Assembly: GCA_944381075.1 (NCBI GenBank)
Contig: CALWJT010000016.1
Location: forward strand, 4,155 to 68,154
DNA length: 64,000 nt
Direction of reading: 5' to 3'
DNA from: an uncultured Clostridia bacterium
GTDB lineage: Bacteria > Bacillota > Clostridia > Oscillospirales > CAG-272
In this document: positions 1 to 64,000 of the stretch, in pieces
Numbering within the stretch: position 1 is the stretch's first letter
How the letters are laid out: each line of letters starts with the position of its first letter
Made by a program: the position numbers and the translations under genes
The notes under the pieces: model-generated
The model's database searches: none
What the model was told of the DNA's origin: nothing
What the model saw: the letters and a program-made list of their open reading frames with translations, nothing else

Positions 1-1
1 G

Positions 2-190
2 AAAGCCTTTGAAGATATGCTCGCCGCTATTCTTAAGCAGTATGACGATACGACGGAAAAGATGGCAAAGCTCAAAGCCGAGGGCAAGGAGAAAACCGTT
101 ACCTACCGCCAGCTTTTTGCGAGTAAGCTGCAACTTCAGGCGATGTTGTCCTATTATCGGACTTACGGGCTTTTAGAGAATGATGGATAA
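2..190 (+). CDS. 3' part of a small hypothetical protein (runs off window start)
   Basis: Open frame KAFEDMLAAILKQYDD...YRTYGLLENDG ending TAA at 188-190. Confidence 0.5.
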   Translation, partial: KAFEDMLAAILKQYDDTTEKMAKLKAEGKEKTVTYRQLFASKLQLQAMLSYYRTYGLLENDG

Positions 191-193
191 CAA

Positions 194-355
194 ATGATGA
201 TAAAACGCAGCCCAATTAAGGATATTGAAATCAAGCATCTGTTGAACAACTCCTTGACCAATGACATTAGTAGAAGTGAAGTCTACATGGAAGGCATCGA
301 CCATAGCTACGATTACAAGGGTTATACTACCTTTAAGACGGAGGAACTATCATGA
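194..355 (+). pseudogene. C-terminal fragment of a Fic (protein adenylyltransferase) gene
   Basis: Translates MMIKRSPIKDIEIKHLLNNSLTNDISRSEVYMEGIDHSYDYKGYTTFKTEELS, resembling the C-terminus of class III Fic proteins (ERSP.KD.EIK..L..ALT..I..REVYMKGID.SY); no HPFxxGNGR catalytic loop present. Confidence 0.6.
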
Positions 356-1257
356 ATTTAATGGAATTATCATCAGACGGTAAAGTTGCATATTTGATTA
401 AGCCTATCTTGAAAGTATTGCAAGAAGCCGGCGGTCAATTAGAACGTTCTGAAATCAAAGAGCGGATTGCTGATTTAGATGATCAAATAGCAGAATTTTC
501 CGAAATTGTTAAAAAGTCAAAGAAAACGGGTAATCCATATAAGGAGTTTAATTACAAGTTTAACTTTGCCATTAAAGATTTGCTGTTTAACAATTGATTG
601 ACATATACTAACTCTTCTCCAATCACTTTGACGGAAAAGGGATTATATCTTGAGTTAGATACCCTTGATGTTCAAAAAGATATAATTGAACCCTCAAAAA
701 AGCATTGGGACGAACTGAGTAATAACAATAAGAAAAATAAAATTGCTGATGTTAGCGACAACGAAGAAGAAACACAGGCAGAAGAAAAGATCAAAGATGA
801 TTTCAAAGAAACATTGCTTGCATCAATAGCTAGAATGAGTCCAAAAAAATTTGAAGCTTTTTCAAGAGCGTTGCTGAACCGTATGGGGGTTGAATTTACC
901 GAAAAAGGTGCCCAGATTAGCAACGACGGTGGAATTGACGGATATGGCTATCACATAGACGCAAATGATTTCAGGACAACACGAGTAGTTATACAATGCA
1001 AACGATATAATGTTTCACCTGTTACAGAACCTGAAATCAATCAGTTCTTAGGTGCTATGAATAAAAATCAAGCGGATTATGGTGTGTTCATTACCAACGG
1101 TAGATTTACAAATTCAGCCAGAGTGGCTGCGAGAGAAGGTTCGCCAATTACGTTGATCGACGGCAATGATTTGGTTAAATTGGTCATAAAGTATGAGCTG
1201 TATATTACACCCGTTAAAACTTATGTGTTAGACGAATTTTATTTTTCAGAGGAATAA
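352..1257 (+). pseudogene. mrr: Mrr-family (type IV) restriction endonuclease interrupted by an in-frame TGA at 595-597
   Basis: N-terminal winged-helix part (PILKVLQEAGGQLERSEI) and C-terminal Mrr_cat part (FEAFSRALL..MG, DGGIDG, IQCKRY, GVFITNGRFT, ITLIDG) are in the same frame, separated by one stop. Confidence 0.85.
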
Positions 1258-1321
1258 ACGAACATATCGCTATTCACTCTGATAATGGTAAAATTCAAAA
1301 TTAAGAGTGAGGAGGATAGCA

Positions 1322-4300
1322 ATGAAATCCAACTTTGAATTTCTAAATAGATATTGGCCTGTGCTGTCACAATTAGGCGCGAATGCAGAAAACTATCTGT
1401 ATTCTGATTCCAATGCGTGTATCTATAAACTAGGTATGTTTGCCGAGCGCCTGGTTCAGGAAATTCTGGTATTTGAACATATGGACGAACCCAAGACAGA
1501 TAATACACACGCTAATCGCATTCGTTTGCTGAAGCGTGCCGGCCTTCTTCCTCACGAGATTGATAATACACTATATGTTCTCCGTAAAACCCGCAATTCC
1601 GCAGTGCATGCAGGAACAGATTCCGTAGATGAAGCAAAAACGCTTCTTTCCATGACATACAATTTAGCGGTTTGGTTTATGGAGACATACGGCGACTGGG
1701 GATTCCTTGCCGAAGATTTTATTATGCCCGAAGAAGTACAGCAGGCAGACTTAAAATTAGTCATAGAAGATCAGGAGAAAAAGATTGCCGAACTGTCAAA
1801 AAAACTTGCAGAAGTAACAACGGCGGTTTCGGGCACAACGCAGAAAGAACGTGCAAAACGGGCTGAAACGGTTTCTTTTATGATACAGTGGAATGAAGCG
1901 CAGACCCGCCGTTTGATCGACGAGCAGCTTCGCAAAGCAGGATGGGAAGCCGATACCACAAACCTGCGTTACAGCAAAGGTACCCGCCCAGCAAAAGGCA
2001 GAAATATCGCTATCAGCGAATGGCCTACCAATTCTGCTTTTTATAAAAACGGATATGCAGACTATGCCTTCTTCATTGGGGAAAAACTCGTCGCTTTAAT
2101 GGATGCGAAAAAGGCTTCGGAAGATGTTGCTTCTACCATTGATGTGCAGGTAAAAGATTATGCAAAGCATATTAAAGAGGAACACGCAAGATATGTTATC
2201 GGTTCGTGGGGCGATTATCAGGTGCCTTTCCTGTTTGCTTCAAACGGCAGAGCATTTCTGGAGCAGCTGCGAACAAAATCCGGCATATGGTTTTTAGACG
2301 CAAGAAAAACATCCAACCAGTCCTATCCAATCCGAAATTGGTTCAGTCCCAGCGATCTGGAAGAAAAATTAAGTCAGGATATTGACAAAGCCAATGAAAA
2401 CTTATCTAACTATAACGATTCGTTTATGGAAGACCCTACCGGTCTGAATCTTCGTGACTATCAGATGAAAGCGGTCAACAAGGCGACCGAAGCAATCATG
2501 AACGGAAGCCGTACGGCACTGCTTGCAATGGCAACCGGTACCGGTAAAACACGAATCGTGCTTGGTCTGATTTATAAAATGTTGGAATCCAAACGCTTCC
2601 AGAGAATTCTGTTTCTGGTTGACCGCATAGCGCTCGGCGAACAGGCAATGGACACTTTTAAGGATGTCAAACTAAAAGATTTAATGACATTAAATGAAAT
2701 CTATGAAATTAAAGACATTGAGGATAATGAGATCAATCTGGAAACTAAAGTTAGCGTTTCTACTGTTCAGGGATTATTAAAGCGCACCATTCTGTCCGAA
2801 ACGCCGGATTTAATGCCCGGAGCATTCGATTTGATTATTGTAGACGAAGCGCATAGAGGATATATTCTGGACAAAGAAATGACCGAAGAAGAAATTCTCT
2901 ATGATAATCAAGATGACTATATGAGTAAATATAAACAGGTCATCGAATATTTTGACGCAGTAAAAATTGCTCTCACGGCTACCCCTGCTCTGCACACCAC
3001 TGAAATTTTCGGTGAGCCGATTTTTACATACAGCTACCGGGAAGCCGTGATCGACGGTTGGCTGGTCGATCACGACCCGCCTTATATCATCAATACAGAT
3101 TTTATTGAAAACAAAGCGAAATTCAAAAAGGGGGAAACGCTTGCTCAGTATGATCCCAACACACATGAGCTGATAAATGGGACAGTATTACAGGACGAAT
3201 TGGATTTTGATGTTTCGGAGTTCAATAAAAAAATCGTCCTTCCCGACCATACCCGTAAGGTTTTAGAGGAAATATCCAATTACATAAACCCCGAAAGCGG
3301 CGAAAAAACATTGATTTTTGCCGTAAACGATAACCATGCGGATTGCATTGTAGATACGCTTCGTGATATTTATAAGCCTTATGGCATTTCCAATGAGGCG
3401 ATTATGAAAATCACAGGCAAAACCGCCGGCGGCAACAAAAAGAAAATTTTGCAGGTAATCAAACAGTTTAAAAACAACCAATATCCGAATATTGCCGTTA
3501 CCGTTGATTTACTGACAACCGGCATCGACGTTCCGGCTATCTGCAACCTTGTGTTTATGCGGAAGATTAACAGCCGTATTCTGTTTGAACAGATGCTGGG
3601 GCGTGCCACCCGCCTATGCCCTGAGATCGGCAAAACGCATTTTAACATTTTTGATGCGGTACGAGTGTATGAGGATTTAGACCCCACGTCCGGAATGAAA
3701 TCTGTTTCCGTAAACAAAACAATGTCGGAGCTACTGGAAGATCTGTTCCGTGGCAGCGGAGAGAATAAGCAGCCGGTTAAAGATCGTATTCTTGCAAGAA
3801 TTCAGCGCAAAAACAACGATCTTACACCGGAGCAAAAATATGAGGTCACGGAACGCTTGGGCGGTATAAATTTAAGAGCCTACGTCCACAAGCTGAAATC
3901 CTGCACGGAAAAAGTATTTATCGAGACCTGCAAAAAGGATAAAGACTTTTTGCTGTGGGTGGATTCGCTCAAAGGCAGGAAAAAAGGTTATTTCTATTCT
4001 GAAAAAGAAGACACTTTGAAAGAAACTACCCGGGGCTACGGCAATACGGAAAAGCCGGAAGATTATTTGGAAGCTTTTACGAAATTCGTAAATGAGAACA
4101 AAGATAAAATTGAAGCGATTCGAATTGCCTGCACCAAACCAAGTAGCATGACCAGAGCACAGCTCAAAGAGCTAAAACTCGCTTTGGATAAAGAGAATTT
4201 TACGGAAACCAGCCTGAACGAAGCCACCAGCGCCGTTACCAATGCGCATATTGTGGCGGATATTATCGCTCATGTTCGCAAGGCTGTGCTGAAAACGCCG

Positions 4301-4558
4301 CTGTTTAACCATGATGAGCGTGTTATTGCCGCTTTTGCTAAACTAACTGCCGCACATCGTTTCAACAAAATGCAGCTTGACCTTTTGGAAAAAATCAAAA
4401 CCTATATGCTGCACGAAAGTATTTTGAATACGGAAACCTTTGAAGCCCCCGCATTTAAGATGGAGGGCGGTTTTGCCCGCTTCAACAAAAAATTCGGCGG
4501 CACGCTCGCCGACATTATTCGGGAGATCAACACTTACATTTATGAAGGAGCCGCATAA
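1322..4558 (+). CDS. hsdR: Type I restriction-modification endonuclease subunit R (EcoKI-like)
   Basis: GGAGGA RBS before ATG 1322; ADY...DAKK nuclease motif, MATGTGKT Walker A, DEAH, LTATP, QMLGRATR. Confidence 0.95.
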   Translation: MKSNFEFLNRYWPVLSQLGANAENYLYSDSNACIYKLGMFAERLVQEILVFEHMDEPKTDNTHANRIRLLKRAGLLPHEIDNTLYVLRKTRNSAVHAGTDSVDEAKTLLSMTYNLAVWFMETYGDWGFLAEDFIMPEEVQQADLKLVIEDQEKKIAELSKKLAEVTTAVSGTTQKERAKRAETVSFMIQWNEAQTRRLIDEQLRKAGWEADTTNLRYSKGTRPAKGRNIAISEWPTNSAFYKNGYADYAFFIGEKLVALMDAKKASEDVASTIDVQVKDYAKHIKEEHARYVIGSWGDYQVPFLFASNGRAFLEQLRTKSGIWFLDARKTSNQSYPIRNWFSPSDLEEKLSQDIDKANENLSNYNDSFMEDPTGLNLRDYQMKAVNKATEAIMNGSRTALLAMATGTGKTRIVLGLIYKMLESKRFQRILFLVDRIALGEQAMDTFKDVKLKDLMTLNEIYEIKDIEDNEINLETKVSVSTVQGLLKRTILSETPDLMPGAFDLIIVDEAHRGYILDKEMTEEEILYDNQDDYMSKYKQVIEYFDAVKIALTATPALHTTEIFGEPIFTYSYREAVIDGWLVDHDPPYIINTDFIENKAKFKKGETLAQYDPNTHELINGTVLQDELDFDVSEFNKKIVLPDHTRKVLEEISNYINPESGEKTLIFAVNDNHADCIVDTLRDIYKPYGISNEAIMKITGKTAGGNKKKILQVIKQFKNNQYPNIAVTVDLLTTGIDVPAICNLVFMRKINSRILFEQMLGRATRLCPEIGKTHFNIFDAVRVYEDLDPTSGMKSVSVNKTMSELLEDLFRGSGENKQPVKDRILARIQRKNNDLTPEQKYEVTERLGGINLRAYVHKLKSCTEKVFIETCKKDKDFLLWVDSLKGRKKGYFYSEKEDTLKETTRGYGNTEKPEDYLEAFTKFVNENKDKIEAIRIACTKPSSMTRAQLKELKLALDKENFTETSLNEATSAVTNAHIVADIIAHVRKAVLKTPLFNHDERVIAAFAKLTAAHRFNKMQLDLLEKIKTYMLHESILNTETFEAPAFKMEGGFARFNKKFGGTLADIIREINTYIYEGAA

Positions 4559-6081
4559 TGAGTACCATCGATATTGTTCAGAAACTATGGAATCTCTGCA
4601 ATGTCCTTCGTGACGACGGTATCACCTATCACCAGTATGTTACGGAGCTCACCTATATCCTGTTTCTGAAAATGCTGGATGAAACCGGTGAAGAAAACAC
4701 CCTGAAAGCCGATGTGTTAAAGGCATACCAAAAATCTTTGGAGCAGTATGCCCGCAAAAAAGGCAAAGCGGTGGAACAACTGACCGAAGAAGAAAAGGAA
4801 TCCCGAAAGCCTCTGCTTTACAACTACTCTTGGGAGTACCTTACCACCTTGGAAGGCATTGAACTGAAAAACTACTATATGAAACTACTTTCTGAGCTTG
4901 GCAGCACCGGCATTCCTAAAATCAGCGATATCTATGCCAAAGCGGTTTCCAGTATTGAAGAGCCGAAAAACTTGCAGAAAATCATTTCAGAAATCAACAA
5001 ACTGGATTGGTTTGAAGCAAAGCAGGAGGGTCTGGGCGACCTCTACGAAGGCTTGCTGCAAAAGAACGCCGACGAGAAGAAGTCCGGCGCAGGTCAGTAT
5101 TTCACGCCTCGTGTGCTCATTGATGTGATGACCGATCTGATTTCCCCGAAACTCGGCGAAAAATGCTTTGATCCCGCCTGCGGTACTTTCGGTTTTATGA
5201 TCTCCGCCTATCAGCACGCTGCCTGCGGTGTGGATCTCTACTCTCTTTCCGATCAGGAAATGGCGGCGTTTCAGGACTCTTTCTATGGCGTTGAGCTGGT
5301 GCATGATGCGCATCGTCTGGCTCTGATGAACGCTTATCTGCACAATGTTCCGGCGCACATTTTCTGCGAGGACTCCCTGTCTCCGAGCGCCAAAAGACTC
5401 AAAGGCTTTGATGTGATCCTAACCAACCCGCCCTTTGGAACCAAAAAAGGCGGCGAGCGCACTTCCCGTGACGATATCTCATTTCAAACTTCCAACAAAC
5501 AGCTGAACTTCTTGCAGGTGATTTACCGCAGCTTGAAAGCCGACGGAAATGCACGCTGTGCCGTTGTTTTGCCGGATAATGTACTGTTTGCCGACGGTGA
5601 CGGGGTAAGCGTGCGCAGAGAGTTAATGGATTTTTGCAATCTCCATACCATTCTGCGCCTGCCCACCGGTATTTTCTATGCACAGGGAGTGAAAACCAAT
5701 GTGCTTTTCTTCACCCGCGGCAAAACCGAAAAGGACAACACCAAAGAGGTTTGGTTCTATGATCTGCGAACCAATATGCCCTCTTTCGGCAAGACAACGC
5801 CGCTGAAAAAAGAGCATTTTGAGGGTTTCGTAAAAGCCTACACCGCCGAAAGCCGCCACGCTGTGGAGGACGAACGCTGGAACGTATTTACAAGAGAACA
5901 AATTGCTGAAAAGGGCGACACCCTTGACCTTGGTCTGATTCGTGACGATTCCGTTTTGGATTATAATGATCTGCCCGACCCGGCGGACAGCGCCGAGGAA
6001 GCCGCCGCCAATCTGGAAGAAGCGGTTGACCTCTTGATGAGCGTGGTGAAAGAACTGCGGGCGCTGGAGGTGCAGGACTGA
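4558..6081 (+). CDS. hsdM: Type I R-M N6-adenine methyltransferase subunit M
   Basis: VQKLWNLCNVLRDDG, GQYFTP, DPACGTFGF, NPPF motifs; start overlaps hsdR stop. Confidence 0.95.
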   Translation: MSTIDIVQKLWNLCNVLRDDGITYHQYVTELTYILFLKMLDETGEENTLKADVLKAYQKSLEQYARKKGKAVEQLTEEEKESRKPLLYNYSWEYLTTLEGIELKNYYMKLLSELGSTGIPKISDIYAKAVSSIEEPKNLQKIISEINKLDWFEAKQEGLGDLYEGLLQKNADEKKSGAGQYFTPRVLIDVMTDLISPKLGEKCFDPACGTFGFMISAYQHAACGVDLYSLSDQEMAAFQDSFYGVELVHDAHRLALMNAYLHNVPAHIFCEDSLSPSAKRLKGFDVILTNPPFGTKKGGERTSRDDISFQTSNKQLNFLQVIYRSLKADGNARCAVVLPDNVLFADGDGVSVRRELMDFCNLHTILRLPTGIFYAQGVKTNVLFFTRGKTEKDNTKEVWFYDLRTNMPSFGKTTPLKKEHFEGFVKAYTAESRHAVEDERWNVFTREQIAEKGDTLDLGLIRDDSVLDYNDLPDPADSAEEAAANLEEAVDLLMSVVKELRALEVQD

Positions 6082-7334
6082 TGGCAAAGGCGAAGAAAAA
6101 AGAAAGCCTGCTGCCCGAAGAACGCTTGCGGGCAGCATTGGTGCCGGACTGGGAACAGCCCTACAAGGTGCCGGAGAATTGGTGTTGGGTTCATTTGCTT
6201 GATTCTTTTGAAAACTGCACTGATAGTAAAAAGAAAATCCCCCAGAAAGAATATTTACAAGATGGAGAAATTGCTGTTGTTGACCAAGGACAGAATCTGA
6301 TAGGTGGTTATACAAATGATAGAGAAATGATTTTCGCTGGAAATGTGCCTGTCATCATTTTTGGTGATCATACAAGATGTATCAAATATATTGATTTTCC
6401 TTTTGCCCAGGGTGCTGACGGTGTTAAAGTGTTAAAACCAAAGCAATTTTTCAACACAAAAGCATTTTATTATGCGTTTCAAACTGTTGACATTCCTAAT
6501 ATGGGTTATCGCAGGCACTTTCCCCTATTTGACAAATACGAAATTCCAGTTCCACCCCTCTCTGAACAACAGCGCATTGTTGACCGCATTGAAAGCCTGT
6601 TTGCCAAGCTGGACGAGGCAAAGCAAAAGGCACAGGACGCACTGGACAGCTTTGAAACCCGTAAAGCCGCAATCCTCCACAAAGCCTTCACCGGAGAACT
6701 CACCGCCCAGTGGAGAAAAGAACACGGCGTGGGGATGGAGAGTTGGAAAAACAGAACACTCTCACAGCTTGCTAAACAGATAAAAGCTGGTGGAGATAAG
6801 CCAGATGATTTTACAGAAACAGCAGACAAAATACGCAACATTCCAGTTGTGGCGAATGGTATTACCAATGAAGGAATCGTTGGATACACTTCAACAGTTC
6901 GATTTTCGGGAGAAACTATTACAGTTGCAGGAAGGGGAACAATCGGATTTTCAATTTATAGAACATACCCTTTTTTCCCTATTGTTCGACTAATTGTAAT
7001 TGAACCAAAAGATATTGTGAAAGCGCCTTATATTAAGTATGCTTTTGATGCTTTTCCAGAAAACGGAACTGGATCAAGCATTCCTCAATTAACAGTTCCT
7101 ATGGTTAAAGAGAAGATTATACCTTTACCTAAACTAGATGAACAAACCGAAATTGTCCGTATCCTTGATGATTTCCTCGCCAAAGAACAGCAAGCTAAAG
7201 AAGCCGCCGAAGCAGTGCTGGAGCAAATCGATCTCATTAAAAAATCCATCCTCGCCCGTGCTTTTCGTGGCGAGCTCGGCACCAACGACCCTGCCGAGGA
7301 AAGCGCAGTGGAGTTGGTGAGGAACATGATTTAG
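6081..7334 (+). CDS. hsdS: Type I R-M specificity subunit S
   Basis: Two AT-richer TRDs separated by conserved helices PPLSEQQRIV...AILHKAFTGEL and PKLDEQTEIV...SILARAFRGEL. Confidence 0.95.
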   Translation: MAKAKKKESLLPEERLRAALVPDWEQPYKVPENWCWVHLLDSFENCTDSKKKIPQKEYLQDGEIAVVDQGQNLIGGYTNDREMIFAGNVPVIIFGDHTRCIKYIDFPFAQGADGVKVLKPKQFFNTKAFYYAFQTVDIPNMGYRRHFPLFDKYEIPVPPLSEQQRIVDRIESLFAKLDEAKQKAQDALDSFETRKAAILHKAFTGELTAQWRKEHGVGMESWKNRTLSQLAKQIKAGGDKPDDFTETADKIRNIPVVANGITNEGIVGYTSTVRFSGETITVAGRGTIGFSIYRTYPFFPIVRLIVIEPKDIVKAPYIKYAFDAFPENGTGSSIPQLTVPMVKEKIIPLPKLDEQTEIVRILDDFLAKEQQAKEAAEAVLEQIDLIKKSILARAFRGELGTNDPAEESAVELVRNMI

Positions 7335-7722
7335 CTGAAAGAAAGTAGTAAAGTGCGTCTTATCTATCTTCTACAGACACTCTCAATCCATACTTAGCTC
7401 AAATATTTGATGGCGTCATACAGTCTCAAGAGACGGAAAAAAGTTTTGGAAAGAAGAAAGAAAAGCAAAATCACTTTGCAAATAGCATCGGCGGACAAAT
7501 TGCATTCAAACTTTTTGGGAAAGGGGTATTAAGACCCATTCAGAGCGCTCCGATGATGATCGAGCAGCCGTTTCAGTTTTGGAACCATTTCTTCGTTCAA
7601 ATGGAAGAATAAATACTGCTTTTGCTTCGGAGGACAAATGGTCCAACCATGATGGAACATTTGAGTTTGTACCTGATCCGGATAATTGGCATTGAATTTT
7701 TCAACATTTTCCAAAAATCCAG

Positions 7723-7751
7723 TTGACATTTTCAAAAATTTCATATATAAT
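7723..7751 (+). promoter_or_regulatory. Perfect sigma-A promoter reading into the sRNA repeats
   Basis: TTGACA (7723-7728) - 17 bp - TATAAT (7746-7751). Confidence 0.75.
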
Positions 7752-7883
7752 AAAATCAGCGAGGCAAGCTGTCGTTCTGGCAAATGACAGCTCTGCATAA
7801 AGAAGTGTAACGAGCACTCCCTCATACAACCGGATGACCGGCGCCCCTGCGGACAGTATATCAGATTTCCGCGGAGATTGCAA
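7752..7883 (-). ncRNA. Putative structured small RNA unit 1, with promoter
   Basis: Minus-strand TTGCAA(7878-83)-17-TATACT(7855-60), then three hairpins: ccgg-tcat-ccgg, agtg-ctcgtta-cact, gctgtcatt-TGCCAG-aacgacagc, then a T-rich tail. Confidence 0.6.
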
Positions 7884-8100
7884 GAGGCTCCGGCGAAAAA
7901 GGGGCTTTTTTTAAGCCCGAAAAAAGCATCAAAACAAAATAAGGCGGGCTACCGTCCTGGCAGACGATAGCACCTGCATAAAGAAGTGTGAGAGGCACTC
8001 CCTTATACAACCGGATAACCGGCGCCCTGTGGACAGTATATCAGATTTCCGCAGAGATTGCAAGAGGTTTCGGAAAAATAGGGCTTTTTTATCATGCCCT
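7760..8100. repeat. Tandem duplication with 180-bp period
   Basis: ctgcataaagaagtg...ggacagtatatcagatttccgc(g/a)gagattgcaagagg occurs twice, offset by 180 bp (CTGGCA at 7777/7957, TTGCAA at 7878/8058). Confidence 0.9.
7932..8063 (-). ncRNA. Putative structured small RNA unit 2, with promoter
   Basis: TTGCAA(8058-63)-17-TATACT(8035-40); hairpins ccgg-ttat-ccgg, agtg-cctctca-cact, gctatcgtc-TGCCAG-gacggtagc with compensatory stem changes versus unit 1. Confidence 0.6.
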
Positions 8101-8115
8101 TTTATAAGTGGAAGA

Positions 8116-8162
8116 AAAATCCGTGCTAAGACACTTCAGTGACTGTCTTGGTGCGGATTTTT
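8116..8162 (+). terminator. Long hairpin (terminator or attenuator) upstream of a small ORF
   Basis: aaaaatccgtgctaagaca...tgtcttggtgcggattttt; pairs with G-U wobbles on the plus strand. Confidence 0.5.
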
Positions 8163-8184
8163 GAATGCGTTTAAGGAGAAAAAG

Positions 8185-8280
8185 ATGACAAGCCACACAA
8201 GCTTCGCTGCGCTGGAAATGCAGGAAAAGAAATGGCGGAAAAAAGGGACGCTGTGCGTCCGTTTTCAGATGAGAAATTAG
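8185..8280 (+). CDS. Possible 31-aa small ORF
   Basis: AAGGAG RBS before ATG; MTSHTSFAALEMQEKKWRKKGTLCVRFQMRN. Confidence 0.3.
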   Translation: MTSHTSFAALEMQEKKWRKKGTLCVRFQMRN

Positions 8281-8309
8281 GCTTTACGGAAAAAGTTCTC
8301 TGAGAGAAC

Positions 8310-8442
8310 AAAAAACCGCCGGACTTTTCGAGGGCTGGCACCCTCAAAAAGCTCCGCTTGGGGTGTTACGGGCACCTTACGCGACCGAAAGAATCGGAAC
8401 CGGCGGCAAGGCTATTATACCATGTTTTTTCCCCTTTTGCAA
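8310..8442 (-). ncRNA. Putative structured small RNA unit 3 (diverged), with promoter
   Basis: TTGCAA(8437-42)-17-TATAAT(8414-19) with TG extension; hairpins ccga-ttctt-tcgg, ggtg-cccgtaa-cacc, ctttttgaggg-TGCCAG-ccctcgaaaag, then a T6 run. Confidence 0.6.
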
Positions 8443-9271
8443 GGGGGAAAGGTGGGAAAATTGCTTTGTCGGTGGCAGCATCTGACAAAATCGGTGGATA
8501 AAGGGATTACATAAATAGATGTAATGCCGCGTAGGGTTGCAGAAAAGGTGGATTACCGTCTCCTGACTGGGCCCTGCGCGGTGTTTTGTTTTCATCGGAG
8601 GACTGATTGGCTGCCCCTCCGTGCGTGTGGAGTGCTTCTCCGTGAAGCAGCACCTGCTCCCGCGCGCGGAGGAACCGGCAATTTTCAGTTCTCCGTTTCA
8701 GTTTATATAGATAAAAAACAGCTAACATCCTCTTTATACCGCAGGCGTCCGGGTTTTTCAAACAGATCCCCATCCCACTCCTTTCTTTTGACGGACGCCT
8801 GCGGTACTGTCTCATAACGGGAAAAATAGAGGCTCCGTTCCTTTGCGGGACGGACAAGCAAGCAGCCGGACGGCCCCATGACCGACCGGCTGCTGCTATG
8901 CGGCGGGGAAACACAAGTGCAGGCCGCCGCGCCGGCTCTTTTGACTTCCTTGAGAAAACCTCCATCCGCGGGCGCGCTTACGACCCTCGACTTTCTATGC
9001 AGACGCATCTCTCCGCCGACGACAGGACGCAGCGATCCCGCGCCGCCCGCGGACGCGGAACAGATTGGCCGCCTGCGCATTCCCTTTCCCCGCGCGGCGC
9101 ACCTGCGTCCGGCCGCTCCCTATACATCCGCGCGTGCGCTCCGCCGCGGGGACCTCGCCGGTAAATTTTGCCCCAGCACCGCGCCGCCCGCCGCTTTTTC
9201 TCACCTATCCCCTGCCCGGCATCCCTTTCGGAGAGCTTGAACAAAACGCTTGTAACATCCGCCTCGGACCG

Positions 9272-9892
9272 TCACCGGATGAAATTCGTCCGGATTTTCG
9301 GTTCGTAGGCTGGATACGGGACGCCCGCCTGCCTTCCAGCCTCGATGCAGCGCAGAAGCCATGTCATGTTTTCGGCAAGGGTCCGGATCGTCTGAAGCCC
9401 CTCCAAATCCTTGCGGACCTCCTCCGGCGTATTCCCATGCACCTGATTCCAATACTGCGAGCTCACGACCGGCATATTCGTCATCATAAAATATTTATTG
9501 AGGATCTCAAAGGCCGCGGAAGCGCCGCCGCGGCGGCAGGATACCACGGCAGCCGCCGGCTTTCCCGCCATCTTTCCGCCGCCCGCATAAAACAGCCGGT
9601 CGAGAAAAGCGGTCACTTGTCCCGAAACGCCCGCGTAATACACGGGAGAGCCCACAAGGATGCCGTCGATCTCATCCAGCTTGTCGATGACTTCATTCAC
9701 CTTGTCGCCGACAAAGCAATGCCCCGTATTTCGACATGCTCCGCAGGCGATGCAGCCGGCGACCGGCTTCTTGCCGAGATAGACAAGCTCCGTTTCAATG
9801 CCGTTTTTGGAAAAGACCGCCGCCGCCTCGCAAAGCGCGGTATAGGTGCAGCCCTTCTCGTTCGGACTGCCGTTGATGAGCAATACTTTCAT
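9272..9892 (-). CDS. Flavodoxin family / iron-sulfur flavoprotein (NADPH-dependent FMN reductase)
   Basis: MKVLLINGSP, CIACGAC...C, GSPVYY, SCRRGG. Confidence 0.9.
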   Translation of the reverse strand: MKVLLINGSPNEKGCTYTALCEAAAVFSKNGIETELVYLGKKPVAGCIACGACRNTGHCFVGDKVNEVIDKLDEIDGILVGSPVYYAGVSGQVTAFLDRLFYAGGGKMAGKPAAAVVSCRRGGASAAFEILNKYFMMTNMPVVSSQYWNQVHGNTPEEVRKDLEGLQTIRTLAENMTWLLRCIEAGRQAGVPYPAYEPKIRTNFIR

Positions 9893-9951
9893 ATCGATTC
9901 CACCTCTGTTTTGTCATGATAATATCAGTATATTACAATTCGGCCAAAAAA

Positions 9952-10185
9952 TCAACGGTCGGAATCCGGACGATAGGATTTCGGCACGTCGGTAAGTCCG
10001 ATCAGATAGTCCGCCGACAAATCGTAAAACTCGCACAGAACAATAAGATCGTCGATTTTCAGCTCCGCCCTTCCTGTCTCGATATGGTTGTATCCCTGCT
10101 GGGATTTATGCAGCAGAGCCCCGATCTGCTCCTGGGTAAAATCGCGGTCCTCTCTGACGCTTCGGATCCTGGAACGATAGTCCAT
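9952..10185 (-). CDS. XRE-family HTH transcriptional regulator
   Basis: RIRSVREDRDFTQEQIG...YNHIETG...LCEFYDLSADYLIG; GGAGG RBS before ATG 10185. Confidence 0.85.
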   Translation of the reverse strand: MDYRSRIRSVREDRDFTQEQIGALLHKSQQGYNHIETGRAELKIDDLIVLCEFYDLSADYLIGLTDVPKSYRPDSDR

Positions 10186-10225
10186 ATAGCTCTCCTCCCT
10201 TGCCACTTTGGAAAAATCGTATCAC

Positions 10226-10270
10226 ACTCAATTATTGAGTATTGACAAACACTCAATAATTGAGTAGAAT
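10226..10270 (+). promoter_or_regulatory. Two palindromic operators overlapping a sigma-A promoter
   Basis: ACTCAATTATTGAGT (10226-40) and ACTCAATAATTGAGT (10251-65) flank TTGACA (10242-47); TAGAAT at 10265-70, 17-bp spacer. Confidence 0.75.
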
Positions 10271-10304
10271 AAAAAAGAAATTTGGCTAAAAAGGAGGAGC
10301 GGCG

Positions 10305-10730
10305 ATGAAATATCCGCAAACGTTCCCGCGGCGAAAGAAAAAGCCGGACAAGCCTTTCCGGAGGTTCCGAGGCCGCGCGGCCGCCGCAGGCACAAAGCTT
10401 CGCATCGACAGGATCTGCAATTCTCTGCTCGGCGGCGTCGGGACGGTCTCCTGCGCGCTGCTCGTGGCCATTTCCCTGCATACAAAAAGCCTTGGAGAGC
10501 TGTTTGCATGGACGGCCGCCATTCTCGCCGCCGCAGGACTATTCGCCTGCGGACTGCTTCTTGTCAAACGGTATGCGGCAGCTCTTCCGGAAAGCGCGCC
10601 GTCCCTGCCCGTCGGAAGAAACCGAAGATTCCGGCATCCGGGGCGCCGGCGGATGCCAAAAAAGCGGTGCCGGCGCGGAAACGTGATTTCAAAAAGAAGA
10701 AATCAAAAGAGAAATCACATCAAGCATTGA
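10305..10730 (+). CDS. Hypothetical membrane protein (two hydrophobic segments)
   Basis: AAGGAGG RBS and promoter upstream; LLGGVGTVSCALLVAISL and LFAWTAAILAAAGLFACGLLLV; C-terminus uncertain. Confidence 0.45.
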   Translation: MKYPQTFPRRKKKPDKPFRRFRGRAAAAGTKLRIDRICNSLLGGVGTVSCALLVAISLHTKSLGELFAWTAAILAAAGLFACGLLLVKRYAAALPESAPSLPVGRNRRFRHPGRRRMPKKRCRRGNVISKRRNQKRNHIKH

Positions 10731-10811
10731 CTTTTTATTGATCATAAATTATACTGATATTGATAAAATCAAAAAATACACCGGCCAATTTTGATGGAGG
10801 AGGAATCGGCA

Positions 10812-11412
10812 ATGGATTCAAATCTGCCAAGGAAAAAAATCGAAAAAGATCCGCCTTCTGCTTGGGATCTTGCTTCTCGTCCTTGTTTTTCTCTGCGCCT
10901 ATCTTGCCGCGGCGGGATATTTCAGCTTATGGATAGACGGGATGCGCTATGTTGTGTACGATCTGAACCGCTATGCTTACACTTATAAAACCATAGAAGA
11001 GACCGAGCCATTTACCATCAGCCTGCGCGACCCAGGCAGCAACAAGGGCATGGTCGTTTATGACGGCGGGACCTGCCGCATCGAGGTCTCCGGCGTCGAT
11101 GCGCAGGATGGGCACTACCGGATCCATTTCCGTTCCTACGGCAGCTATGACATAGACGGCGCTACACTCATTTCGGCAAGAAAGCATGACATCCGGCGCG
11201 GCAGGATCTCTTCGGCCGGCGACCTCGATGCTGCCCTTGTCTGCGTTGCAGACGATCATTCCTATTCCTGCAAGGTTGCCGGCACCGCCGGCGTCTATAA
11301 AAACGGCGATTCCTTCAGCTTCCACATTCCGGACGAAGCGGTGACGGAGCAAACAGAAACCCTCACCCTTGTGTTTCATCATCTGATCCGTAACCGGTGG
11401 TATGAGCCTTAA
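10812..11412 (+). pseudogene. Membrane-anchored hypothetical protein with a +1 frameshift in an A7 tract (10833-10839)
   Basis: TTGACT-17-TATACT promoter (10727-10755) and GGAGGAGG RBS before ATG 10812; deleting one A joins MDSNLPRKK to SKKIRLLLGILLLVLVFL... in the 10870..11412 frame. Confidence 0.6.
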
Positions 11413-11905
11413 CCAAAAGCAATGCCGCAAGGGGCCTTGCCTTTGGCGTTGGTTTTACCATCTCTCTTATGTCGTCCGTGTTTCAGCAGCCATGATGGAC
11501 CAATCCGGAGAAAATAAGGTTACAGCCTATCATCGTTCTGACAGAGACGGAAAAGGGGGATTCGGATTTCGTATGCGGGACAAGGGGATTACGCCCTCAT
11601 TGAGCACTGTACTCCACGCTTTATCAATGGTACGGAAGCTGTACATACGACGCCAATTTTTCGTCCTTTGAAGGTGCTGCAACCGCATATTATATTCATA
11701 CGTATTCAACATCCAATATCGACGGCATCGAATTTGGTCTGGATGGAAAAACTGCAGGAGTACAATTCGATATCTCAGAGGAAGAGCTTTCCATGACGGC
11801 GTATAGCAGCGATACGCCAATGAATCAATACGGAAATTCAAAATACGGTTTGACATTGCTTGTGTTAAGAAAAAAGAGAAGCCGCCGCTCCTCTTTTTTC
11901 TTATT

Positions 11906-13384
11906 TTACAAAATGATGCAGATCAGTCCGCCGCTGCCCTCGTTGATGATACGCTGAAGCGTCTCCGAAAGCTTTGCGCGCGCATCGTCCGGCATATGCG
12001 CAAGCTTATTGTGAAGTCCCTCGTTCATCAGCTCATATAAGGACTTACCGAACATATTCGTATCCCAGAGCTTTCTCGGGTCCGTCTCAAATTCGCGCAG
12101 CAAGAAGCCGATCAGCTCCTCCGACTGCTGTTCAGTGCCGACGATCGGAGAGACCTCCGCCGTGATGTCCGCCTTGATCATATGAATGCTCGGCGCGGAG
12201 GCGCGAAGCTTCACGCCGTAGCTGCCGGCCTGCTTGACCATCTGCGGTTCCTCCAGCTTCAGGTCATAAAGGTCCGGCATGACGATGCCATAGCCGGTCT
12301 CCTCTACCTCGTCGAGCGCCGTCTTGACCTTGTCATACTGCTTTTTGACGTCGGCAAGCTCGACGAGCTGCTTCATCAGCGCCTCGTCCCCATCGATCTC
12401 AAGACCGGTCAGCTCTCCGATAAGCCGATAGAACAGTCCGTCGGCAAGCTCGATTGTGATTTTCGCGCAGCCGCAGCCGAGATCGATCTTATCGATGCGG
12501 ACCTCTTTGATGTACTCGTTTTCATTCGCCTTCTCAAAGCATTTGGCGATGTCGCCCGTGCGCGTCACGCTGGCGGCGCACGCTGAAATCGTATCGTATA
12601 CGGACCTGTGGATCGGATGCGAGCTGTCGAGCGCGTTCATATAATCCGGCAGGTCAACTGAGATCTCCGTGACCGGGAATTCCAACAGCACAAGCTCCAG
12701 GATATGCCGAATGTCGTTTTTGTCAAGCTCAAGACAGTTCACGAGCGCAACCGGCGCGTTGTAGCGCTCCTCCAGGAACAGCGCCAAGGAAACGGCCTCC
12801 TCGCTCTCAGGATGCGCGGAATTGAGCACGATCACAAACGGCTTGTTGATAGCGTGCAGCTCGGACGCGATGCGAGCCTCGCTGTCCACATAATTCTCGC
12901 GGGAAAGCTCGCCGAAGCTGCCGTCGCAGGTCACGAGCACCCCGATCGTGGAATGATCCGTGATGACCTTCTGCGTGCCGATCTCCGCCGCCTTGTCAAA
13001 CGGCATGGCCTCATCCGACCACGGCGTCATCACCATGCGGGGCTTGTCGCCCTCGAAATTTCCGAGCGCCTCGGGAACGATGTATCCCACGCAGTCGATC
13101 ATTTTGACGGAAAGCACGGCGCCGCCGTCGAGCGTGACCTCCACCGCTTCGTCGGGGATGAACTTCGGCTCCGTCGTCATCACGGTCTTGCCCGCCGCCG
13201 ACTGCGGCATTTCATCCTTGGCGCGCTGCTTGTCGTATTCGTTCTTGATATTCGGAATCACGAGCGTTTCCATGAATTTCTTGATGAACGTCGACTTTCC
13301 CGTTCTGACCGGACCCACGACGCCGATATAGATATCCCCGCCGGTGCGCGCCGCGATGTCTTTATAAATATTGGTATTTGCCAT
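11906..13384 (-). CDS. spoIVA: Stage IV sporulation protein A
   Basis: DIAARTGGDIYIGVVGPVRTGKSTFIKKF...TTEPKFIP...RIINEGSGGLICIIL. Confidence 0.97.
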   Translation of the reverse strand: MANTNIYKDIAARTGGDIYIGVVGPVRTGKSTFIKKFMETLVIPNIKNEYDKQRAKDEMPQSAAGKTVMTTEPKFIPDEAVEVTLDGGAVLSVKMIDCVGYIVPEALGNFEGDKPRMVMTPWSDEAMPFDKAAEIGTQKVITDHSTIGVLVTCDGSFGELSRENYVDSEARIASELHAINKPFVIVLNSAHPESEEAVSLALFLEERYNAPVALVNCLELDKNDIRHILELVLLEFPVTEISVDLPDYMNALDSSHPIHRSVYDTISACAASVTRTGDIAKCFEKANENEYIKEVRIDKIDLGCGCAKITIELADGLFYRLIGELTGLEIDGDEALMKQLVELADVKKQYDKVKTALDEVEETGYGIVMPDLYDLKLEEPQMVKQAGSYGVKLRASAPSIHMIKADITAEVSPIVGTEQQSEELIGFLLREFETDPRKLWDTNMFGKSLYELMNEGLHNKLAHMPDDARAKLSETLQRIINEGSGGLICIIL

Positions 13385-13692
13385 ATTCCCCTCCGCATTT
13401 TACCATGATTTTATTTGCTATATGCTTATGCGGCTCGTTCGGGTTTTATGACAGAAGTCGGACATTCTTTCCCCCTGCAAAAACGCCGGTATTTTTCTCT
13501 TTACACGCCGGCGGCTGCCGGCAATGGGAACCGGCCTTTTCCGGCATGAAGCCGCCGTCTTTTACCGGCGCCGGCATTCTACGAATCATTGCCGATGTCG
13601 GCTGCCCGATATTTTTCCTTATGGGAATACCGCTTCTCCTTACGTTAAATCCCGGAAGGTCTAAGAGAAGACTGCCGTCTATTAGAAATTTA

Positions 13693-14067
13693 TCATTCCG
13701 GATAAACCCTCTTCCAGTTATTCAGATCCTGCCATTCCGGCGCAAAAAGATCACCATCCAGCTTTACGGGTTTAAAATATTTGAAATCCGTCGGTTCAAG
13801 CTTCAATATATTCTTTATTATGGTCTCTTTCCTGCAATCCTCGACAATAATTGTAGGAAGCCATAGTAAGCAGACTCGATCCATACTTTTGTCCCAATCA
13901 TGCTCTTGTGCCAAAGACCATGCAGTTATGAATTCAATTATGTAAAGCTCTTCCTCATATTCGACAAGAACATCTCCACGACAGTCTTTCTGAGCCATAT
14001 ATAATTCATATACAGCAGGGTCCATATTCTTATCTTCTGAAATATAGATTTTTACGTTTTCAAGCAT
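13693..14067 (-). CDS. Hypothetical acidic protein (low GC)
   Basis: 124-aa ORF with GGAGGGAG RBS. Confidence 0.7.
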   Translation of the reverse strand: MLENVKIYISEDKNMDPAVYELYMAQKDCRGDVLVEYEEELYIIEFITAWSLAQEHDWDKSMDRVCLLWLPTIIVEDCRKETIIKNILKLEPTDFKYFKPVKLDGDLFAPEWQDLNNWKRVYPE

Positions 14068-14114
14068 AGTGCTCCCTCCTATATGCTGGTATCCATGCGA
14101 TCATGTTTAATCTT

Positions 14115-14747
14115 TTAATAGCCCAGCGGCACAATCAAAATTTTCTCCAGTGAACACAGAATATCGAAAAGGTCCTCCATATGTTTATGAAAGCCGTCAA
14201 ATCTTCTTCTGCTGAGCCAGGGAAAACAAAACACTTCTTTCCTGTTGACATACCCTATCGCCGCCATGCACCGGAATTTTTCATTTCCAACACCCGATAA
14301 CGGGCGCATAAATCTATTTTTGTCAATATGAAACATTTCCCGTATTTCCTCGGGCGTCTCTTTGAAACCGTTCTTTTTGATCCCTTTCAAGACCTGATGC
14401 TCTACCGTTCTTTTGGAAGCAAACAAAGGATATATTTCATCCATATAGCATGAACAGGGCCAAAACCGCTCTAAATCGACGATATGATTATTAACCGTTA
14501 CAGTCAGAGGCGAAGCCAGGCATTTTTGATTCTTTTTATTGCGATCATATTGGTACATAGACAGCAGATAGCTTATGCCCCATATTTCCGAATCAATATC
14601 GCCCGTACGTATATTTAAGCCGCTGACAAAATGATAGGTAAGAAGTCCGCTGAATACATCGCAGGTGGTGTAATAGCAGGATCTGCAATTTATATATCCG
14701 GTATTGGTAATTTCGATGCTTTCTATTTTCATGGCTTCCTCCATCAT
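14115..14747 (-). CDS. Hypothetical protein (low GC)
   Basis: ~205-aa ORF preceded by minus-strand TTGACA(14797-802)-17-TATACT(14774-79); start may be the MKIES ATG. Confidence 0.7.
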   Translation of the reverse strand: MMEEAMKIESIEITNTGYINCRSCYYTTCDVFSGLLTYHFVSGLNIRTGDIDSEIWGISYLLSMYQYDRNKKNQKCLASPLTVTVNNHIVDLERFWPCSCYMDEIYPLFASKRTVEHQVLKGIKKNGFKETPEEIREMFHIDKNRFMRPLSGVGNEKFRCMAAIGYVNRKEVFCFPWLSRRRFDGFHKHMEDLFDILCSLEKILIVPLGY

Positions 14748-15107
14748 CTGCGGGTAAATTCAGCATATATTTCAGTATATATAACAAATTTTGGATTGTC
14801 AATCTCTTCTTTTTTGAGGATGCCGTTCTTTATCCCCTATGAACATATAGATTGCATCCGACAAGGCCCCGTCGATCCGGTAGGCCGCGGGACCGGCATC
14901 GGAAGCACAGCCCATTTTTCCTGACAGGCAAAAAGAAAAAGCCTTCAAAACTGTTCTTTTGAAAAGAACGGGAACGATTTGTTTTCGATAAAAAATTTTA
15001 AGGCGGAATCTGTGAATTTCTCGTTTTTTCTTTCGATATATCTTTACTTTTTCCGAAAACCGTGATATGATATAGGATAGACTGAAAGTATCGGAGGATA
15101 AAAAGTC

Positions 15108-18100
15108 ATGGCAAGAAAAAAGATTTCCATGGACGGCAATACCGCCGCAGCGCATGTATCGTATGCGTTCACGGAAGTAGCCGCCATCTATCCCATTACT
15201 CCGTCCAGCCCCATGGCTGAAATGACGGATTCTTGGTCCGCTACGGGCCTCAAGAATATCTTCGGGGAAAGAGTCAAGGTCATGGAGATGCAGTCCGAGG
15301 CAGGCGCTGCGGGCGCCGTACACGGCTCCCTTGCAGCCGGTGCGCTCACGACCACCTACACGGCATCTCAGGGACTCCTGCTCATGATCCCGAATATGTA
15401 CAAAATCGCAGGCGAGCTGCTTCCCTGCGTCATCCATGTTTCCGCACGCTGCGTCGCGTCCCACGCGCTGAACATCTTCGGCGACCATTCCGACGTTTAC
15501 GCATGTCGTCAGACCGGCTTTGCGATGCTCGCGGAATCCAATCCGCAGGAGATCATGGACCTCGGCGCCGTCGCGCATCTGTCCGCCATCAAGGGCAGAG
15601 TTCCCTTCCTCAATTTCTTTGACGGCTTCCGCACCTCTCATGAGATCCAGAAGATCGAGGTCTGGGATTACGATGAGCTCGCTTCCATGATCGATAAGGA
15701 CGCGCTCGCCGCTTTCCGCGCACATGCGCTCAATCCCAACCATCCCGCTCTGCGCGGCTCCGCCGAAAACGGAGACATCTTCTTCCAGCACAGAGAGGCG
15801 TGCAATCCTTACTACGACGCAGTCCCCGCGATCGTCGAGGACTACATGAACAAAGTCAACGAAAAGATCGGCACAAACTATAAGCTCTTCAACTATTACG
15901 GCGCACCGGACGCCGATCGTGTCATCATCGCGATGGGCTCCGTATGCGACACCATCGAGGAGGTCATCGATTACCTCACCGCCAAGGGCGAAAAAGTCGG
16001 CCTTGTCAAGGTCCGTCTGTACCGTCCGTTTGTTGCGGAGAAGCTCATAGAAGCCATTCCGAAAACGGCGAAGAAGATCGCGGTCCTCGACCGCACGAAG
16101 GAACCCGGCGCGCTTGGCGAGCCGCTTTACCTCGACGTGGTAACGGCGCTTGCCCAGGGCGGCGTCGGCGCGAAAGTCGTCGGCGGCAGATATGGACTCG
16201 GCTCCAAGGACACGACGCCCGCGTCCATCTTCGCGGTTTATGAAAATCTCACGAAGGATGCGCCGAAGAACGGCTTTACCATCGGCATCGTCGACGACGT
16301 GACCGGTCATTCTCTGGAGGAAAAACACGCACCCGATACCGCGCCCAAAGGGACGATCTCCTGCAAGTTCTGGGGACTCGGCGGCGACGGAACGGTCGGT
16401 GCGAACAAGAATTCCATCAAGATCATCGGCGATCATACCGACAAATACATTCAGGCATATTTCCAGTATGACTCGAAGAAAACGGGCGGTGTGACGATCT
16501 CGCATCTGCGCTTCGGCGACAGCCCGATCAAATCCACCTATTACATCACCAAGGCCGATTTTGTCGCGTGCCATAATCCGTCTTATATGCTCAAGGGCTA
16601 TAAAATCGTCAACGACGTAAAGCCGGGCGGCACCTTCCTTCTCAACTGCCAGTGGACGCCGGAAGAACTCGACCGCCATCTGCCTGCGGAAGTGAAAAGC
16701 TATATCGCGAACAACGATATCAAATTTTATACCGTAAACGCCATCGACAAGGCGCGCGAGATCGGTATGGGCAAGAGGACCAACACGATCCTGCAGTCCG
16801 CCTTCTTCGCGCTGGCGAACATCATGCCGATCGCGGAAGCCGTTGACTACATGAAATACATGGCGAAGAAGTCCTATCTCAAGAAGGGCGAGGCCGTCGT
16901 GGAAATGAACTACAAGGCCATCGACGCAGGCGTTGACGCTATCGTCAAAATCGACGTTCCGGCTTCCTGGAAGACCGCAAAATCCGACGGCGCCGAGGCG
17001 AAAGCCGAGGGCACAAGACCGGAGCTTGTCAAATTCGTCAATGAGATCGTGTTCCCCGTCGCAAAGATGCAGGGCGATTCCCTTCCCGTTTCTGCTTTCC
17101 GCGACATGCCTGACGGACAGTTCCCGCAGGGCGCTGCGGCTTATGAAAAGCGCGGTGTCGCCGTGGACGTCCCCGTTTGGCATCCGGAAAACTGCATCCA
17201 GTGCAACCAGTGCTCCTATGTCTGCCCGCACGCCACGATCCGCCCGTTTGCCATGAACGCCGAGGAAGCGGCGAAGGCGCCCACCTCCACCAAATTCACC
17301 GCAAAGATGGTCGGCAAGGGCTGCGAGGACTACAAATTCTCTATCGCGATTTCTCCGCTCGACTGTATGGGCTGCGGACTCTGCGTGAACGTCTGCCCGA
17401 CCAAGCCTGAAAAGAGAGCGCTTGAAATGGTTCCGCAGGAAAGTCAAGCAGATCAGCAGGCAGCATTCGATTACGCGGTCGCACACGTAACGAAGAAACC
17501 GACGCCGTTCGCAGATACCACGGTCAAGGGCTCACAGTTCAATCAGCCGCTGCTTGAGTTCTCCGGCTCGTGCGCAGGCTGCGCCGAGACCTCCTATGCA
17601 AGACTCATCACGCAGCTTTTCGGCGAGAGGATGTATATTTCCAATGCAACGGGATGCTCCTCCATCTGGGGCGGCTCCGCTCCCTCCACGCCGTATACCG
17701 TCAATCGCGAGAGCGGCCGCGGACCGGCCTGGGCAAACTCCCTGTTCGAGGACAACGCAGAGCATGGACTCGGCATTGCGCTCGGTCAAAAGACCATCCG
17801 CGAGAAGCTGAAAGCGAAGGTGGAGGCGCTCATCGCGTCCCATGCCACCGCCGAGATCAAAGCGGCGGGTCAGGAATGGCTCGACACCTATAACGACGGC
17901 AAAACCAACACGAACGCGGCAAAGAAGCTGATCGCGGCGCTGGAGGACGGTATCCTCACAGCCGAGGAAGGCATTGCGTTCTTCTCCTCCGACGAAGCAA
18001 AGGCAAAATTCGGCGACAAATGCCCCGAGATCCTTGCGCACATGAAGGAGCTGAAGGCGACCGGCAAGAACTGCGACTGCGAGGCCTGCACGCTCGCTTC

Positions 18101-18794
18101 GGAAATCCTTGCGGAAAAGGATTACCTCTCGAAGAAGTCCATCTGGATCTTCGGCGGCGACGGCTGGGCATATGATATCGGCTTCGGCGGACTTGACCAT
18201 GTCATCGCCTCCGGCGAGGATGTGAACATCATGGTATTCGACACTGAGGTCTATTCCAACACAGGCGGCCAGGCCTCCAAGGCTTCTCAGCTTGGACAGG
18301 TCGCACAGTTTGCGGCCGCCGGAAAGGCGACGAAGAAAAAGGACCTTGCCAACATCGCCATGTCCTATGGCTATGTCTATGTCGCGCAGATCGCAATGGG
18401 CGCCGATATGAATCAGACCATCAAGGCGCTGGCGGAGGCGGAGGCCTATCCGGGTCCCTCTATCGTCATTGGCTATGCACCCTGCGAGATGCACGGCGTC
18501 AAGGGCGGTATGGGCAACTGCCAGGCGGAAATGAAGCGTGCCGTCGAGGCAGGCTATTGGCAGATGTTCCGCTTCAATCCCGAGCGGAAGGCCGCCGGAG
18601 AAAATCCGCTGACCATCGACAGCAAGGCGCCGACGGCAAGCTATATCGACTTCATCAAGAGCGAGACCCGTTACAGCCGTCTTGTTCAGTCCTTCCCCGA
18701 CAGAGCGGAGACGCTCTTTGCGGAAGCCGAAAAGCAGGCAAAGGCAAAATACGAAAAGCTCCTGAAGCTCAGCGAGCTTTATGCAAACGATTGA
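15108..18794 (+). CDS. nifJ: Pyruvate:ferredoxin (flavodoxin) oxidoreductase
   Basis: MDGNTAAAH, YPITPSS, MQSEAGAAG, two CxxCxxCxxxCP ferredoxin motifs, GGDGWAYDIG ThDP motif. Confidence 0.97.
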   Translation: MARKKISMDGNTAAAHVSYAFTEVAAIYPITPSSPMAEMTDSWSATGLKNIFGERVKVMEMQSEAGAAGAVHGSLAAGALTTTYTASQGLLLMIPNMYKIAGELLPCVIHVSARCVASHALNIFGDHSDVYACRQTGFAMLAESNPQEIMDLGAVAHLSAIKGRVPFLNFFDGFRTSHEIQKIEVWDYDELASMIDKDALAAFRAHALNPNHPALRGSAENGDIFFQHREACNPYYDAVPAIVEDYMNKVNEKIGTNYKLFNYYGAPDADRVIIAMGSVCDTIEEVIDYLTAKGEKVGLVKVRLYRPFVAEKLIEAIPKTAKKIAVLDRTKEPGALGEPLYLDVVTALAQGGVGAKVVGGRYGLGSKDTTPASIFAVYENLTKDAPKNGFTIGIVDDVTGHSLEEKHAPDTAPKGTISCKFWGLGGDGTVGANKNSIKIIGDHTDKYIQAYFQYDSKKTGGVTISHLRFGDSPIKSTYYITKADFVACHNPSYMLKGYKIVNDVKPGGTFLLNCQWTPEELDRHLPAEVKSYIANNDIKFYTVNAIDKAREIGMGKRTNTILQSAFFALANIMPIAEAVDYMKYMAKKSYLKKGEAVVEMNYKAIDAGVDAIVKIDVPASWKTAKSDGAEAKAEGTRPELVKFVNEIVFPVAKMQGDSLPVSAFRDMPDGQFPQGAAAYEKRGVAVDVPVWHPENCIQCNQCSYVCPHATIRPFAMNAEEAAKAPTSTKFTAKMVGKGCEDYKFSIAISPLDCMGCGLCVNVCPTKPEKRALEMVPQESQADQQAAFDYAVAHVTKKPTPFADTTVKGSQFNQPLLEFSGSCAGCAETSYARLITQLFGERMYISNATGCSSIWGGSAPSTPYTVNRESGRGPAWANSLFEDNAEHGLGIALGQKTIREKLKAKVEALIASHATAEIKAAGQEWLDTYNDGKTNTNAAKKLIAALEDGILTAEEGIAFFSSDEAKAKFGDKCPEILAHMKELKATGKNCDCEACTLASEILAEKDYLSKKSIWIFGGDGWAYDIGFGGLDHVIASGEDVNIMVFDTEVYSNTGGQASKASQLGQVAQFAAAGKATKKKDLANIAMSYGYVYVAQIAMGADMNQTIKALAEAEAYPGPSIVIGYAPCEMHGVKGGMGNCQAEMKRAVEAGYWQMFRFNPERKAAGENPLTIDSKAPTASYIDFIKSETRYSRLVQSFPDRAETLFAEAEKQAKAKYEKLLKLSELYAND

Positions 18795-18823
18795 TTGGAT
18801 TTCATACAGAAAAATTTGAAATA

Positions 18824-18860
18824 AAAAGCGGTCCGCCCCAATATGGGCGGACCGCTTTTT
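18824..18860 (+). terminator. Intrinsic (bidirectional) terminator
   Basis: aaaaagcggtccgccc-caatat-gggcggaccgcttttt. Confidence 0.85.
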
Positions 18861-19005
18861 ATTTGCTCGGCAGCTTTCATCATCTATGAAAAGACGGAGC
18901 AAGTACTTTTCTTTTTATACCTCCAATTCAAGTATAAATACCGGTGCGCTTTCCCATAAAAATAGTCTCCGAAAAGATATAAAACTTTTCGGAGACTGCC
19001 AAGGA

Positions 19006-19329
19006 TCAAGATAAAGCGGCCATCATTCCCAACATTATCAACATACCGAAGATGGAGCTGGCAATCGAACAAAGCTCCCCGATGATACTGACGATCAAAC
19101 CGGAAACACTGCCCGAACACTTATATTCCTTTACGCCAAGAACAATCCCGATAATGGAAAGGATATGTCCGATCAAAGCAAAAAGCCATCCAAACAGGAT
19201 CCCAAGGATGCCAAGGATCAAAGGCACCGGGTTAAAAGACCGATTTTCTTCTTTTGCCGGGGTTCCGCAGTTTGGGCAAAACGAGGAAGAGTCCTCCATT
19301 TCATATCCGCATTGCTTACAAAATTTCAT
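19006..19329 (-). CDS. Zinc-ribbon domain membrane protein
   Basis: MKFCKQCG...FCPNCG followed by hydrophobic helices. Confidence 0.8.
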   Translation of the reverse strand: MKFCKQCGYEMEDSSSFCPNCGTPAKEENRSFNPVPLILGILGILFGWLFALIGHILSIIGIVLGVKEYKCSGSVSGLIVSIIGELCSIASSIFGMLIMLGMMAALS

Positions 19330-19479
19330 CGTATTCGCCTCCCTGTCTAAAAATGCACAATTGGTACTTTAAATTGTATCATTCTATTCTATATTTGTCA
19401 ATATAAAATGATATCCCTAAAATGAACGGACAATTTTACGGCATTCCGTATATATAAAACTTTAAATTCTTATGAATGG

Positions 19480-20400
19480 TCATGCATCTGCATTTTCAAT
19501 GATTTCCTGCCGCTCAAAATCAACAATGCCGCTCACTTCAGCGAGGAACGCCTCACGCTCCTCCGCTGTCAGGCGGCGCAGAGGCTTTGTACACTGCCCC
19601 ACCTCAAAGCCCATATGACAGAGGAGCTCCTTTGTGGACGCAATGGCATGATATTGGATCAAAACGGTAATAACCCGATTGATCGTCTGCTGAAGCGTTT
19701 TCGCCCGCTCTACACAGCCGTTCCGGTACGCATCGTACAGCTTTACGAACAGTCCCGGCATCACATTATAGGTCGTGCCGATGCCGGCATCGGCCCCAAT
19801 GGCGAGTCCGCAGACCAGCATTTCATCCGGTCCGTTGATGACGTTGATGTTTCCTCCGTTTATATTTTTCAGCAAGCCCATGGAATAATAGTCGGGATAG
19901 GTCCACTTGATCCCGATGATGTTTTCCACCTTCATGAGCTCTTCTACAAGCGAAACCGTAAGCTTTGTGTTCGCAAGCCCGACGCCGTACATGACAAGCG
20001 GGATCTCCGCCGCGGCGGCGATCTGCTTATAATACTCAATCACTTCTTTTTCCCCATATTGGAAATAGATAGGCGGAATCGATGAAACAGCCGCCGCGCC
20101 GGCCTCTCTCGCATGGACGGCCAGCTCCAGCGTTGTCGGAAGATCAATCGCGCCGACATGCGTGATGACCGGGACTTTTCCCTGCACGGCATCCAACACC
20201 ACCTCTAACAGCTTTTTTCTCGTCTCCTTTTTCAAAAGCAGCCCCTCTCCGGTCGAGCCGCAGATATAAAAGCCGTTCACTCCCTCCGACATCTGCCATT
20301 TGACCAGTCTTTCCGTTTCCCCGACAAGCACTTCCCCGTCCTCGGAAACAGGACTGACGAGTGCGGGCAGAATCCCGCGGAACAATATATTTTGCTTCAA
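19480..20400 (-). CDS. DapA/NanA-family class I aldolase (N-acetylneuraminate lyase-like)
   Basis: GFYICGSTGEG, Schiff-base Lys in IGIKWT, GADAGIGTTYN; TTG start after GGAGG. Confidence 0.88.
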   Translation of the reverse strand: MKQNILFRGILPALVSPVSEDGEVLVGETERLVKWQMSEGVNGFYICGSTGEGLLLKKETRKKLLEVVLDAVQGKVPVITHVGAIDLPTTLELAVHAREAGAAAVSSIPPIYFQYGEKEVIEYYKQIAAAAEIPLVMYGVGLANTKLTVSLVEELMKVENIIGIKWTYPDYYSMGLLKNINGGNINVINGPDEMLVCGLAIGADAGIGTTYNVMPGLFVKLYDAYRNGCVERAKTLQQTINRVITVLIQYHAIASTKELLCHMGFEVGQCTKPLRRLTAEEREAFLAEVSGIVDFERQEIIENADA

Positions 20401-20574
20401 AACAAAACGCCTCCCAATCGATTTATGATATGTTTATTTTACCTAAAATCCCTGAATTTTGCAAGAGACTGGCCGAATTTTAATATAAAATCCTGCCCCG
20501 CTGTCTTTTCTCCGATAAAATGACGTTCATCTGCACAGAATAAGGATGATCCCGTCATGATGGAGGAATATCAA

Positions 20575-21240
20575 ATGAAAAAAATTTTATCCATGCTCCT
20601 CTGCTTTTGCCTGCTTGGCGCGCAAATGTCCGTCAGAGCTGCGGAAAAAAACGAATATCTGATCTTGATCAATTCCGAAAATCCCTTGCCGGAGGATTAT
20701 GCCCTTATCTTCAAGGATGATTTTGTCGATGTCAAATCGACAAGAGACGACGGCAGGCCCCCTCAGAAGCTGCGAAAAGCAGCCGCCGAAGCGCTGGAAG
20801 AGCTGAACGCCGCGGCCGCCGAAGCAGGATTTTCCAACATCAGCGTAACAAGCGCATATCGTTCCCGCGAATATCAAAAGCAGTTGTTCGACGGCGCAGT
20901 GGAGCGCTATCTCGCACGCGGGATGACAAAGAAAGAAGCGCTGCACCTGACGAAGCGCTATTTTGCGGAGCCAGGGAAAAGCGAGCATGAAAGCGGCCTT
21001 GCTGTAGACATGCATCACCTGTCCTGCGCTTCGCTCGCCTTTGCCGAAACCGCAGAATACCGGTGGCTCTCTGAGCATGCGCATCTGTATGGCTTCATTC
21101 TCCGGTATCCGGAAGGAAAAGAAAAAATCACAGGAATCGCTTTTGAACCGTGGCATTTTCGATACGTCGGGAAGGAAGCTGCGGCAGAGATATACGCATC
21201 GGGCCTATGTCTCGAGGAATATTTAAATAAAATTTCATAA
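20575..21240 (+). CDS. Secreted D-alanyl-D-alanine carboxypeptidase (M15B, VanY-like)
   Basis: Signal peptide MKKILSMLLCFCLL; SAYRS, SEHESGLAVD, EPWHFRYVG. Confidence 0.92.
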   Translation: MKKILSMLLCFCLLGAQMSVRAAEKNEYLILINSENPLPEDYALIFKDDFVDVKSTRDDGRPPQKLRKAAAEALEELNAAAAEAGFSNISVTSAYRSREYQKQLFDGAVERYLARGMTKKEALHLTKRYFAEPGKSEHESGLAVDMHHLSCASLAFAETAEYRWLSEHAHLYGFILRYPEGKEKITGIAFEPWHFRYVGKEAAAEIYASGLCLEEYLNKIS

Positions 21241-21256
21241 AAATCTAAAAAACCTC

Positions 21257-21285
21257 TTGCAAAACGGGTAAAATTATGATATAAT
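21257..21285 (+). promoter_or_regulatory. Sigma-A promoter of tRNA-Glu
   Basis: TTGCAA-17-TATAAT with TGn extended -10. Confidence 0.75.
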
Positions 21286-21313
21286 ACAAACCGCGCCGGA
21301 TTCCGGTCGGTAT

Positions 21314-21388
21314 GGCCCGTTGGTCAAGCGGCTAAGACATCGCCCTCTCACGGCGAAAACATGGGTTCGATTCCCGTACGGGTCACCA
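21314..21388 (+). tRNA. tRNA-Glu (anticodon CTC)
   Basis: GGCCCGTTGGTCAAGCGGCTAAGACATCGCC-CTCTCAC-GGCGAAAACATGGGTTCGATTCCCGTACGGGTCACCA; cloverleaf with encoded CCA. Confidence 0.97.
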
Positions 21389-21390
21389 CA

Positions 21391-21426
21391 AAAGAAAAAC
21401 CACCAGATATGGTGGTTTTTCTTTTG
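21391..21426 (+). terminator. tRNA terminator
   Basis: aaagaaaaaccacca-gata-tggtggtttttcttt. Confidence 0.8.
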
Positions 21427-21957
21427 TTTCAAAGCAGCATACTGTTTTATCGTGATTCGGGGTACCATTCAGGCACGATTTTTCAAATGGTTTTATTCGA
21501 CCGTCCCAAAACGCCGCAAACTTTTTGTACGATCCAAAATGTCATACACAGCTCCCATAGCCATCCAATGGAACGGGGTCGAGCATCGCGTCTGTACGCG
21601 GCTGCTCGGACCCGTTTTTTGTGCGGAAGGTAGCCTTTTATGAGAAATCCGCTTCCGCCCCATGCTCCCTTCTGAAATCCCGCTTCCCGCCCGTTTGCCC
21701 TTCATGGACATTTCAAAGAGCCATTTGCGAACAGACGAAAGCCAAAGAAAAGCACTTCCCTCACGGTTGCGCGCAAAAATCTATCCGGAGAGGGCACACG
21801 GTATTTTCGCCGCAGCCTCCTGTTTCTTCTTACACCGCTGCCTGTCTGCTTCTATTATAAATCGTCGTATCTCAAACTGCAAATGCTCATTTTCTATCGT
21901 TTATCATAATTGACATGCATTCCAAAACATGTTATTCTAAGAGAAAGGAGGCCGTAT

Positions 21958-22842
21958 ATGGAACTGAGAGTTTTACGTTATTTTCTTGCGGTAGCCAGAG
22001 AACAGAGCATAACACGGGCGGCGGAGATCCTGCACATCACCCAGCCTACACTATCAAAGCAGCTGATGAATTTGGAAGACGAGCTTGGAAAAAGGCTGCT
22101 CATCCGCGGCAAAAGAAAAGTAACGCTTACAGAAGAAGGCATGTTTCTCCAAAAGCGTGCCCAGGAAATCATCGAACTGTCGGATAAAACACAGGCTGCA
22201 TTTCATACGGAAAAAGGGACCATAGCCGGCGATGTTTATATCGGATGCGGAGAAACCGAAAGCATGCGGCTTCTCATTAAAGCCATGAAACAGCTTCATC
22301 ATGCACATCCCGACATCCATTTTCATCTTTACAGCGGCAATGACCGGGAGGTCGCCGAACGCCTGGAGCAGGGGCTCGTGGATTTCGGCGTTTTCGTCGG
22401 CAATACCGATCTTAGCAAATACGATTATCAAAAGCTTCCGAAGACGGACCGATGGGGACTTCTGCTGCACAGGGACCATCCGCTCGCCGCAAAGCAGTCG
22501 GTCACGCCGGCGGATATGGCAGGCCTTACCCTTTTCTGTTCAAGGCAAATGCTGGAGCAGAACGAGCTGTCCGGCTGGCTCGGCTATTCCTTTCACAGTC
22601 TCAACATTACAGATACCTATAATTTGATCCGCAATGCCGCCATCATGGTAGAAGAAGGACTTGGCTGCACCGTCACGCTGGAGCATTTGGTCAATACAGA
22701 GGGCACCTGTCTTGTATTTCTTCCCCTGGAGCCAATGGTGAAAGCCGAGATCACAATCGCATGGAAAAAATATCAGATTTTCTCCAAAGCCGCAAAGGCA
22801 TTTTTAGATTGCCTCCGCGAAGAAATCGCCAGGGCTTCTTAG
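21958..22842 (+). CDS. LysR-family transcriptional regulator
   Basis: MELRVLRYFLAVAREQSITRAAEILHITQPTLSKQ; AAGGAGG RBS. Confidence 0.95.
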   Translation: MELRVLRYFLAVAREQSITRAAEILHITQPTLSKQLMNLEDELGKRLLIRGKRKVTLTEEGMFLQKRAQEIIELSDKTQAAFHTEKGTIAGDVYIGCGETESMRLLIKAMKQLHHAHPDIHFHLYSGNDREVAERLEQGLVDFGVFVGNTDLSKYDYQKLPKTDRWGLLLHRDHPLAAKQSVTPADMAGLTLFCSRQMLEQNELSGWLGYSFHSLNITDTYNLIRNAAIMVEEGLGCTVTLEHLVNTEGTCLVFLPLEPMVKAEITIAWKKYQIFSKAAKAFLDCLREEIARAS

Positions 22843-23022
22843 GTCCATCTGAAATGCCCCGATCCTCCGTTCGCTGCCCGGAGCTCGCAGGCCGAGGCGC
22901 AGCAGCAATACCATGGCAGCAGCGATCTCAGAGGCAAGAACGCCGGCCCGTCCCATCCGGTTTTTCCGGCAAAGAGCGAGCAAAGCCTTTTCGTCCGCGG
23001 ATTTCTCCCAGACGAAAAGGCT

Positions 23023-23715
23023 TCATCGTTTCAGCGTGCGCAGGTAGTCCTTTTTCCGGGAATCGATCCGGCGGCTTTCCACCGCTTTTTGTATGGTCTT
23101 GTTATGTACCCATTCGGGAAGGCGTCTTTCTTCAAGGTAGGCAACAGCCGTCGGATACTGCTTGGCAAGCGCCGTCGCAAAATACCACGCGATCATCATA
23201 TTGACATAATATTCGTCCGAGCGGACGCCCGCAACAAGCGCCGGATAATCGGCAGAAAACTGCTCGTCCAGATAATACCTCATCAGCATCCCGATTCCAA
23301 ACCGTACCGTATAAGCATGCTCGGACATAAGCCAACCTGGGATCCGGCGGAGAAGAGACGGCAGGTTTTCGGAAAAGCATTTCGGCGCCAGCAGATCACA
23401 GGTAGCCCAATTATCGACATAGGGCAAAAACCTCTCCAGCGCCGCTACGGCCGAATCCCAGTCCGGCATCCGTTCGATCAGCAGCGCATGCAAATTGTTC
23501 TCTTCATAATAAGAATGCGGCAGCTCCTGCAAAAAAAGCGGCGCCGCCGAAGATGCCGAAAGTTTTTTTGCATACTTTCTCAGCTCCGGCATACGGACGC
23601 CGATGACGGTTTCCGCATCCACCGTCGGCAGCAAAGCCGACTGAAAGGCTTGATAACCGGGATCCTGCATGGAAAAAAGAGCCGCTCGGATCGCCTCTGT
23701 TCCCGTTTCATTCAT
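23023..23715 (-). CDS. DNA alkylation repair protein (AlkD-like)
   Basis: GVRMPELR, YVDNWATCD, YYVNMMIAWYFATALAK. Confidence 0.9.
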   Translation of the reverse strand: MNETGTEAIRAALFSMQDPGYQAFQSALLPTVDAETVIGVRMPELRKYAKKLSASSAAPLFLQELPHSYYEENNLHALLIERMPDWDSAVAALERFLPYVDNWATCDLLAPKCFSENLPSLLRRIPGWLMSEHAYTVRFGIGMLMRYYLDEQFSADYPALVAGVRSDEYYVNMMIAWYFATALAKQYPTAVAYLEERRLPEWVHNKTIQKAVESRRIDSRKKDYLRTLKR

Positions 23716-24079
23716 GCGCGCGCATCCATCCTTTCAGTTTTTCCTCCCATTCTGCGGGATGAAATCCGACAAGGACCAAGGACTCCGCGACCACGATCGG
23801 ACGCTTGACGAGCATGCCGTCCGACGCAAGAAGCCGCAGGCATTCGTCCTCGGTCATACTGGGAAGCTTGTCCTTCAAATTCATCGATTTGTAAAGCAGT
23901 CCGCTGGTATTAAAAAATTTTCGGCACGGCAGTCCGCTTGCCCTTATCCAAGCTGTCAGCTCATCCAAAGTGGGATTCTGCTCTCTGATAGGACGGTCTA
24001 TATAATCGATGCCATACAGATCCAGCCACTTCTTCGCCTTTTGGCAGGTCGAGCATTTCGCATATTCCAAAAAAATCAT
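23708..24079 (-). CDS. ArsC/Spx-family protein
   Basis: CSTCQKAKKWL...FFNTSG...GMLVKRP. Confidence 0.9.
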   Translation of the reverse strand: MIFLEYAKCSTCQKAKKWLDLYGIDYIDRPIREQNPTLDELTAWIRASGLPCRKFFNTSGLLYKSMNLKDKLPSMTEDECLRLLASDGMLVKRPIVVAESLVLVGFHPAEWEEKLKGWMRAHE

Positions 24080-24471
24080 CCGTGTTCTCCGTATTCCTTC
24101 TGTATTTTTTCAAGGATTTCTTTATCCGCCGGACAAAATGGATACATCGGGATTTCCGACGGCAGGATCCAGCGCATATCGTGATGCTCGAGACATTGCG
24201 GATCCCCCTTTTCAACCGCCGCATGAAACAGCATCAGATGGACGGTGATATCAGGATAGGCATACGTGGTCTCGGCAAAAACGCCAAGAGGCCGCACAGC
24301 GATCCCAAGCTCCTCCCTGCACTCCCGAATCAGTGCCTGCTCCGGTGTTTCGCCTGCCTCCACTTTGCCGCCGGCAAATTCCCACAGCAGAGCACAAGCC
24401 TTCTTTTCCGGACGCTGACAAATCAAAAATCGGTTCTCTTTCCAAATAAGAGCAGCCACAACCTCCGTCAT
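24076..24471 (-). CDS. NUDIX (MutT-like) hydrolase
   Basis: WEFAGGKVEAGETPEQALIRECREELG Nudix box. Confidence 0.9.
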   Translation of the reverse strand: MTEVVAALIWKENRFLICQRPEKKACALLWEFAGGKVEAGETPEQALIRECREELGIAVRPLGVFAETTYAYPDITVHLMLFHAAVEKGDPQCLEHHDMRWILPSEIPMYPFCPADKEILEKIQKEYGEHG

Positions 24472-25229
24472 TTTTCTTCCCCTTTCCCTTCATCCCTTCG
24501 CACCTCTGTTCCGTCCTGCCGCGCCGGAAAGGTGTCCAGAAGAGCTTTTCTCTCTTTCCAATCCGGCATCCATGCCCCCAGCCTCTCATAAAACCGCACA
24601 GAATGGTCGGGATGAAGAAAATGCACAAACTCATGTATGACGACATATTCCATGCAAGAGATGGGATACGCTCCCAGCCGTTTGTTAAACGTGAGGACCC
24701 CTTCTTTCGGACGGCAGCTTCCCCACCGCGCCCGCATCTTCCGAAAACGGATCGTCGGGAACGGGATACCGTAATCCGCAAAGATCGGATAGACAGCCAT
24801 GCAAAGCCTCTTCATCGTATCCGAGCATACCGCATCCCGATATTCCTCTAACACGCGCTTTTTGAGTGCAAAGCGGGAGGGATCGGTCACGGCAAGGATC
24901 AGCCAATTTCCCTCTTCGGCAACAGAATTGTGCTTCCCTTGGCACACACGAAGCGTATATTTTCGCCCAAGCAAATAAAAGGGCTCTCCCGACACATACT
25001 GCGGCGGCGGCAAGGTATCCGCCGCAGACGCCCGAAAACGTGCCTGCGCACGCAAAATCCACTCGGATTTCTTCCGCAAAAACGACTCGATCTGCGTCTG
25101 CGTGACCCATGTATTCGCACTGACAAAGACGGTGCCGTCTGCCCGGATCCGAAGATTGATATTTTTCACCCTTTTCCGGCAAAGCTCATATGAGAGGCTC
25201 TCCCCTTCAAGGACGATTTGACACATCAT
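24468..25229 (-). CDS. YgjP/M48-like metal-dependent hydrolase (DUF45)
   Basis: KRVKNINLRI, RWGSC, YVVIHEFVH, HSVRFY. Confidence 0.88.
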   Translation of the reverse strand: MMCQIVLEGESLSYELCRKRVKNINLRIRADGTVFVSANTWVTQTQIESFLRKKSEWILRAQARFRASAADTLPPPQYVSGEPFYLLGRKYTLRVCQGKHNSVAEEGNWLILAVTDPSRFALKKRVLEEYRDAVCSDTMKRLCMAVYPIFADYGIPFPTIRFRKMRARWGSCRPKEGVLTFNKRLGAYPISCMEYVVIHEFVHFLHPDHSVRFYERLGAWMPDWKERKALLDTFPARQDGTEVRRDEGKGEEK

Positions 25230-25357
25230 GCTCTTTCCTCATTTTAAGCGAAACTGAAATTTCGCTTTCATCATATCACAGAAATGCGCTTCTGTCAATT
25301 CAAACGGGGGACCCGCGATTCGTTTCTTTTGGGATAGAAAGCAAAAGGGCCCATACA

Positions 25358-25395
25358 TAGGAAGTGACCGCTCTATCCTGCTGAGCTGCAAGGAC
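25358..25395 (-). pseudogene. Degenerate 5' half of tRNA-Arg(CCT)
   Basis: Minus strand GTCCTTGCAGCTCAGCAGGATAGAGCGGTCACTTCCTA: intact D-arm GCTC/GAGC and TT-CCT-A anticodon loop; no 3' half. Confidence 0.45.
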
Positions 25396-25467
25396 ATATT
25401 GATTCAATTTATGACGATTTTGGTCCCTACAGGGTACGAACGATCTGCCGTTTAAAAAGCGGGCGCC

Positions 25468-25725
25468 TTATTTGCCGAGGAAGGAAAAAAAGCCCTTCTT
25501 CTCATACGGCACCTTGCTGACCGAGATCAGCCGATACCCGGTTTTCTCCACGATCTCTTTTAAGCTTTGTTCATCGATTTCCCGCTCCGTCAATATGACG
25601 GTCTGTCCCCTGCTGTGAGAAGAAGAGACCTTCTTTACCGGAAACGCATTCCTTACCGCATCATTCATATGCGCTTCACACATTCCGCACCGCATCCCAT
25701 CGATCTGCATGGTAATCCTCCACAT
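25468..25725 (-). CDS. Heavy-metal-associated (HMA) domain protein
   Basis: IDGMRCGMCEAH. Confidence 0.85.
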   Translation of the reverse strand: MWRITMQIDGMRCGMCEAHMNDAVRNAFPVKKVSSSHSRGQTVILTEREIDEQSLKEIVEKTGYRLISVSKVPYEKKGFFSFLGK

Positions 25726-26034
25726 ATTTGCTTATCCCTCCGGTTCTGCACAATTTTTGTCAGCCGACAATCGTTTGGGGCGGCTAAAACGAAGCTCCGT
25801 GCTTCTCCCGAGATACGATTGCGGCTCACTTGGATGTTCTTTCGAGAACATCGCTTGCCCGAAGTTAGTATAAGCTAACCCCAGACAAAACATTTTGGAC
25901 CGCACGGAAAATTTCCGCTGCTGTCCTTATGTTTATCATAGCACAAGCACAGCGCGCCTGTCAAGGGAAAAACACGCAAACGCTTTTATTTTACAAATAC
26001 AGAGGCCGCCACAAGCGACCCTCATCGGCAGACA

Positions 26035-27117
26035 CTATCCTTCCCCCGTCTCTCCGGCGTCCTGAGCCATGATTTTCATGAACGCGCGCAGCGCCGTCGG
26101 AACCGCATAATGGTCTCGAATGATCTGCGCCCTCTCCCAGATAAAATTTTCCGCCGGACTGGTACATTCCGCAAGATAGCCCGTCATATGCCACTCCACG
26201 TGAGTAAAAACATGGACGGCCTCTGCGCAGGGCTCACAGGAAAGCACGTCGGTCCCCAGCGTCCTCACATATTCTGCCGCCTCGTCAGGCGTCAATTTGC
26301 CCAAGACATTCGGAAACTCCCAAAGGCCGGCGAGCAGTCCGCCCGCCGGCCTTTTACGGACGGCATAGCGGCCGCGGCAGGAAAGCAAAAATACCGTGCG
26401 CTCCTCTTTTCTGCGCTCCTTTTTCGGACTTTTTACCGGAAGCATTCCCGTCCAGCCTCTGCGCTTCGCCTCACACTGCTTCCGCAGGGGACAATGCTCA
26501 CACCGCGGCTCTCCGTTCGGAATGCACAGGTTCTCCCCCAGTTCCATGATCGCCTGCGTAAACAAGCCTGCCTCCTCTCCGGACGGATATATAGCCCGAA
26601 GGCCCGCAGCGACCTGCGTTTTCACCGCAGGAGACGTGATATCCGCACGGCATCCGAGATACCGCATGACGACGCGGAGCACATTCCCGTCCACGGCAGG
26701 CTCCGGCAGACCGAAAGCGATCGACGCGATCGCTCCTGCCGTATATTCCCCTATACCGGGAAGCGACAGAAGCGCCGGCAAAGTATCCGGCAGCTTCGCA
26801 TCGTAGGAATCTACCAGGATTTGAGCCGCCTTTTTTAAATTTCTCGCCCTGCTGTAATATCCAAGCCCTTCCCACAATTTCATGAGTCGTTCGTCGGAGA
26901 CCGAAGCCAGCGCAGATACCGTTGGCAACTCACAGAGGAACCGCTCATAATATGGGATCACCGCCGCCGTTCTCGTCTGCTGCAGCATGATTTCCGAGAC
27001 CCATACATGATACGGCGTTGCGTCTGCCCGCCATGGAAGCGCTTTTTTATTTTCTGCATACCAGGAAAGAAGCGGCGCCGAAAGCTCGGACAAGCGCTCA
27101 GTCCGTATCTCCTCCAT
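26035..27117 (-). CDS. mutY: A/G-specific adenine glycosylase
   Basis: LPWR, WVSEIMLQQT, WEGLGYYSRARNL, HhH LPGIGEYTA, VDGNVLRV, C-x6-C-x2-C-x5-C, LWEFP. Confidence 0.95.
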   Translation of the reverse strand: MEEIRTERLSELSAPLLSWYAENKKALPWRADATPYHVWVSEIMLQQTRTAAVIPYYERFLCELPTVSALASVSDERLMKLWEGLGYYSRARNLKKAAQILVDSYDAKLPDTLPALLSLPGIGEYTAGAIASIAFGLPEPAVDGNVLRVVMRYLGCRADITSPAVKTQVAAGLRAIYPSGEEAGLFTQAIMELGENLCIPNGEPRCEHCPLRKQCEAKRRGWTGMLPVKSPKKERRKEERTVFLLSCRGRYAVRKRPAGGLLAGLWEFPNVLGKLTPDEAAEYVRTLGTDVLSCEPCAEAVHVFTHVEWHMTGYLAECTSPAENFIWERAQIIRDHYAVPTALRAFMKIMAQDAGETGEG

Positions 27118-27459
27118 TTCCAAGATCCCTCCGTTTTTGCGTTATCGGTCAGATCCGTATTCCAATCCCCATCCGATCCGTTTTTATCGATACCGGTAGT
27201 ATAACATAAACAGCAGCAGATTTCAATTCCTTTTCCGTCTTTCCCCAAGGCCGGCTTTCTCTTTTTTTCTGCCGGAGAATACGGGTCTTTCCCTCCGTAC
27301 AGCCTCTGTTCCATTCCAGCAATCTACGCCCGCAGCCGGCCCATGCTGTCATCGTTTTTCAGTACCGCCGTGCAAATACGCTGTCAGCGTTCCGCCAATC
27401 CGCACAGCCTCACGAGAGAGCCCGCCGCGGAAAAGAACGCGTATTCTCTTTCTTCCCTC

Positions 27460-27695
27460 CTTAATATAAAATACTCGCTTGACGTAGTTTAAAAATTCTA
27501 CTAGGTCCACTTCTTTCTTTATAGCTTTCATATCCTAAACTTATTTAAGAGGGGGGTAAACAAAATATTAGCGACGATTCCAATAAGCGATACAAGTATC
27601 ATCCATGGATCCATCGAAATCATTAAAGAAACAACGGTAGCAACAGATAAAATATTTCCTATAAAATTAGTGATGTTTTCAATATTTGACACAAC
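27460..27695 (-). pseudogene. Fragment of a second ABC exporter membrane domain
   Basis: ...SLMISMDPWMILVSLIGIVANILFTPLLNK/.../LNYVKRVFYIKE resembles TLDPFILIIIAVMVVVSFF...SEYIKKVSHFKD of 31010..32830; frameshifted and truncated. Confidence 0.45.
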
Positions 27696-27719
27696 TCATG
27701 CTGTTAAATCATTTATAAC

Positions 27720-27842
27720 TTATGTATATCTATTATAAAAATCCGGGTTATCCAAATCCTTCATGTCGACATGAAAGTTTGAACAATCGTCAAAACTCTC
27801 CATAAAATTGCACAGCTCTACTGACTCTCTAAGTATCTTCAT
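27720..27842 (-). CDS. 40-aa small peptide, candidate second RiPP precursor
   Basis: AAGGAGGTG RBS before ATG; MKILRESVELCNFMESFDDCSNFHVDMKDLDNPDFYNRYT*. Confidence 0.6.
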   Translation of the reverse strand: MKILRESVELCNFMESFDDCSNFHVDMKDLDNPDFYNRYT

Positions 27843-27961
27843 TTTTTCACCTCCTTCTCAATTTTCGATTTCAAGTCATTCTTTTAGGGAAATAAACACT
27901 CTCTATTTAGCAGATAATAAAAAATTTTCTGCTATTTCTCCCGATCTATGACCGGAAATCG

Positions 27962-28883
27962 TTATACAGAGTGATGATGGAAATAATAGTTCTGCATGGC
28001 TTCGTAAATATCCTCTTCACGCCATAAACATGGCTTTGCACATCTCTCAATTCGCTCCCGCTTACAACTCCCTACACAAATAGGCAAACATTTACACCGC
28101 TTACAGTCTTCAAAGTTTTCAAATTCAAATACGCTTCTTTTCCACAGATATCTTTGAAAATCCTGATATGGTTTTCCAAGACCGGAAGAACTCAGCTTGA
28201 TATTTTCAAAACCGTCTTCCGAAAGTATTCCGCCCCACAATACATTGTCACAGTCAAGCACGATACATTTCTTTGATATTCCGTATGTAATCAGGTATTA
28301 TTTATATATTTCCAAACTGATTTTTTTCAGATAACGATTGACTGTACGGATAATTCCATCTGTACTTGTTTTTGATGCTATATTCGTTCGATATTCCGAC
28401 GGATGCAATCAGGCGTTTGGTATCGATAAACGTGATTTCGGAGTCAAACTCTTCTCGTATTTGAACGTTGATTTTGTCCACCAATCCATTCGAAGCATAC
28501 TGCGAACCGAACACAAAGGAAGAATTCCATTGCCAATCTTCATATCCGAACCATAATACAGATGCCTTGGAATTTTTTCTGATTGCCTCCCAGATGCGAT
28601 GTGCTTTTTCAAGTTCAAAGTCAACAATCGCGCTTACCTCTGTCAACGAATCCTCATCCAACACCCCCGGGTATGTGTCCTCAAAACTCAAAAGAATTAC
28701 GACAAAATCGATCTCGGCAAATCATTGTAACGACTTAGTCGAACAATATTCATCGTAATTCACAGTGTCTATTCTAATCCGAATTCCGTTTTGCTCAAAT
28801 ATCCGATTGGCAGACGGTACCAAAAACGGTTCGACAGACAGATTGGAGACAAAGGACAGCTCAAATAAAGATTTTTCCTGCAT
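27962..28883 (-). pseudogene. FkbH-like HAD-IIIC protein remnant fused to a radical SAM SPASM C-terminus
   Basis: ATG 28883 with GAGGTG RBS, in-frame TGA 28722-24, frameshift near 28325; KCIVLDCDNVLWGGILSEDG...YQDFQ (FkbH motif I) runs directly into CKRCKCLPICVGSC...C. Confidence 0.75.
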
Positions 28884-28897
28884 AGATTCACCTCATC

Positions 28898-29176
28898 TTA
28901 TGGATCCCTGGATTCAAGAACCGATTTATTGCTTTCGCTGACAGCAAGTTGGAGCACCTCCAACATCTTGTTAACCGAATTCATTTCGGTCAATAGCAAT
29001 TTTTCATCAGGTATCTCACATTCAAATGCTTCTTCAAGCGACACAACAATTTGAATGAATTTGATAGAATCCACTCCCAACTCCAGCAGATCGTTATCAC
29101 ATTGATCTACGGTCACTTCCATGTCTTGAACGGAATTAACGATTTCCAGTATTTTTTCTTTTGTTATTTCTTTCAT
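28898..29176 (-). CDS. Acyl carrier protein
   Basis: ELGVDSIKFIQIVVSLEEAF phosphopantetheine motif; start overlaps upstream stop. Confidence 0.88.
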   Translation of the reverse strand: MKEITKEKILEIVNSVQDMEVTVDQCDNDLLELGVDSIKFIQIVVSLEEAFECEIPDEKLLLTEMNSVNKMLEVLQLAVSESNKSVLESRDP

Positions 29177-30087
29177 TCGCTTATCCCCAGAAAGACTCGC
29201 TTATTGATTGCGATCTTTTCCTTATCCCGTTCTGTTAGGGTCTCTTTGATCAGTTCGTAAAGATGATCCGAATCAAGCCTTGTTTTGAAGTCACACTTCC
29301 ATTCACGCCGTTCCTTTTCGCATAAACCGTAGCTATTCAGAAGTGCCTCTCCCACCGGTGTTCTGAATGCTTCTATGTACTGCTTTAATACATCGTCATC
29401 AAATACCTGACCTGTATAGTATAAGACATAAAAAACATAGGGGATAATCTCATATTCGACACTCATGGTATACAGTTTGTCTAAAGATATCGCGTCAAGA
29501 TTATTTTTCAGCAAGTAATATACATCCTTGAACATATCGTATCTGATGCTTTTCCTGGTTGCGAGCAGAAAAAGAGAGTTTATGTCTTTATAGTGGTGAA
29601 GAATAAGATGAATCATTGCTTTTATCGGGGGCAACGTTTTCACTTTGACACCGTAAATCTCCATTTCTATTGTGTCTGACAGGAATTCCTCAATGTCTAT
29701 TCGCTTGCCTTCATATTCTCCCCAAAAGATGTCATAATTTAAGTCTATATAAATAGCATTTCCGTTTATATTTTTTATATATGGTAATAATTGGTGTGAA
29801 TTGGTAAGTACAAAAATTCTATCTTCTCTGCTATAATTAGAATATATATTCATAAAACCATTTGCTTGTAAGACCTCTTCAAGTTTTTTTAGAGTTTTTC
29901 GCGAAACTAATATATCAATATCATTGTACAAACGCATGCCGTTTTTCTGATATGCTTCAATCGATAATGGCTCTCCTTTTACTATAGCAAATAAGTATTG
30001 TTGTGTATCAATGAGTAATTGTGATAACTGTTTGTAAAGAAACTTGCCTTCAATTAGATTCTTCATCCGAATAGCTTCTTGAATCAT
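29173..30087 (-). CDS. Nucleotidyltransferase family protein (NTP_transf_5-like)
   Basis: IVKG...Y...R..NDIDILV, HLILH, FKDVY. Confidence 0.8.
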   Translation of the reverse strand: MIQEAIRMKNLIEGKFLYKQLSQLLIDTQQYLFAIVKGEPLSIEAYQKNGMRLYNDIDILVSRKTLKKLEEVLQANGFMNIYSNYSREDRIFVLTNSHQLLPYIKNINGNAIYIDLNYDIFWGEYEGKRIDIEEFLSDTIEMEIYGVKVKTLPPIKAMIHLILHHYKDINSLFLLATRKSIRYDMFKDVYYLLKNNLDAISLDKLYTMSVEYEIIPYVFYVLYYTGQVFDDDVLKQYIEAFRTPVGEALLNSYGLCEKERREWKCDFKTRLDSDHLYELIKETLTERDKEKIAINKRVFLGISE

Positions 30088-30090
30088 GAT

Positions 30091-31017
30091 TTATACTACC
30101 TCGTTTAAAATATAATAATAAAATTTTTCAGAGCATTGATGAATGCAAAATAGATCATCACAAATATCCAAATATTTAAACGGAATGTTTTGAATAATAT
30201 AAATAAATAACGAGGAATTCAGTATGTTTTTAACATGTTCAGGCAAAAGGTAGCTAATTCCAACGACATTATTCAACAGTAAACTTTTCTTTTGTAATTC
30301 ATTGTCTATATTCTTTACTTCAATCCCGATTTTATTTCTAACTCTCCGTAAAAAAAATATGCATTTTAAATTGAATATTCCAGAAATATTTCCAAACCCC
30401 AAGTTAAGGCATCGGCTTTCTATAAATTTTTTCCCTTGTAAACTTTCTTTTGCAGTAACAAATATATTATCTTCATTTGAAAGGCTTTTAAATGTACTGA
30501 AGTTCATTTTTAATGGCATACTATTAGAAAAACATGAAATAATATTATTAGTCCTTGTTAAGTATAGTGTATCGTCTGAAAAAACATTTGTAAATTTTGT
30601 CAAATGTGAAACAAAAGTGGTTTTTCCAACGCCCTTATCCGCGCAAAATGCTATAATTTTTTTATTACACTCAATACTGCTTGCATGAAGCAGGATATCT
30701 TTACAATTATGTGCCAAAATAGAAAAAGGCAAATTATAGAGTGTGGATTCAAGTTCATTTTTATTTTTATAATATGCCTTAATCCTATTGTTTTCCACAT
30801 CAATAACATATGAAGTAAGTGGCGATTCAATAATATAATCCTTATTATTTTTCGTGCAATAAATTTTTTCATTGTCGAATGTTTTTTCATTATGGCAAGA
30901 TAAATCTATGATACAATCTGACATAAAAAAGTTTTCATTGCATTTAGGAAGAAAACTAAGTGGTATATTAGATTTTAAAATAAATTTATAACAATTATAA
31001 ACATACTGTTCATTCAT
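30091..31017 (-). CDS. HPr-kinase-like P-loop protein (candidate peptide kinase)
   Basis: LLHASSI...FCADKGVGKTT...FSDD. Confidence 0.75.
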   Translation of the reverse strand: MNEQYVYNCYKFILKSNIPLSFLPKCNENFFMSDCIIDLSCHNEKTFDNEKIYCTKNNKDYIIESPLTSYVIDVENNRIKAYYKNKNELESTLYNLPFSILAHNCKDILLHASSIECNKKIIAFCADKGVGKTTFVSHLTKFTNVFSDDTLYLTRTNNIISCFSNSMPLKMNFSTFKSLSNEDNIFVTAKESLQGKKFIESRCLNLGFGNISGIFNLKCIFFLRRVRNKIGIEVKNIDNELQKKSLLLNNVVGISYLLPEHVKNILNSSLFIYIIQNIPFKYLDICDDLFCIHQCSEKFYYYILNEVV

Positions 31018-32830
31018 ATTCTTTAATCACCTTATTAATCTCATAGGCGTGCGCCTGCTTTTCAAACATATCACGGTAATAACTGTTCGGATCGGAACAT
31101 AATTGCTCATGTGTTCCAGATTCAATAATTTTTCCGTTATCAATCATTATAATTTTATCAGAGCAAACCGTCGTTGTTAGTCTGTGCGAAACAAATAAAG
31201 CAATCTGATCAGATGTCATTTGCATGATTTTTTCATTAAGCTTAAACTCTGCAAACGGGTCAAGAGAACTATTTGCCTCATCTAAAACAATAACTGACGA
31301 ATTTCGAATATAAGCCCTTGACAAAGATAGTTTTTGTAACTCGCCACCAGAGAAATTGACCCCGTTTTCATCAAATTCCCGCCCGATATTTGCATCTATT
31401 CCCCCATCAATACCTTTAATCTTATGAGATAGTCCGCTGAACTCCAATGATGCCTGGATATCTTTTTCATTATAAACTTCTCCCATTGATATATTCTCTC
31501 GAATGGAAAAAGCGAAGATATTGTAATCTTGCATGACTGTTGCAAAACATTTCCTTAAATTAACAATATTATAGTTTTTAATATCAGCGTCGTTTATCAA
31601 TATCTCCCCATCGGTTACATCGTACAGTCTTAATAATAGCTTGATAATAGTTGATTTCCCGGCACCGTTTCTTCCAACTATCGCTACCTTTTCACCAGAT
31701 GTTATACGAAATGATATATTGTCCAGAATCAGTTCATCGTGATGCGGATATTTAAAAAAAACATTTTTGAACTCTATGGAAATAATCTTTTCAATACTTT
31801 TTTTATCTTCAATATCGTTTTCAATTGATGGCTGATAATCCAAGATTCCGCGTAAATGTGACACATAATATTCGCTTTCAAAATTTAATCGGTCAAAAGA
31901 ATTGATAATACCAGCCAATTCACCTGAGATTTGATAACACGCTGAAAACAACACGGTGAAACTGCCGAGTGTAATATCTCCGGTAATCGTTTTAAATGCA
32001 ATATAACCTAATAAAACAGGTGCTATCATTAAAGTATTTATTACACTGATAATGTATTTAAACCTCCAATATTTCGCTTTTGTTTCTTTGTATATTTTAT
32101 ACTTTTCAACAAATGTTTCATTAAGTTTATTAATTAAGAACTGCCCTAAGTTATAGAGCCTTACATCTTTGGCGAAATCTTTGAAATGAGAAACCTTTTT
32201 TATGTATTCTGATTTTCTGTTAATTGTTTCCTCTGCTTCATACTGCTCCTGGGAATATCGGCTTGATCTGTTTTGATCAAAAAATGATACAACAACCATA
32301 ACCGCAATGATAATAAGTATAAACGGATCTAATGTAATTATAATTGACGATAGCAGAATTACATTGAATACATTTTTGGCAATAGAAAAAAGTATATTTA
32401 AAAAGTCCAAGGCTTTTGTATCAGCATACCTTATCGCTTTCGTATAATTATCATAAAATTTGAAATTTTCATAGCACTCCAAATCTTGTTTCATGGCTTT
32501 TTTTATAAATACATTCTGCAAATTATTTCGCAACTTATATTCTCTGCTTGATATAATAACATTGCTTATAATGGTAGAAGCGGAATACAAAATGAAAGAA
32601 ATTACCTGCAGAATAATGATATGCCTGATAACAATATTAAAAGAGTTTTTCGCCGTAATAGAATCTATGATCCACTTAATATATAAAGTTCCGACTGCAG
32701 TTTGAAGCGTTGCAATAATTAACGAAATGAATTTTAACGGTATTATAAATTTATCGCCATTCCAAATATATTTTAACATTAACTTAATATCAGCGATTGT
32801 GATTTTTAGGGGATGCTTTTTATTTGTCAT
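31010..32830 (-). CDS. ABC exporter, fused permease/ATPase (no C39 peptidase domain)
   Basis: TM helices, GRNGAGKST, FSGGELQK, VLDEA, SHRL; GGAG RBS before MTNKK at 32830. Confidence 0.93.
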   Translation of the reverse strand: MTNKKHPLKITIADIKLMLKYIWNGDKFIIPLKFISLIIATLQTAVGTLYIKWIIDSITAKNSFNIVIRHIIILQVISFILYSASTIISNVIISSREYKLRNNLQNVFIKKAMKQDLECYENFKFYDNYTKAIRYADTKALDFLNILFSIAKNVFNVILLSSIIITLDPFILIIIAVMVVVSFFDQNRSSRYSQEQYEAEETINRKSEYIKKVSHFKDFAKDVRLYNLGQFLINKLNETFVEKYKIYKETKAKYWRFKYIISVINTLMIAPVLLGYIAFKTITGDITLGSFTVLFSACYQISGELAGIINSFDRLNFESEYYVSHLRGILDYQPSIENDIEDKKSIEKIISIEFKNVFFKYPHHDELILDNISFRITSGEKVAIVGRNGAGKSTIIKLLLRLYDVTDGEILINDADIKNYNIVNLRKCFATVMQDYNIFAFSIRENISMGEVYNEKDIQASLEFSGLSHKIKGIDGGIDANIGREFDENGVNFSGGELQKLSLSRAYIRNSSVIVLDEANSSLDPFAEFKLNEKIMQMTSDQIALFVSHRLTTTVCSDKIIMIDNGKIIESGTHEQLCSDPNSYYRDMFEKQAHAYEINKVIKEYE

Positions 32831-32927
32831 TTTAATCTCCATTCTGTCGCTTTGAGTCAGCACAAATAGTGATGAAAAAGTGCCGGATAGCGGCGATTTT
32901 GTAACAAAATTGTTGTAAAATACATAT

Positions 32928-33320
32928 GCAGGAGTATATATCAAACCTGCGTTAGTGCAAGTCGCTCACGTAGCCGTAAAAGCCACAGACAATTCTTACT
33001 ACCGCTTAAAGTATGATCAAATCTCCAAACGCAGAGGGAAGAAACATGACATTATTGCCATTGCACGGAATGATCCTCACTGCTGTTTTCCCAATTATAG
33101 CAAGGACTAAGATGTGGTCAAACCTTGCTTTTGATGAACCACCGTTGCCTGCTTAATAGCTTTGGACAAAAGCTTTTCTCAAGAAGTTTACCTTAAAAAG
33201 ATCGGTGGGATTCCAGACCTAACCCGTGGCTATATTCGCTTTCGTTAACTCTGCAAAGAATTGTTTTGTGCAGGGCTTTCTTGTTGCACTTTCTCGGCGG
33301 CAAGTGATTCGTATCTTTCA
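32928..33320 (+). mobile_element. IS110-family transposase remnant, internally rearranged
   Basis: Plus strand AGVYIKPALVQVAH...KRRGKK...IIAIAR/MILTAVF; the following C-terminal piece (VWNPTDL...KAIKQA...QGL) lies on the minus strand at ~33105-33222. Confidence 0.7.
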
Positions 33321-33322
33321 CG

Positions 33323-34654
33323 CTATTTTCTTCGAATGGATTTAATCATGTAATTATACTTATTCATTAGGACTTCTGATGTAACAATAAAATCATTTGG
33401 GCAACGATTATTACCATTTATAATTCTCGATTTAGGACAATTCTGAGCAAAACAAACAGGCAAATTGATGCATTCCTTGCATTTGTTTTCAAGTTCTATT
33501 TTTCCATTTGGCAAAACAAAACGGCTCCATTTATATAAATTAAATTCTATTCTTTCATTCTCAATTGTTCCTACAACATTAAATTTATCAAGTTCTTCAT
33601 CTTCTTCGTTGCATTTTCTTAATTTTCCATCGCTCCCTAATGTAAAGTGATATGGCAACCCAGCATAGCAAACTCGTTTGAATGGATTATAATAATTATA
33701 ATTTGTTAAGGGTTCTATCCCTTTTTTAATCGCCTCTTCCATTAACATAACTGTCGTGTACGGTTCTATAGAATAATCAATAACATCAAGAGCTTCATCG
33801 TTCTCGCCTCCCCATTTACCAATAGTATGAAAAAACACGGTAAACCTACTATCAAGATTATCTTTTATTGCATCAAACAGTTCATTTATACCAGCAAATG
33901 TTTCGTTATTATAGTTCACTCTGATAGAAATATGAAAATCAAACTCTTTAAAAGAATTAAAAGTTTTTAAATTATCAAATATTATATTCCATGTAGGTCG
34001 TCCATCTGATAATGGTCTGTTGCTATTATGAGTTTCTTTATCTCCATCTATTGTAATTTGGAAAAAATCAAATTGATTGTTCAATAGATATTCAATCTGA
34101 TCTTTAGAAAATAAAGATCCATTTGTTGTTGCGCCATAATGATATCTAACATTTTTACCGTAAAAAAAACTATTCAAATTATCAGTAACTTTCTTTATTA
34201 TATCAAATGAAATGAATGGCTCTCCACCAAACCACTCTATATAAAAATCTTTTAACCCATGATCATAATAATAATTTTTTATTGCTTTTATAAATTTATC
34301 TATATTTTCATCAGAAATTACTTTTTTGCCATGTTCTTGATAACAATATTTACATCTAAAGTTGCATATATTGTTGGGCATTATTATAAAAGACAAATTT
34401 GTAGGATCAAACATTTGTTTATAATATGATGCCATCACTTCTTGCACTTCATCAATATCATCAGGAACACAAAACGCTTTTTTAAATATGTCATTTTCTA
34501 TATTATCACAGTCTTTTTTCTTTAAAGATAAAAGATCTCCTTTAAGTTTTTCTTCTTCATTATTGACAAAAATTTGTGCTCCATTTTTCATATTATATAA
34601 TAATACGCCATCTTCTACTTCATGTATTACTGTATATTTTGATATTTTTAACAT
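33323..34654 (-). CDS. Radical SAM/SPASM peptide maturase
   Basis: CNFRCKYC, WFGGEP, TTNG, ITIDG; SPASM CYAG...C...CKECINLPVCFAQNC...C; N-terminal RRE-like segment; AAGGAG RBS. Confidence 0.93.
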   Translation of the reverse strand: MLKISKYTVIHEVEDGVLLYNMKNGAQIFVNNEEEKLKGDLLSLKKKDCDNIENDIFKKAFCVPDDIDEVQEVMASYYKQMFDPTNLSFIIMPNNICNFRCKYCYQEHGKKVISDENIDKFIKAIKNYYYDHGLKDFYIEWFGGEPFISFDIIKKVTDNLNSFFYGKNVRYHYGATTNGSLFSKDQIEYLLNNQFDFFQITIDGDKETHNSNRPLSDGRPTWNIIFDNLKTFNSFKEFDFHISIRVNYNNETFAGINELFDAIKDNLDSRFTVFFHTIGKWGGENDEALDVIDYSIEPYTTVMLMEEAIKKGIEPLTNYNYYNPFKRVCYAGLPYHFTLGSDGKLRKCNEEDEELDKFNVVGTIENERIEFNLYKWSRFVLPNGKIELENKCKECINLPVCFAQNCPKSRIINGNNRCPNDFIVTSEVLMNKYNYMIKSIRRK

Positions 34655-34735
34655 ATATATTTTCTCCTTAAATTAAATAATACCATTCAGATGGTCGGGA
34701 CTAAAACTTAAACTTATTCCGACATTAGTTGTGGT

Positions 34736-34775
34736 ACAACATAGAACTTTAGTTTTGAATAAGCTCTATGTTGTA
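34736..34775 (-). terminator. Stem-loop between precursor and maturase genes
   Basis: tacaacatagaactt...aagctctatgttgta inverted repeat just 3' of the precursor stop. Confidence 0.6.
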
Positions 34776-34783
34776 CCCGCATT

Positions 34784-34906
34784 TTAACTACCGCAGGAAC
34801 CTTGACATCCATTGCATTTGCCCTTGCAACCACAATTAGTGTCACATCCTGGAGGGCAATTGCCATTCGATCCATTTAATGAATCGATATCAGATAAGAA
34901 ATACAT
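34784..34906 (-). CDS. Cys-rich RiPP precursor peptide (40 aa, not in ORF track)
   Basis: AAAGGAG RBS; MYFLSDIDSLNGSNGNCPPGCDTNCGCKGKCNGCQGSCGS*; directly upstream of the rSAM gene. Confidence 0.85.
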   Translation of the reverse strand: MYFLSDIDSLNGSNGNCPPGCDTNCGCKGKCNGCQGSCGS

Positions 34907-35589
34907 GTTTTTTCTCCTTTCACTATAAAATTATGTTACAGCACAAAACTATTATCTTTATGCCAAAACATCAAATGGTCTTTGAATAATAATTCGCTTG
35001 TCTTTATATTTTCAATTCAGGTTATTTTCAAAAAAAAAAATTTTGTAAGGTTTAATAAACAAAATGAACTTCAAAAACTGCGTGATAGCCATAATAAATT
35101 ATTCTGTCCGATTTCCAGGTGAAGAAGTTGATACTTTACTCCGAAGTATTGATTTCTGGAAAATTCAACACTTGTTTTTCGTCGCTTGTAAACTCAACTT
35201 TTAAATCTTTTTGTAATTTATTATATCTTTATTGCTAAACGTTACATAATATAGGCAAGCTAATCATAGCCTCATGGCATGATACGATATTAAAAATGCG
35301 ATAAAAGAATATCCTATCTTAGGACGCAATGCGCTTTTAAAACAGTATTATAATTATGGCAAACAAAAATTACTTGGAGAAGGAGAATATCCGTCACACA
35401 AATTATACAGAAAATCAATTAAATGATTGTGATAAGCACCATGTGAATATACTACATTTCAAAACCTCACTGATGTTACCAGAAGCCGTTTCCTCTATTT
35501 TTTGTTTATATGATAACTATTTAAGGATAGCGGAGCTCCGAGCGAGACAGACGCAGAATCGTGCATCAACGGGTCACGTAGCAAAGCTG

Positions 35590-35790
35590 CATTCAAGTTC
35601 GGTGGTGAAAAGTTCTTCCGGTATCCAAGCCACTTACATGGCGGTCCGTTGATGATGTCCGCAAAGATCATGACCTCATCGGCAGTGTAGTCGGCGATAC
35701 GCTCTCTCTTTGGGATAAAACGATGTAGCATTCGATTGTGGCATTCAACAGTGCACTTCTCTCATGACCGGTGCGGGTGCGTACGGTGTC
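35590..35790 (-). mobile_element. IS30-family transposase C-terminal remnant
   Basis: ECHNRMLHRFIPKRERIADYTADEV...INGPPCKWLGY resembles the IS30 tail E..N..IRRFIPKG...N..PRK.LGY. Confidence 0.7.
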
Positions 35791-36100
35791 CCAGATACAC
35801 TTTTTGCCCCGAGTCCGCTTTGTATCTCTGTGCCCGACCGTGATAAAAGGCTATAGTTCCGCATTAAATCTAATTCTTAATTGTGTTGTAAGATCATCCG
35901 AGGTGTCTCGCAACCCGTAGATTGACTAGCCGTTCTTTTCGATGCCCCTCAATTTCGTGTCATTCTTCCGAGGTTGCGAGTGGGCATGGCATTCGCGATA
36001 TTCTGTGATATAATAGGCGTTGTATATAACAATCATCCCTCTGGAATTTGGAACCGTTGCAACTTTATTTTTGCAATTGCGCTACATGTTGGAGATTTAA

Positions 36101-36149
36101 AAACCCGCACAAGTGCGCCATAACTCAGTGCATGCACTTGTGCGGGTTT
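36101..36149. repeat. Perfect 16-bp inverted repeat
   Basis: aaacccgcacaagtgc (36101-16) / gcacttgtgcgggttt (36134-49). Confidence 0.8.
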
Positions 36150-36416
36150 AGAAGTCTCGGGTGGGAAATGCTGATTGCACTTGCGCTTGGGAGACATTAG
36201 GTTTTTATGAGCTTTTACTAAATTAAGTGTAACATGAGCGTCATATTTTGTCAATACAAATATTTCCATTACATGCAAAATCGTGGACATACACAAAAAA
36301 TAATGAAAATCCATGCTGTTATACTTGGTTTTTTGTGCAGTATTGATATAATTTATACAAATTGCACAAAAGAAGACGATTAGGATGTTGAATGGTAACC
36401 ACTGATCCATTTTCTC

Positions 36417-37050
36417 TTATGTTGCCGTTACCACCATCGTTGTGCTTGTTTTCATCCTGAACATACACGCATCTGTTTTTCCATCTTTCCGTTCTGTAAG
36501 CGTGCCGGTCAAATGTTTCAGATACATTCTGTTCAGCGCCGAAGTACCGAGGAAAGCCTTCACATTTGTCACAGGAAGGACACACCATTCGCTGTCGGTT
36601 GGTTTGTTAGCGATATAGTATTCGAGTAGCGTCCTTGTTACATTCAGCGGAACAGACTTTGGCGTGACAGCGGCAAGCCTCTGTTCTTGTTCTTCCGTTA
36701 GGGTAATCGATTCTTGCCGCAATGCACCCAGCTCCAGCGCATCTGCAATCACATCATCAAAGCGAAGAATCAAATCCCCCTTTGTTCCTTCCGAAAAGAT
36801 CGGGATTTGGTATTGTATGACCTTCTTACGCCAAGCATCCTCCAGTTTTTCGATGTTGCCGACAATTTTTTGTGTGGTCTTGCCTACCTTGTCGCGGCTG
36901 GCGTTAATAAAATCTACGATGCCGTGCAAGTGCCGGATAGCTGTTCTCGTCTACAAGCTCCGGAAACTCATCGTGAAGTTCACGGAAATCTGTTTTGAAC
37001 TGCCACTCCGCCTTCGGGGTGGCATCCTTTTTGTCCGGAATACTGCAGTC
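36417..37050 (-). pseudogene. Frameshifted hypothetical gene downstream of the RNAP-like gene
   Basis: Coding-like frames IPDKKDATPKAEWQFKTDFRELHDEFPEL / ...YYIANKPTDSEWCVLPV; 5' end lost. Confidence 0.5.
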
Positions 37051-38700
37051 TTAATGCGTGTCGCATTCATCTCGGTGAACAGGGCATATAGACTCTCGGA
37101 GTCGTATGTGTCCTCTTGGTCACGTATCATGAGAATGCGGTCAATATCTCTTCTCTTGGAATTGCTCGGTGTCGGATGACTGTTTGAGCGAATACGACGC
37201 AGACAGCGGTCGTAGGTGTCGATCAACTCTTTTATCGGCTCAAAGAGAGCTGCATCGAGGTTGTCCTGCCAATTCGGAGATTTAGCAAAGGTGAAAAGTC
37301 CGGAGGACGGCGCGGGCTTTGGAACTTTCCTCGGCGTGTTCTTTTTGAGCATATAAGCATAGTACGGCAGCTTTTCCACATTCGCCGTTACGCTGTCCCA
37401 ATCGGTACTATCAATGTATTTTTTCATCTTTTCCGCAAAGGTATCTTCATACCACGCAGGGCGAGCTTCGGATTCTTTGGGGCGTGATCCACATAGTAAT
37501 CGAACTGAAACCATTCGTCGTTGAGAAGGCGGTAATAGATTTCTTCGGTCGTTTTGGTAAACCATGATCCGGTATCGCTGTCATTTAGCTCGTCCTCTTT
37601 GTCAATATGATCTTTCATCCAGTCAGACGGTTGATCAACTGGTCTGAATTGATCGGTACTCAGAGCAAGCGTGGATAAAAACTGATAGTTCAGATCCGTG
37701 TACTGCTCATTTTCAGTGTTGTTGACACCTGTAATATACAAAGCGTGGCGATAGTTCCGGCAACGGTCAAGATATTCCGAAAAAGTCAGCCCGTTTTCGG
37801 TCATCCAACCACATCCCTTGAATTGGCTCTTGGTCAGAATCATATGAATACGCTCGACTGGGTGTGAAATGCCCACATATCTGTAATCGTTGTGACTGTT
37901 GCTTCTCTGCAGAGTCCGTGAAAGTCCACCTCATGCACCATGCCCTTGATATATGGCATACAGATCTGGAAGGATGTATGAATGTGTTGGCCGCAGTAGA
38001 ATCTGTCAATTGTGGCGGCAAGTTCGGGAGATACAATTCCCTCACCGTCAAACAGCGTGACCTTGATATCGCTCTTTTTCTCGACTCTCTCATAGTTGCG
38101 AACACCACCGACACCTGTGGTGTCGGTGGTGACATCGATGTCGGGATATACGGCTGTCGGGTTGTCAATAATGACAATAGCATCCTTTCCCCATAACATA
38201 TCCGTCTCAATGCGTGTACCGCTTGAAAATAATAAACCGTTGTAGGCATAGAGCTTGGATAGCTGACAATCGCCAATGGTCATACCGACCATCATACGGC
38301 GGCGAAGTTCGTCATACACATCCGCACGAATAAAAGAGAGCTTTGCGTTTCGGTTCATACTGCCCGATCGCTCAAAGACAAGATAACGCATAGAGCCGTG
38401 ACCAAAGTCCAATGTGATCCCCTCGGGGCGAAACATGGACTCGGTCTTTTTCTGCATAAGTGCGGTCTTGGGGTTATCCGAATCCCGATCAAATATCCCC
38501 TTGAAGTCAGGATAGAGCATGACATCACAGAGGTCTGAAATGACGGTGTCCTCGGTCGGCTGTTTGTAGTCGTTACCTCGGATGACGCACATGGACCTGA
38601 AAGAAAATGGCGTTGTCCTCCTGCCATGTGTCGCTGTTTCCCATCAGCACGCTTTTTGTCTGTGCCTCGGTGAGGTCAAAGAAATAAATATCGTTACCCA
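37050..38700 (-). pseudogene. YonO/RdRP-like single-subunit RNA polymerase, fragmented
   Basis: Ordered motifs FERSGSMNR, SKLYAYNGL, FDGEGIVSP, SFQICMPYIKGM, ILTKSQFKG, LNYQFLSTL; frameshifts near 38595, 37870 and 37460; catalytic DxDGD region absent. Confidence 0.75.
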
Positions 38701-38985
38701 TCGGCTTTGCATAGGAGAGCATCGCCGCTAAGACCGGCATGGGAGACGGCGAATACTTGCGCGTCTCGGCGCTCGGAAAGACAATCTACTAGGTCGAGGA
38801 ACTCAAACCAATCCTTCATGAGCTGAAAGGCATCGGCAGAAATCTCAATCAGCTCACCATGCTGTGCCATCAGGGCGTGATCCACATGGTAAACCTGACC
38901 GCAACATCCGATGCCATCAGGCGATGCTATCAAGCAATAAACAAGCTCTGTGCCAGCACGGACGGCGTCATAGGAAGCGGTGATG
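38700..38985 (+). pseudogene. mobC: MobC relaxosome accessory protein remnant
   Basis: YLRVSALGKTIY*VEELKPILHELKGIGRNLNQLTMLCHQG; GxNxNQ motif; in-frame TAG and no 5' end. Confidence 0.7.
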
Positions 38986-39846
38986 GCGACCGTTATTTTT
39001 ATCAAGGAAAGCAAACAACCCCCCAGTGCTATGCGGGGTTGCATCAACTATTGCGTGCAGGAAAAGAAGACCGTAGATTCTAACGGTCGGCAGTATGTGG
39101 GCGGTGTTAACTGTTTAGGTAAGTACGCATATGAAGAATTCATGGCGACAAAAAACCTTTATGGCAAGGCATCGGATATCTATTTTTATCAATATGTGCA
39201 ATCCTTTATGCAGGGTGAGATCCAGTCTTATGACGAAGCTCACCGCATAGGTATGGAGTTTGCCGAGCAGTTCTTTCCGGGTTATGAGGTGCTGGTAGCA
39301 ACGCACCCGGATGCTTACGATGATAGCGGCGTTCAGCGCGTGCATAACCATTTTATTGTCAATTCGGTCAGCTTTGAGGATGGCAGAAAGATTCACTTCA
39401 CGCCTAACACTTTACAGGAGCTAAGAAAAATCAGTGATTCCATCTGCGCGGAACATGGATTTTCTGTCCTCTCTCCCTCCGAGCGAACTTACGGCAAAGC
39501 CATCGGCACACGGGAATACCGGACAACCATGAAGGGGAACGGCCGGAAATTCCAGCTCATCAATGACATTGACACCGCCATGACACAGGCGGGAGACAAA
39601 CGCGAGTTCTGTGATACCCTCGCCTCTGCCGGTTATACCGTCACCTGGACGGATACAAGAAAATATATCGCATTCACCTGCCCGAACGGAATGAAAGTTC
39701 GGGACAACAAATTACACGATAACAAATACAGAAAGGATATTTTAGAGTATGAATTATCAATCAGACAACAGCTTACAGAACAACACCCTGCGTCAAGCCC
39801 AATGGAGCGGCTAAAGCGGCATCCAAGACTGCGGTCAGGACGATAG
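38980..39846 (+). CDS. MOBP-type relaxase/mobilisation nuclease (probably 3'-truncated)
   Basis: N-terminal Tyr in CINYCV, QYVQSF, VLVATH...VHNHFIVNSVSFEDG 3H motif. Confidence 0.85.
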   Translation: MMATVIFIKESKQPPSAMRGCINYCVQEKKTVDSNGRQYVGGVNCLGKYAYEEFMATKNLYGKASDIYFYQYVQSFMQGEIQSYDEAHRIGMEFAEQFFPGYEVLVATHPDAYDDSGVQRVHNHFIVNSVSFEDGRKIHFTPNTLQELRKISDSICAEHGFSVLSPSERTYGKAIGTREYRTTMKGNGRKFQLINDIDTAMTQAGDKREFCDTLASAGYTVTWTDTRKYIAFTCPNGMKVRDNKLHDNKYRKDILEYELSIRQQLTEQHPASSPMERLKRHPRLRSGR

Positions 39847-39849
39847 AGG

Positions 39850-40296
39850 AAACGCTGTATCAGCCGATCGTCTATGCGATTCCGAAGGAGGACTGGAACG
39901 CCTTCAGGGAGTGGGCGAAACAAGCGGTAACATTTCAACCGACTGTATCAGCAGATAGCGGCGCTGACGACCAAGAAGGAGTCAGAGGCTTACACGGACG
40001 AGATGTGGAACAAGATACAGAACTGGTCGAGGAAGTTTACAGAACAAGTGAAACCGTCCTCGGAGAGCATCGTGCCGAGGGTGAACAAATTGCTCTACGA
40101 CAACAAGGAACTTTTGCAACAGGATGGGAAAGCGGGAGACGAGTTTATTTCGAATCTCAATGTGCGAGAGCAGACGCGGATCGACAAGTACGAAGAATTG
40201 CTTATGAAGACGAAACGGTGGATCATCACGGCGATCGCATCGACCATCGGCAGTTCGGCGATTTTGAGCACGGTGATCTGTCTCTTGATGAGATAA
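39850..40296 (+). pseudogene. Fragment of a hypothetical protein with a C-terminal membrane helix
   Basis: Frameshifted coding-like sequence ending KRWIITAIASTIGSSAILSTVICLLMR. Confidence 0.4.
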
Positions 40297-40299
40297 GAG

Positions 40300-41109
40300 C
40301 GTTCTTCCGGGATGAACAATCGGAAGATGACCGTCTTTGCAACGACCCGCCCGAAACGGACGGATGGACAAAGCAGAAATATTACGACCTACGGGAGCAG
40401 GCAGAGCTTGGCAACAAATATGCCGAGTACCGCCTCTCCCGCCTTTTGTTTGACGAGAACAGCCCTTATTACGACAGCTATGACGGAGCCTGCTACTTGG
40501 AATCGTCCGCCAAAAAGGGGTACTATGGCGCAATATCGGCTCGGCAAGATGATCTATCAGGGCGACTATTACCGCCAAATGCCCGAAAACGCGGCGTATT
40601 GGTTGATCTTATCCGCAAAACAGAACAATCCCTACGCAGAGATGCTTCTCGGTCAGCTGTATATTCTCGGGGATTTTCTGCGACTTGACAAAAAGGCGGG
40701 CTTTGGTCTTCTGTATGATGCCATCAGTGACGCCAACGCCGCTTATACCCTCGGAAAATATTATGCTGAGGGTAAGCACTTGAAGAAAAACATTCCGAAA
40801 GCGATTGCTTTACTGGAGCAAGCAGCACAGATGGGCAATCCGTTTGCAGAATACCGACTTGCCAAGATCTATCCCTTTGAATCAGACTATTTCGATTGGC
40901 ATGAACACGGCAGCACACAAGGGCAACGAAAACGCCTACCGGGCATTGCAGAATATGAACCGCAATCCTGTTTCTCTATCACGACCCGGATAGCAGACCT
41001 TATCGGCGATCTCTCTGCCACGTTCGACAAAAGACCGGCGGTGAAAGATTGCACGACCATGCCGCAACGCAAAGAAAGGAAGAAATATGAGTATGAGCAA
41101 TGTATGTAG
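40300..41109 (+). pseudogene. Sel1-repeat protein, frameshifted
   Basis: AELGNKYAEYRL, AQYRLGKMIYQG, SAKQNNPYAEMLLG, AAQMGNPFAEYRLA spread over two frames. Confidence 0.7.
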
Positions 41110-41145
41110 CCGAGCAAATTTATCACATTTTTATGAAAGGGGGCG

Positions 41146-41370
41146 ATGCTTATCAGCCGGACGAAAGAAACGATGCAAGGTATGAAAGAACGATTCAGCG
41201 GCATGCCGACAAGCAGTCATGTAGTAGTTATTGACGGTATCCGCTATACCGTTGTCAGTCATTACACAGGAAGTAAGAATGTAGACCATGTAATCCGCAA
41301 AATAGCCGAAAAACAGGCACTGGCGGATATGAGCAGTCAAAACGGAAAAGAAGAAAAGATTTCGGCATAA
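41146..41370 (+). CDS. TnpW-like small transposon protein
   Basis: VIDGIRYTVVSHYTGSKNVDHVIRKIAE; sits directly upstream of the serine recombinase. Confidence 0.5.
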   Translation: MLISRTKETMQGMKERFSGMPTSSHVVVIDGIRYTVVSHYTGSKNVDHVIRKIAEKQALADMSSQNGKEEKISA

Positions 41371-41476
41371 ATTTGCCGAGTTAACAATTAGCAGCTTGCT
41401 TTGTCATGTGCTTTGTGGTATCATAAAGGCACATACAAATCAGGCTGCTTTGACATGACAGAAAGGATTTTATTGG

Positions 41477-43141
41477 ATGTCAAAGCAAACACAAAACAAA
41501 AAAGCAGGTCTATTACAGATTGTCACAAGAGGATGAACGAGCAGGTGAATCCCCGTCCATTGAGAATCAGAAAAAGATACTTGAAAAGTACGCCCATGAA
41601 AACGGTTTTGAGATCGTTGACGAGTATATCGACGACGGCTGGAGTGGTACAAACTTCAACCGCCCTGGCGTACAGCGGCTACTGGAGGATGCCAAGAACG
41701 GCAGGATCAATGTCATCATCGTCAAGGACTTGAGCCGTTTCGGAAGAAACTATATTGAAGTCGGGCAATACACGGATTATCTGTTCCCGACCTACAATAT
41801 CCGGTTCATTGCCGCAGGCGACAATGTGGACTCGGCTACGACCGAAAATTCGGGCATGGATATGACACCGATCATGAATGTATTCAACGAATGGCACGCC
41901 GCTAACACGAGCAAGAAAATCAAAGCGGTCATTGAAGCAAACGCCAAGGAAGGGATCTACCGTAGCAGCTATGCGCCGTATGGATATATTAAGGGCGATG
42001 ATGAAAAACGGTTGCCTGTTATAGACAGTGAAGCAGCAGCAAACGTCCGAAGAATATTTGAAATGCGGGCATCCGGTGTCAGTCCGAACCATATCGCGCA
42101 GACCTTCAATGATGAGGGCATCCTTCCTCCAGGGGACTAAAAAGAACAAAAGTTCGGTATTCCGAATACACGCAAGTCGCACCATTTACGGTCGAGCGCT
42201 ACGGTAAAGCAGGTTTTGACCAACCCCATTTATCTCGGACACCTCGTTCAGCCCCGCACTACGAATATTTCTTACAAGAACAAAACGCAGATCAAACGTG
42301 ATCCCGAAGATATGATATGGGTCTACAACACGCATGAAGCCATTGTGACACAGGAGTTGTGGGATAGGTGCCGTGAGATGGAAGCGTCGGTCAGTCAGGG
42401 TAAGAAAAACAAAACGGGATATGTCAATCCGTTGTCCGGACTCGTCTACTGCGCCGATTGCGGAAACAAGATGTATATCAAGTACAACAATACCCGACAC
42501 AAGCGTGGCGGCGAGAGAACCTACTACCGTCAGAACTTCACATGCGGCGCATATTCCAAATTGGGTGAGCGTGCCTGCACAAGTCACTATATCAAAATCG
42601 ATGTTCTTTCAGATATTCGCTCCAAAATGAACCTTGTGCTTACCGATGAAAAGCGGGCAAGAGAGGAATTCATCAGCCGTAACGAAAAACTCAGCACTGC
42701 TGAAGCCACCGCCGACCGCAAGAAGCTGAAGAATCCACGCACCGACTTGCCGAGCTGGACAAGCTGATCGGCTCGGTTTATGAGGACAAGGTGCTTGGTA
42801 AAATCCCCGAAGAAGTCTGTATCAACCTGCTGGAAAAATACCAGAAAGAAAAGAAATCTCTCACTGAAACGATCACCGCACCGGAGCAGAAAGCGCAGAC
42901 CATCCGTGATGATGCGGCGAACGCCGATGAATTCATCCGCAGGTTGAAAGCCTATATGGAAATTCCCCAGCTGACCTGCGAGATGTGCATAGAGCTGATC
43001 GAATTCATCCCCGTTGACGAGTGCCCCGGCAAGTATAGCAAAGCTCCCAGAGAGATCCATATCTATTACAAACTGATCGATAAAAAATCCTCCGCTGAGC
43101 AAATCGCTTCGTGGGGAGCAAATGGGAACGAAAAAGTGTGA
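41477..43141 (+). pseudogene. Large serine recombinase (TnpX/TndX-like), multiply disrupted
   Basis: YRLSQED...SIENQK, YIDDGWSGTNFNRPG, VKDLSRFGRN, YGY, NPIYLG, HEAIV, LSGLVYCADCG zinc ribbon; frameshift near 41510, TAA at 42138 and further frameshifts. Confidence 0.88.
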
Positions 43142-43149
43142 CGGTTTTT

Positions 43150-43235
43150 GATGTCCACTACTTTAGGAATTTATACGCACTTATACCCGAGTCGGCAAAA
43201 CGAAATTGCAAATAAATTTAGAAAGTTTTGCATAG
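43150..43235 (+). pseudogene. C-terminal remnant of a tyrosine integrase
   Basis: STTLGIYTHLYPSRQNEIANK matches the TT.xYxH catalytic-Tyr tail of phage integrases. Confidence 0.65.
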
Positions 43236-43263
43236 TTTTGGTACGATTTTGTCATGTATTTCA

Positions 43264-43340
43264 TGTACCCGCCGTGTACCTTTCGTGTACCCGAGGCAAA
43301 AATGAAGCCCGAAAGTCCTTGATCTATAAGGACTTTCGGG
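43264..43340. promoter_or_regulatory. att-region features: three TGTACC repeats at 11-bp spacing and a 13-bp inverted repeat (guaA terminator)
   Basis: TGTACC at 43264, 43275, 43286; cccgaaagtcctt/aaggactttcggg at 43308-43340. Confidence 0.6.
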
Positions 43341-43350
43341 AAAGCGGCAA

Positions 43351-45222
43351 CTACTCCCACTCAACGGTGGCCGGCGGCTTGCCGGTGACATCATAATATA
43401 CCGAGGAAATATGGTCGCCAAATTTTGCAAGGATCTCCCTCGCCGCTCCTGTTAGGGCAGATATTTCAAAATCCTCTCCTGGAATCGCCGGACGCGCCGT
43501 CATAAAGTCCGTCGTGCATACCGCGCGCACGGCGATCGAATACTTCCCTTCCTCGCCGTCGGCAAACGGAAGCAGGACCGCAAAGCACTGGCTGATTTTC
43601 GGATTCATCACGCGCTCCGTTACAATGGCGTCCGCATCGCGCAGAAGATCGGTGGATTCATAACCGATATGAAGCGGGCGGAAGCGGAAATCTCCGAAAG
43701 AAGAAGGATTCCCCGCGACACGATAGGCAACGCGGTTGACAAAATCACATTCATTCGGGATCTTTTTGGCAAAATCGAAAATTTCATCCCAAGCCGCCAG
43801 ATCATCCTTTTCCTTTCCGGAAAGGACGACAAGATGCCGGTAGCTGCGGTGATCCCCCTGTACGCCCACGCTGTGTACCGGCGCTATAGCGGCCTCATAG
43901 CCGGACCCCTTCGTCAGCGTCTGCAGACGGCAGAGAGCCGTCTGCTCCGGAAGCGCGGCCGGCGCATCCGCACAAAGGATACGCACACAAAGGCCGGGAC
44001 CCGGAAACGGCTGTCTTGCGGCAATCGACTCGTCGAGTCCCAGCATTCTTGCGACCCTGCGGACCTCGTCCTTGTGCCAATCCCAGTTGGTTTCAATAAT
44101 CATGCCGCGTTCTCTTGCCTGACGCACGATATCCACGTCGTTGTGATGGGTTTTGATTTTATTCGCATAGCCGCTGACATCCGGATTGCCGCTCTCGATC
44201 AGGTCCGGACGAAGCGTTCCCTGTGCGAGGAACGTATTCTCAAAATCGATGCCCAGCGCCTCCACTGCCTCTCTTGTCACCTTGATAAACATAGAGCCGA
44301 CGATCTTTCGCTTCATCTCCGGATCGCAGGTCTCGGCAAGCGGCCCGATGAGCGTGCCCGTGCCGTCGTCCACCTTTCCGAAAAAGAATTCCTCCGCAGC
44401 GTTGATGCGCTTCATATTGACAAGTCCCAGAGAGGAAAGACTTGCGCAGATGACATCGCTTTCGTTCTTTCGCATCATCCCGTGGTCGATATGGATGGCA
44501 TATACATTCTCCGGCGGAAGGGCCCTTGTGAGCAGAGCCGCCGTCACGGCGGAATCCACGCCGCCGGAAACCAGCACCACGACCTTCCTGCCCTCGGCGC
44601 GGCGCCGGATCATCGCGACCGAGGTCTCGATGCGGTCCTCGAGCGCATACTCCTCGCGAAGTCCGCAGATCCCGCGCAGGAAATTGACAAGCATCTGCAC
44701 CCCGTTTACCGTAAGGTCCACCTCCGGATGGAACTGCACACCGGCGATCTTCCGCTTTTCATCGTAAATGGCGGCGACCACATCCCCTGTTTTTCCGACG
44801 CAGGAAAAGCCCGGCGCCAGCGTTTTTACCGCATCGCCGTGGCTCATCAGCACCGGCTGTCTGCGGTCGAGTCCCGCAAACAGCGGACAGGAGGGATCGA
44901 CGTCGATCGTGACCTGTCCGTATTCCGTTTTGACCCCCGGCATCACGCTTCCGCCGAAATGCTCGCAGATCAGCTGCATCCCATAGCAAATGCCGAGGAT
45001 CGGACATCCGAGCTCAAAGATTCCCTCATCGTATTTCAGCGCCGCATCGCTCCACACGCTGGACGGTCCTCCGCTCAAAATCAAGGCAGAATAATCCGCA
45101 AGCCTTTCCTTTTCGATCCCGATCGGAAAAATATCCGAATATACGCCGGCCTCTCTCACCCGTCTGTCGATTACCTTTGTATACTGTCCGCCGCAGTCCA
45201 AAATCGCAATTTTTTCTTTCAT
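43351..45222 (-). CDS. guaA: GMP synthase (glutamine-hydrolysing), long eukaryote-like form
   Basis: ILDCGGQY, LGICYGMQ, QFHPEV, SGGVDS, PFPGPGL, VGVQGD, KPPATVEWE. Confidence 0.95.
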   Translation of the reverse strand: MKEKIAILDCGGQYTKVIDRRVREAGVYSDIFPIGIEKERLADYSALILSGGPSSVWSDAALKYDEGIFELGCPILGICYGMQLICEHFGGSVMPGVKTEYGQVTIDVDPSCPLFAGLDRRQPVLMSHGDAVKTLAPGFSCVGKTGDVVAAIYDEKRKIAGVQFHPEVDLTVNGVQMLVNFLRGICGLREEYALEDRIETSVAMIRRRAEGRKVVVLVSGGVDSAVTAALLTRALPPENVYAIHIDHGMMRKNESDVICASLSSLGLVNMKRINAAEEFFFGKVDDGTGTLIGPLAETCDPEMKRKIVGSMFIKVTREAVEALGIDFENTFLAQGTLRPDLIESGNPDVSGYANKIKTHHNDVDIVRQARERGMIIETNWDWHKDEVRRVARMLGLDESIAARQPFPGPGLCVRILCADAPAALPEQTALCRLQTLTKGSGYEAAIAPVHSVGVQGDHRSYRHLVVLSGKEKDDLAAWDEIFDFAKKIPNECDFVNRVAYRVAGNPSSFGDFRFRPLHIGYESTDLLRDADAIVTERVMNPKISQCFAVLLPFADGEEGKYSIAVRAVCTTDFMTARPAIPGEDFEISALTGAAREILAKFGDHISSVYYDVTGKPPATVEWE

Positions 45223-45407
45223 ATGATCCTTGCCCTTCCGAAAGTTTTGATTCTCATTCTTTACTTTTTCATTATATATAAACCTGTGAAAAAAAGCAAG
45301 ATTTCAGACGCAAAAAGGCGCAAAATCCGGAAAATAAGATGCAAAAAGGAGACGGGACGGCAAGCCGTCCGGCGTACCGTCCCTATTTTTATGAAGATTG
45401 GAAGAGG

Positions 45408-46874
45408 TTACATTTCCCGTCTGGTAAAGGCATCCCACGCCGTCCATCCGAATACGATAAGATGGCACAGGATAACCGCTACCGCAAAGCCGAAGGACTG
45501 TCCGGCGTACAGCTCTGTTCCGGCATACAGCGCAGGCAAATCGAGGTTGGCAAAAAGCAGGTATCTGCCGAAATCGACCCCCAGACTGCGCAGAATCGAT
45601 TCGAGAAGCGTTCCGGAGAAATAGACAAGCAGCGATGCGCTGATGGCGAGCGCATTTCCCTTGACCAGCGCGGAAATCGCAAAGGCAAGCAGCGCCATTG
45701 CGAGGATCTCCACCGAGGAAAGCAGGTAATCCCCCAGGATCGAAAGCAAAGGAGAGCTTGGCACAACTACGCCGTTTTGAACGGAAAGAAGCGGCAGAGC
45801 AAGGTCCGCCGTGCCGAAGAACAGCAAGCAGCAAGCAAACGACAGCAGATAAAGAACCGCCATCATCGCAATGCCGAACAGCAGAACGGTCACGAACTTG
45901 GCGACCAGGATCTTCCATCTCTTGGCAGGGCTCATCAAAAGGAATTTATACGTTCCCTGTGAGAATTCGGAGGCGACGATGCTGCCTGCAATCACAATAC
46001 ACATCACGCCGACCAGCTTGATGAGGGTTTTGCAGGCGGCAAAGATGGACCAGAAATTGATTTCCTCAACCTCAAACAGGCTGCTGTTCTTTACCTCTGC
46101 GGAAATATCCCTTGTCACACCGTTTTCAAGGCGCCAGACACCGAGCGTTATATCATCCTGAAGCTCACTGCGATGCTCCTCGGAGATCTCTTCTCCTGCC
46201 GCGGCAGAGGCGTCAAGCTCCGCGAGTGCCGTTTTGGCATTTTTCACCGAGAGAAGAAGCGTATACATCTCTCCTGATTCCGGCGCGATCCCTCTGTCCA
46301 GAGAATACCGGTAGAACCAGAGCTGCGCCTCCTTGTCTGTGCCCGTATAGCCGGACTGGATCTCCGCCATCCTATCCTGATAATAGGCTCTCCAGCCGTC
46401 CTTTTCCATATAGCTCTCGATCTTGGCCGTCCTTGCCGAATATTCGCCGGCAAGCGCGCCTGCCGTCCCGTTTTCCAGCGCGAATTTCGCCGCGCAGTAT
46501 TCCGCGTACAGCCCGTTCGTATAAAGCCAATCGTCATAGCGGACCTCATGCTCCGCAAGATACGTCCAGTATTCGTACAGCTCCTTTAGCTCAAGGTCAG
46601 AAGAAAGGATACTGCCGTTTTCGTCATACACGATCGAATCGTGATACAGCGTTCCGTAATAGTCGACATTGCCGGCGACCTCACCCTGCTGGAACGACTC
46701 CTGCCGCCAGTCCGTATCGCTCTGCGCACTGGATTCGGCGACGATCTTAAAAAGTCCGGTAAGCCCGACGATTGCCGCGAGGAAAAGGGCGGCCATGACG
46801 AGCGTTCCCTTCCGCTTGGTGAGCTTGATGATCTCATTTTTGACAAGGCATGTGAATTTATGCAATCTGGACAC
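45408..46874 (-). CDS. ABC-2 type permease with a large extracellular domain
   Basis: N-terminal TM, IAGSIVASEFSQGTYKFLL..P..RWKILVAK, multiple C-terminal TMs. Confidence 0.88.
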   Translation of the reverse strand: MSRLHKFTCLVKNEIIKLTKRKGTLVMAALFLAAIVGLTGLFKIVAESSAQSDTDWRQESFQQGEVAGNVDYYGTLYHDSIVYDENGSILSSDLELKELYEYWTYLAEHEVRYDDWLYTNGLYAEYCAAKFALENGTAGALAGEYSARTAKIESYMEKDGWRAYYQDRMAEIQSGYTGTDKEAQLWFYRYSLDRGIAPESGEMYTLLLSVKNAKTALAELDASAAAGEEISEEHRSELQDDITLGVWRLENGVTRDISAEVKNSSLFEVEEINFWSIFAACKTLIKLVGVMCIVIAGSIVASEFSQGTYKFLLMSPAKRWKILVAKFVTVLLFGIAMMAVLYLLSFACCLLFFGTADLALPLLSVQNGVVVPSSPLLSILGDYLLSSVEILAMALLAFAISALVKGNALAISASLLVYFSGTLLESILRSLGVDFGRYLLFANLDLPALYAGTELYAGQSFGFAVAVILCHLIVFGWTAWDAFTRREM

Positions 46875-47829
46875 CCCCTTCGAATCCCGTCATTTGAATG
46901 AATACGTCCTCGAGCTTTTTGTTTTCCTTCGGGGAAACCGTATAGAGCTCGATCCCCGCGGAAATCACAGAGCGGTTGACGCGCGCCACGAGAGCGTCGG
47001 CCTCCTCCTTCGGGACGATGATCTCCAGGGTCCCCTCCTCCGTGATGCGGCGGCTCGTTTCATCCAGGAAATCCAGCGCGGCGTATGCCGAACGAACATC
47101 AGACACCCGCAGAATAAAGTCCGCGCTGTCCGCAGACGCGGCAGACAAAAGCTCCGCCGTCGTGCTCACGCACCTAAGCTGCCCGTTCACGATCACGCCG
47201 ACTCTGTCGCACATCATTTCCATTTCGCTCATCAAATGACTGGATACGATGACGGCGCAGCCGCTCTCATGAGCAAGCTTTTTGAAAATGTCCCGCAGCT
47301 CCTTGATGCCGGCGGGGTCCAGGCCGTTGGTCGGCTCATCGAGGATCAGCACCTTCGGCTCACCGAGGATCGCCTGCGCGACGCCGAGCCTCTGGCGCAT
47401 GCCGAGCGAATATTTGCCTACCTTATCATAGATCCGGTTTTCCAGTCCCACGAGATGCACGACCTCGCGGATCCTTTCCTCATTGATCTTTCTGCGGCGG
47501 ACCCTGGCGTACTGCAAAAGATTGTCCCAGCCGCTCATGTATTTGTAAAATTCCGGATTTTCCACGATGCCGCCGAGACACGCCATGGCAGACTCATATT
47601 CATGACGCAGATCATATCCGGCGATGCGGATATCGCCCGCGTCCAGCATCAGCATGCCGACGGCAATTTTGATGGTCGTCGTTTTTCCTGCCCCGTTGGG
47701 CCCCAGCAGCCCAAATACCTCGCCGCCGTACGCCTCAAATGAAACATCGTGCAGGATCTCGCGTCCGCCGAGGCTTTTGGTCAAATGCTCCACCGCAAAC
47801 AAAGCGTTTTTTGCAGTCGTCTCACTCAT
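46858..47829 (-). CDS. ABC transporter ATP-binding protein
   Basis: GPNGAGKTT, YSLGMRQRLG, LDEPTNGLDP, SSH. Confidence 0.95.
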   Translation of the reverse strand: MSETTAKNALFAVEHLTKSLGGREILHDVSFEAYGGEVFGLLGPNGAGKTTTIKIAVGMLMLDAGDIRIAGYDLRHEYESAMACLGGIVENPEFYKYMSGWDNLLQYARVRRRKINEERIREVVHLVGLENRIYDKVGKYSLGMRQRLGVAQAILGEPKVLILDEPTNGLDPAGIKELRDIFKKLAHESGCAVIVSSHLMSEMEMMCDRVGVIVNGQLRCVSTTAELLSAASADSADFILRVSDVRSAYAALDFLDETSRRITEEGTLEIIVPKEEADALVARVNRSVISAGIELYTVSPKENKKLEDVFIQMTGFEGGVQIA

Positions 47830-48569
47830 TTTTCAGTGCCTCCCTCCACAAGCCTTGTCTCATACACGCTGATATAAGCGCTGCCAGCATAGACGATTTT
47901 CCATTCTCCGCCGACCTTTTCAAGATAAAGCGTCATATATCCGCTGCACCGGCTCTCATACACCTTGGAAGGGTCCTCGACGACAGTTTCCGTCCCTTCC
48001 ACATAATATCCATCCTGCGATATCGCAAGGCTCCAGTCCTCCGAAGCCCCTGGAACGTAAATGCTTTGATAGGCGACGCCCCGCGTCTGCAGGAGCCCCT
48101 CCACATACAGGGAGACCGTCGCATTCTGCGGTCCGGTCTTGTTTACCGTCAGCCCATAGGATACCTCCTGCGGCGCTAAGGTGAGCGAGAGAAGCTCGCC
48201 CGCGGTCCCTTCCCTCAGGAAAGAACGGTATGAGGACTTGATCTCATCGATGTTCTGCGCCGCAACACCGGAGAGCGCCCCGCTTTTCTTGTAAGCGAAG
48301 TACGAATCGGTGAACGCGGAAAATTCCTTCATCCGCGCGTCGATCTCCCCGTCGGTCAGCTCATGGCCGCACACCTGCGCGTCGAACCCCTCATGGAACG
48401 CGGCAAGGTCGGAAAGATACTCCCTTGCCATCGCTTCGATTTCCGGTTTGTCCGCGCTTTTGAACACTTGTCCGGTAATCACCGTATACAGCACTACGGC
48501 AAGGACCAGGACGATGCCGAGCGCGAGTCCGCGGTTCAGTCTGCGGAAAAACAGCCTGCCTTTTGTCAT
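47826..48569 (-). CDS. Membrane-anchored hypothetical protein, first gene of the ABC operon
   Basis: N-terminal TM; GGAGG RBS; overlaps the ATPase start. Confidence 0.75.
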   Translation of the reverse strand: MTKGRLFFRRLNRGLALGIVLVLAVVLYTVITGQVFKSADKPEIEAMAREYLSDLAAFHEGFDAQVCGHELTDGEIDARMKEFSAFTDSYFAYKKSGALSGVAAQNIDEIKSSYRSFLREGTAGELLSLTLAPQEVSYGLTVNKTGPQNATVSLYVEGLLQTRGVAYQSIYVPGASEDWSLAISQDGYYVEGTETVVEDPSKVYESRCSGYMTLYLEKVGGEWKIVYAGSAYISVYETRLVEGGTEK

Positions 48570-48943
48570 AAAGTTGCCTCCTTATTTTCAAGCTCAAAAC
48601 GGCATCCGTGAACAGCGCTTCCCAAGAATGCCCGTTTGACATGTCACCATTATAAGGGGGAGCGCACGGCAATTCAACCGCATTAAACCAATATTAAAAA
48701 AAGTTTATCAAATGTTAAGAATCCCGTTCTCCTGCCGTCAGCGCAGAAAAGTCGCTTTCTTCCGATCAAATTGTGAATTGTACGTTAAAATCGTGTAAAA
48801 CCGCTGCCCTGCATGTTGACAGGCAACATAAAAGATGTTATAATTCACAATGGAGAAATTCGGCGGCTTTTTCTGCCAAGCAGAAAACGTGCCGCCGGTC
48901 TTCCCGAATGGCCGTAAGCGGCCTCGGGGAAAGGGGGGAATCT

Positions 48944-49711
48944 ATGCCGGAAAACAGAAGAAAACGCATTAGGGAGCTTCTCTCGGAAAAGCCGTTCGTC
49001 TCTCTTTCCGAGCTGGAAGCAATGTTTCCGGACGTCACAAGCATGACGCTGCGGCGGGACATCAATCTGCTGGAGGAAAAGGGAGAGCTCATCAAGGTGC
49101 GCGGCGGCGCCAAGTCCATGAAGTTCATCAAGACCTCCATGGAGGATGAATACGGCAAGCGTCTTTTTGAAAATCCGGAGGGAAAATCCAAGATCGCCGA
49201 CAAGGCGGCGGAAATGATCGCCGACAGCCGCTCGGTATTCGTCGATTCCGGGACCACAGCGCTCCGCCTTGCGGCCGCCATACCCGATATGCAGATCACC
49301 GTCACGACGACGAGCCCGCACGTCGCACTTGAGCTCGTCAAAAAGGGACGGATCATGGTCAATATCGTCGGCGGCATCATCAATCACGACAATCTGTCGG
49401 TCTCCGGCATGCAGGCGCTGCGCTTCATCGATGACATCAACATCGACCTTGCGTTCATCGTCCCGTCCGGCTGCTCGTCTGCGGCCGGCTTTACCTGCGG
49501 GAATTATTCCGAATGCGAGCTCAAGCGCCATATCGTCGGCAAAGCGCGCCGCGTCATCCTTCTCATGGACCGCGATAAGCTCGACCGGTGTCTGCCCTAT
49601 ACGTTCTGCACCCCCGGCGACGTGCATACCATCATCACAGACGGACCTCTCCCCGAGGAATACAGAGCCTATCTTTCGAGCGGAGGCGCGGTCATCACAG
49701 AAATCCAGTAA
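48944..49711 (+). CDS. DeoR/GlpR-family transcriptional regulator
   Basis: VTSMTLRRDI...KVRGGA HTH; FVDSGTT. Confidence 0.92.
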   Translation: MPENRRKRIRELLSEKPFVSLSELEAMFPDVTSMTLRRDINLLEEKGELIKVRGGAKSMKFIKTSMEDEYGKRLFENPEGKSKIADKAAEMIADSRSVFVDSGTTALRLAAAIPDMQITVTTTSPHVALELVKKGRIMVNIVGGIINHDNLSVSGMQALRFIDDINIDLAFIVPSGCSSAAGFTCGNYSECELKRHIVGKARRVILLMDRDKLDRCLPYTFCTPGDVHTIITDGPLPEEYRAYLSSGGAVITEIQ

Positions 49712-49788
49712 GCCCATATCCTCAGCGGACACGGCGGAGTCTGCGAAGGGATCCAAATAAAAACAAATCCGCCGGGAATGGAGTTATT

Positions 49789-51117
49789 ATGGCAACGGCT
49801 GTTATCATGCCGAGACAGGGTCAGAGCGTGGAAAGCTGCATCATCACCTCTTGGTCAAAAAAGGTCGGCGACAAGGTGGCAAAGGGAGATGTGCTCTTCT
49901 CCTATGAGACCGACAAGTCCGCCTTCGACGAGGTATCGGAGGTCGAGGGGACCGTACTCAAAATTTTAGCAGAAGAGGGAGACGACGTTCCGTGCCTCGA
50001 CGTCGTCTGCATCATCGGCGCCGAAGGTGAGGATATCTCCGCCCTTCTTGGCGGCGCCAGCGCCTCCGCCGCAACGCAGGCGGCGCCGGCAGAATCTGAA
50101 AAGCCGATCTCTCCCGCCGCCGCAGCGGAAATCGTATCCACGGCGGGCGAAAATGACGGCGAGCGAATCAAAATCTCACCGAGAGCGAAAAACCTCGCGG
50201 TCAGAACGGATGCCGACCTCTCCCGCGTGACACCGACAGGACCGGAAGGCCGGATCATCGAGCGCGACATCGTGCGCGCGCTCGACGCCGGCTATACCGC
50301 TTCTCCCGCGGAAACGGAAGCCTATTTAAAGGGAGAAAAATCCGCCGCAGGAGCAAAGGCCGCCGCAGCTCCGGCCGCACCGGCAGCGGCGGCAGATGCC
50401 GCCGTACCGGCAGCATCCGGAACGGGCTATACCGACGAGAAGCTGCCGCAGATCCGCCGCGTCATCGCCAAGTCGATGCACGCTTCCCTTTCCGAAATGG
50501 CGCAGCTCACGCTCAACGCATCCTTTGACGCGACCGCCATCCTGAAGCTGCGCGCCTCCATCAAGGCCGGCGGCGAGGCGATGGGCATCGGGAATGTCAC
50601 CATCAACGACATGATCCTCTTTGCCGCGGCGAAGGTGCTGAAGCATCACAGAGCGCTCAACGCCCATTTTCTCGGCGATACCATGCGCTATTTTGACGGC
50701 GTGCATCTCGGGGTCGCAGTCGATACGGAACGCGGACTGATGGTCCCCACGCTGTTCGACGCGGACCGTCTAACGCTCGCCGAGCTTGCCGCCGCCACAA
50801 AGGTCCTTGGCAAAGAGGCGCAGGCAGGGACCATCAGTCCCGATAAGCTGAAAGGCGCTTCCTTCACCGTCAGCAATCTCGGTCCGACGGGGATCGAGAG
50901 CTTTACGCCCGTCATCAACCCGCCGCAGACCGGGATCCTCGGCGTTTGCTCGCTGACAAAGCGCGTGAGAGAAGAAAACGGTGCGCCCGTGTTTTATCCG
51001 TGCATCCCGCTCTCCCTGACCTTCGACCACAGAGCCATCGACGGCGCACCTGCCGCAAGATTTTTGCATGAGCTCTGTACGGCGCTCGAAAGCTTTGAGC
51101 TTCTGCTCGTAAAATAA
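49789..51117 (+). CDS. 2-oxoacid dehydrogenase E2 (dihydrolipoamide acyltransferase)
   Basis: Lipoyl domain ETDKS, E3-binding ISPRAK...TGPEGRI, catalytic DHRAIDG. Confidence 0.93.
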   Translation: MATAVIMPRQGQSVESCIITSWSKKVGDKVAKGDVLFSYETDKSAFDEVSEVEGTVLKILAEEGDDVPCLDVVCIIGAEGEDISALLGGASASAATQAAPAESEKPISPAAAAEIVSTAGENDGERIKISPRAKNLAVRTDADLSRVTPTGPEGRIIERDIVRALDAGYTASPAETEAYLKGEKSAAGAKAAAAPAAPAAAADAAVPAASGTGYTDEKLPQIRRVIAKSMHASLSEMAQLTLNASFDATAILKLRASIKAGGEAMGIGNVTINDMILFAAAKVLKHHRALNAHFLGDTMRYFDGVHLGVAVDTERGLMVPTLFDADRLTLAELAAATKVLGKEAQAGTISPDKLKGASFTVSNLGPTGIESFTPVINPPQTGILGVCSLTKRVREENGAPVFYPCIPLSLTFDHRAIDGAPAARFLHELCTALESFELLLVK

Positions 51118-51520
51118 GAGGAAGCGGCATCGGACCATCGTTTTCTCTTCCCCGTGCAGGCTGTGCGGGTCTGCGCGGTGCCGGTGCGGGTCCGGCGCTG
51201 CCCCGACGGCGCCGGCAAACACAGAACCAAGCATCCGGGCAAGCGGCGGGCAGCCTTTTCCAAACAGCCGTTTTGCGGCATTCCTGCCCGCATTCTTCCC
51301 CTTCCGTGGTCCAGTCCGCAGAGGCGGCGCCATGCGCAAGGCCTTCGGACAGCGGCTCGACGTCGACGGCAAAACGGTGTCTTGGCAAAAAGAAGCAAAG
51401 CGCCGGCGCAGGCCACAGCTTTTCCGAAAACGCCGATGCAGGCGTTTGAGCCGGTAAAAACAAGCTCATGCTCCAAAACAACGATAAGCGGCTGACAACG
51501 CCGCAGAACAGAGAGGAATT

Positions 51521-52882
51521 ATGTATGATTTGATCGTGCTGGGAGGCGGTCCCGCCGGCTATAATGCGGCGGAACGCGCGGCCCATGCCGGAATGAAAAC
51601 CTTGCTTTTCGAGGGAAAAGCACTCGGCGGCGTATGCCTCAACGAGGGCTGCGTGCCGACCAAGACGCTGCTTTACAGCGCCAAAATCTATGATTACACA
51701 AAGCACGGCGAGGCCTACGGCGTCACCTGCACCGGCTCCTCCATCGACCATGCCTTCGTCGTGGGACGCAAGGACAAGGTTGTCGGGACGCTCGTCTCCG
51801 GTGTTTCCGGCCGGCTGAAAAAGGCCGGCGTCGAGGTGGTTCCCGCTTTCGGAACCATCACGGGACGCGGCAGCGACGGCTTTGCCGTCACAGCGAACGG
51901 CAGGGAATACAAAGCCTCAAAGCTGCTGATTTGCACAGGCTCTTATGCCTTTGTGCCGCCGGTTCCGGGACTTCGTGAATCCATCGAATCCGGCTTTGCC
52001 ATGACCAACCGTGAGATCCTGGATATGCGCACGCTTCCCCGCTCGCTTGTCGTCATCGGCGGCGGCGTCATCGGCCTTGAGATGGCGTCCTACTTCAACT
52101 CTGTCGGCGTAAAGGTCACAGTGGTCGAAATGCTCGACCACATCGCAGGCCCGACCGACGGCGAGATCTCCAAGATCCTGCTTCGCAGCTATCAGAAAAA
52201 GGGCGTGGAATTTATCCTCGGCGCCAATGTGACCGCGGTCGGAAACGGTACTGTCACCTTTGAAAAGGACGGAAAAACGGAATCCGTACCGGCGGACAAG
52301 GTGCTCGTCTCCATCGGACGCCGCGCGAATACCGCCGGCATCGGCCTTGAATCCATCGGCGTAGAGGTCGAACGCGGCGCTGTCGTCACGGACGAATATT
52401 GCCAGACAAGCGTCCCGGGTGTCTATGCGGCGGGAGACGTCAACGGCAAATCGATGCTTGCCCATACCGCCTACCGCGAGGGCGAGGCCGCGCTTGCCAA
52501 TATGCTCGGCGGACACGAGCGCGTGAATTACCTTTCCATTCCGTCCGTTATCTACACCAATCCCGAGGTTGCCTGCGTCGGCGAAACCTCGGAAAGCGTC
52601 AAAGCCAAGGGACTGGATGCGGTCAGCACTTCCGTCACACTCAAATACAGCGGACGGTACATTGCGGAAAACGAGGGCGGCGACGGCATTGTGAAGCTCG
52701 TCGTCGACAAAACGCATAAGACGCTGCTCGGCGTCCATATGATCGGCAGCTATGCCTCCGAAATCATTTACGGCGCCGCCATGATGGTGGAAAAGCAGAT
52801 GCGCACAGACGACGTGAAAAAGCTCGTTTTTCCGCATCCCACCGTATGCGAGGTCATCCGCGAAGCCATGTTCATGATTTGA
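51521..52882 (+). CDS. lpdA: Dihydrolipoyl dehydrogenase (E3)
   Basis: GGGPAG, GGVCLNEGCVPTK, GGGVIGLE, HPTVCE. Confidence 0.95.
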   Translation: MYDLIVLGGGPAGYNAAERAAHAGMKTLLFEGKALGGVCLNEGCVPTKTLLYSAKIYDYTKHGEAYGVTCTGSSIDHAFVVGRKDKVVGTLVSGVSGRLKKAGVEVVPAFGTITGRGSDGFAVTANGREYKASKLLICTGSYAFVPPVPGLRESIESGFAMTNREILDMRTLPRSLVVIGGGVIGLEMASYFNSVGVKVTVVEMLDHIAGPTDGEISKILLRSYQKKGVEFILGANVTAVGNGTVTFEKDGKTESVPADKVLVSIGRRANTAGIGLESIGVEVERGAVVTDEYCQTSVPGVYAAGDVNGKSMLAHTAYREGEAALANMLGGHERVNYLSIPSVIYTNPEVACVGETSESVKAKGLDAVSTSVTLKYSGRYIAENEGGDGIVKLVVDKTHKTLLGVHMIGSYASEIIYGAAMMVEKQMRTDDVKKLVFPHPTVCEVIREAMFMI

Positions 52883-52966
52883 AATCCCATATAGCGAAAT
52901 GGAAAGCAGGCGGCGGCAGCGTCCTTATCCTTATTCTATTTTTTCTGCCGAGAAAGTGAGTTTACC

Positions 52967-55435
52967 ATGCCGAAAAGTCAATTTGTCGACCCGAAAAAAG
53001 TATTTGAGCCGGGCTACATCCATTTTCACGATATCCCCGTATGCCAGTATAATCTGACGCTCGACGACGAAAAGAAAATTTATTCCAAGAGCGATTTTGT
53101 CCGCATTTACCGCGACATGGCGGTCATCCGGGAATTCGAGACGATGTTAAACGATATCAAAACGAAAAGCGTTTACAACGGCGTCGAATATTCCAATCCC
53201 GGTCCCGCACACCTTTCCATCGGACAGGAGGCCTCCGCCGTCGGCGAAGCGTACTGCCTTGACATCAACGACTATACGTTCGGTTCGCACAGAAGCCACG
53301 GGGAGATCCTTGCCAAGGGACTGTCCGCGATCCATAAGCTCTCCGACAGCGAGCTTTACAACATCATGAAGGAATTTCTTGGCGGTTCCATCCTGAAAGT
53401 GGTGGAGGGCAAGGAGGAGGTCCTTGGCAATGTCAAGGAGCTTGCCATCGACTTTCTGCTCTACGGTGCGCTCGCCGAGGTCTTCGCCAGAACGACCGGC
53501 TTCAACCGCGGGCTTGGCGGCTCCATGCACGCCTTTTTTATCCCGTTCGGTATCTTCCCGAACAACGCCATCGTCGGCGGCTCCGCCGGCATTGCGCTCG
53601 GCGCCGCGCTCTACAAAAAGAGCAACGCCAAAAAGGGCATCGTCGTTGCCAACTGCGGAGACGGCGCGATGGGGCGCGGTCCTGTCCTGGAAGCGCTCAA
53701 CATGTCGGCGATGGACCAGATCCGCGAGCTTTGGGACCGCGACGGCGGTATGCCGATCCTCTTCAATATTTTCAACAATCACTACGGTATGGGCGGACAG
53801 ACCGCCGGAGAAACGATGGGCTGGAAGATGGCGGCGCGCATCGGCGCAGGCGTCAATCCGGAGCAAATGCACGCGGAGCGCGTGAACGGCTATGATCCGC
53901 TCGCGGTCATCGATGCGTTCGCGAGAAAGAAGGAGCTGCTCGTGCGCGGAGAAGGTCCGGCGCTGCTTGAGGTCGTCACCTACCGCGTATCCGGCCACTC
54001 GCCGTCCGACTCCTCCACCTACCGCACGCCGGAGGAGATCGAAGCGTGGAAAGCGGCCGATCCCATCAAGGCGTACCGCGAAAAGCTCATTCTCGGCGGC
54101 ATCGCTTCGGAATCCGAGCTCGATGCCATCCACGATACCATTGTCCGCCGCATGACGAAAATCTGCAAAATGGCCATCGACGAGAATCTTTCCCCGCGTA
54201 TGGATCTCGACAAGAATCCCGACGCCATCGAGTCGCTTATGTTCTCGAACGAGAAAAAGCCGAAGCTCGATGACAGAACGCCTGAAATGCTCATGCCAAA
54301 GGACGAAGTGCCGCGTGTGAAAGACATCGCCGGCAAGGTCCGTTCGGCCTATGACAGCGAGGGCAAGCCTGTCTCCAAGATGAAGCGCTACAACATCTGC
54401 GACGCGCTCTTCGAGCCGATTATCGATAAATTCTACGAGGATCCCACTCTCATCGTCTACGGTGAGGATAACCGCGACTGGGGCGGCGCGTTCGGCGTCT
54501 ACAAGAAGATGACCGAAGCGGTTCCCTACTATCGGTTCTTCAATGCGCCGATCTCCGAGGCGGCCATCGTCGGCTCCGCCGTCGGCTACGCGATGTGCGG
54601 CGGACGTGCGATCGTCGAGCTGATGTACGCCGACTTCATCGGCTGCGCGGGTGACGAGATCTTCAATCAGATCGCGAAATGGCAGTCCATGAGCGCCGGC
54701 ATTCTGAAAATGCCGATCGTGCTGCGCGTTTCCGTCGGCTCCAAGTACGGCGCACAGCACAGCCAGGACTGGACGGCGCTCACCGCGCATATCCCAGGCC
54801 TCAAGGTGGTATTCCCGGCAACGCCGTATGACGCCAAGGGCCTCATGACGGCGGCGCTGAACGGCACCGACCCCGTTATTTTCTTTGAAAGCCAGAGAAT
54901 CTATGACAAGGGCGAGGAATTCCACGAGGGCGGCGTACCCGAGGGAACGTATGAGATCCGCATCGGCGAGCCGGACATCAAAAAGCCCGGCAAGGACATC
55001 ACGATCCTCACCATCGGTGCGGTCCTTTACCGGGCGCTGGAAGCCGCAAAAATTCTTGAAGAGAAGTACGGCATCTCCGCCGAAGTCATCGACGCGCGCT
55101 CGATTGTTCCGTTCGATTATGACAAGGTCATCGAATCGGTCAAAAAGACAGGCAAGATTGTTCTCGTCGGCGACGCGTGTGAACGCGGCTCCGTCATGCG
55201 CGACATGGCCTCCAACATCGCGGAGTTCGCGTTCGACTACCTCGACGCGCCGCCGGTCGTTGTCGCCTCCCGCAACTGGATCACCCCCGCTCATGAGCTG
55301 GAGAAATACTTCTTCCCGCAGGCGGACACGATCATCGACGCCATTCACGAGAAAATCATGCCGATCGCAGGCTATATCCCGACACATAACTTCACCACCA
55401 TCGAAAAGATGCGCCGCTCCAAGGAAGGCGTATAA
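52967..55435 (+). CDS. Fused E1 alpha/beta ThDP-dependent dehydrogenase
   Basis: HLSIGQEA, SHRSHG, GGSMH, GDG...NN, TYR..GHS, PISEAAI, GAQHSQ. Confidence 0.92.
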   Translation: MPKSQFVDPKKVFEPGYIHFHDIPVCQYNLTLDDEKKIYSKSDFVRIYRDMAVIREFETMLNDIKTKSVYNGVEYSNPGPAHLSIGQEASAVGEAYCLDINDYTFGSHRSHGEILAKGLSAIHKLSDSELYNIMKEFLGGSILKVVEGKEEVLGNVKELAIDFLLYGALAEVFARTTGFNRGLGGSMHAFFIPFGIFPNNAIVGGSAGIALGAALYKKSNAKKGIVVANCGDGAMGRGPVLEALNMSAMDQIRELWDRDGGMPILFNIFNNHYGMGGQTAGETMGWKMAARIGAGVNPEQMHAERVNGYDPLAVIDAFARKKELLVRGEGPALLEVVTYRVSGHSPSDSSTYRTPEEIEAWKAADPIKAYREKLILGGIASESELDAIHDTIVRRMTKICKMAIDENLSPRMDLDKNPDAIESLMFSNEKKPKLDDRTPEMLMPKDEVPRVKDIAGKVRSAYDSEGKPVSKMKRYNICDALFEPIIDKFYEDPTLIVYGEDNRDWGGAFGVYKKMTEAVPYYRFFNAPISEAAIVGSAVGYAMCGGRAIVELMYADFIGCAGDEIFNQIAKWQSMSAGILKMPIVLRVSVGSKYGAQHSQDWTALTAHIPGLKVVFPATPYDAKGLMTAALNGTDPVIFFESQRIYDKGEEFHEGGVPEGTYEIRIGEPDIKKPGKDITILTIGAVLYRALEAAKILEEKYGISAEVIDARSIVPFDYDKVIESVKKTGKIVLVGDACERGSVMRDMASNIAEFAFDYLDAPPVVVASRNWITPAHELEKYFFPQADTIIDAIHEKIMPIAGYIPTHNFTTIEKMRRSKEGV

Positions 55436-55445
55436 GCAAAGCAGA

Positions 55446-55482
55446 AATCCGGTATCCGAAATGATTCGGATACCGGATTTTT
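55446..55482 (+). terminator. Intrinsic terminator
   Basis: aaatccggtatccgaa-atga-ttcggataccggatttt. Confidence 0.85.
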
Positions 55483-56263
55483 ATCGCTTGCAGCGGGTCT
55501 CTTTCCGTTTTTATCCCGTATCAATCTTGAGATTTCCAGAGTTATGTCCCACATAGAGATTGATTAAGCCCCTCCCATGTTTTCCGGAGAAACTGCCGCA
55601 GAGCAATACAACCACGCTCTCTGGCCGCATGGGAGCAGAAGGTCAAGGAAGAGAGAGAAGACAAAGCCGCCGGAGCGGGAAAGCGAACGCAAACGCCTGT
55701 GTCAGCTTTAAACAGAGAGGAAACAGCAGAATCAGATGCATCGGGGAAATACAAGTCTCTGGCGAGGACCGCCTGACAAAAAACGCCGATGCGGTAATCC
55801 TTTGGCAGCAAATATATTGCCAAAAGATGTTTCAGAGATTCGATTCGTTTATAATTATCGTTTCTTCCGTTACCGCCGGCTGGTTATTCTCAGTACTGTG
55901 ATAGAGGTTCGGAATGCGAAAGAAGATAGCAACAAAATGTTTACAGAGCAATTACCGCGATTATAATGGCAAGGATCTTCCCGATACGGCGCGAGCGGCC
56001 GTCTTTATTGCAAGCTGCTCATCGATTCCGGATAGCTGCTCTGCGATATCCCTGACAGTATTTTCAATTTTTTCCCTAACATTTCGATGACAGATACTTC
56101 CAATATTTCAGCCCGAATTCAAACATCCGCATCAGAGGAACGGATATATTTTTCCCGTTTGGAGATCGTCTGCCCGACCACATAAAGTCTCTGCGGATTC
56201 TTCCTGCGGCAGGCCTTTTTCTTTCTCAGAGCTTTTAGAGCTTCACCGAACAACGCATAAGCC

Positions 56264-56947
56264 TTACCGCGTGAGCCCTTTCTCCAGAAGCGCGCGTCCC
56301 ACGCCGCGCGAGGCCCTTGCCTCCGCAAGCAGCGCGCGGTAAAACGCGCCGGCAGCAGATTTGCGCGAATAGGCGATCTCCTCCCCGCGGCGTGTATAGA
56401 AACGGGTATAAATGCCCTCCAGCTTGCGGTGATATTCCTCGAAAAAGGACGGCGGCGCATCCTCCAGGCCTTCCAGGACCGTTCCGTCCGGCAGAAGCGA
56501 ATACAGCGGCTCTTCCTTCTCTTCCCCTTTGTACATCAGGGTACGCGCAATGCCAAATGCTCCGGCGGTATCCACCTTGTCAGCGTCGAACAGGATCTTG
56601 GCCTCGATGCTCTCCGGCGCCGCTCCCGCGCGGAAGCGATGCGTCCGGATGCAGTCTCTCACATGGGCGGCAAAGTCCTCCCCAAACCCCTCTGCCATCA
56701 AAAAGCGGTACGCTTTTTCCGCACCGGCGGCAGCATGGCATACGGAGGGGTCCTTTTTCTGTTCCGCACGCCCGATATCATGAAGCAGGCACGCCGCAAT
56801 CAGAACGTCTATGTCGACCGCCTCCTCCGTTTCGGCGATCTCCATCGCTACAAACAGCACCCGCAGGCTATGTTCTGCATCGTGCGCGCCGCCGGACGCG
56901 CAAAGACGCAGAAAAGCTTCTATTTTTTCATAATTTTCCTTAGTCAT
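56264..56947 (-). CDS. HD-domain phosphohydrolase
   Basis: HDAEHSLRV, LLHDIGR, THRFR, LFDADK. Confidence 0.9.
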   Translation of the reverse strand: MTKENYEKIEAFLRLCASGGAHDAEHSLRVLFVAMEIAETEEAVDIDVLIAACLLHDIGRAEQKKDPSVCHAAAGAEKAYRFLMAEGFGEDFAAHVRDCIRTHRFRAGAAPESIEAKILFDADKVDTAGAFGIARTLMYKGEEKEEPLYSLLPDGTVLEGLEDAPPSFFEEYHRKLEGIYTRFYTRRGEEIAYSRKSAAGAFYRALLAEARASRGVGRALLEKGLTR

Positions 56948-57201
56948 GATTCCCCTCCCTGATTGTTTTTTCCAGTATATCACAAAGGCGGACAAAGAGC
57001 AAGCGAAACCGTTCCTGCTCCCTTTGTAAAAACGGTTTACGATACCTTTTCGTTATGGTAAATCATTGCATACAAATATTTGACATATCCCGTTTTTCTT
57101 TGTATAATAATATCGTATCAAGCAAAAAGCGGCAAAGATTCCTTTATATAAAAATTTTATCTGCCCGATATAGATACCGCAAGCAGCAGGAGGGGATAAC
57201 A

Positions 57202-58068
57202 ATGAGAGAACAAATACGAAATAAGCAGTATGGCACGGAACGCGCCCTATACCACTTGACCGGCGCCGATGTTACGGACTGTATTTTTGCAGGGCCGGAA
57301 GACGGCGAGTCTGTTCTGAAGGAGTGCAGCGACATCACGGTCACCGGATGCTCCTTTTCTCTGCGCTATCCGCTGTGGCACGCGGACGGCTTTACGCTTG
57401 CCGACAGCTTCATGGACGAGGGGACCCGCGCCCCGCTCTGGTATGCAAGGCATGGAACGATCTCCGGCTGCGGCATCGACGGCATCAAAACGCTTCGCGA
57501 ATGCGAGGACATCCGCCTTACGCGGTGCATGATCCACTCGCCGGAATTCGGCTGGCGCTGCCGCGGGCTCCAAATCGAAAAATCCGCAGTCGATTCGGAA
57601 TATTTTCTCTTGGAAAGCCGCGATATCCGGATCGACCGGCTTCGCATGACAGGCAAGTATTCCTTTCAATATACGGAGAACATGACGATCGAAAACAGTC
57701 TGCTCGACACCAAGGACGCCTTTTGGCACTGCAAGAACGTAACGGTGAAGAACTCCGTCGTTCGCGGCGAATATCTCGGCTGGTATTCGGAGGGGCTCAC
57801 GCTCATCAACTGTGAAATCATCGGGACCCAGCCGCTCTGCTACTGTAAGGGCTTAAAGCTGATTCACTGTACGATGCACGGCTGCGACCTGTCTTTTGAA
57901 TACTCAGAGGTGGAAGCGGATATCGAGGGGTCCATCGATTCTGTCAAAAACCCGAAGGCCGGGATCATCGCGGCGGACGCCATAGGCGAAATCATCCGCG
58001 AGGACGCCGTCATGGACTGCCATGCACAAATCATCATCCGAGAACCGGTCCGCGTTTCCCCCGCTTAA
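57202..58068 (+). CDS. DUF3737 family protein (beta-helix)
   Basis: GTERALY, DGESVLKEC, RYPLWH, TKDAFW, GEYLGWYS, TQPLCY, SVKNP. Confidence 0.85.
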   Translation: MREQIRNKQYGTERALYHLTGADVTDCIFAGPEDGESVLKECSDITVTGCSFSLRYPLWHADGFTLADSFMDEGTRAPLWYARHGTISGCGIDGIKTLRECEDIRLTRCMIHSPEFGWRCRGLQIEKSAVDSEYFLLESRDIRIDRLRMTGKYSFQYTENMTIENSLLDTKDAFWHCKNVTVKNSVVRGEYLGWYSEGLTLINCEIIGTQPLCYCKGLKLIHCTMHGCDLSFEYSEVEADIEGSIDSVKNPKAGIIAADAIGEIIREDAVMDCHAQIIIREPVRVSPA

Positions 58069-58110
58069 AAGAGAAACAGAGCAGCGGCGATCCTCCATTA
58101 CAGAATTATA

Positions 58111-58153
58111 AAAGCAAGGCAGTCCCGCCTTCGGGCGGGGCTGCCTTGCTTTT
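58111..58153. terminator. Bidirectional terminator between convergent genes
   Basis: aaagcaaggcagtcccgcc-ttcg-ggcggggctgccttgctttt. Confidence 0.85.
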
Positions 58154-59429
58154 AATTTTTCTTGCCAGCGTCGGCATCCTTTTTCTTTCTTAAATACTTG
58201 TCGATCTTCTCGACCATATTGTCGGGCATTTTCCTTTCTATCGGGAAAAATACGGCGTTGACAAAGCGGTCGGACAAAGCCGCGATGAATCTTGCCGTGC
58301 GCTCCATCGACTGCGCCGTCACCGTTTCGATCACATCGTAGCGGCAATGGATCTGAGCGGTGCCGGGCACCGCGTTGCGCATGAAGTTGATGCCAGGGAT
58401 CCCTTTGTCGGCAAACGGAATCGAGTCTGAGGAATAGATGTCCTGCCGAACGTTCATCGGATATCCGATCTCCTTATAAAAATAGGTGATGGCATGGCAC
58501 AGCGCCTCCTCGCCGGTCACGCGCGCCTCATCGCGGCCGAGCAGCGGACCTGTCATATCCACATTGATGCAAAGCCGGATCTTATCCAGCAGGTCTTCGT
58601 GGGCCGCCACATACGCCTTGCTGCCGAGAAGTCCGCGCTCCTCCGAGCCGCAGAAGAGAAAACGAACCGTGCGCTTCGGCGGATTTTCCTTGTAGTAGCG
58701 CAGCAGCTCCAGAATGGTCGCCGTTCCGGACGCATTGTCGAACATACCGGGGCTGAATACGACCGAATCATAGTGAGCCGTGTAAAGGATAACCTCATCC
58801 GGGAATTCCGTGCCGGGGATTTCCGCCACAATATTCTGGGAATCCGCCTCGCCCTCCTCCTGGGCAAGCGTAAGACGGACCCTTTTCGGCTTGGAGGCCA
58901 CAAGCGCCAGCGCATCCGTCATGCGCATGCACACGCCGGGGATCTGCCCTTTTTCAATGTGCATCGGACGGAGCATACGCTCGGCAAAATCCAGCGATTC
59001 CTTCGTTTCACGGAAGGTGCCGGACGACGAAATGAATCCGACAACGCCCGCATCGATCAGCTTCGCAAATCCGTCCGCGCCGACGCCTCCCGCAATGAAT
59101 ACAATCTTTCCCCTTACGCCGACAAGGTCGATAGGCTCAAGCGCCTCCAGATATGCAAACTCCGCTTCGAGCCCCTCCGCCGCAGCGTTGCCGGAGAAGC
59201 CGTAGCCAGACACCTCATACTCCTTGTATTCCGGCTCTGTCACCTCGAGCTTTGCCTTGAGGATCTTATATCTCGGCGCCTTGAAGGTCTCCACCGTCGG
59301 CACGGCGCCGGCCTCCTCGATCTCCTTTGCCAAAATATCCGCTGCCTTTTTCTCTCCTTCAAAGGTAGAGAGCCGGACGAAATTCAGTTTTTCCAGCAGT
59401 TCATACATTCTTTTTCCGCTGATTTCCAT
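58152..59429 (-). CDS. M28-family aminopeptidase with PA domain
   Basis: AHYDS, GMFDNASG, GSEERGLLGS, NVDM, H near the C-terminus. Confidence 0.9.
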   Translation of the reverse strand: MEISGKRMYELLEKLNFVRLSTFEGEKKAADILAKEIEEAGAVPTVETFKAPRYKILKAKLEVTEPEYKEYEVSGYGFSGNAAAEGLEAEFAYLEALEPIDLVGVRGKIVFIAGGVGADGFAKLIDAGVVGFISSSGTFRETKESLDFAERMLRPMHIEKGQIPGVCMRMTDALALVASKPKRVRLTLAQEEGEADSQNIVAEIPGTEFPDEVILYTAHYDSVVFSPGMFDNASGTATILELLRYYKENPPKRTVRFLFCGSEERGLLGSKAYVAAHEDLLDKIRLCINVDMTGPLLGRDEARVTGEEALCHAITYFYKEIGYPMNVRQDIYSSDSIPFADKGIPGINFMRNAVPGTAQIHCRYDVIETVTAQSMERTARFIAALSDRFVNAVFFPIERKMPDNMVEKIDKYLRKKKDADAGKKN

Positions 59430-59533
59430 CGATATATCCTCCTTATTTTATCGCCCCGTGCAGAAAAAATCCTGCATAGGAAAACGGCGTAAAAATCTCA
59501 AATCCGTTTGAGATTGAATACGCCGTATATGAC

Positions 59534-59767
59534 TTATGCCTTTTTCTCCTCGATATAAGCGGCGACATCGCCGACCGTAATCAGCTTATGGATGTCGTCC
59601 TCCTCGATATCGACGCCGAATTCCTCGTCGCAGCGAAGCGCCAGCTCCGCAAGCTCAAGAGAATTGATGCCAAGGTCTGCCTCCAGTCTTGAATCTGTCA
59701 TGATGATGTCGGGGTCAAGCCCAAAGCTTTCTGCGAGCATGCCCTTGATTTGTTCCAGCATTTCCAT
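59534..59767 (-). CDS. Acyl carrier protein
   Basis: DLGINSLELAEL; small acidic protein ending TVGDVAAYI. Confidence 0.85.
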   Translation of the reverse strand: MEMLEQIKGMLAESFGLDPDIIMTDSRLEADLGINSLELAELALRCDEEFGVDIEEDDIHKLITVGDVAAYIEEKKA

Positions 59768-59821
59768 ACACTCCTCTCACGCCGCACGGCGTTCCATGGT
59801 TTCTCCCGCCCTGCGGGATTT

Positions 59822-61519
59822 TTATTTGAGCTTATAGCGGATGATCTTGCGCGACGTGGTTTTCTCAAACTCCGTGTCCCGAATCTCCACACACTTAATA
59901 TGCTTGAACGTCGGAAGCTTTTTGTTGACCTCGTCGACCTCAGCTTCGATCGCCGCTTGGATCTCTTCCTTCGTTTTGCCTTCAAATTTGTCGTAGTTCG
60001 GATAAACCAGCGCCGTAATCACCACATCGTTCCCGTCGCCGCTCTTTCTGCCGAGGACGACGCATTCCGAAATGAGATCGCACGCGCTGAGATACTCCTC
60101 GATCTCCTCCGGAAATACGTTCTTCCCGTTGCTCGCGATGATGACGTTTTTCTTTCTTCCTGTTATAAATATGAAGTTATCCTCGTCGATATACCCGATG
60201 TCCCCCGTCTTGAACCAGCCGTCCTCTGTGAACGCCTCCGCCGTCGCCACGGGATTCTTGTAATATCCCAGCATCACCGCGTCTCCGTGCGTCACGATCT
60301 CTCCGGTCTCGTCCTGCGGATCCTCCTTTTCGATGCGGACCTCCATATGCGGGACCTTCAGTCCCACCGAATGATATTTTCTCCAGTGCATCGGATTGGC
60401 GGAGATCAGCGGCGCGCATTCCGTAATGCCGTAGCCCTCGCAGATCTTGATGCCAAACGCATCGAAGTCCGCCATCACCTCGGTGCGCAGCGGCGCGCCG
60501 CCGCATACGATATAGTCGAGCCTGCCGCCGAATGCGTCGATGATCTCATGGAACATCGCGCGGCGGACCGCCCTTGGCAGCTTCCTTGCGACTGGGAGCA
60601 GCTTTCGGATCAGTCCCGCCTTGCCCTTTTTCTCGATCTCCGCCCAAATCTTTTTGTGCATCGTCTCCACATAAAGCGGGACCAGGACAAGCGCCGTCGG
60701 CTTGTAGTGCGCAAAATTGCGAAGCGTATTTTTGATCGAATCGTTGATGAACGTCTGTGCGCCCGTATTCGGCAGCGCAAGCTGTTCACAGGTAAACTCA
60801 TAGGAATGGTGGATCGGCAGCACCGATACGAAAAAGTCCTTCTCCGTCGCCGCCATGATAGAAACGGAGTCCATCGTGGCTGTTACCAGATTGCGCTGGT
60901 TGAGCATGACGCCCTTGCTCGTGCCTGTCGTGCCGGAGGTAAAGAGGATGGTGCAGAGCTTTTCCTTGTCTACGATCTGATTTTCCGCCGTTCTGTCGCC
61001 AGCCTCATAGGCTTCTTTTCCAATCTCAAAGAACTTCTCGAACGTCATGAAGCGTTCATCCTTCGGGAAGCCTTCCCCGTCGCAGTCGATACCTACAAAA
61101 TATTTTACATCCCCAAGCCGTTCATAGACTTCAAGCATTTTTTTCTGGAGAGAGCTGGTATATACAATAAGCTCGATACCGCACATCTCCACAAATCCGA
61201 CGAACTGTTCAGCGGAAATGTCCTTATCCAGCGGAACAATGACCCCTCCGCAGGCCACCGTCGCTATGTAGGAAGCGACATAGTCCGGATGCGTATCGCC
61301 TGTCACGCCGACAAACTTTCCCGCCACACCGAGGCGCGTCATCGCGGAGCTGATAGAATTGACATGCGTGAGCATATCGCGAAAGGTAAAATGGCGTTCT
61401 TCCTTGCCGACCTTATAAATATAACGGTCACGGTCGCCATAGCGCTGCGCCTGCTTGACGACCCCGTCATAGAGATCGTCAAACTCATAGATCATATGAG
61501 TGGGCTGACCTTTTTTCAA
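59822..61519 (-). CDS. Long-chain fatty acid--CoA/ACP ligase (AMP-binding)
   Basis: FTSGTTGTSKG, GYGITE, FKTGDIG, GRKKN; exact start uncertain. Confidence 0.9.
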   Translation of the reverse strand: MKKGQPTHMIYEFDDLYDGVVKQAQRYGDRDRYIYKVGKEERHFTFRDMLTHVNSISSAMTRLGVAGKFVGVTGDTHPDYVASYIATVACGGVIVPLDKDISAEQFVGFVEMCGIELIVYTSSLQKKMLEVYERLGDVKYFVGIDCDGEGFPKDERFMTFEKFFEIGKEAYEAGDRTAENQIVDKEKLCTILFTSGTTGTSKGVMLNQRNLVTATMDSVSIMAATEKDFFVSVLPIHHSYEFTCEQLALPNTGAQTFINDSIKNTLRNFAHYKPTALVLVPLYVETMHKKIWAEIEKKGKAGLIRKLLPVARKLPRAVRRAMFHEIIDAFGGRLDYIVCGGAPLRTEVMADFDAFGIKICEGYGITECAPLISANPMHWRKYHSVGLKVPHMEVRIEKEDPQDETGEIVTHGDAVMLGYYKNPVATAEAFTEDGWFKTGDIGYIDEDNFIFITGRKKNVIIASNGKNVFPEEIEEYLSACDLISECVVLGRKSGDGNDVVITALVYPNYDKFEGKTKEEIQAAIEAEVDEVNKKLPTFKHIKCVEIRDTEFEKTTSRKIIRYKLK

Positions 61520-61783
61520 GACAAAACCTTCTTTCCTTTAGACTTGGAATCGCCAAACCAGCAAAAACGCTGTAAAAATACAACAAAATTATTATAGTAA
61601 AAAAGCATCCGTTTGTCAAGAGATTTTCAGATGTTCCCTTCTGAACGTCCGCGATTCCCGCGGCATCTTCAAAAGAAAGTAACGAACAAGGCGCGGCAAA
61701 CGGGACAGCTCCCTCCCGATTTCGGCAAGATTTTCCTCTGGAAGCCGGTTTCTCTGCTGTCACTGGGAAATTTTTCGTTTCCA

Positions 61784-61811
61784 CACCAACGAGCACCGGT
61801 CCGCATATGCT
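61784..61811 (+). promoter_or_regulatory. Possible sigma-K (late mother cell) promoter
   Basis: CACC-16 bp-CATATGCT matches mACm-16-CATAnnnT, upstream of the GT2/collagen pair. Confidence 0.4.
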
Positions 61812-61845
61812 GATACTACAAAAAGGAAACTTGGAGGTTGAAAAA

Positions 61846-62937
61846 ATGGCGACCGTCAGCTTATGTATGATCGTTAAAAATGAAGAGGCAGTCCTCGCCA
61901 GATGCCTTGACAGCATCCGGGACGGCGTCGACGAGATCATCATCGTCGATACGGGAAGCACCGACAGGACCAAAGAGATCGCCGCCCGCTACACCGACCG
62001 CATATACGATTTTGAATGGAACTTCGATTTTTCCGCCGCACGCAACTTCTCCTTTTCCAAGGCCACGATGGACTTTGCCATGTGGCTGGACGCGGACGAC
62101 GTTTTTACGGAAGAAAATTTTGCAGCCTTTCTCCAGCTGAAGCGGACGATCCCCGACACGGTGGATGCCGTTATGATGCGCTACAATACGGCGTTCGACG
62201 AAAACGGGAAGCCGGTCTTTTCCTACTACAGAGAGCGAATGGTCCGCACAAGCGCTCCCTATGAATGGAAAGGCAGGGTCCACGAGGCCATCGTCCATTC
62301 CGGACGCTCCATGTATTCCGAAGCTGCGGTGAATCATAAATCGATCAAAACCGTTTACAGTGACCGCAATTTGAAAATTTACGAGAAGCAGGCGCAGGAC
62401 GGCGAACCCTTCACCCCTCGGGACACCTTTTATTATGCAAGAGAGCTTTACTATCACAAGCAGTTTGATCGAGCCATCGAAATGCTGAAAGGATTTCTTT
62501 CCGACGGACGCGGCTGGGTGGAAAACAACATTGAAGCGTGTAAAATTTTATCCTATTGCTACAGAGAAAAAGGGAATTTTTCAGAGGCCATCACCGCGCT
62601 TTCTGCCGCTTTCCGGTATGATATGCCGCGTGCGGAGATCTGCTGCGAAATCGGAGGCCTTTGGATGCGCATGCAGAATTATCGTACTGCCGCCTTCTGG
62701 TACGAGCTTGCCCGCGCCGTTCCCCGCAACGACAAAAGCGGCGCTTTCGTCTCGGAGGACGCTCACGGCTACCTGCCATGTATCCAGCTCTGTGTCTGCT
62801 ACGATAAGCTGGGCAACCATGCAAAAGCGGAAGAATACAACCGCATGGCGGGCACCTTCCGCCCGAATTCCCCTGCTTACCGATATAACCTGGAATATTT
62901 TAAACGGCTTTCCCCTCACTCTCCTGAGCCATCATGA
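61846..62937 (+). CDS. Family 2 glycosyltransferase with TPR C-terminus
   Basis: SLCMIVKNEE, VDTGSTD, FSAARN, WLDADD, VHE. Confidence 0.93.
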   Translation: MATVSLCMIVKNEEAVLARCLDSIRDGVDEIIIVDTGSTDRTKEIAARYTDRIYDFEWNFDFSAARNFSFSKATMDFAMWLDADDVFTEENFAAFLQLKRTIPDTVDAVMMRYNTAFDENGKPVFSYYRERMVRTSAPYEWKGRVHEAIVHSGRSMYSEAAVNHKSIKTVYSDRNLKIYEKQAQDGEPFTPRDTFYYARELYYHKQFDRAIEMLKGFLSDGRGWVENNIEACKILSYCYREKGNFSEAITALSAAFRYDMPRAEICCEIGGLWMRMQNYRTAAFWYELARAVPRNDKSGAFVSEDAHGYLPCIQLCVCYDKLGNHAKAEEYNRMAGTFRPNSPAYRYNLEYFKRLSPHSPEPS

Positions 62938-62999
62938 ATATATTACAATGAGACAGTTTCCTTCGAGACTGCCTCATAATGAAAAACATTAAGGAGTGT

Positions 63000-64000
<1,001 letters not shown>

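Follow-up and report, generated by a model that had tools for sequence, protein, structure and literature searches.

We identified, by sequence analysis, a family of small cloverleaf-shaped RNAs that is real, multi-copy and apparently undescribed so far. Three of its members lie in the window, by which we mean the whole 64,000-nt stretch of DNA from an uncultured Clostridia bacterium that was analysed. The explanation that we prefer, to which we give about an even chance of being right, is that these units are chromosomal, loop-addressed countertranscripts that attenuate a long plus-strand RNA without a replication gene. The fold and its covariation, the promoter and terminator motifs, the architecture, the loop co-variation and the co-varying alternative pairing all come from analysis of the DNA sequence. 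An earlier sequence-only reading of this DNA had proposed a cis-antisense RNA family. This proposal is supported here, with the facing promoter conserved across the family.

The small RNA units and their family

The minus strand of the window carries, at 7750-8406, three small RNA (sRNA) genes of ~96 nt each, with their own promoters and U-tails. All of the elements that the sequence-only reading had assigned to the three units are present, at the coordinates that it gave. The features on this side of the locus are as follows.

7750-7851, minus: unit 1, a type-A sRNA of ~96 nt, with P3 loop CUCGUUA, P4 apex UGCCAG and a U-tail
7883-7855, minus: promoter of unit 1, TTGCAA-17-TATACT
7902-7918, minus: short hairpin GGGCTTAAAAAAAGCCC in the interval between units 2 and 1, terminator-like, with CTTTTT after it (sequence motif)
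7930-8032, minus: unit 2, a type-A sRNA, with P3 loop CCUCUCA and P4 apex UGCCAG
8063-8035, minus: promoter of unit 2, TTGCAA-17-TATACT
8246-8260, minus: terminator-like hairpin GGACGCACAGCGTCC followed by CTTTTTT, 3' of unit 3 (sequence motif)
8295-8309, strand not assigned: palindromic hairpin GTTCTCTCAGAGAAC, found after type-B units (sequence motif)
8305-8406, minus: unit 3, a type-B sRNA, with P3 loop CCCGUAA and P4 apex UGCCAG
8442-8414, minus: promoter of unit 3, TTGCAA-17-TATAAT

A TG precedes the -10 box in all three promoters, and the scanned region holds 8 promoter-like sites, compared with 1.7 +/- 1.4 in shuffles. Units 1 and 2 form a direct repeat with a spacing of 180/181 nt and an identity of 86-89%, which bears out the tandem duplication described earlier. 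A hairpin equivalent to that at 8246-8260 is kept after type-B units in C9, L040, L041, L045 and L046, and the GAAGTTCTCTGA motif of loci with a single unit occupies the same relative position as the palindromic hairpin at 8295-8309.

The three units are predicted to fold with energies of -45.3 (z -4.71), -47.8 (z -5.21) and -48.0 kcal/mol (z -4.74), respectively, and none of 200 shuffles matched any of them. They share one architecture, a four-way junction of stems P1, P2, P3 (with a 7-nt loop) and P4, and the U-tail comes directly after P1. The P2 stem-loop is CCGG-UUAU-CCGG, or CCGG-UCAU-CCGG in unit 1. The hairpins recognized by the sequence-only reading are correct; it overlooked the closing stem P1, which makes each RNA a four-way junction. 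The invariance that it saw in the UGCCAG loop of P4 likewise holds inside the array of the window and breaks down across the family, where this loop is locus-specific. By eye, a tRNA-like cloverleaf was ruled out: U33/purine-37 are missing from the 7-nt loops, and the arms are of unsuitable length.

Covariance-model scores were 80.5, 84.4 and 60.9 bits for units 1, 2 and 3. From G-U pairs and folding energies, the type-A structure was assigned to the sRNA strand in 15/15 loci and for units 1 and 2 of the window; for unit 1, the energies are -45.5 on the minus strand and -29.1 on the plus strand. Unit 3 folds almost equally on both strands (-45.5 and -43.2).

The sequence-only reading had suggested a covariance-model search of Clostridia and a comparison with Rfam. 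The search found 61 distinct units, all of them in uncultured gut Clostridia. Among 151 genomes of the same taxonomic family, 13 carry the RNA, against none of 24 from sister families, and genome G000 has 10 units. Copies are dispersed and frequently lie at contig ends. Other GC-rich repeats adjoin some of the arrays. Compensatory changes were seen at 18 of 28 base pairs, and paired cells make up 87.7% of the family alignment against 32.5-45.5% when the partners are slid. The covariation values were reached by 0 of 500 shuffles, a figure that, like the other shuffle and permutation figures given here, overstates significance because related loci are not independent.

In the comparison with Rfam 15, no characterised family was matched by the units. 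At the gathering threshold, the whole window yielded only a tRNA at 21314-21385. The best match in 7300-8900 with E up to 10 was mir-149 (31.2 bits against a threshold of 79), no score came near threshold in 8400-9330 or in L099 2700-3420, and in the 16 related loci the matches were confined to lysine riboswitches and domains of group II introns, located elsewhere. The families without a match include ctRNA, RNAI, CopA, type I antitoxins, skipping-rope, LhrC and RsaE. In the literature the motif appears to be undescribed; the human-microbiome structured-RNA surveys (bioRxiv 10.1101/2020.03.31.018887, PMC2864571) may hold it in their supplements.

The facing promoter and the predicted long plus-strand RNA

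The perfect opposite-strand promoter noted earlier is present in the window, and it is conserved: it is perfect (12/12) at the same place in 27 of the 61 distinct units and scores 11/12 in 6 more, with no conservation of the spacer. The features of the plus strand are as follows.

7723-7751, plus: P_as, sigma-A-type TTGACA-17-TATAAT, score 12/12, predicted start near 7758
8121-8162, plus: T1, hairpin CCGTGCTAAGACA...TGTCTTGGTGCGG followed by ATTTTT, an inverted repeat resembling an intrinsic terminator
8373-8383, plus: candidate antiterminator strand CACCTTACGCG, forming the 3' side of the unit 3 P3 complement and able to pair with the 5' arm of T2
8526-8592, plus: T2, long hairpin with 5' arm GCCGCGTAGGG at 8526 and 3' arm CCCTGCGCGG at 8572, followed by TGTTTTGTTTT at 8582-8592
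8597-8710, plus: D3, conserved junction domain (GGAGGACTGA...hairpin...CAGTTCTCC) followed by GTTTATATAG; 67.2 bits with model R3

Transcription from P_as would run into the complements of the sRNA genes; the -10 box of this promoter and the U-tail of unit 1 overlap. Promoters of this perfect TTGACA-17-TATAAT form number 67 in genome G000, where some of them stand ahead of tRNA genes. Downstream of P_as the order is anti-unit 1, anti-unit 2, T1, anti-unit 3, T2 and D3, so that T1 follows the complements of units 1 and 2, the complement of unit 3 is a second structured site of the plus-strand RNA, and D3 is its downstream part. The units are self-promoted, as had been claimed, and are not self-contained: a larger plus-strand unit, reaching to at least ~8710, encloses them.

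The order promoter, anti-sRNA, T1, second site, T2 and D3 is kept in 11 of 11 single-unit loci, all 11 of which have a hairpin and T-run homologous to T1. Arrays and single-unit loci alike retain the T2 motif GCG-GTTTTTGTTT, and the strong matches of model R3 (8/8, in 5 genomes) all adjoin sRNA arrays on the strand opposite the sRNAs. The T1, T2 and D3 regions of the window fold better on the plus strand, with energies of -34.5 against -23.4 on the minus strand for 8064-8175 (T1) and -54.8 against -33.3 for 8443-8600 (T2). Across loci, the plus strand folds better in the second-site/T2 region in 12 of 15. Scanning of L092, L094 and L099 revealed no other promoter recurring at a conserved position, and a minus-strand promoter for the second site (B*) was found neither by scan in three single-unit loci nor by eye. 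The predicted target is a long non-coding transcript that is structured and has, outside the antisense region, a second binding site.

RNA-library contigs cover 7786-8015 and 7832-8025, leave the flanking coding genes uncovered, and end 3-13 nt before the predicted start of unit 2; they derive from an unstranded metatranscriptome of one study. The contigs of the chicken-gut runs (X18/X19) do not include T1, unit 3, T2 or D3, and such lack of cover is no evidence of silence. We infer that both strands are transcribed as drawn here.

The absence of a toxin-like ORF, as first remarked in the sequence-only reading, extends to the family. Three-frame translations of both strands of 29 units gave no conserved ORF, loop-length changes (6 vs 7 nt) break any reading frame in the sRNA complements, and none of the short ORFs with ribosome-binding sites in the flanks is conserved. 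It is nevertheless conceivable that the locus is a module like a type I toxin-antitoxin system, in which the sRNAs would be antitoxins silencing a harmful plus-strand product and the toxin would have decayed where an ORF is absent, as in the window. In about half of the loci, D3 is indeed followed by an ORF that has a ribosome-binding site and encodes 99-151 aa (L049, L079, L094 and L041/L046, with DUF6809 in L040/L045/L047), and convergent, overlapping, multi-copy and copy-specific RNA pairs are reminiscent of Sib/Ibs-type families. However, the other half of the loci, approximately, have no coding sequence after the long RNA, and the window itself has no candidate ORF after D3. The ORFs that follow D3 are mutually unrelated, belong to no Pfam or PHROG family and, over their first 70 residues, look by eye unlike small hydrophobic peptides. 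We consider this explanation quite improbable.

DUF6809, which adjoins four arrays, was rejected as a partner of the RNA. It is found in 28 of 61 genomes, mostly without the RNA, which occurs in 6 of the 61, and none of 12 other DUF6809 loci has the module; 2 of them have a perfect promoter upstream, followed by an apparent tRNA gene. Three ORFs of the window were also rejected as genes, none of them having a family. The amino-acid identity of the ORF at 8507-8965 (minus) to its C9 copy is 73%, lower than the DNA identity of 88%. The others lie on the plus strand at 8524-8817 and 9065-9919, and the real gene opposite the latter encodes an FMN reductase (9272-9892, minus).

No protein neighbour recurs among ORFs of at least 50 aa within 4 kb of 37 loci. 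Other members of the family adjoin genes for ValRS, IleRS, Mn-catalase, an ABC transporter and further housekeeping functions, and no rep gene or plasmid context was found beside these chromosomal neighbours. The link to a defence island that the sequence-only reading had drawn is not supported, and the position of the window array there is incidental.

Loop addresses and proposed attenuation

The apical loops of P3 and P4 vary from locus to locus, also within one genome, and more than 20 different P3 loop sequences occur across the units of the family. The P3 loop is found again exactly at the second site of its own locus in 13 of 16 loci, compared with 15 of 238 cross-locus pairs. For the P4 apex, at least 6 bases are shared with the own second site in 16/16 loci, compared with 66/238 across loci. 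Of the 14 arrays listed, 7 have type-B and type-A units with the same two loops. Full loop identity is absent in 3 of the 16 single-unit loci and in 5 of the 14 arrays. In the window, each of the three units has a P3 loop of its own and only the P4 loop is common. Between the orthologous arrays L040 (CCUCGUA) and L045 (CUCGCA), both loops have changed together. On this evidence, the P3 and P4 loops behave as a locus-specific address. The earlier suggestion that the 7-nt loop is a specificity code thus agrees with its recurrence at the second site, and has to be widened to include the P4 loop.

Loops of this kind might also belong to sibling trans-acting sRNAs of the tandem LhrC or RsaE/RoxS type, whose C/U-rich loops would target ribosome-binding sites of mRNAs elsewhere while the convergent transcript and the second site act as sponges that set the level of free sRNA. 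Each unit has a strong promoter and a terminator of its own, the units are multi-copy (10 in G000), and many loops are C/U-rich and resemble anti-Shine-Dalgarno sequences (for example CCUCUCA, CUUCCA and CCUCGUA). Minimum-free-energy (MFE) folding suggests that T1 releases a discrete antisense RNA of ~210 nt, which would suit a sponge. However, there is no conserved seed, and Rfam gives no match to any such family. The loops differ within one genome and yet match the cis-linked site, and therefore private rather than shared targets are indicated. We regard trans-acting sRNAs as an unlikely explanation.

The same loop data bear on the possibility that the units are a repeated, perhaps mobile, non-coding element (MITE-like or a recombination hotspot) whose hairpins and promoter-like boxes have no regulatory role. 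The patchy distribution of the family (13/151 genomes), its dispersed copies, often at contig ends, and the GC-rich repeats beside some arrays are in line with such an element. On the other hand, the fold is maintained by compensatory changes, promoter hexamers persist although their spacers have diverged, and loop identity is maintained between diverged scaffolds. The L040/L045 and L041/L046 arrays are orthologous, lying at the same chromosomal place in two species, and no copy was found in phage, plasmid (72,556 records) or IMG/VR collections. This possibility is very remote in our judgement.

Returning to countertranscript attenuation, two features of such systems are present. Judged from conserved promoter and terminator motifs, a small antisense RNA is encoded within the 5' leader of the target, on the other strand, and sites resembling intrinsic terminators (T1 and T2) lie in the target downstream of the complementary region. 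In the window, the duplex of 8373-8383 with the 5' arm of T2 (8526-8536) has a predicted energy of -17.4 kcal/mol. In 12 single-unit loci, this pairing has a mean energy of -13.95 kcal/mol within the own locus and -10.97 kcal/mol across loci, and 1 of 5000 permutations was as good as the own-locus pairing, a figure likewise inflated by the relatedness of the loci.

However, MFE folds form T1 in 11 of 11 loci whether the antisense region is blocked or free, and in the window T2 forms in both states. We do not claim an sRNA-dependent switch at T1, as MFE gives T1 in either state. Because T1 and T2 form regardless, the case for sRNA-dependence of termination consists of a kinetic argument and the co-varying pairing, the latter modest at 3 kcal/mol. 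Efficient termination at T1 would also leave little polymerase arriving at the second site, which counts against attenuation. The attenuation-type control suggested by the sequence-only reading thus fits the plus-strand terminators that follow the complementary regions and the co-varying alternative pairing, and sits less well with the MFE folds.

If this control operates, the nascent plus-strand RNA would display the complementary loops twice, in the true antisense region and again at the second site before T2. Loop-loop kissing of the sRNA on the nascent RNA might capture the strand beside the P3 complement, which, if free, would pair with the 5' arm of T2. With this strand held, T2 would form and transcription would halt before D3 and anything downstream, so that termination would be caused by sRNA binding. 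T1, interference by convergent transcription and decay of the duplex may contribute in addition.

A bolder proposal, which we put forward tentatively and hold to be rather doubtful, is that the locus is an RNA-only device. Orthogonal, loop-addressed four-way-junction sRNAs would gate, at two serial terminators, the completion of a large non-coding RNA (0.6-1 kb) made from a promoter of stable-RNA strength. The insulated copies would resemble incompatibility groups without a plasmid, a replication gene or a dedicated protein, and the D3 RNA would be either a new functional class of non-coding RNA or an RNA-level addiction or mobile element.

Comparison with known systems

Countertranscript-driven attenuation is a textbook mechanism that, to our knowledge, is known almost only from the control of plasmid replication and conjugation. 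Uncultured gut Clostridia appear to use the same logic on their chromosome, in a multi-copy, protein-free module. Its unusual features are the four-way-junction sRNA, the pair of loop addresses co-varying with a second site outside the antisense region, and the two serial terminators. Natural variation would provide dozens of orthogonal sRNA/target pairs as a test set for kissing-loop specificity, and the loop pairs may serve as a parts list for orthogonal RNA switches in Firmicutes. The module has also brought to light D3 as a conserved RNA domain.

LhrC1-5 and RsaE/RoxS are tandem sRNAs of ~100 nt with their own promoters and pyrimidine-rich hairpin loops. All copies there share one seed and target unlinked mRNAs, whereas the loops of the present family vary and match a cis-linked site. 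In Sib/Ibs and other multi-copy type I toxin-antitoxin systems, the genes of the antisense sRNAs occur in tandem or scattered, and each RNA tells its own partner from the others; in contrast to Sib/Ibs, no toxin ORF lies opposite the sRNAs here. The 6-7 nt loops of the stem-loops in ColE1 RNA I/RNA II and R1 CopA/CopT make the first contact and determine specificity (incompatibility), and loops of this size are also the putative specificity determinant between similar systems in the present family. The ColE1 and R1 RNAs, however, are replication primers or rep mRNAs of Gram-negative plasmids, the Rfam RNAI and CopA models are unmatched here, and the present sRNA is a closed four-way junction.

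Conjugation control by prgQ/Anti-Q of pCF10 in Enterococcus faecalis involves a choice of terminator in the sense transcript. As in the part of that system described in PMC3181467, the present loci have convergent promoters and a small antisense RNA facing a nascent sense transcript. They differ from pCF10 in having no conjugation genes, pheromone system or plasmid, in the promoter and terminator that belong to the sRNA itself, and in being multi-copy.

The closest known systems are those of countertranscript attenuation in Gram-positive plasmids, namely pIP501 RNAIII/RNAII and, of the same kind, pT181 and pAMbeta1. A 2007 study by Heidrich and Brantl, cited in PMC4981023, is reported to show that two loop pairs must interact. 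As in pIP501 and pT181, a structured antisense RNA of ~100-136 nt is encoded inside and opposite a 5' leader with a strong convergent promoter, the leader contains, past the complementary region, an intrinsic terminator (here predicted), and recognition would proceed via hairpin loops, here judged from their sequences. For pIP501, PMC4981023 describes attenuation in the repR leader by RNAIII, an RNA of 136 nt, together with a modulating effect of convergent transcription. In contrast to these plasmids, the present family is chromosomal, has no replication gene, adjacent Cop-like repressor gene, plasmid match or Rfam ctRNA match, and is present in several copies per genome with different loop addresses. 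At its second target site, resemblance to the sRNA is confined to the loops, its terminators are two in series, and the product under control would be the structured non-coding RNA D3, either alone or with unrelated small ORFs.

The three units and their shared fold

We identified three units on the minus strand at 7750-8406, each with a promoter that carries an extended -10 box, in agreement with the sequence-only reading, which had described three self-promoted minus-strand units with their hairpins and loops. The opposite-strand promoter that it had named, here called the facing promoter, matches the consensus at 12 of 12 positions and overlaps the U-tail of unit 1 with its -10 box.

Promoters of the units in the window
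7883-7855, minus: unit 1 promoter, TTGCAA-17-TATACT
8063-8035, minus: unit 2 promoter, TTGCAA-17-TATACT
8442-8414, minus: unit 3 promoter, TTGCAA-17-TATAAT
7723-7751, plus: facing promoter, TTGACA-17-TATAAT

Folded alone, all three units form one common four-way junction. It consists of a closing stem (P1), whose 3' strand is followed by a U-run, a short hairpin (P2; CCGG-UUAU/UCAU-CCGG in units 1 and 2), a long hairpin with a 7-nt loop (P3; CUCGUUA, CCUCUCA and CCCGUAA in units 1, 2 and 3) and a second long hairpin, with the apex UGCCAG in the window units (P4). The hairpins had been listed correctly before; P1, and hence the junction, had been overlooked. The folding energies of units 1, 2 and 3 are -45.3, -47.8 and -48.0 kcal/mol (z = -4.71, -5.21 and -4.74), which none of 200 shuffles reached. 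Units 1 and 2 form a direct repeat with a spacing of 180/181 nt and 86-89% identity, the 180-bp tandem duplication proposed earlier, and unit 3, as also proposed, keeps the fold in a sequence unlike theirs.

In an alignment of 29 units, whose pairing figures lean towards the structure because it was fitted to the model and holds related sequences, 87.7% of cells pair as the consensus structure requires; shifting the partners by one to three columns lowers this to 32.5-45.5%. Both sides change in 18 of 28 pairs, and the observed figures were not attained in any of 500 shuffles. MAFFT and RNAalifold, applied independently to eight copies, returned the same helices with compensatory changes in 9 of 31 pairs. 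Type-A units, which share the scaffold of units 1 and 2, are much more stably folded as the sRNA strand than as its complement at all 15 loci compared, and so are units 1 and 2 themselves, because many G-U pairs of the sRNA strand would become A-C on the opposite strand.

Contigs from two chicken-gut metatranscriptome runs of one study cover 7786-8015 and 7832-8025. They end 3-13 nt before unit 2 is predicted to start and leave the neighbouring coding genes uncovered; in a DNA run, cover extends without a break over 7300-8324. The stretch 8423-8599 is covered in a third library, guessed to be RNA. Lacking strand and ends, and possibly derived from DNA carry-over, these contigs are only a weak hint of unit transcription.

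Distribution of the family and its surroundings

When the window was scanned, no Rfam 15 family reached threshold for the units and none came close in their region, which settles the Rfam question raised earlier: the family is absent from that release. In the window's own genome (G000; 2.0 Mb, 47 contigs), BLAST of the region found further copies on contigs C9, C23 and C11, and a first covariance model, trained on eight copies, found 10 units at E <= 1e-6. A second model was built from 29 units. The RNA is present in 6 of 61 related genomes, G000 included, all from one taxonomic family; by covariance model, none of 24 genomes from the order's other families carries it. With the 29-unit model it was detected in 13 of 151 genomes sampled from the same family (10 of 97 genera). 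Searches of 50,697 phage and 72,556 plasmid records returned nothing for the sRNA family, nor did IMG/VR for its 19-nt consensus pattern. This pattern matched 55 stretches in a collection of species-representative genomes, and the model confirmed 50 units in 33 of them, labelled uncultured Clostridia, Eubacteriales, Oscillospiraceae or Lachnospiraceae and for the most part of animal or human gut origin; it confirmed no matching stretch from another phylum. The sRNA family is new.

Two scaffold types occur, type A in units 1 and 2 and type B in unit 3. Type B is always the first unit of an array (a multi-unit locus); after it lie the palindrome GTTCTCTCAGAGAAC and a GGACGC..GCGTCC-T terminator. 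A third variant (5' ACCGUGGGUGCCGGAUCU..) heads the loci L009 and L017 (G000:C11 14641-15248 and C14 1033-1123), whose far flank is unlike the junction domain D3 described below and ends likewise in a hairpin followed by GGCGGTTTTTC. In a related genome, a lone type-B unit without promoter (L044; G011:C21 607353-607453) abuts a truncated DUF6809 gene; its homology to the arrays L040 and L045 stops about 5 nt upstream of the RNA 5' end, resembling a rearrangement junction.

On one side of the units, Mrr-like ORFs precede a type I restriction-modification operon (352-7334).

Restriction genes of the window
352-597: Mrr_N, first of two ORFs of an Mrr-like restriction endonuclease
598-1257: Mrr_cat, second ORF
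1307-4558: HsdR of a complete type I restriction-modification operon
4558-6081: HsdM
6081-7334: HsdS

On the other side, 8684-8910 is 90-93% identical to G000:C21 5211-5437 and C20 4774-4899, copies in which the covariance models found no sRNA unit. It contains a long-stem hairpin around a purine-rich loop (8740-8803; GCAGGCGTCCG...CGGACGCCTGC) and gives a weak RAGATH-21 match (18.6 bits against a threshold of 70.3). The non-coding stretch 8830-9270, between D3 and an FMN reductase gene, reaches 72% G+C and folds better on the minus strand (-204.3 vs -171.0 kcal/mol); within it, 8909-9177 is covered by a contig from one of the two metatranscriptome runs. A separate structured RNA is one possible reading, a long 3' UTR another. 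The window has one copy (8924-9048) of a non-coding, GC-rich repeat, about 80-190 nt long with the core TATAGAAAGACGAGGG..CCCGCGGATGGAGG, which forms four to five tandem copies beside the C9 and C23 arrays (C9 28595-29340, or L002 490-1250; C23 106663-107208).

The facing promoter and the plus-strand module

A perfect TTGACA-17-TATAAT promoter lies directly after the U-tail and points into the unit in 27 of 61 distinct units, with an 11/12 match in 6 more. Units with this promoter are nearly always the last type-A unit of their locus; on C11 each of both type-A units has its own. The 17-nt spacer is not conserved. G000 holds 67 perfect promoters of this form against 0.14 predicted from base composition, several of them before tRNA genes and many before mRNAs, so that a perfect match is the usual form of a strong, real promoter in this lineage. 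Promoter usage in G000 is unusually consensus-like. From its sequence, the facing promoter speaks for strong transcription of the sRNA complement. A 71-aa ORF beginning just past it (7529-7744, minus) has no ribosome-binding site, Pfam family or counterpart at other arrays and is unlikely to be a gene. Lysine riboswitches lie directly past the facing promoter in two related single-unit loci (L099 2479-2652; L126 6775-6948), and the L047 array has group II intron domains at a distance of 6.5 kb (L047 1819-2112).

At loci with a single type-A unit, about 450-600 nt are conserved on the far side of the sRNA gene, a flank that no Rfam family matches. The window keeps this layout.

Module order, read along the facing promoter in alignments of 13 and 11 loci, with window positions
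1-2: complement of the sRNA, then of its promoter
3: conserved T-rich stretch
4, T1: hairpin CCGTGCC..GGCACGG, then ATTTTTTGTT (8121-8162, plus)
5: motif GAAGTTCTCTGA
8295-8309: palindrome of the window
6, second site: about 150 nt, three hairpins (in the window, the complement of unit 3)
7, T2: hairpin, then GGTTTTTGTTTC (8526-8592, plus)
8, D3: junction domain GGGAGAGC..GTCTGCC-hairpin-..GCTCTCC (8597-8694, plus; then GTTTATATAG at 8701-8710)
9: motif TTACATATAT
10, several loci: TGCGACAC and a strong terminator

Three loci were scanned, and no promoter was found at a conserved position besides the facing promoter and that of the sRNA. The region of the second site and T2 folds better on the plus strand at 12 of 15 loci, the opposite of the sRNA itself. 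In the window, the plus strand is favoured for T1 (-34.5 vs -23.4 kcal/mol), T2 (-54.8 vs -33.3) and D3 (-61.6 vs -51.8), and unit 3 folds about equally on both strands (-45.5, -43.2). A T2-D3 model gave 8 strong matches in 5 genomes, all adjoining an sRNA array on the strand opposite to the sRNAs. The module is larger and more intricate than the sequence-only reading described.

The P3 and P4 loops vary between loci, even inside one genome, and are repeated within one locus.

Loop sets of G000 (P3 with P4 where noted)
CUCGUUA, CCUCUCA, CCCGUAA (P3) with GCCA (P4)
CUUCCA with GUAACGA
CUCGUA, CCUGUA with CUGGUAA

The exact P3 loop recurs about 200 nt upstream (in the sRNA sense), at the second site, in 13 of 16 single-unit loci against 15 of 238 cross-locus comparisons, and the P4 apex, counted as at least 6 shared bases, in 16 of 16 against 66 of 238. 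The earlier idea of the loop as a specificity code is supported and extends to P4. In arrays, the type-B and type-A scaffolds are very different, yet their P3 and P4 loops are identical in 7 of the 14 arrays listed; the window and one other array have only the P4 loop in common. Between orthologous arrays of two species, both units have changed jointly, from CCUCGUA (L040) to CUCGCA (L045). At single-unit loci the second site lacks its own promoter, and the strand on which it is structured is the plus strand. On the simplest reading the plus-strand RNA would show the complements of both sRNA loops a second time, in hairpin loops, and the sRNA would dock there by two kissing contacts. A third contact, seen by eye, is possible between the conserved second-site loop AAGGCAGAC and the sRNA 3' CUGCCUU.

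Possible attenuation, the controlled product and known systems

In a classical attenuator, the 5' arm of the terminator has two possible partners, its own 3' arm and a strand further upstream. The layout at T2 is of this kind: its 5' arm is complementary to the second-site stretch that directly follows the P3 complement on the 3' side, and the two co-vary between loci (CCCCAC/GUGGGG, CCGCCCC/GGGGCGG, CCUCAC/GUGAGG, CCCUGC/GCAGGG). Over 12 loci the mean duplex energy is -13.95 kcal/mol within a locus and -10.97 across loci, and the own-locus pairing energy was equalled by 1 of 5000 permutations; in the window, 8373-8383 pairs with 8526-8536 (-17.4 kcal/mol). An RNA holding the upstream strand would decide for termination at T2. 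Against such a switch, T1 and T2 both form in minimum-energy folds with the antisense part either blocked or free, and therefore any switch would need to be kinetic. As modelled, the role of T1 may be simply to terminate a discrete antisense RNA about 210 nt long.

In the window, no coding sequence follows D3: the apparent ORFs are spurious, and the first real gene beyond is the convergent FMN reductase (9272-9892). At about half of the loci, D3 is followed by a small ORF that has a ribosome-binding site. Its product is a protein of 99-151 aa without Pfam or PHROG family or, in three to four arrays, DUF6809, which was rejected as a module partner, being widespread without the sRNA. At the other half, a terminator or a convergent gene comes next. 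As no protein family recurs around the sRNA loci either, the controlled product is not pinned to any protein. It may be the D3 RNA itself, and there is a substantial chance that a new functional RNA is hidden in the module. A genome can hold up to 11 copies of DUF6809, often at contig ends; at L071 (G002) and L076 (G023) its genes lie in an apparent integrated element adjoining a tRNA gene with a perfect consensus promoter.

The usual type I toxin-antitoxin arrangement was rejected, since the sRNA complements contain no conserved ORF; the absence of a toxin-like ORF noted earlier holds opposite the sRNAs. A seed-sharing family of sibling sRNAs was likewise rejected for the module. The earlier interpretation largely stands as to a cis-antisense family, a loop code and an attenuation-like layout; its link to a defence island does not.

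By our analysis, the closest in logic is the countertranscript-driven attenuation of Gram-positive plasmids. A 136-nt antisense RNA of pIP501 causes premature termination in the repR leader, and convergent transcription itself tunes the system (PMC4981023); an entry in its reference list indicates that the interaction of two loop pairs is required (PMC4981023). The window module, having no plasmid, rep gene or Rfam match, is not a member of this type. Unlike it, the module has a second target site that shares only the loops, a pair of terminators in series, an sRNA folded as a four-way junction, and several orthogonal copies on one chromosome. In our judgement, the sRNA family is a variant of a known regulatory kind.

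Follow-up and report, generated by a model that had tools for sequence, protein, structure and literature searches.

Within the 64,000-nucleotide stretch of DNA analysed here (the window), a low-GC island of a gut Clostridia genome carries a RiPP-type cluster whose genes all lie on the minus strand in the same orientation: a precursor peptide, a radical SAM/SPASM enzyme (rSAM), an ABC exporter, an HPrK/PEPCK-fold kinase, a PF14907 nucleotidyltransferase (NTase), an acyl carrier protein (ACP) and an FkbH pseudogene. From sequence and comparative analysis we think it probable that this is a RiPP cluster borne as cargo by a decayed integrative mobilizable element, in which cross-linking of the peptide by the rSAM would be followed by phosphorylation of its C-terminal Ser, decoration by the NTase and ABC export. 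For the combination of an rSAM peptide with C-terminal-Ser decoration by a kinase and NTase, no described product was found in the literature.

Layout of the cluster

The gene list and shared orientation given in an earlier note on this DNA were recovered from the open reading frames and from Pfam and NCBIfam scans, and its reading of the locus as RiPP-type, built around a radical SAM/SPASM enzyme, is supported. The gene overlaps that it claimed are genuine, being 8 nt for the ABC and kinase genes and 4 nt for the NTase and ACP genes. It had also seen neither a lasso cyclase nor a leader peptidase; likewise, the Pfam and NCBIfam scans of 12 ORFs across 27349-34906 returned no Asn-synthase-like cyclase and no B1/B2 leader peptidase, and the window lacks a leader peptidase. 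Chance arrangement can be dismissed because the identical gene order is found again in unrelated contigs.

The precursor peptide

The precursor gene (34784..34906, minus strand), recognized as an ORF with a strong Shine-Dalgarno sequence (GAAAGGAG), encodes 40 aa. The N-terminus bears a conserved leader motif, M-[YF]-F-x-S-D, and the Cys/Gly/Lys-rich core has seven Cys in CxxxC and CxC spacing. The last residue is Ser, as the earlier note had pointed out. Homologous small ORFs precede the rSAM gene in seven other distinct loci, every one of them Ser-terminal, and the C-terminal Ser is found in 12/12 of the precursors identified. Ten of these 12 were identified without any last-residue filter; the two from loci L124 and L125 are, in their loci, the only Cys-rich ORFs preceded by a Shine-Dalgarno sequence. 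This Ser is the proposed substrate of the kinase. In two related loci, the C-terminal Ser is present yet no kinase was detected: L004, which consists of tandem precursor/rSAM/ABC units on a 6.2-kb contig, and L088, a paralog in the window's own genome. The Ser may therefore have another purpose.

Immediately 3' of the precursor stop codon, folding identified a perfect 17-bp hairpin without a U-tract (34733..34777, minus strand), with an energy of -25.1 kcal/mol (z -6.37) that was equalled by 0/200 shuffles. Placed between the precursor and the enzyme genes, it is probably an attenuation or stability element of the transcript.

The radical SAM/SPASM enzyme

In the first step of the proposed pathway, the short conserved leader would be bound by the radical SAM/SPASM peptide maturase (33323..34654, minus strand; 443 aa; PF04055 E 5e-13), which would cross-link the Cys-rich core. 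Family resemblance suggests that the links are most likely Cys-derived thioether bridges of the sacti/ranthipeptide type. Across 19 family members, C97, C101 and C104 of the CxxxCxxC motif are invariant, as are the seven C-terminal Cys expected to hold two auxiliary Fe-S clusters in the SPASM region (C329, C348, C392, C395, C401, C406 and C418); the Pfam SPASM model itself gave no reported match at E<=0.01. The closest solved relative is 5wgg/5why (E 9e-22), which we take to be CteB, the thioether-forming SCIFF maturase. The enzyme aligns end to end with SPASM peptide-maturase models, yet scores under every curated cutoff and therefore belongs to no named family. In NCBIfam it scores highest with TIGR04463 (157.6 bits, cutoff 525) and CefB (150 bits, cutoff 600); against the thioether models it scores 60.7 bits for SCIFF (cutoff 425) and 95.4 bits for PapB (cutoff 340). 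The family is rare and has no curated model: a search of 5.8 billion clusters yielded 21 proteins that are 48-88% identical, beyond which identity falls to 34% or less, and genomes from 185,579 species contain four loci.

Since the rSAM lies below the curated cutoffs, it may carry out a chemistry other than thioether formation. Is the product then a metal-binding peptide, metallothionein-like in its CxC/CxxxC motifs, rather than a cross-linked bacteriocin or signal? The Cys/Gly/Lys-rich core has a regular spacing that presumably resembles that of metallothionein, the cutoffs are missed for every named thioether family, and the best matches are to models of uncharacterised 'Cys-rich' maturases. 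However, thioether formation is the chemistry of the nearest solved relative and of many next-best models (SCIFF, PapB, CcpM, RumMC), and the dedicated exporter and leader motif suit a secreted, modified peptide. We therefore judge a metal-binding product of non-thioether chemistry to be quite improbable, and continue with the cross-linked peptide.

The exporter and the upstream spacer

Export of the product, the last step proposed, would fall to the ABC exporter, a permease-ATPase fusion (31010..32944, minus strand) with matches to PF00005 and to MsbA-type NCBIfam models over residues 75-624. A C39 peptidase domain is absent from it in the Pfam and NCBIfam scans. The start is likely the ATG at 32830, giving a protein of 605 aa; this codon is preceded by a Shine-Dalgarno sequence, and alignment with homologs begins only near residue 44. 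A non-coding spacer of about 480 nt (32831..33322, minus strand), conserved in the related locus L009, separates the rSAM and ABC genes and contains the best sigma-70-like site of the region, a putative promoter at 33121-33094 with 11/12 matches and a TG. The spacer has no Rfam match.

The kinase and nucleotidyltransferase

The 308-aa product of 30091..31017 (minus strand) is assigned by family profile and fold as an HPr-kinase/PEPCK-fold P-loop kinase. As a single sequence it matched TIGR04352 alone (E 0.0036). The family was represented by 175 sequences, and in the 125 that were aligned for invariance H111, G131, K132, D148 and D149 do not vary. Matches among these 125 were to HprK_rel_A (82, weak), HprK_rel_B (73), ScmC (19) and Pfam Hpr_kinase_C (16), with the HprK-related and ScmC matches far under cutoff (16.5 vs 200 bits for the window protein). 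The AF2 model has a pLDDT of 94, and Foldseek matched it to PEPCK (E 3e-7) and to HPrK/P structures (1kkl, E 6e-6; also 1ko7).

Next to it, the 304-aa product of 29173..30087 (minus strand) is a short-form PF14907 (NTP_transf_5) nucleotidyltransferase-fold protein (E 3e-20; 73.2 bits, cutoff 31.2), in which K37, G38, D56 and D58, covering the G...DxD motif, are invariant across 12 homologs. The identities that the earlier note had proposed for these two proteins are thus supported by profiles, motifs and, for the kinase, fold.

That note had also pointed to a lasso peptide precedent, phosphorylation of the C-terminal Ser in clusters with such a kinase and nucleotidyltransferase, which is borne out in print. 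In pseudomycoidin, the HPrK-family kinase PsmK adds one to three phosphates to the C-terminal Ser, and attachment of hexose to the phosphate depends on the NTP-transferase PsmN; the PsmK mutant D158A/D159A, at the predicted metal site, is inactive and PsmN D134A/D136A is dead (PMC6993621). The reaction of PsmN is left open in the available text of that paper. By analogy, the window kinase would phosphorylate the invariant C-terminal Ser and the NTase would extend or cap the phosphate, the two acting as PsmK and PsmN do on pseudomycoidin; co-conservation and motifs, along with this precedent, point to such a second step.

Conservation of the gene set

The order precursor/rSAM/ABC/kinase/NTase is found in three lineages: the window's own clade (L008/L009), L011 (rSAM 59% identical) and L005 (52%). 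Two further loci, L124 and L125, have the same gene order around other rSAM types. The earlier note had let its reading stand or fall on whether this rSAM/precursor family keeps the tailoring genes beside it. In the three lineages it does keep the kinase and NTase, whereas ACP and FkbH stay with it only in near-identical copies. ACP and FkbH instead accompany the short NTase across differing rSAM types.

Beyond this family, PF14907 adjoins the kinase family in 8/8 loci examined; these were drawn from a 399-genome class sample and include lasso-like loci that carry PqqD together with a transglutaminase-like gene. Do the kinase, NTase, ACP and FkbH then form a separate travelling cassette that leaves the peptide unmodified, serving for example in producer immunity, cell-envelope decoration or small-molecule synthesis? 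Between the window and L125 the NTases are 65% identical and the rSAMs merely 32%, so the cassette moves as a module. In L126 the kinase/NTase pair adjoins sugar-polymer genes (Polysacc_synt_2, Bac_transf), and FkbH and ACP are classic small-molecule parts. On the other hand, the pair adjoins an rSAM peptide-maturase-like gene in five of the eight class-sample loci, and L127 has PqqD and a lasso-type peptidase gene, with the same ORF layout in L128. In addition, start and stop codons in the window overlap the exporter gene, the C-terminal Ser is invariant, and the published PsmK and PsmN, as described in PMC6993621, act on a peptide. A cassette unconnected with the peptide is decidedly improbable in our view, and a kinase and NTase acting on the peptide's C-terminus remains the preferred reading.

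The carrier protein and the FkbH pseudogene

The ACP (28898..29176, minus strand; 92 aa) has the phosphopantetheine-site motif GVDS and matches PF00550 (E 1e-10; 42.1 bits, cutoff 20.8), and in the window it is without a loading enzyme. The adjacent FkbH (HAD-IIIC) pseudogene (28146..28883, minus strand), aligned to the FkbH of L009, covers the N-terminal domain and the first part of the HAD domain. Against the intact L009 copy (542 aa; TIGR01686 240.8 bits, cutoff 146.65), a CGA>TGA change near 28724 introduces a stop, an extra A in an A-run near 28325 causes a +1 frameshift, and the homology stops at 28146, a truncation. The earlier note's view of this arm as dead in the window is therefore correct. 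Further along, 27350..28145 (minus strand) holds, in three-frame translation, remnants of another cluster: a SPASM C-terminal tail and ABC membrane-domain fragments containing stops; none of the loci compared has relatives of these remnants. ORF 28261-27962 is chimeric (TIGR04085 SPASM, E 1e-5), with the SPASM tail joined in frame to the start of FkbH. A contig from an independent DNA run spans 27409-28651 with 0 differences, broken FkbH included, so the FkbH junction is not an assembly artefact.

Is the whole cluster, then, a decaying relic that makes no product, its island eroding and its intact frames simply spared so far? Next to the FkbH pseudogene lie pieces of two further genes, an rSAM and an ABC gene. 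The surrounding integrative mobilizable element is degraded, with a serine recombinase in three pieces and a relaxase ORF of only 288 aa. Leader peptidase and CtaG-like genes are absent from the window. Decay is frequent in the family, as L006 and L007/L015 show, with an rSAM gene divided over two ORFs and a fragmentary kinase. Nevertheless, six consecutive genes are intact in the window, and against the L009 copy, which is about 5% diverged, dN/dS is 0.07-0.26 for the rSAM (0.07), ABC, kinase, NTase (0.11) and ACP (0.13) genes. The same broken-FkbH form recurs unchanged in the independent DNA run, and one metatranscriptome has contigs 100% identical to the window over eight pieces of 27-37 kb, although presence in an RNA library is weak evidence because DNA carry-over is possible. 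Minimal clusters without ACP and FkbH also exist (L011, L005 and L124), so losing this arm need not kill the pathway. A relic without product is on balance unlikely. Under the favoured reading, of a cluster that still modifies its peptide, the window is a degraded copy and so its own product is probably a simpler one: at most a cross-linked, phosphorylated and NTase-modified peptide, with the thiotemplated module inactivated.

What does this arm do where it is intact? ACP and FkbH come after the short-form NTase in 4/4 independent contexts, which include intact near-copies of the window cluster and Clostridium perfringens plasmids; among long-form NTase loci the count is 0/8. One or two CtaG/BtrH-fold proteins are present in all four contexts. 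The model of a 343-aa protein of L009 (pLDDT 90.9) matches AziU2/U3, CtaG and CcbD (E 1.5e-9 to 8e-6, TM 0.57-0.66), and three of six relatives have weak BtrH_N matches. CtaG and BtrH are described as papain-like ligases dependent on carrier proteins (PMC12865890). Where a Cys-His-Asp catalytic triad would be expected, the L009 family has a near-invariant H122 but no Cys in conserved columns (28 sequences), and with no conserved N-terminal Cys the chemistry of this family need not be that of a ligase.

In the intact relatives, the CtaG-fold/ACP/FkbH set looks like a thiotemplated module, in which the ACP would be charged with a glycerate-derived unit that is then handed on, presumably to the peptide. 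Going further, and only tentatively, the intact cassettes (L009, L125, L131 and the C. perfringens plasmids) may make a ribosomal-thiotemplated hybrid, in which the PF14907 enzyme would join the C-terminal phosphoserine of the rSAM-cross-linked peptide to the glycerate-derived unit delivered by FkbH and ACP, with processing by the CtaG/AziU-fold pair. If this were true, the hybrid would be a new RiPP subclass, the reaction of PsmN-type 'nucleotidyltransferases' would be defined, and the window would be a natural knock-out of the last arm.

Comparison with known systems

Phosphorylation is rare in natural products (PMC12639078). The closest likeness for the tailoring genes is with pseudomycoidin and paeninodin, where an HPrK-superfamily kinase (PsmK or PadeK) beside a nucleotidyltransferase (PsmN) occurs with a Ser-terminal precursor and an ABC exporter. 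Unlike those clusters, the window has no lasso cyclase or B1/B2 proteins, a radical SAM/SPASM protein serves as scaffold enzyme, and the core is Cys-rich. PsmK and PsmN are linked to the window kinase and NTase by the descriptions in the available text of PMC6993621 only ('HprK family' and 'uncharacterized NTP transferase').

For the scaffold, the resemblance is to ranthi- and sactipeptides (SCIFF/CteB, PapB, CcpM), in the CxxxCxxC motif with a seven-Cys SPASM region, the Cys-rich precursor just upstream and the nearest structure, 5wgg/5why. The window differs in that its rSAM is far below the curated cutoffs and its precursor family is without a model. No kinase/NTase tailoring of ranthi- or sactipeptides was found in the literature searched. 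The kinase family also has weak likeness to the NCBIfam HprK-related kinases A and B and to SynChlorMet ScmC, which we believe sits in an rSAM/SPASM cassette, and the PqqD/transglutaminase-like/two-kinase/NTase layout of L127 is similar.

The intact relatives, though not the window, resemble FkbH-ACP glyceryl loading and the CtaG/BtrH/CcbD ligases in having FkbH, ACP and a bipartite CtaG fold, which in L009 takes the form of two tandem paralogs resembling the AziU2/U3 heterodimer. The known examples come from polyketide, aminoglycoside, lincosamide and closthioamide biosynthesis, and none was found in a ribosomal peptide cluster. The locus and its relatives indicate that the kinase/NTase pair occurs beyond lasso peptides, as a portable tailoring unit used for radical SAM/SPASM peptides as well. 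The strict coupling of the short NTase subtype to the ACP/FkbH/CtaG-fold module provides a handle on NTase chemistry and points to a possible peptide-thiotemplate hybrid class in gut Clostridia.

Gene layout and genomic context

Every gene named in the earlier note, which had read the region as a hybrid RiPP cluster, was located on the minus strand. The precursor ORF of 40 aa (34906-34784) has a strong Shine-Dalgarno sequence and has, directly 3' of it on the same strand, a perfect hairpin of 17 bp (z -6.4). Next come the genes for the radical SAM (rSAM) protein of 443 aa (34654-33323), an ABC exporter lacking a peptidase domain (32944-31010; likely start 32830), a kinase-family protein of 308 aa (31017-30091), a PF14907 nucleotidyltransferase (NTase; 30087-29173), an ACP (29176-28898) and FkbH fragments (28883-28146). 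The best promoter-like site predicted in the region is in the ~480 nt spacer between the rSAM and ABC genes (32831-33322); the promoter scan overall was not above shuffles, with 50 sites found vs 42.6 expected. This spacer is kept in L009, a near-copy of the cluster, and more distant family loci are without it, having a gap of ~40 nt. No Rfam family was matched across 27000-37000.

The GC content is 31-37% over 27.3-36 kb of the window vs ~50% in the surrounding genome region, and the low-GC island extends to ~43.2 kb. Within the island (38980-43141) a MobA/VirD2-type relaxase ORF reaches only 288 aa, and the gene for a large serine recombinase is broken into three ORFs (41520-42140, 42216-42767 and 42791-43141). 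On the other flank are mutY and ordinary chromosomal genes. Because the island contains a relaxase and a split serine recombinase, with chromosomal genes beyond, the cluster is cargo on an integrated mobile element that has decayed. Judged from its sequence, this carrier appears to be immobilised. Past 28146 the DNA preserves remnants of another cluster: a SPASM tail joined in frame to the start of FkbH, and stop-containing pieces of an ABC membrane domain. None of the fetched loci holds a relative of the segment 28146-27250.

The radical SAM enzyme and its precursors

The rSAM protein aligns to SPASM peptide-maturase models along its whole length, yet far under every curated cutoff; the top scores are 157.6 bits for TIGR04463 (cutoff 525) and 150.2 for CefB (cutoff 600). 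Its family is rare: it comprises 21 proteins at 48-88% identity among 5.8 billion clusters, with the next relatives at <=34%, and a search of genomes from 185,579 species yields 4 loci. Across 19 members neither the CxxxCxxC motif nor any of seven C-terminal Cys varies. By profile, the nearest solved structure is 5wgg/5why (E 9e-22), entries for CteB, a thioether-forming SCIFF maturase; anSME and SkfB come next.

A small Cys-rich ORF is found 5' of the rSAM gene in all loci long enough to show one. When all ATG ORFs of >=18 aa were listed, with the last residue not used as a filter, eight distinct precursors in the family and two in a paralogous cluster of the source genome all ended in Ser (10/10). 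They have in common the motif M-[YF]-F-x-S-D at the N-terminus and a CxC/CxxxC arrangement of the Cys. In L124 and L125, two loci from a wider sample of the class, the sole Cys-rich ORFs with a Shine-Dalgarno sequence end in Cys-Ser, which brings the Ser-terminated precursors to 12/12. A search of 5.8 billion proteins with the precursor matched only itself, a result that is little informative since small ORFs are seldom called.

The source genome carries two further rSAM/SPASM peptide-like clusters. In the first, L088 (contig C6, 1135-6037), two Cys-rich precursors end in Ser and the rSAM shares 38% identity with that of the window; an ABC gene and a relative with the CtaG/BtrH fold are also present. 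A 77-aa ORF 3' of its ABC gene had been taken by eye for a kinase N-terminus; this was unsupported (BLASTP E 0.4). In the second, L089 (contig C31, 5549-14241), the rSAM is 29% identical, and after it come an ACP-like ORF, a pair of ABC genes and an ORF of 611 aa.

Identity of the 308-aa protein

As a single sequence, the 308-aa protein matched only one model, TIGR04352 (E 0.0036), and single-sequence PDB searches with this protein, the NTase and a 343-aa protein of L009 returned nothing significant. An exhaustive search gave 175 family representatives at E<=0.001. In an alignment of 125 of these H111, G131, K132, D148 and D149 are invariant. Weak matches to HprK_rel_A were found in 82 of the 125, to HprK_rel_B in 73 and to ScmC in 19, with 13 matching HPr(Ser) kinase and 16 Pfam Hpr_kinase_C. 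The family profile matched mostly generic P-loop proteins in the PDB, and HPr(Ser) kinase 3tqf at only E 1.7e-4. The AlphaFold model is confident (pLDDT 94, pTM 0.92), and with it Foldseek found PEP carboxykinases (E 3e-7, TM ~0.5 normalised to the query) and the HPrK/P structures 1kkl, 1kkm and 1ko7 (E 6e-6 to 9e-6). Profiles and model together make a sound case that the protein adopts the HPrK/PEPCK P-loop kinase fold. A complex prediction of kinase with precursor scored 0.00, which speaks neither for nor against their pairing.

Co-conservation of the kinase and nucleotidyltransferase

Are the tailoring genes kept together with this rSAM family? The earlier note had staked its reading on their co-conservation, and rSAM-family loci of three lineages do retain both kinase and NTase. 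By tblastn and Pfam, the kinase gene comes directly after the ABC gene, with PF14907 next, in the window clade (L008/L009, with proteins 93-99% identical), in L011 (rSAM 59% identical to the window) and in L005 (52%). The rSAM genes of L006 and L007 are split and the kinase is present only as fragments; L007 and L015 are one and the same locus. L013 is too short but has a PF14907-like stretch upstream. On the 6.2-kb contig L004 (1-6223) the precursor-rSAM-ABC unit is duplicated in tandem; the precursor copies are identical, and the units have no kinase between them. Directly upstream of the family cluster in L005 is a second peptide-type cluster (6921-9372) with a 449-aa rSAM and a PqqD-like ORF; its P-loop ORF, of 262 aa, is a weak match to the window kinase (23% over 130 aa).

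The kinase profile was also searched in 399 genomes of the class and matched 122. In the majority of these only profile positions ~95-163 were covered, in frames of ~290-310 aa; such short matches are taken to be housekeeping HPr kinase. The eight loci fetched were those with the longest profile coverage, contig-end fragments and short matches being left out. PF14907 adjoins the kinase in all eight, and an rSAM peptide-maturase-like gene is beside the pair in five (L124, L125, L129, L130 and L131). L127 is laid out in lasso fashion, with PqqD, two kinases and a transglutaminase-like peptidase; L128, of which two ORFs were scanned, shares this ORF layout. In L126 the pair is accompanied by PqqD and sugar-polymer genes. 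The NTases retain K37, G38, D56 and D58.

Long PF14907 proteins (~500-710 aa) with C-terminal extensions are present in L011 (14059-15582), L005 (14743-16437), L124 (7877-9376), L129 (3630-5165) and L130 (2945-5071). That of L005 has a weak CBM9 match, that of L130 an N-terminal S24-like part, and a GT2 glycosyltransferase gene lies downstream of that of L124.

The ACP, FkbH and CtaG-fold module

L009 is a metagenome contig with DNA 94% identical to the window across 35044-28146. Its FkbH is intact (542 aa; TIGR01686 240.8 bits vs a cutoff of 146.65) and is followed 3' by two paralogs of ~345 aa that match nothing in Pfam. Compared with it, the window FkbH has a CGA>TGA stop and one extra, frame-shifting A in an A-run, and homology is lost at 28146. 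The module is dead in the window, as the earlier note had said of its FkbH arm. A contig from an independent DNA run spans the 28146 junction with 0 differences. An RNA-library contig has the intact continuation; on our reading, 29/30 of its loose-end letters agree with L009.

The model of the L009 343-aa protein (pLDDT 90.9) aligned over its full length with AziU2/U3, CtaG and CcbD (E 1.5e-9 to 8e-6, TM 0.57-0.66). This CtaG-type fold agrees with a protein-atlas look-up and with weak BtrH_N matches in 3/6 relatives. CtaG, BtrH and AsbE are described in PMC12865890 as papain-like ligases using carrier-protein-bound donors. Since the L009 family has kept the His but has no conserved Cys, its ligase chemistry is not assured. 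Distant CtaG-fold relatives also adjoin other SPASM clusters, the paralogous L088 among them. In L009 the CtaG-fold gene pair occurs twice, flanking the cluster on both sides (2437-5694 and 17404-19478), and the second gene is truncated in its upstream copy, beside an opposite-strand serine recombinase gene. Such repeats could be a means of cluster loss or exchange.

ACP and FkbH were not found with the window rSAM family outside near-identical copies. They recur with a short (~300 aa) NTase in L125, L131 and 56-kb mobilizable Clostridium perfringens plasmids. Short NTases were accompanied by ACP and FkbH in 4/4 independent contexts and long ones (400-710 aa) in 0/8 loci. In L125 the NTase is 65% identical to that of the window, the rSAM only 32%. 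Plasmid proteins annotated as 'hypothetical' match the kinase profile (E 1e-19) and the 345-aa-family profile (E 5e-34). In direct searches of plasmid sequences the window rSAM reached no more than 29% identity, and neither megablast of the cluster nor tblastn of the kinase gave a match. The plasmid locus (L132; NZ_CP148674.1, 6221-27072) has two rSAM genes, a signal-peptidase-like gene, a long PqqD-family gene, a kinase-family protein, two ABC genes, the NTase (46% identical), a VOC-family protein, ACP, an HAD-IIIC/FkbH gene and a CtaG-fold protein. Clostridium accounts for 13/19 plasmid records with an NTase match.

Occurrence and condition of the cluster in the window

Comparison with L009 gives dN/dS values of 0.07 (rSAM), 0.14 (ABC exporter), 0.26 (kinase), 0.11 (NTase) and 0.13 (ACP). 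The window DNA is present in chicken-gut metagenomes of several studies. Contigs of one metatranscriptome match the window at 100% identity over eight pieces within 27-37 kb, only a hint of cluster transcription given possible DNA carry-over; nothing can be read from the cluster stretches that lack RNA-library contigs.

Proposed pathway and comparison with known systems

The best-supported account has three steps. The rSAM enzyme would cross-link the Cys-rich core, probably through thioethers; the kinase would phosphorylate the invariant C-terminal Ser, with NTase-dependent decoration of the phosphate; and the ABC transporter would export the product. In intact relatives a thiotemplated FkbH/ACP/CtaG-fold module may add a further step. 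We infer the second step because of the strict kinase/NTase linkage and the precedent of the lasso peptide pseudomycoidin.

In a full-text search of the main texts of mostly open-access papers, no paper joined 'HPr kinase' or 'HprK' with radical SAM or SPASM, and none joined FkbH with RiPP and radical SAM. We regard the cluster as a variation on known types, an unnamed rSAM/SPASM peptide family with a lasso-type kinase/NTase pair and, when intact, a carrier-protein module.

The window pair is likened to PsmK and PsmN of pseudomycoidin only by the descriptions in PMC6993621. In that text the paeninodin cluster is without a PsmN-type gene. PsmK is described there as an HprK-family kinase that adds one to three phosphates to the C-terminal Ser of pseudomycoidin and is inactive as the D158A/D159A mutant. 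PsmN, an 'uncharacterized NTP transferase', is needed for one or two hexoses on the pseudomycoidin phosphate, and its D134A/D136A mutant is likewise inactive (PMC6993621).

What the first reader, a model, noticed from the sequence alone, without database searches (positions are those of the whole stretch)
34690..34906. Hidden 7-Cys precursor and its downstream stem-loops
Seen: a 16-aa leader MYFLSDIDSLNGSNGN and core CPPGCDTNCGCKGKCNGCQGSCGS (C-x3-C-x3-C-x-C-x3-C-x2-C-x3-C), below the ORF-track cutoff. Hairpins at 34736-75 and ~34694-723 separate it from the maturase. Known: such stem-loops raise precursor over enzyme mRNA in RiPP operons, and Cys-every-fourth precursors pair with rSAM enzymes. 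Inference: a heavily crosslinked or metal-binding product.
Basis: partly seen in the sequence, partly recalled or inferred. Interest (0 to 1): 0.7.

Follow-up and report, generated by a model that had tools for sequence, protein, structure and literature searches.

The report
Cysteine-rich peptide precursor with serine-tail kinase
A tiny unannotated gene encodes a seven-cysteine peptide that a neighbouring radical-SAM enzyme most likely cross-links, and a kinase and nucleotidyltransferase pair known from lasso peptides probably decorates its invariant last serine.

Summary
The 40-aa ORF (34906..34784, minus strand) is real. It has a GGAG ribosome site, and its Cys content is the highest of 668 ORFs in the window.

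A Cys-rich ORF ending in Ser lies directly upstream of the radical SAM/SPASM gene in 12 of 12 related loci (enzyme 39-99% identical). The family is rare: a profile search of 1.84 billion proteins gave 6 hits.

The first stem-loop (34733-34777, -24.6 kcal/mol) is real. Unrelated hairpins occupy the same position in 5 of 8 lineages. The second stem-loop is not beyond chance.

- an MsbA-like exporter
- an HprK-fold kinase
- a PF14907 nucleotidyltransferase
- an ACP
- an FkbH gene, broken here and intact in 94%-identical relatives

The kinase's more distant relatives are lasso-peptide kinases, whose precursors also end in Ser (8 of 8 loci). They are known to phosphorylate that serine.

Best reading: an exported, thioether-bridged peptide with a phosphorylated, further decorated C-terminal serine, carried on a 30% GC island beside mobile-element genes. 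The chemistry is inferred and expression is not shown.

Verdict: a new variant of a known kind.

The parts
34986..35015 (-). Promoter-like site, TTGAAA-18 nt-TATTAT
   Evidence: 10 of 12 consensus matches. Consensus match only; the scan found 50 such sites in the region against 42.6 expected.
34914..34917 (-). Ribosome-binding site GGAG, 7 nt before the precursor ATG
   Evidence: sequence. Conserved in the 94%-identical relative.
34784..34906 (-). Precursor peptide gene: 40 aa, 7 Cys, C-terminal Ser, stop codon included
   Evidence: Homologues lie upstream of the orthologous rSAM gene in 12 of 12 loci. Alignment A3 has invariant M1, C21, C25, C27, C31 and C38. Single copy in the genome.
34733..34777 (-). 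17-bp stem-loop after the precursor stop codon; no U-tract
   Evidence: -24.6 kcal/mol, z = -7.9. Sequence-unrelated hairpins sit at the same position in 5 of 8 lineages. A G-U to A-U change in the relative L008 keeps the pairing.
34694..34723 (-). Weak second stem-loop; probably not functional
   Evidence: -6.7 kcal/mol, 12 of 200 shuffles fold as well. Disrupted in L008.
33323..34654 (-). Radical SAM/SPASM peptide maturase, 443 aa, with an N-terminal domain like that of CteB
   Evidence: TIGR04463 157.6 bits and CefB 150.2 bits, both below cutoff. PF04055; invariant C97, C101, C104 and seven C-terminal Cys. CteB 5why Z 25.8 over model residues 5-434. Its own AAGGAG site is at 34669-34664.
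32840..33322 (.). Higher-GC spacer between the rSAM and ABC genes, absent from most orthologous loci; holds a promoter-like site at 33121-33094
   Evidence: In L004, L006 and L011 the ABC gene follows within 13 nt.
31010..32944 (-). MsbA-like ABC exporter without a peptidase domain. The true start is probably the Met at about 32839.
   Evidence: PF00005; MsbA TIGR02203 at 241 bits, below cutoff. Follows the rSAM gene in all orthologous loci with downstream sequence.
30091..31017 (-). HprK/P-fold kinase-like protein, 308 aa
   Evidence: invariant H111, G129-x-G131-K132-x-T134 and D148-D149. Foldseek top hits are L. casei HprK/P 1kkl, E 9e-6; its profile finds the lasso-cluster kinases.
29173..30087 (-). 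PF14907 (NTP_transf_5) nucleotidyltransferase, 304 aa
   Evidence: 73.2 bits against a cutoff of 31.2.
28898..29176 (-). Acyl carrier protein, 92 aa
   Evidence: PF00550 at 42.1 bits against a cutoff of 20.8. The sequence contains a GVDS stretch.
28145..28892 (-). FkbH-like gene remnant, frameshifted and cut at residue 265 of 542
   Evidence: two tblastn pieces in different frames. Homology to the intact gene of L009 ends at window 28146. The intact gene scores 240.8 bits on TIGR01686.

Best explanation
The 40-codon ORF is the precursor of a ribosomal peptide natural product.

Shown:
- The ORF is translatable and conserved in place beside orthologues of the downstream radical SAM/SPASM enzyme.
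- That enzyme has the three-cluster cysteine pattern and the overall fold of the thioether-forming maturase CteB.
- An MsbA-like exporter, an HprK-fold kinase and a PF14907 nucleotidyltransferase follow in one direction.
- The kinase family's other members are lasso-peptide kinases.
- All precursors beside such kinases end in Ser.

Inferred:
1. The enzyme binds the short hydrophobic N-terminal leader (M-[YF]-F-[LV]-S).
2. It converts several of the 7 Cys, especially the invariant C-x3-C-x-C-x3-C block, into intramolecular thioether bridges (sacti- or ranthipeptide-type).
3. The kinase phosphorylates the invariant C-terminal Ser40.
4. The nucleotidyltransferase adds a further group to that phosphate. 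In intact relatives this may be a glycerate-derived unit supplied by FkbH and ACP. In this strain FkbH is a pseudogene.
5. The ABC pump exports the product.
6. The 17-bp stem-loop after the stop codon acts on the transcript as a partial terminator or 3'-end stabiliser, so that precursor mRNA exceeds enzyme mRNA.

The whole cluster is a 30% GC island in a roughly 50% GC genome, next to relaxase and serine-recombinase genes, so it was acquired horizontally.

My odds for each step:
- genuine precursor of this enzyme: about 0.9
- thioether chemistry: about 0.5
- phosphorylation of Ser40: about 0.6
- regulatory role of the hairpin: about 0.5
For: Precursor:
- Searches give the sequence, the ribosome site and the Cys content.
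- 12 of 12 loci with an enzyme of 39-99% identity carry a Cys-rich ORF ending in Ser directly upstream.
- None of the 34 distant loci examined (enzyme 32% identical or less) has a member of this family.
- Alignment A3 of 9 distinct precursors has invariant C21, C25, C27, C31 and C38.
- A natural allele in run X1 changes 6 residues. All 7 Cys are kept, and the only change in a Cys codon is synonymous.

Enzyme:
- Invariant CX3CX2C and 7 SPASM-region Cys.
- Best solved relatives by sequence are CteB 5wgg (E 3e-13) and SkfB.
- Best solved relatives by structure are CteB (Z 25.8, model residues 5-434), anSME (Z 25.2) and TigE (Z 24.1).
- Complex prediction of enzyme plus precursor gave weak support. 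Median ipSAE was 0.39 (runs 0.63, 0.39, 0.21) and the best of 3 controls was 0.07. Partner pLDDT was 34-38, and the runs agreed in at least 30% of contacts. In calibration the mark was reached by 116 of 157 solved complexes and 2 of 215 mismatched pairs. Only 18 of those 157, and both mismatches that passed, scored 0.60 or under.

Kinase:
- Invariant His, P-loop and DD motif.
- HprK/P fold.
- Its profile finds 10 further genomes among 400 of the phylum.
- The five of those loci annotated with Pfam are lasso clusters (Asn_synthase, Hpr_kinase_C, PqqD, Transglut_core3, ABC), two of them with NTP_transf_5. Three more have the same gene sizes and order.
- Precursors end in Ser in all 8 of these lasso-type loci.
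- Lasso HprK homologues phosphorylate the C-terminal Ser. PsmN adds hexose to the phosphate. A DD-to-AA mutant of PsmK is inactive (PMC6993621 and PMC8498205, passages read).
- The kinase is intact or present as a remnant in 5 of 6 lineages with downstream sequence.
- L107, a distant cluster (enzyme 30% identical) with kinase, PF14907 and GT2 genes, has a 6-Cys ORF ending in GCS.

Hairpin:
-.
- A 194-nt contig of metatranscriptome run X3 (0 differences) spans 34672-34865, across the hairpin. This is a weak hint only, because DNA can be present in such libraries.

Island:
- GC profile and flanking genes.
- No orthologue in 40 related genomes searched, 15 of them of the same genus.
Against: - No curated family recognises the peptide. 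The enzyme is far below every curated cutoff (157.6 against 525 for its best family). No reaction can therefore be transferred by orthology.
- The structural neighbours include non-thioether enzymes: anSME, TigE and ChlB.
- The cluster has no protease, and the ABC pump has no peptidase domain. The leader/core boundary is unknown.
- The C-terminal Ser is also present where no intact kinase is encoded nearby. This holds for the paralogous Cys-every-fifth cluster of the same genome and for the decayed loci L006 and L007.
- One related representative, P0129, reads 34 residues past the usual end.
- LppK, the other characterised kinase of this type, phosphorylates Ser3 of its core peptide and not a terminal Ser (PMC13381572, passages).
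- The window's nucleotidyltransferase is not detectably similar pairwise to a lasso-cluster one (E 1.2). They share only the Pfam family.
- The kinase does not reach any Pfam model at E 1 or below.
- The hairpin lacks a U-tract. L011 has no hairpin, and L004 and L014 have no clear one.
- Expression is not shown. Only low-depth contigs from RNA libraries of one study lie on the region.
- In this strain FkbH is broken and a foreign spacer splits the operon, so the cluster may be decaying.
Confidence: 0.6

Rival explanations
1. The peptide is a metal-binding (metallothionein- or metallophore-like) product. The thiols stay free or are altered in some way other than thioether bridging, and the radical SAM enzyme performs another reaction such as epimerisation, C-C coupling or oxidation of Cys.
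For: 17.5% Cys in C-x-C and C-x3-C spacing. The enzyme is below every curated cutoff. Its structural neighbours include anSME (Cys/Ser oxidation), TigE (cyclopropyl formation) and the epimerase EpeE.
Against: The best sequence and structure matches that cover the whole length, N-terminal domain included, are the thioether synthase CteB and SkfB. The nearest NCBIfam families are all Cys-rich-peptide maturases. No metal transport or metal sensing gene lies in the cluster.
Confidence: 0.2
2. The kinase-like protein and the nucleotidyltransferase do not act on the C-terminal Ser. They modify another residue (as LppK does with Ser3 of its core) or a non-peptide substrate, and the terminal Ser is conserved for another reason, for instance recognition by the radical SAM enzyme or the exporter.
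For: LppK phosphorylates an internal Ser (PMC13381572, passages). The terminal Ser also occurs in the kinase-less paralogous cluster of this genome. The peptide has four other Ser: S5, S9, S13 and S37.
Against: The C-terminal Ser is the only Ser conserved in all aligned precursors. All 8 lasso-type loci found with the kinase profile, and the distant rSAM cluster L107, also have precursors ending in Ser. Lasso kinases of this family are shown to act on exactly that residue.
Confidence: 0.2
3. The stem-loop has no role in setting the precursor-to-enzyme ratio. It is an ordinary, possibly inefficient, terminator remnant or a neutral palindrome.
For: No U-tract, and the terminator scan does not call it. 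3 of 8 lineages lack a clear hairpin. A contig from an RNA library runs across it.
Against: Strong hairpins of unrelated sequence lie right after the precursor stop in 5 of 8 lineages, two of them with U-tracts. Pairing is kept through a G-U to A-U change. z = -7.9. The sequence is not a repeated element in the genome.
Confidence: 0.35
4. The ORF is a chance open frame and is not translated.
For: No HMM or Pfam match. It is short. Expression is not shown.
Against: Conserved in 12 of 12 orthologous loci down to 39% enzyme identity, with invariant Cys positions. It has a ribosome site. A profile built from it finds only related peptides in 1.84 billion proteins.
Confidence: 0.02

Closest known systems
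SCIFF/CteB and PapB-type ranthipeptides, and sactipeptides (radical SAM/SPASM thioether RiPPs)
   Same: A short Cys-rich precursor encoded next to an rSAM/SPASM enzyme that carries an N-terminal leader-binding domain. CteB is the best solved match by sequence (E 3e-13) and by structure (Z 25.8 over residues 5-434).
   Different: Scores are far below the family cutoffs: SCIFF maturase 60.7 against 425, PapB 95.4 against 340. The precursor matches no SCIFF model. It has a 16-residue leader and 7 Cys in 24 residues. The extra kinase, nucleotidyltransferase, ACP and FkbH genes are, to my knowledge, not part of those systems; that statement is recalled and was not tested.
NCBIfam bioinformatic families TIGR04463 (rSAM_vs_C_rich) and CefA/CefB (Cys-every-fifth; NF038108 and NF038107)
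   Same: These are the best-scoring families for the enzyme (157.6 and 150.2 bits). They follow the same logic of a Cys-repeat peptide plus an rSAM/SPASM maturase. A paralogous cluster in the same genome has true Cys-every-fifth precursors with weak CefA hits.
   Different: Both are far below cutoff (525 and 600 bits). The window's peptide gives no CefA hit even at E 10. Its spacing is C-x3-C-x3-C-x-C-x3-C-x2-C-x3-C. I found no paper on these families.
C-terminal tailoring of lasso peptides: PadeK/PsmK HprK-like kinases and the PsmN nucleotidyltransferase (paeninodin, pseudomycoidin)
   Same: A homologous kinase with the same His, P-loop and DD motif, aligned with kinases from lasso clusters found. 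A PF14907 partner gene, an MsbA-like pump, and a precursor ending in Ser. The functions come from PMC6993621 and PMC8498205 (passages).
   Different: The cluster has no Asn-synthase-like cyclase, no B1 or B2 proteins and no lasso core motif. The scaffold enzyme is a radical SAM/SPASM protein. The nucleotidyltransferases share the family only.
Linear polyphosphorylated peptides (LPP; lppA-K-B-S-D-N of Paenibacillus alginolyticus; Nat Commun 2026;17:6633, PMC13381572)
   Same: [quoted passage not shown]
   Different: LPP clusters have a discrete RRE and an SpI-like leader peptidase. Their leader motif is YxxPxVLxHQxIxFETxxS, and phosphorylation is at Ser3 of the core. None of these is present here. 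LPP clusters have no radical SAM enzyme; the term does not occur in that paper.
HprK-related proteins of rSAM/SPASM cassettes named in NCBIfam (GeoRSP HprK-related kinases A and B, TIGR04352 and TIGR04355; SynChlorMet ScmC, TIGR04249)
   Same: An HprK-like protein encoded beside rSAM/SPASM peptide maturases. There are weak hits for the window protein and its orthologues (E 0.0036 to 2.5e-6).
   Different: Scores are 16-27 bits against cutoffs of 125-200, so these proteins are not members. There is no separate PqqD protein here. Those cassettes are, as far as I know, also uncharacterised; that is recalled.

Membership tests
Radical SAM/SPASM peptide maturase (superfamily level) | CX3CX2C radical SAM cluster motif | tested here: met
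   C97, C101 and C104 are invariant in 17 orthologues. PF04055 scores 49.9 bits against a cutoff of 29.5.
Radical SAM/SPASM peptide maturase (superfamily level) | C-terminal SPASM domain with seven Cys for two auxiliary clusters | tested here: met
   Invariant C329, C348, C392, C395, C401, C406 and C418. Structural alignment to CteB and anSME runs through residue about 437. The canonical spacing is recalled; the last gap here is x4.
Radical SAM/SPASM peptide maturase (superfamily level) | N-terminal leader-recognition (RRE-like) domain | tested here: inconclusive
   The model aligns to CteB from residue 5 and to TigE from residue 1. Ranges give only the first and last residue. No PqqD Pfam hit. 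Complex prediction gave only weak support.
TIGR04463 rSAM_vs_C_rich | Whole-protein score at or above the curated cutoff of 525 bits | tested here: not met
   157.6 bits.
CefA/CefB Cys-every-fifth system | Maturase at 600 bits or more on NF038107, and precursor at 30 bits or more on NF038108 | tested here: not met
   The maturase scores 150.2 bits. The precursor has no hit at E up to 10.
SCIFF / ranthipeptide | Maturase at or above the cutoff of TIGR03974 (425 bits) or PapB NF047865 (340 bits) | tested here: not met
   60.7 and 95.4 bits.
RiPP HprK-like kinase (PadeK/PsmK/LppK type) | HprK/P fold with a His, a P-loop and a DD metal site | tested here: met
   H111, G129-x-G131-K132-x-T134 and D148-D149 are invariant across the rSAM-type and lasso-type kinases. 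The Foldseek top hits are HprK/P structures (1kkl E 9e-6; 3tqf TM 0.63 by target length). The DD site was mutated in PsmK.
RiPP HprK-like kinase (PadeK/PsmK/LppK type) | Detectable homology to kinases of lasso clusters | tested here: met
   The profile of 8 orthologues hits lasso-cluster kinases at E 3.5e-13 to 5.4e-7. The window protein itself has no Pfam PF07475 hit at E 1 or below.
RiPP HprK-like kinase (PadeK/PsmK/LppK type) | Phosphorylates a Ser of the precursor | not testable with these tools
   Inferred from the invariant C-terminal Ser.
PF14907 NTP_transf_5 (the family that also includes nucleotidyltransferases of lasso clusters found here) | Pfam gathering score | tested here: met
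   73.2 bits against 31.2. Lasso-cluster proteins in L108 and L114 score 182 and 200 bits on the same model. That PsmN itself belongs to PF14907 was not tested.
Lasso peptide cluster | Asn-synthase-like cyclase and transglutaminase-like leader peptidase | tested here: not met
   None of the 8 ORFs of the cluster hits these families.
LPP family | SpI-like peptidase, discrete RRE and the conserved leader motif | tested here: not met
   No such genes in the cluster. The leader MYFLSDIDSLNGSNGN lacks the motif quoted.
Intrinsic (rho-independent) terminator | GC-rich stem followed by a U-tract | tested here: not met
   The stem is present but is followed by ACAACUAAUG. The scan did not call it.
FkbH glyceryl-ACP loading enzyme | Intact FkbH/HAD-IIIC domain | tested here: not met
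   The window copy is frameshifted and ends at residue 265 of 542. The intact orthologue in L009 scores 240.8 bits against 146.65.

The most novel reading that the evidence does not exclude
This locus and its relatives define an undescribed RiPP class. A peptide multiply cross-linked at Cys by a radical SAM enzyme carries, on its invariant C-terminal serine, a phosphodiester-linked head group built by the lasso-type kinase and nucleotidyltransferase pair. In this lineage the head group would be a glycerate-derived unit delivered by FkbH and ACP. In others it would be a sugar (GT2 in L107, a CBM9-fused transferase in L005). This would be the first use of polyketide-type FkbH/ACP chemistry to decorate a ribosomal peptide.
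Probability: 0.3. Interest if true: 0.75.

Novelty: new variant of a known kind. Interest (0 to 1): 0.55.

Why it matters
Cys-rich peptides modified by radical SAM enzymes are among the commonest yet least understood natural-product genes of gut Clostridia.

This locus adds a small, well-defined precursor family of about a dozen sequences, with a fixed C-x3-C-x-C-x3-C block and an invariant last serine.

It also links that family to a serine-tail kinase and nucleotidyltransferase module. That module has so far been shown experimentally only for lasso peptides and for the linear polyphosphorylated peptides described in 2026.

If the predictions hold, tail phosphorylation is a portable tailoring module that moves between unrelated RiPP scaffolds. 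FkbH and ACP would then be a new way of decorating a ribosomal peptide.

The peptide is short enough (40 aa) for direct co-expression and mass spectrometry, so each prediction can be tested cheaply.

Tried and rejected
- The peptide hits no NCBIfam or Pfam model, even at E 10.

Rfam:
- No match at E 1 or below in 33000-36000. The stem-loop is not a known RNA family.

Repeat search:
- The repeat finder (inverted, at most 20 nt between arms, length 14 or more) did not list the 34733-34777 hairpin, probably because of its G-U pair. I relied on folding and a pattern search instead.

PDB by sequence:
- The kinase-like protein and the nucleotidyltransferase gave only chance-level hits.

Genetic code 4 for locus L007 (record title 'Mollicutes'):
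- It does not repair the split rSAM gene. The split is a frameshift, and it is also present in the independent assembly L015.

Expression:
- One search found 7 runs with small shares.
- The four runs I laid are contigs. X1 is probably DNA. X2 and X3 belong to one study, are metatranscriptomes, and hold three short low-depth contigs identical to the window. X7 holds a divergent relative.
- No coverage step at about 34735 can be read from contigs. Parts without cover mean nothing.

Complex prediction:
- Weak support only.

Third paralogous rSAM locus (L003/L089):
- No candidate precursor found.

L107:
- No precursor upstream of its rSAM gene before the contig end. A candidate lies downstream instead.

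Literature:
- Six searches found no paper that describes an rSAM Cys-rich RiPP with an HprK-like kinase, or FkbH in a RiPP.
- The library holds open-access papers and bioRxiv only. I opened no supplements, so the supplementary data of PMC13381572 could list such clusters.

Protein atlas:
- The kinase's nearest clusters are unnamed. One carries PF07475 in 18% of members, which is a lead only.
Full report
**1. The observation**

- GGAG lies 7 nt before the ATG.
- A sigma-70-like site (TTGAAA, 18 nt, TATTAT) lies at 35015-34986. Such sites are not enriched in this AT-rich region.
- At 7 Cys in 40 residues, the ORF has the highest Cys fraction of all 668 ORFs of 30 aa or more in the window; the mean is 3.1%.

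The first stem-loop is real.
- Its arms are 34761-34777 and 34733-34749, giving 17 pairs with one G-U and an 11-nt loop.
- Energy is -24.6 kcal/mol, z = -7.9, and 0 of 200 shuffles fold as well.
- It has no U-tract and the terminator scan does not call it.
- It is not a repeated element of the genome and not a known RNA family.

The second stem-loop (34694-34723) is weak.
- Energy is -6.7 kcal/mol, and 12 of 200 shuffles fold as well.
- It is broken in relatives that are 94% identical in DNA.

**2. The surroundings**

The ORF opens a run of genes all on the minus strand:

| Gene | Coordinates | Evidence |
|---|---|---|
| Radical SAM/SPASM enzyme, 443 aa | 34654..33323 | own AAGGAG site |
| MsbA-like ABC exporter, no peptidase domain | 32944..31010 | |
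| 308-aa protein with a weak HprK-related hit | 31017..30091 | |
| PF14907 nucleotidyltransferase | 30087..29173 | 73.2 bits against 31.2 |
| Acyl carrier protein | 29176..28898 | |
| Remnant of an FkbH gene | 28892..28145 | |

The block from about 27.2 to 35.5 kb has about 30% GC, in flanks of about 50%. It lies between mutY and a group of mobile-element genes: a MobA/VirD2 relaxase and a split serine recombinase. No orthologue of the enzyme was found in the 40 related genomes searched, 15 of them of the same genus. I read the cluster as horizontally acquired cargo.

**3. Is the small ORF a conserved gene?**

The enzyme has about 20 clusters of orthologues at 51-88% identity. After those there is a gap down to 34% or less.

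With an alignment of 17 of them (A1) I fetched 4 loci from genomes and 80 from metagenomes.
- Of these 84 loci I examined 46.
- All 12 with an enzyme of 39-99% identity carry a Cys-rich ORF ending in Ser directly upstream.
- The 34 distant loci that I examined (enzyme 32% identical or less) carry no member of this family. Five of them have other Cys-containing ORFs.
- 38 loci were not examined.

Nine distinct precursors align with an invariant Met, a hydrophobic N-terminus (mostly M-F-F-[LV]-S), and invariant Cys at window positions 21, 25, 27, 31 and 38, that is C-x3-C-x-C-x3-C. All end in Ser.

A profile of them was scored against 1.84 billion representative proteins and found only 6 proteins at E 0.001 or below.
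- Three are new family members that end in GS.
- One, P0129, reads 34 residues past the usual end.
- So 12 of 13 distinct members end in Ser.

Between the window and its 94%-identical relatives, the two differences in the gene fall in the leader, and the core is identical. A more divergent allele in run X1 changes six residues; all seven Cys are kept, and the only change in a Cys codon is synonymous. The gene is single-copy in the genome.

**4. The enzyme**

- CX3CX2C (C97, C101, C104) and seven C-terminal Cys are invariant.
- All NCBIfam hits are peptide maturases, and all are far below cutoff. The best are TIGR04463 (157.6 against 525) and CefB (150.2 against 600).
- The nearest solved proteins by sequence are the thioether synthase CteB (E 3e-13) and SkfB.
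- An AlphaFold model (pLDDT 89) aligns best to CteB over residues 5-434 (Z 25.8). It aligns nearly as well to anSME (Z 25.2) and TigE (Z 24.1).
- A complex prediction of enzyme plus precursor gave weak support. Median ipSAE was 0.39 against a best control of 0.07, and partner pLDDT was 34-38.

Thioether bridging is therefore the most likely reaction, but it is inferred and not shown.

**5. The tailoring genes**

The 308-aa protein is homologous to proteins that follow the ABC gene in L005 (32% identity, E 2e-31) and in L011. Truncated remnants follow it in L006 and in L007/L015, where the rSAM gene is also frameshifted. It is thus present, intact or as a remnant, in 5 of 6 lineages with downstream sequence. 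L004, a 6.2-kb contig that repeats with a 3.8-kb period, lacks it.

Eight orthologues share an invariant His, a G-x-G-K-[ST]-T loop and a D-D-T motif. The model's best Foldseek matches are HprK/P structures, followed by PEP carboxykinases.

A profile of the family was searched in 401 genomes of the phylum and matched 11.
- One, L107, is a second and distant rSAM cluster. It has an rSAM enzyme 30% identical, an ABC pump, a kinase, a PF14907 gene and a GT2 gene. A 6-Cys ORF ending in GCS lies between the rSAM and ABC genes.
- Eight of the others (L108-L115) are lasso-type loci, and L116 is an unclear locus. The five annotated with Pfam show Asn_synthase, Hpr_kinase_C, PqqD, Transglut_core3 and ABC, two of them with NTP_transf_5. 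The other three have the same gene sizes and order.
- In all 8 lasso-type loci the precursor ends in Ser.
- His, the P-loop and DD stay invariant across both kinds of kinase.

What the literature shows:
- A DD-to-AA mutant of PsmK is inactive.
- The 'uncharacterised NTP transferase' PsmN adds one or two hexoses to that phosphate (PMC6993621 and PMC8498205, passages read).
- A 2026 paper extends the same kinase, NTP-transferase and MsbA-like-pump set to linear polyphosphorylated peptides. There the kinase acts on Ser3 of the core (PMC13381572, passages read).

I therefore predict phosphorylation of Ser40, with lower odds for another Ser.

The window's nucleotidyltransferase shares only the Pfam family with a lasso-cluster one (pairwise E 1.2).

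**6. ACP and FkbH**

In L008 and L009, which are 94% identical in DNA over window 35044..28146, the ACP is followed by an intact 542-aa FkbH protein. It scores 240.8 bits on TIGR01686 against a cutoff of 146.65. In the window this gene is frameshifted and ends at residue 265. Beyond that lies unrelated DNA that includes the tail of another SPASM gene.

Other lineages carry different extras. L005 has a CBM9-like domain fused to the transferase, and L107 has GT2. This variability fits a variable head group on the phosphate. FkbH enzymes are known to load a glycerate-derived unit onto an ACP; that is recalled and was not tested here. I found no paper that places FkbH in a RiPP pathway.

**7. The stem-loop**

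Sequence-unrelated hairpins follow the precursor stop codon in the window lineage and in L005, L006, L007 and L013. Those of L007 and L013 have U-tracts. L004 and L014 have no clear hairpin, and L011 (a 46-nt spacer) has none. That makes 5 of 8 lineages.

Conservation of position without conservation of sequence argues for a role at the RNA level. Such hairpins between precursor and enzyme genes are described for lantibiotic operons; that is recalled.

The only expression data are short low-depth contigs from metatranscriptome runs of one study. One of them crosses the hairpin (34672-34865, no differences). This neither shows transcription nor a coverage step.

**8. Comparison and novelty**

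In kind, this is a radical SAM/SPASM Cys-rich RiPP, which is a known kind. It is not a member of any curated family.

Its unusual feature is the serine-tail module shared with lasso peptides and LPPs, plus ACP and FkbH. Six literature searches found no description of this combination.

Notes of earlier agents of this scan report similar clusters in other phyla: rSAM plus HprK-like kinase plus nucleotidyltransferase, with precursors ending in Ser. So the association is recurrent rather than unique to this locus. NCBIfam also already names HprK-related proteins of rSAM cassettes (GeoRSP, ScmC).

I rate it a new variant of a known kind and moderately interesting.

Noticed in passing
L002 / L088 (own genome, contig C6:1-14000): A paralogous cluster. 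Two tandem Cys-every-fifth precursors (48 and 54 aa, ending in CS and CPTS) have weak CefA hits (E 0.0013 and 0.0086, below cutoff). They lie upstream of an rSAM/SPASM enzyme 38% identical to the window's. An ABC exporter, a 77-aa ORF and a BtrH_N-like protein follow, and there is no kinase. These peptides also end in Ser and might be served in trans by the window's kinase.
   Followed up: partly
L003 / L089 (own genome, contig C31): A third paralogous rSAM/SPASM gene (29% identity). It is followed by an ACP-like ORF, a transglutaminase-like protein, two ABC transporters and a DUF1611 protein. No precursor candidate was found.
   Followed up: partly
window 27962-28261 (minus strand): A chimeric 99-aa ORF. 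Its first part is the end of the truncated FkbH remnant. Its second part is the C-terminal SPASM tail of another radical SAM gene (TIGR04085 E 1.2e-5). This marks a deletion or recombination junction at about 28146.
   Followed up: partly
window 32840-33322: A spacer of about 480 nt, with higher GC, between the rSAM and ABC genes. It is shared with L008 and L009 but absent from other orthologous loci. It carries the best promoter match of the region (TTGACC, 16 nt, TG-TATAAT, 11 of 12) at 33121-33094, so the downstream genes may have their own promoter.
   Followed up: no
window 35045-35148: About 105 bp just upstream of the precursor's promoter-like site are absent from the otherwise collinear relatives L008, L009 and L010.
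   Followed up: no
window 36000-43000: Mobile-element genes beside the island: a MobA/VirD2 relaxase (38980-39846), a Sel1-repeat protein, and a serine recombinase split into two ORFs (41520-42140 and 42216-42767). Parts of this flank recur at 83-86% identity next to the cluster in L009.
   Followed up: no
L004 (6223-bp contig): The contig repeats itself with a period of 3803 bp and holds only the precursor, rSAM and ABC genes. It is either a small circular element or tandem copy, or an assembly artefact.
   Followed up: no
L006; L007 and L015: Decayed copies of the cluster. The rSAM gene is frameshifted and only an N-terminal remnant of the kinase gene is left, while the precursor ORF stays intact. 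L007 and L015 are independent assemblies with the same frameshift.
   Followed up: partly
L109:9736-11189 and L110:8843-10257: Lasso-peptide clusters that contain a second PqqD gene and a radical SAM gene of about 385 aa, between the B2 protease and the transporter. Pfam confirmed these in L109; L110 is inferred from the same gene sizes and order. This would be a lasso and radical SAM hybrid.
   Followed up: no
L113:6805-7511: Four tandem, near-identical lasso-type precursor genes, all ending in DADLYNPS, upstream of an HprK-like kinase.
   Followed up: no
L074:326-583: A distant rSAM locus (25% identity) with an 85-aa ORF containing NCGNCGNCSNC repeats and ending in SES. It may be another Cys-rich precursor family.
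   Followed up: no
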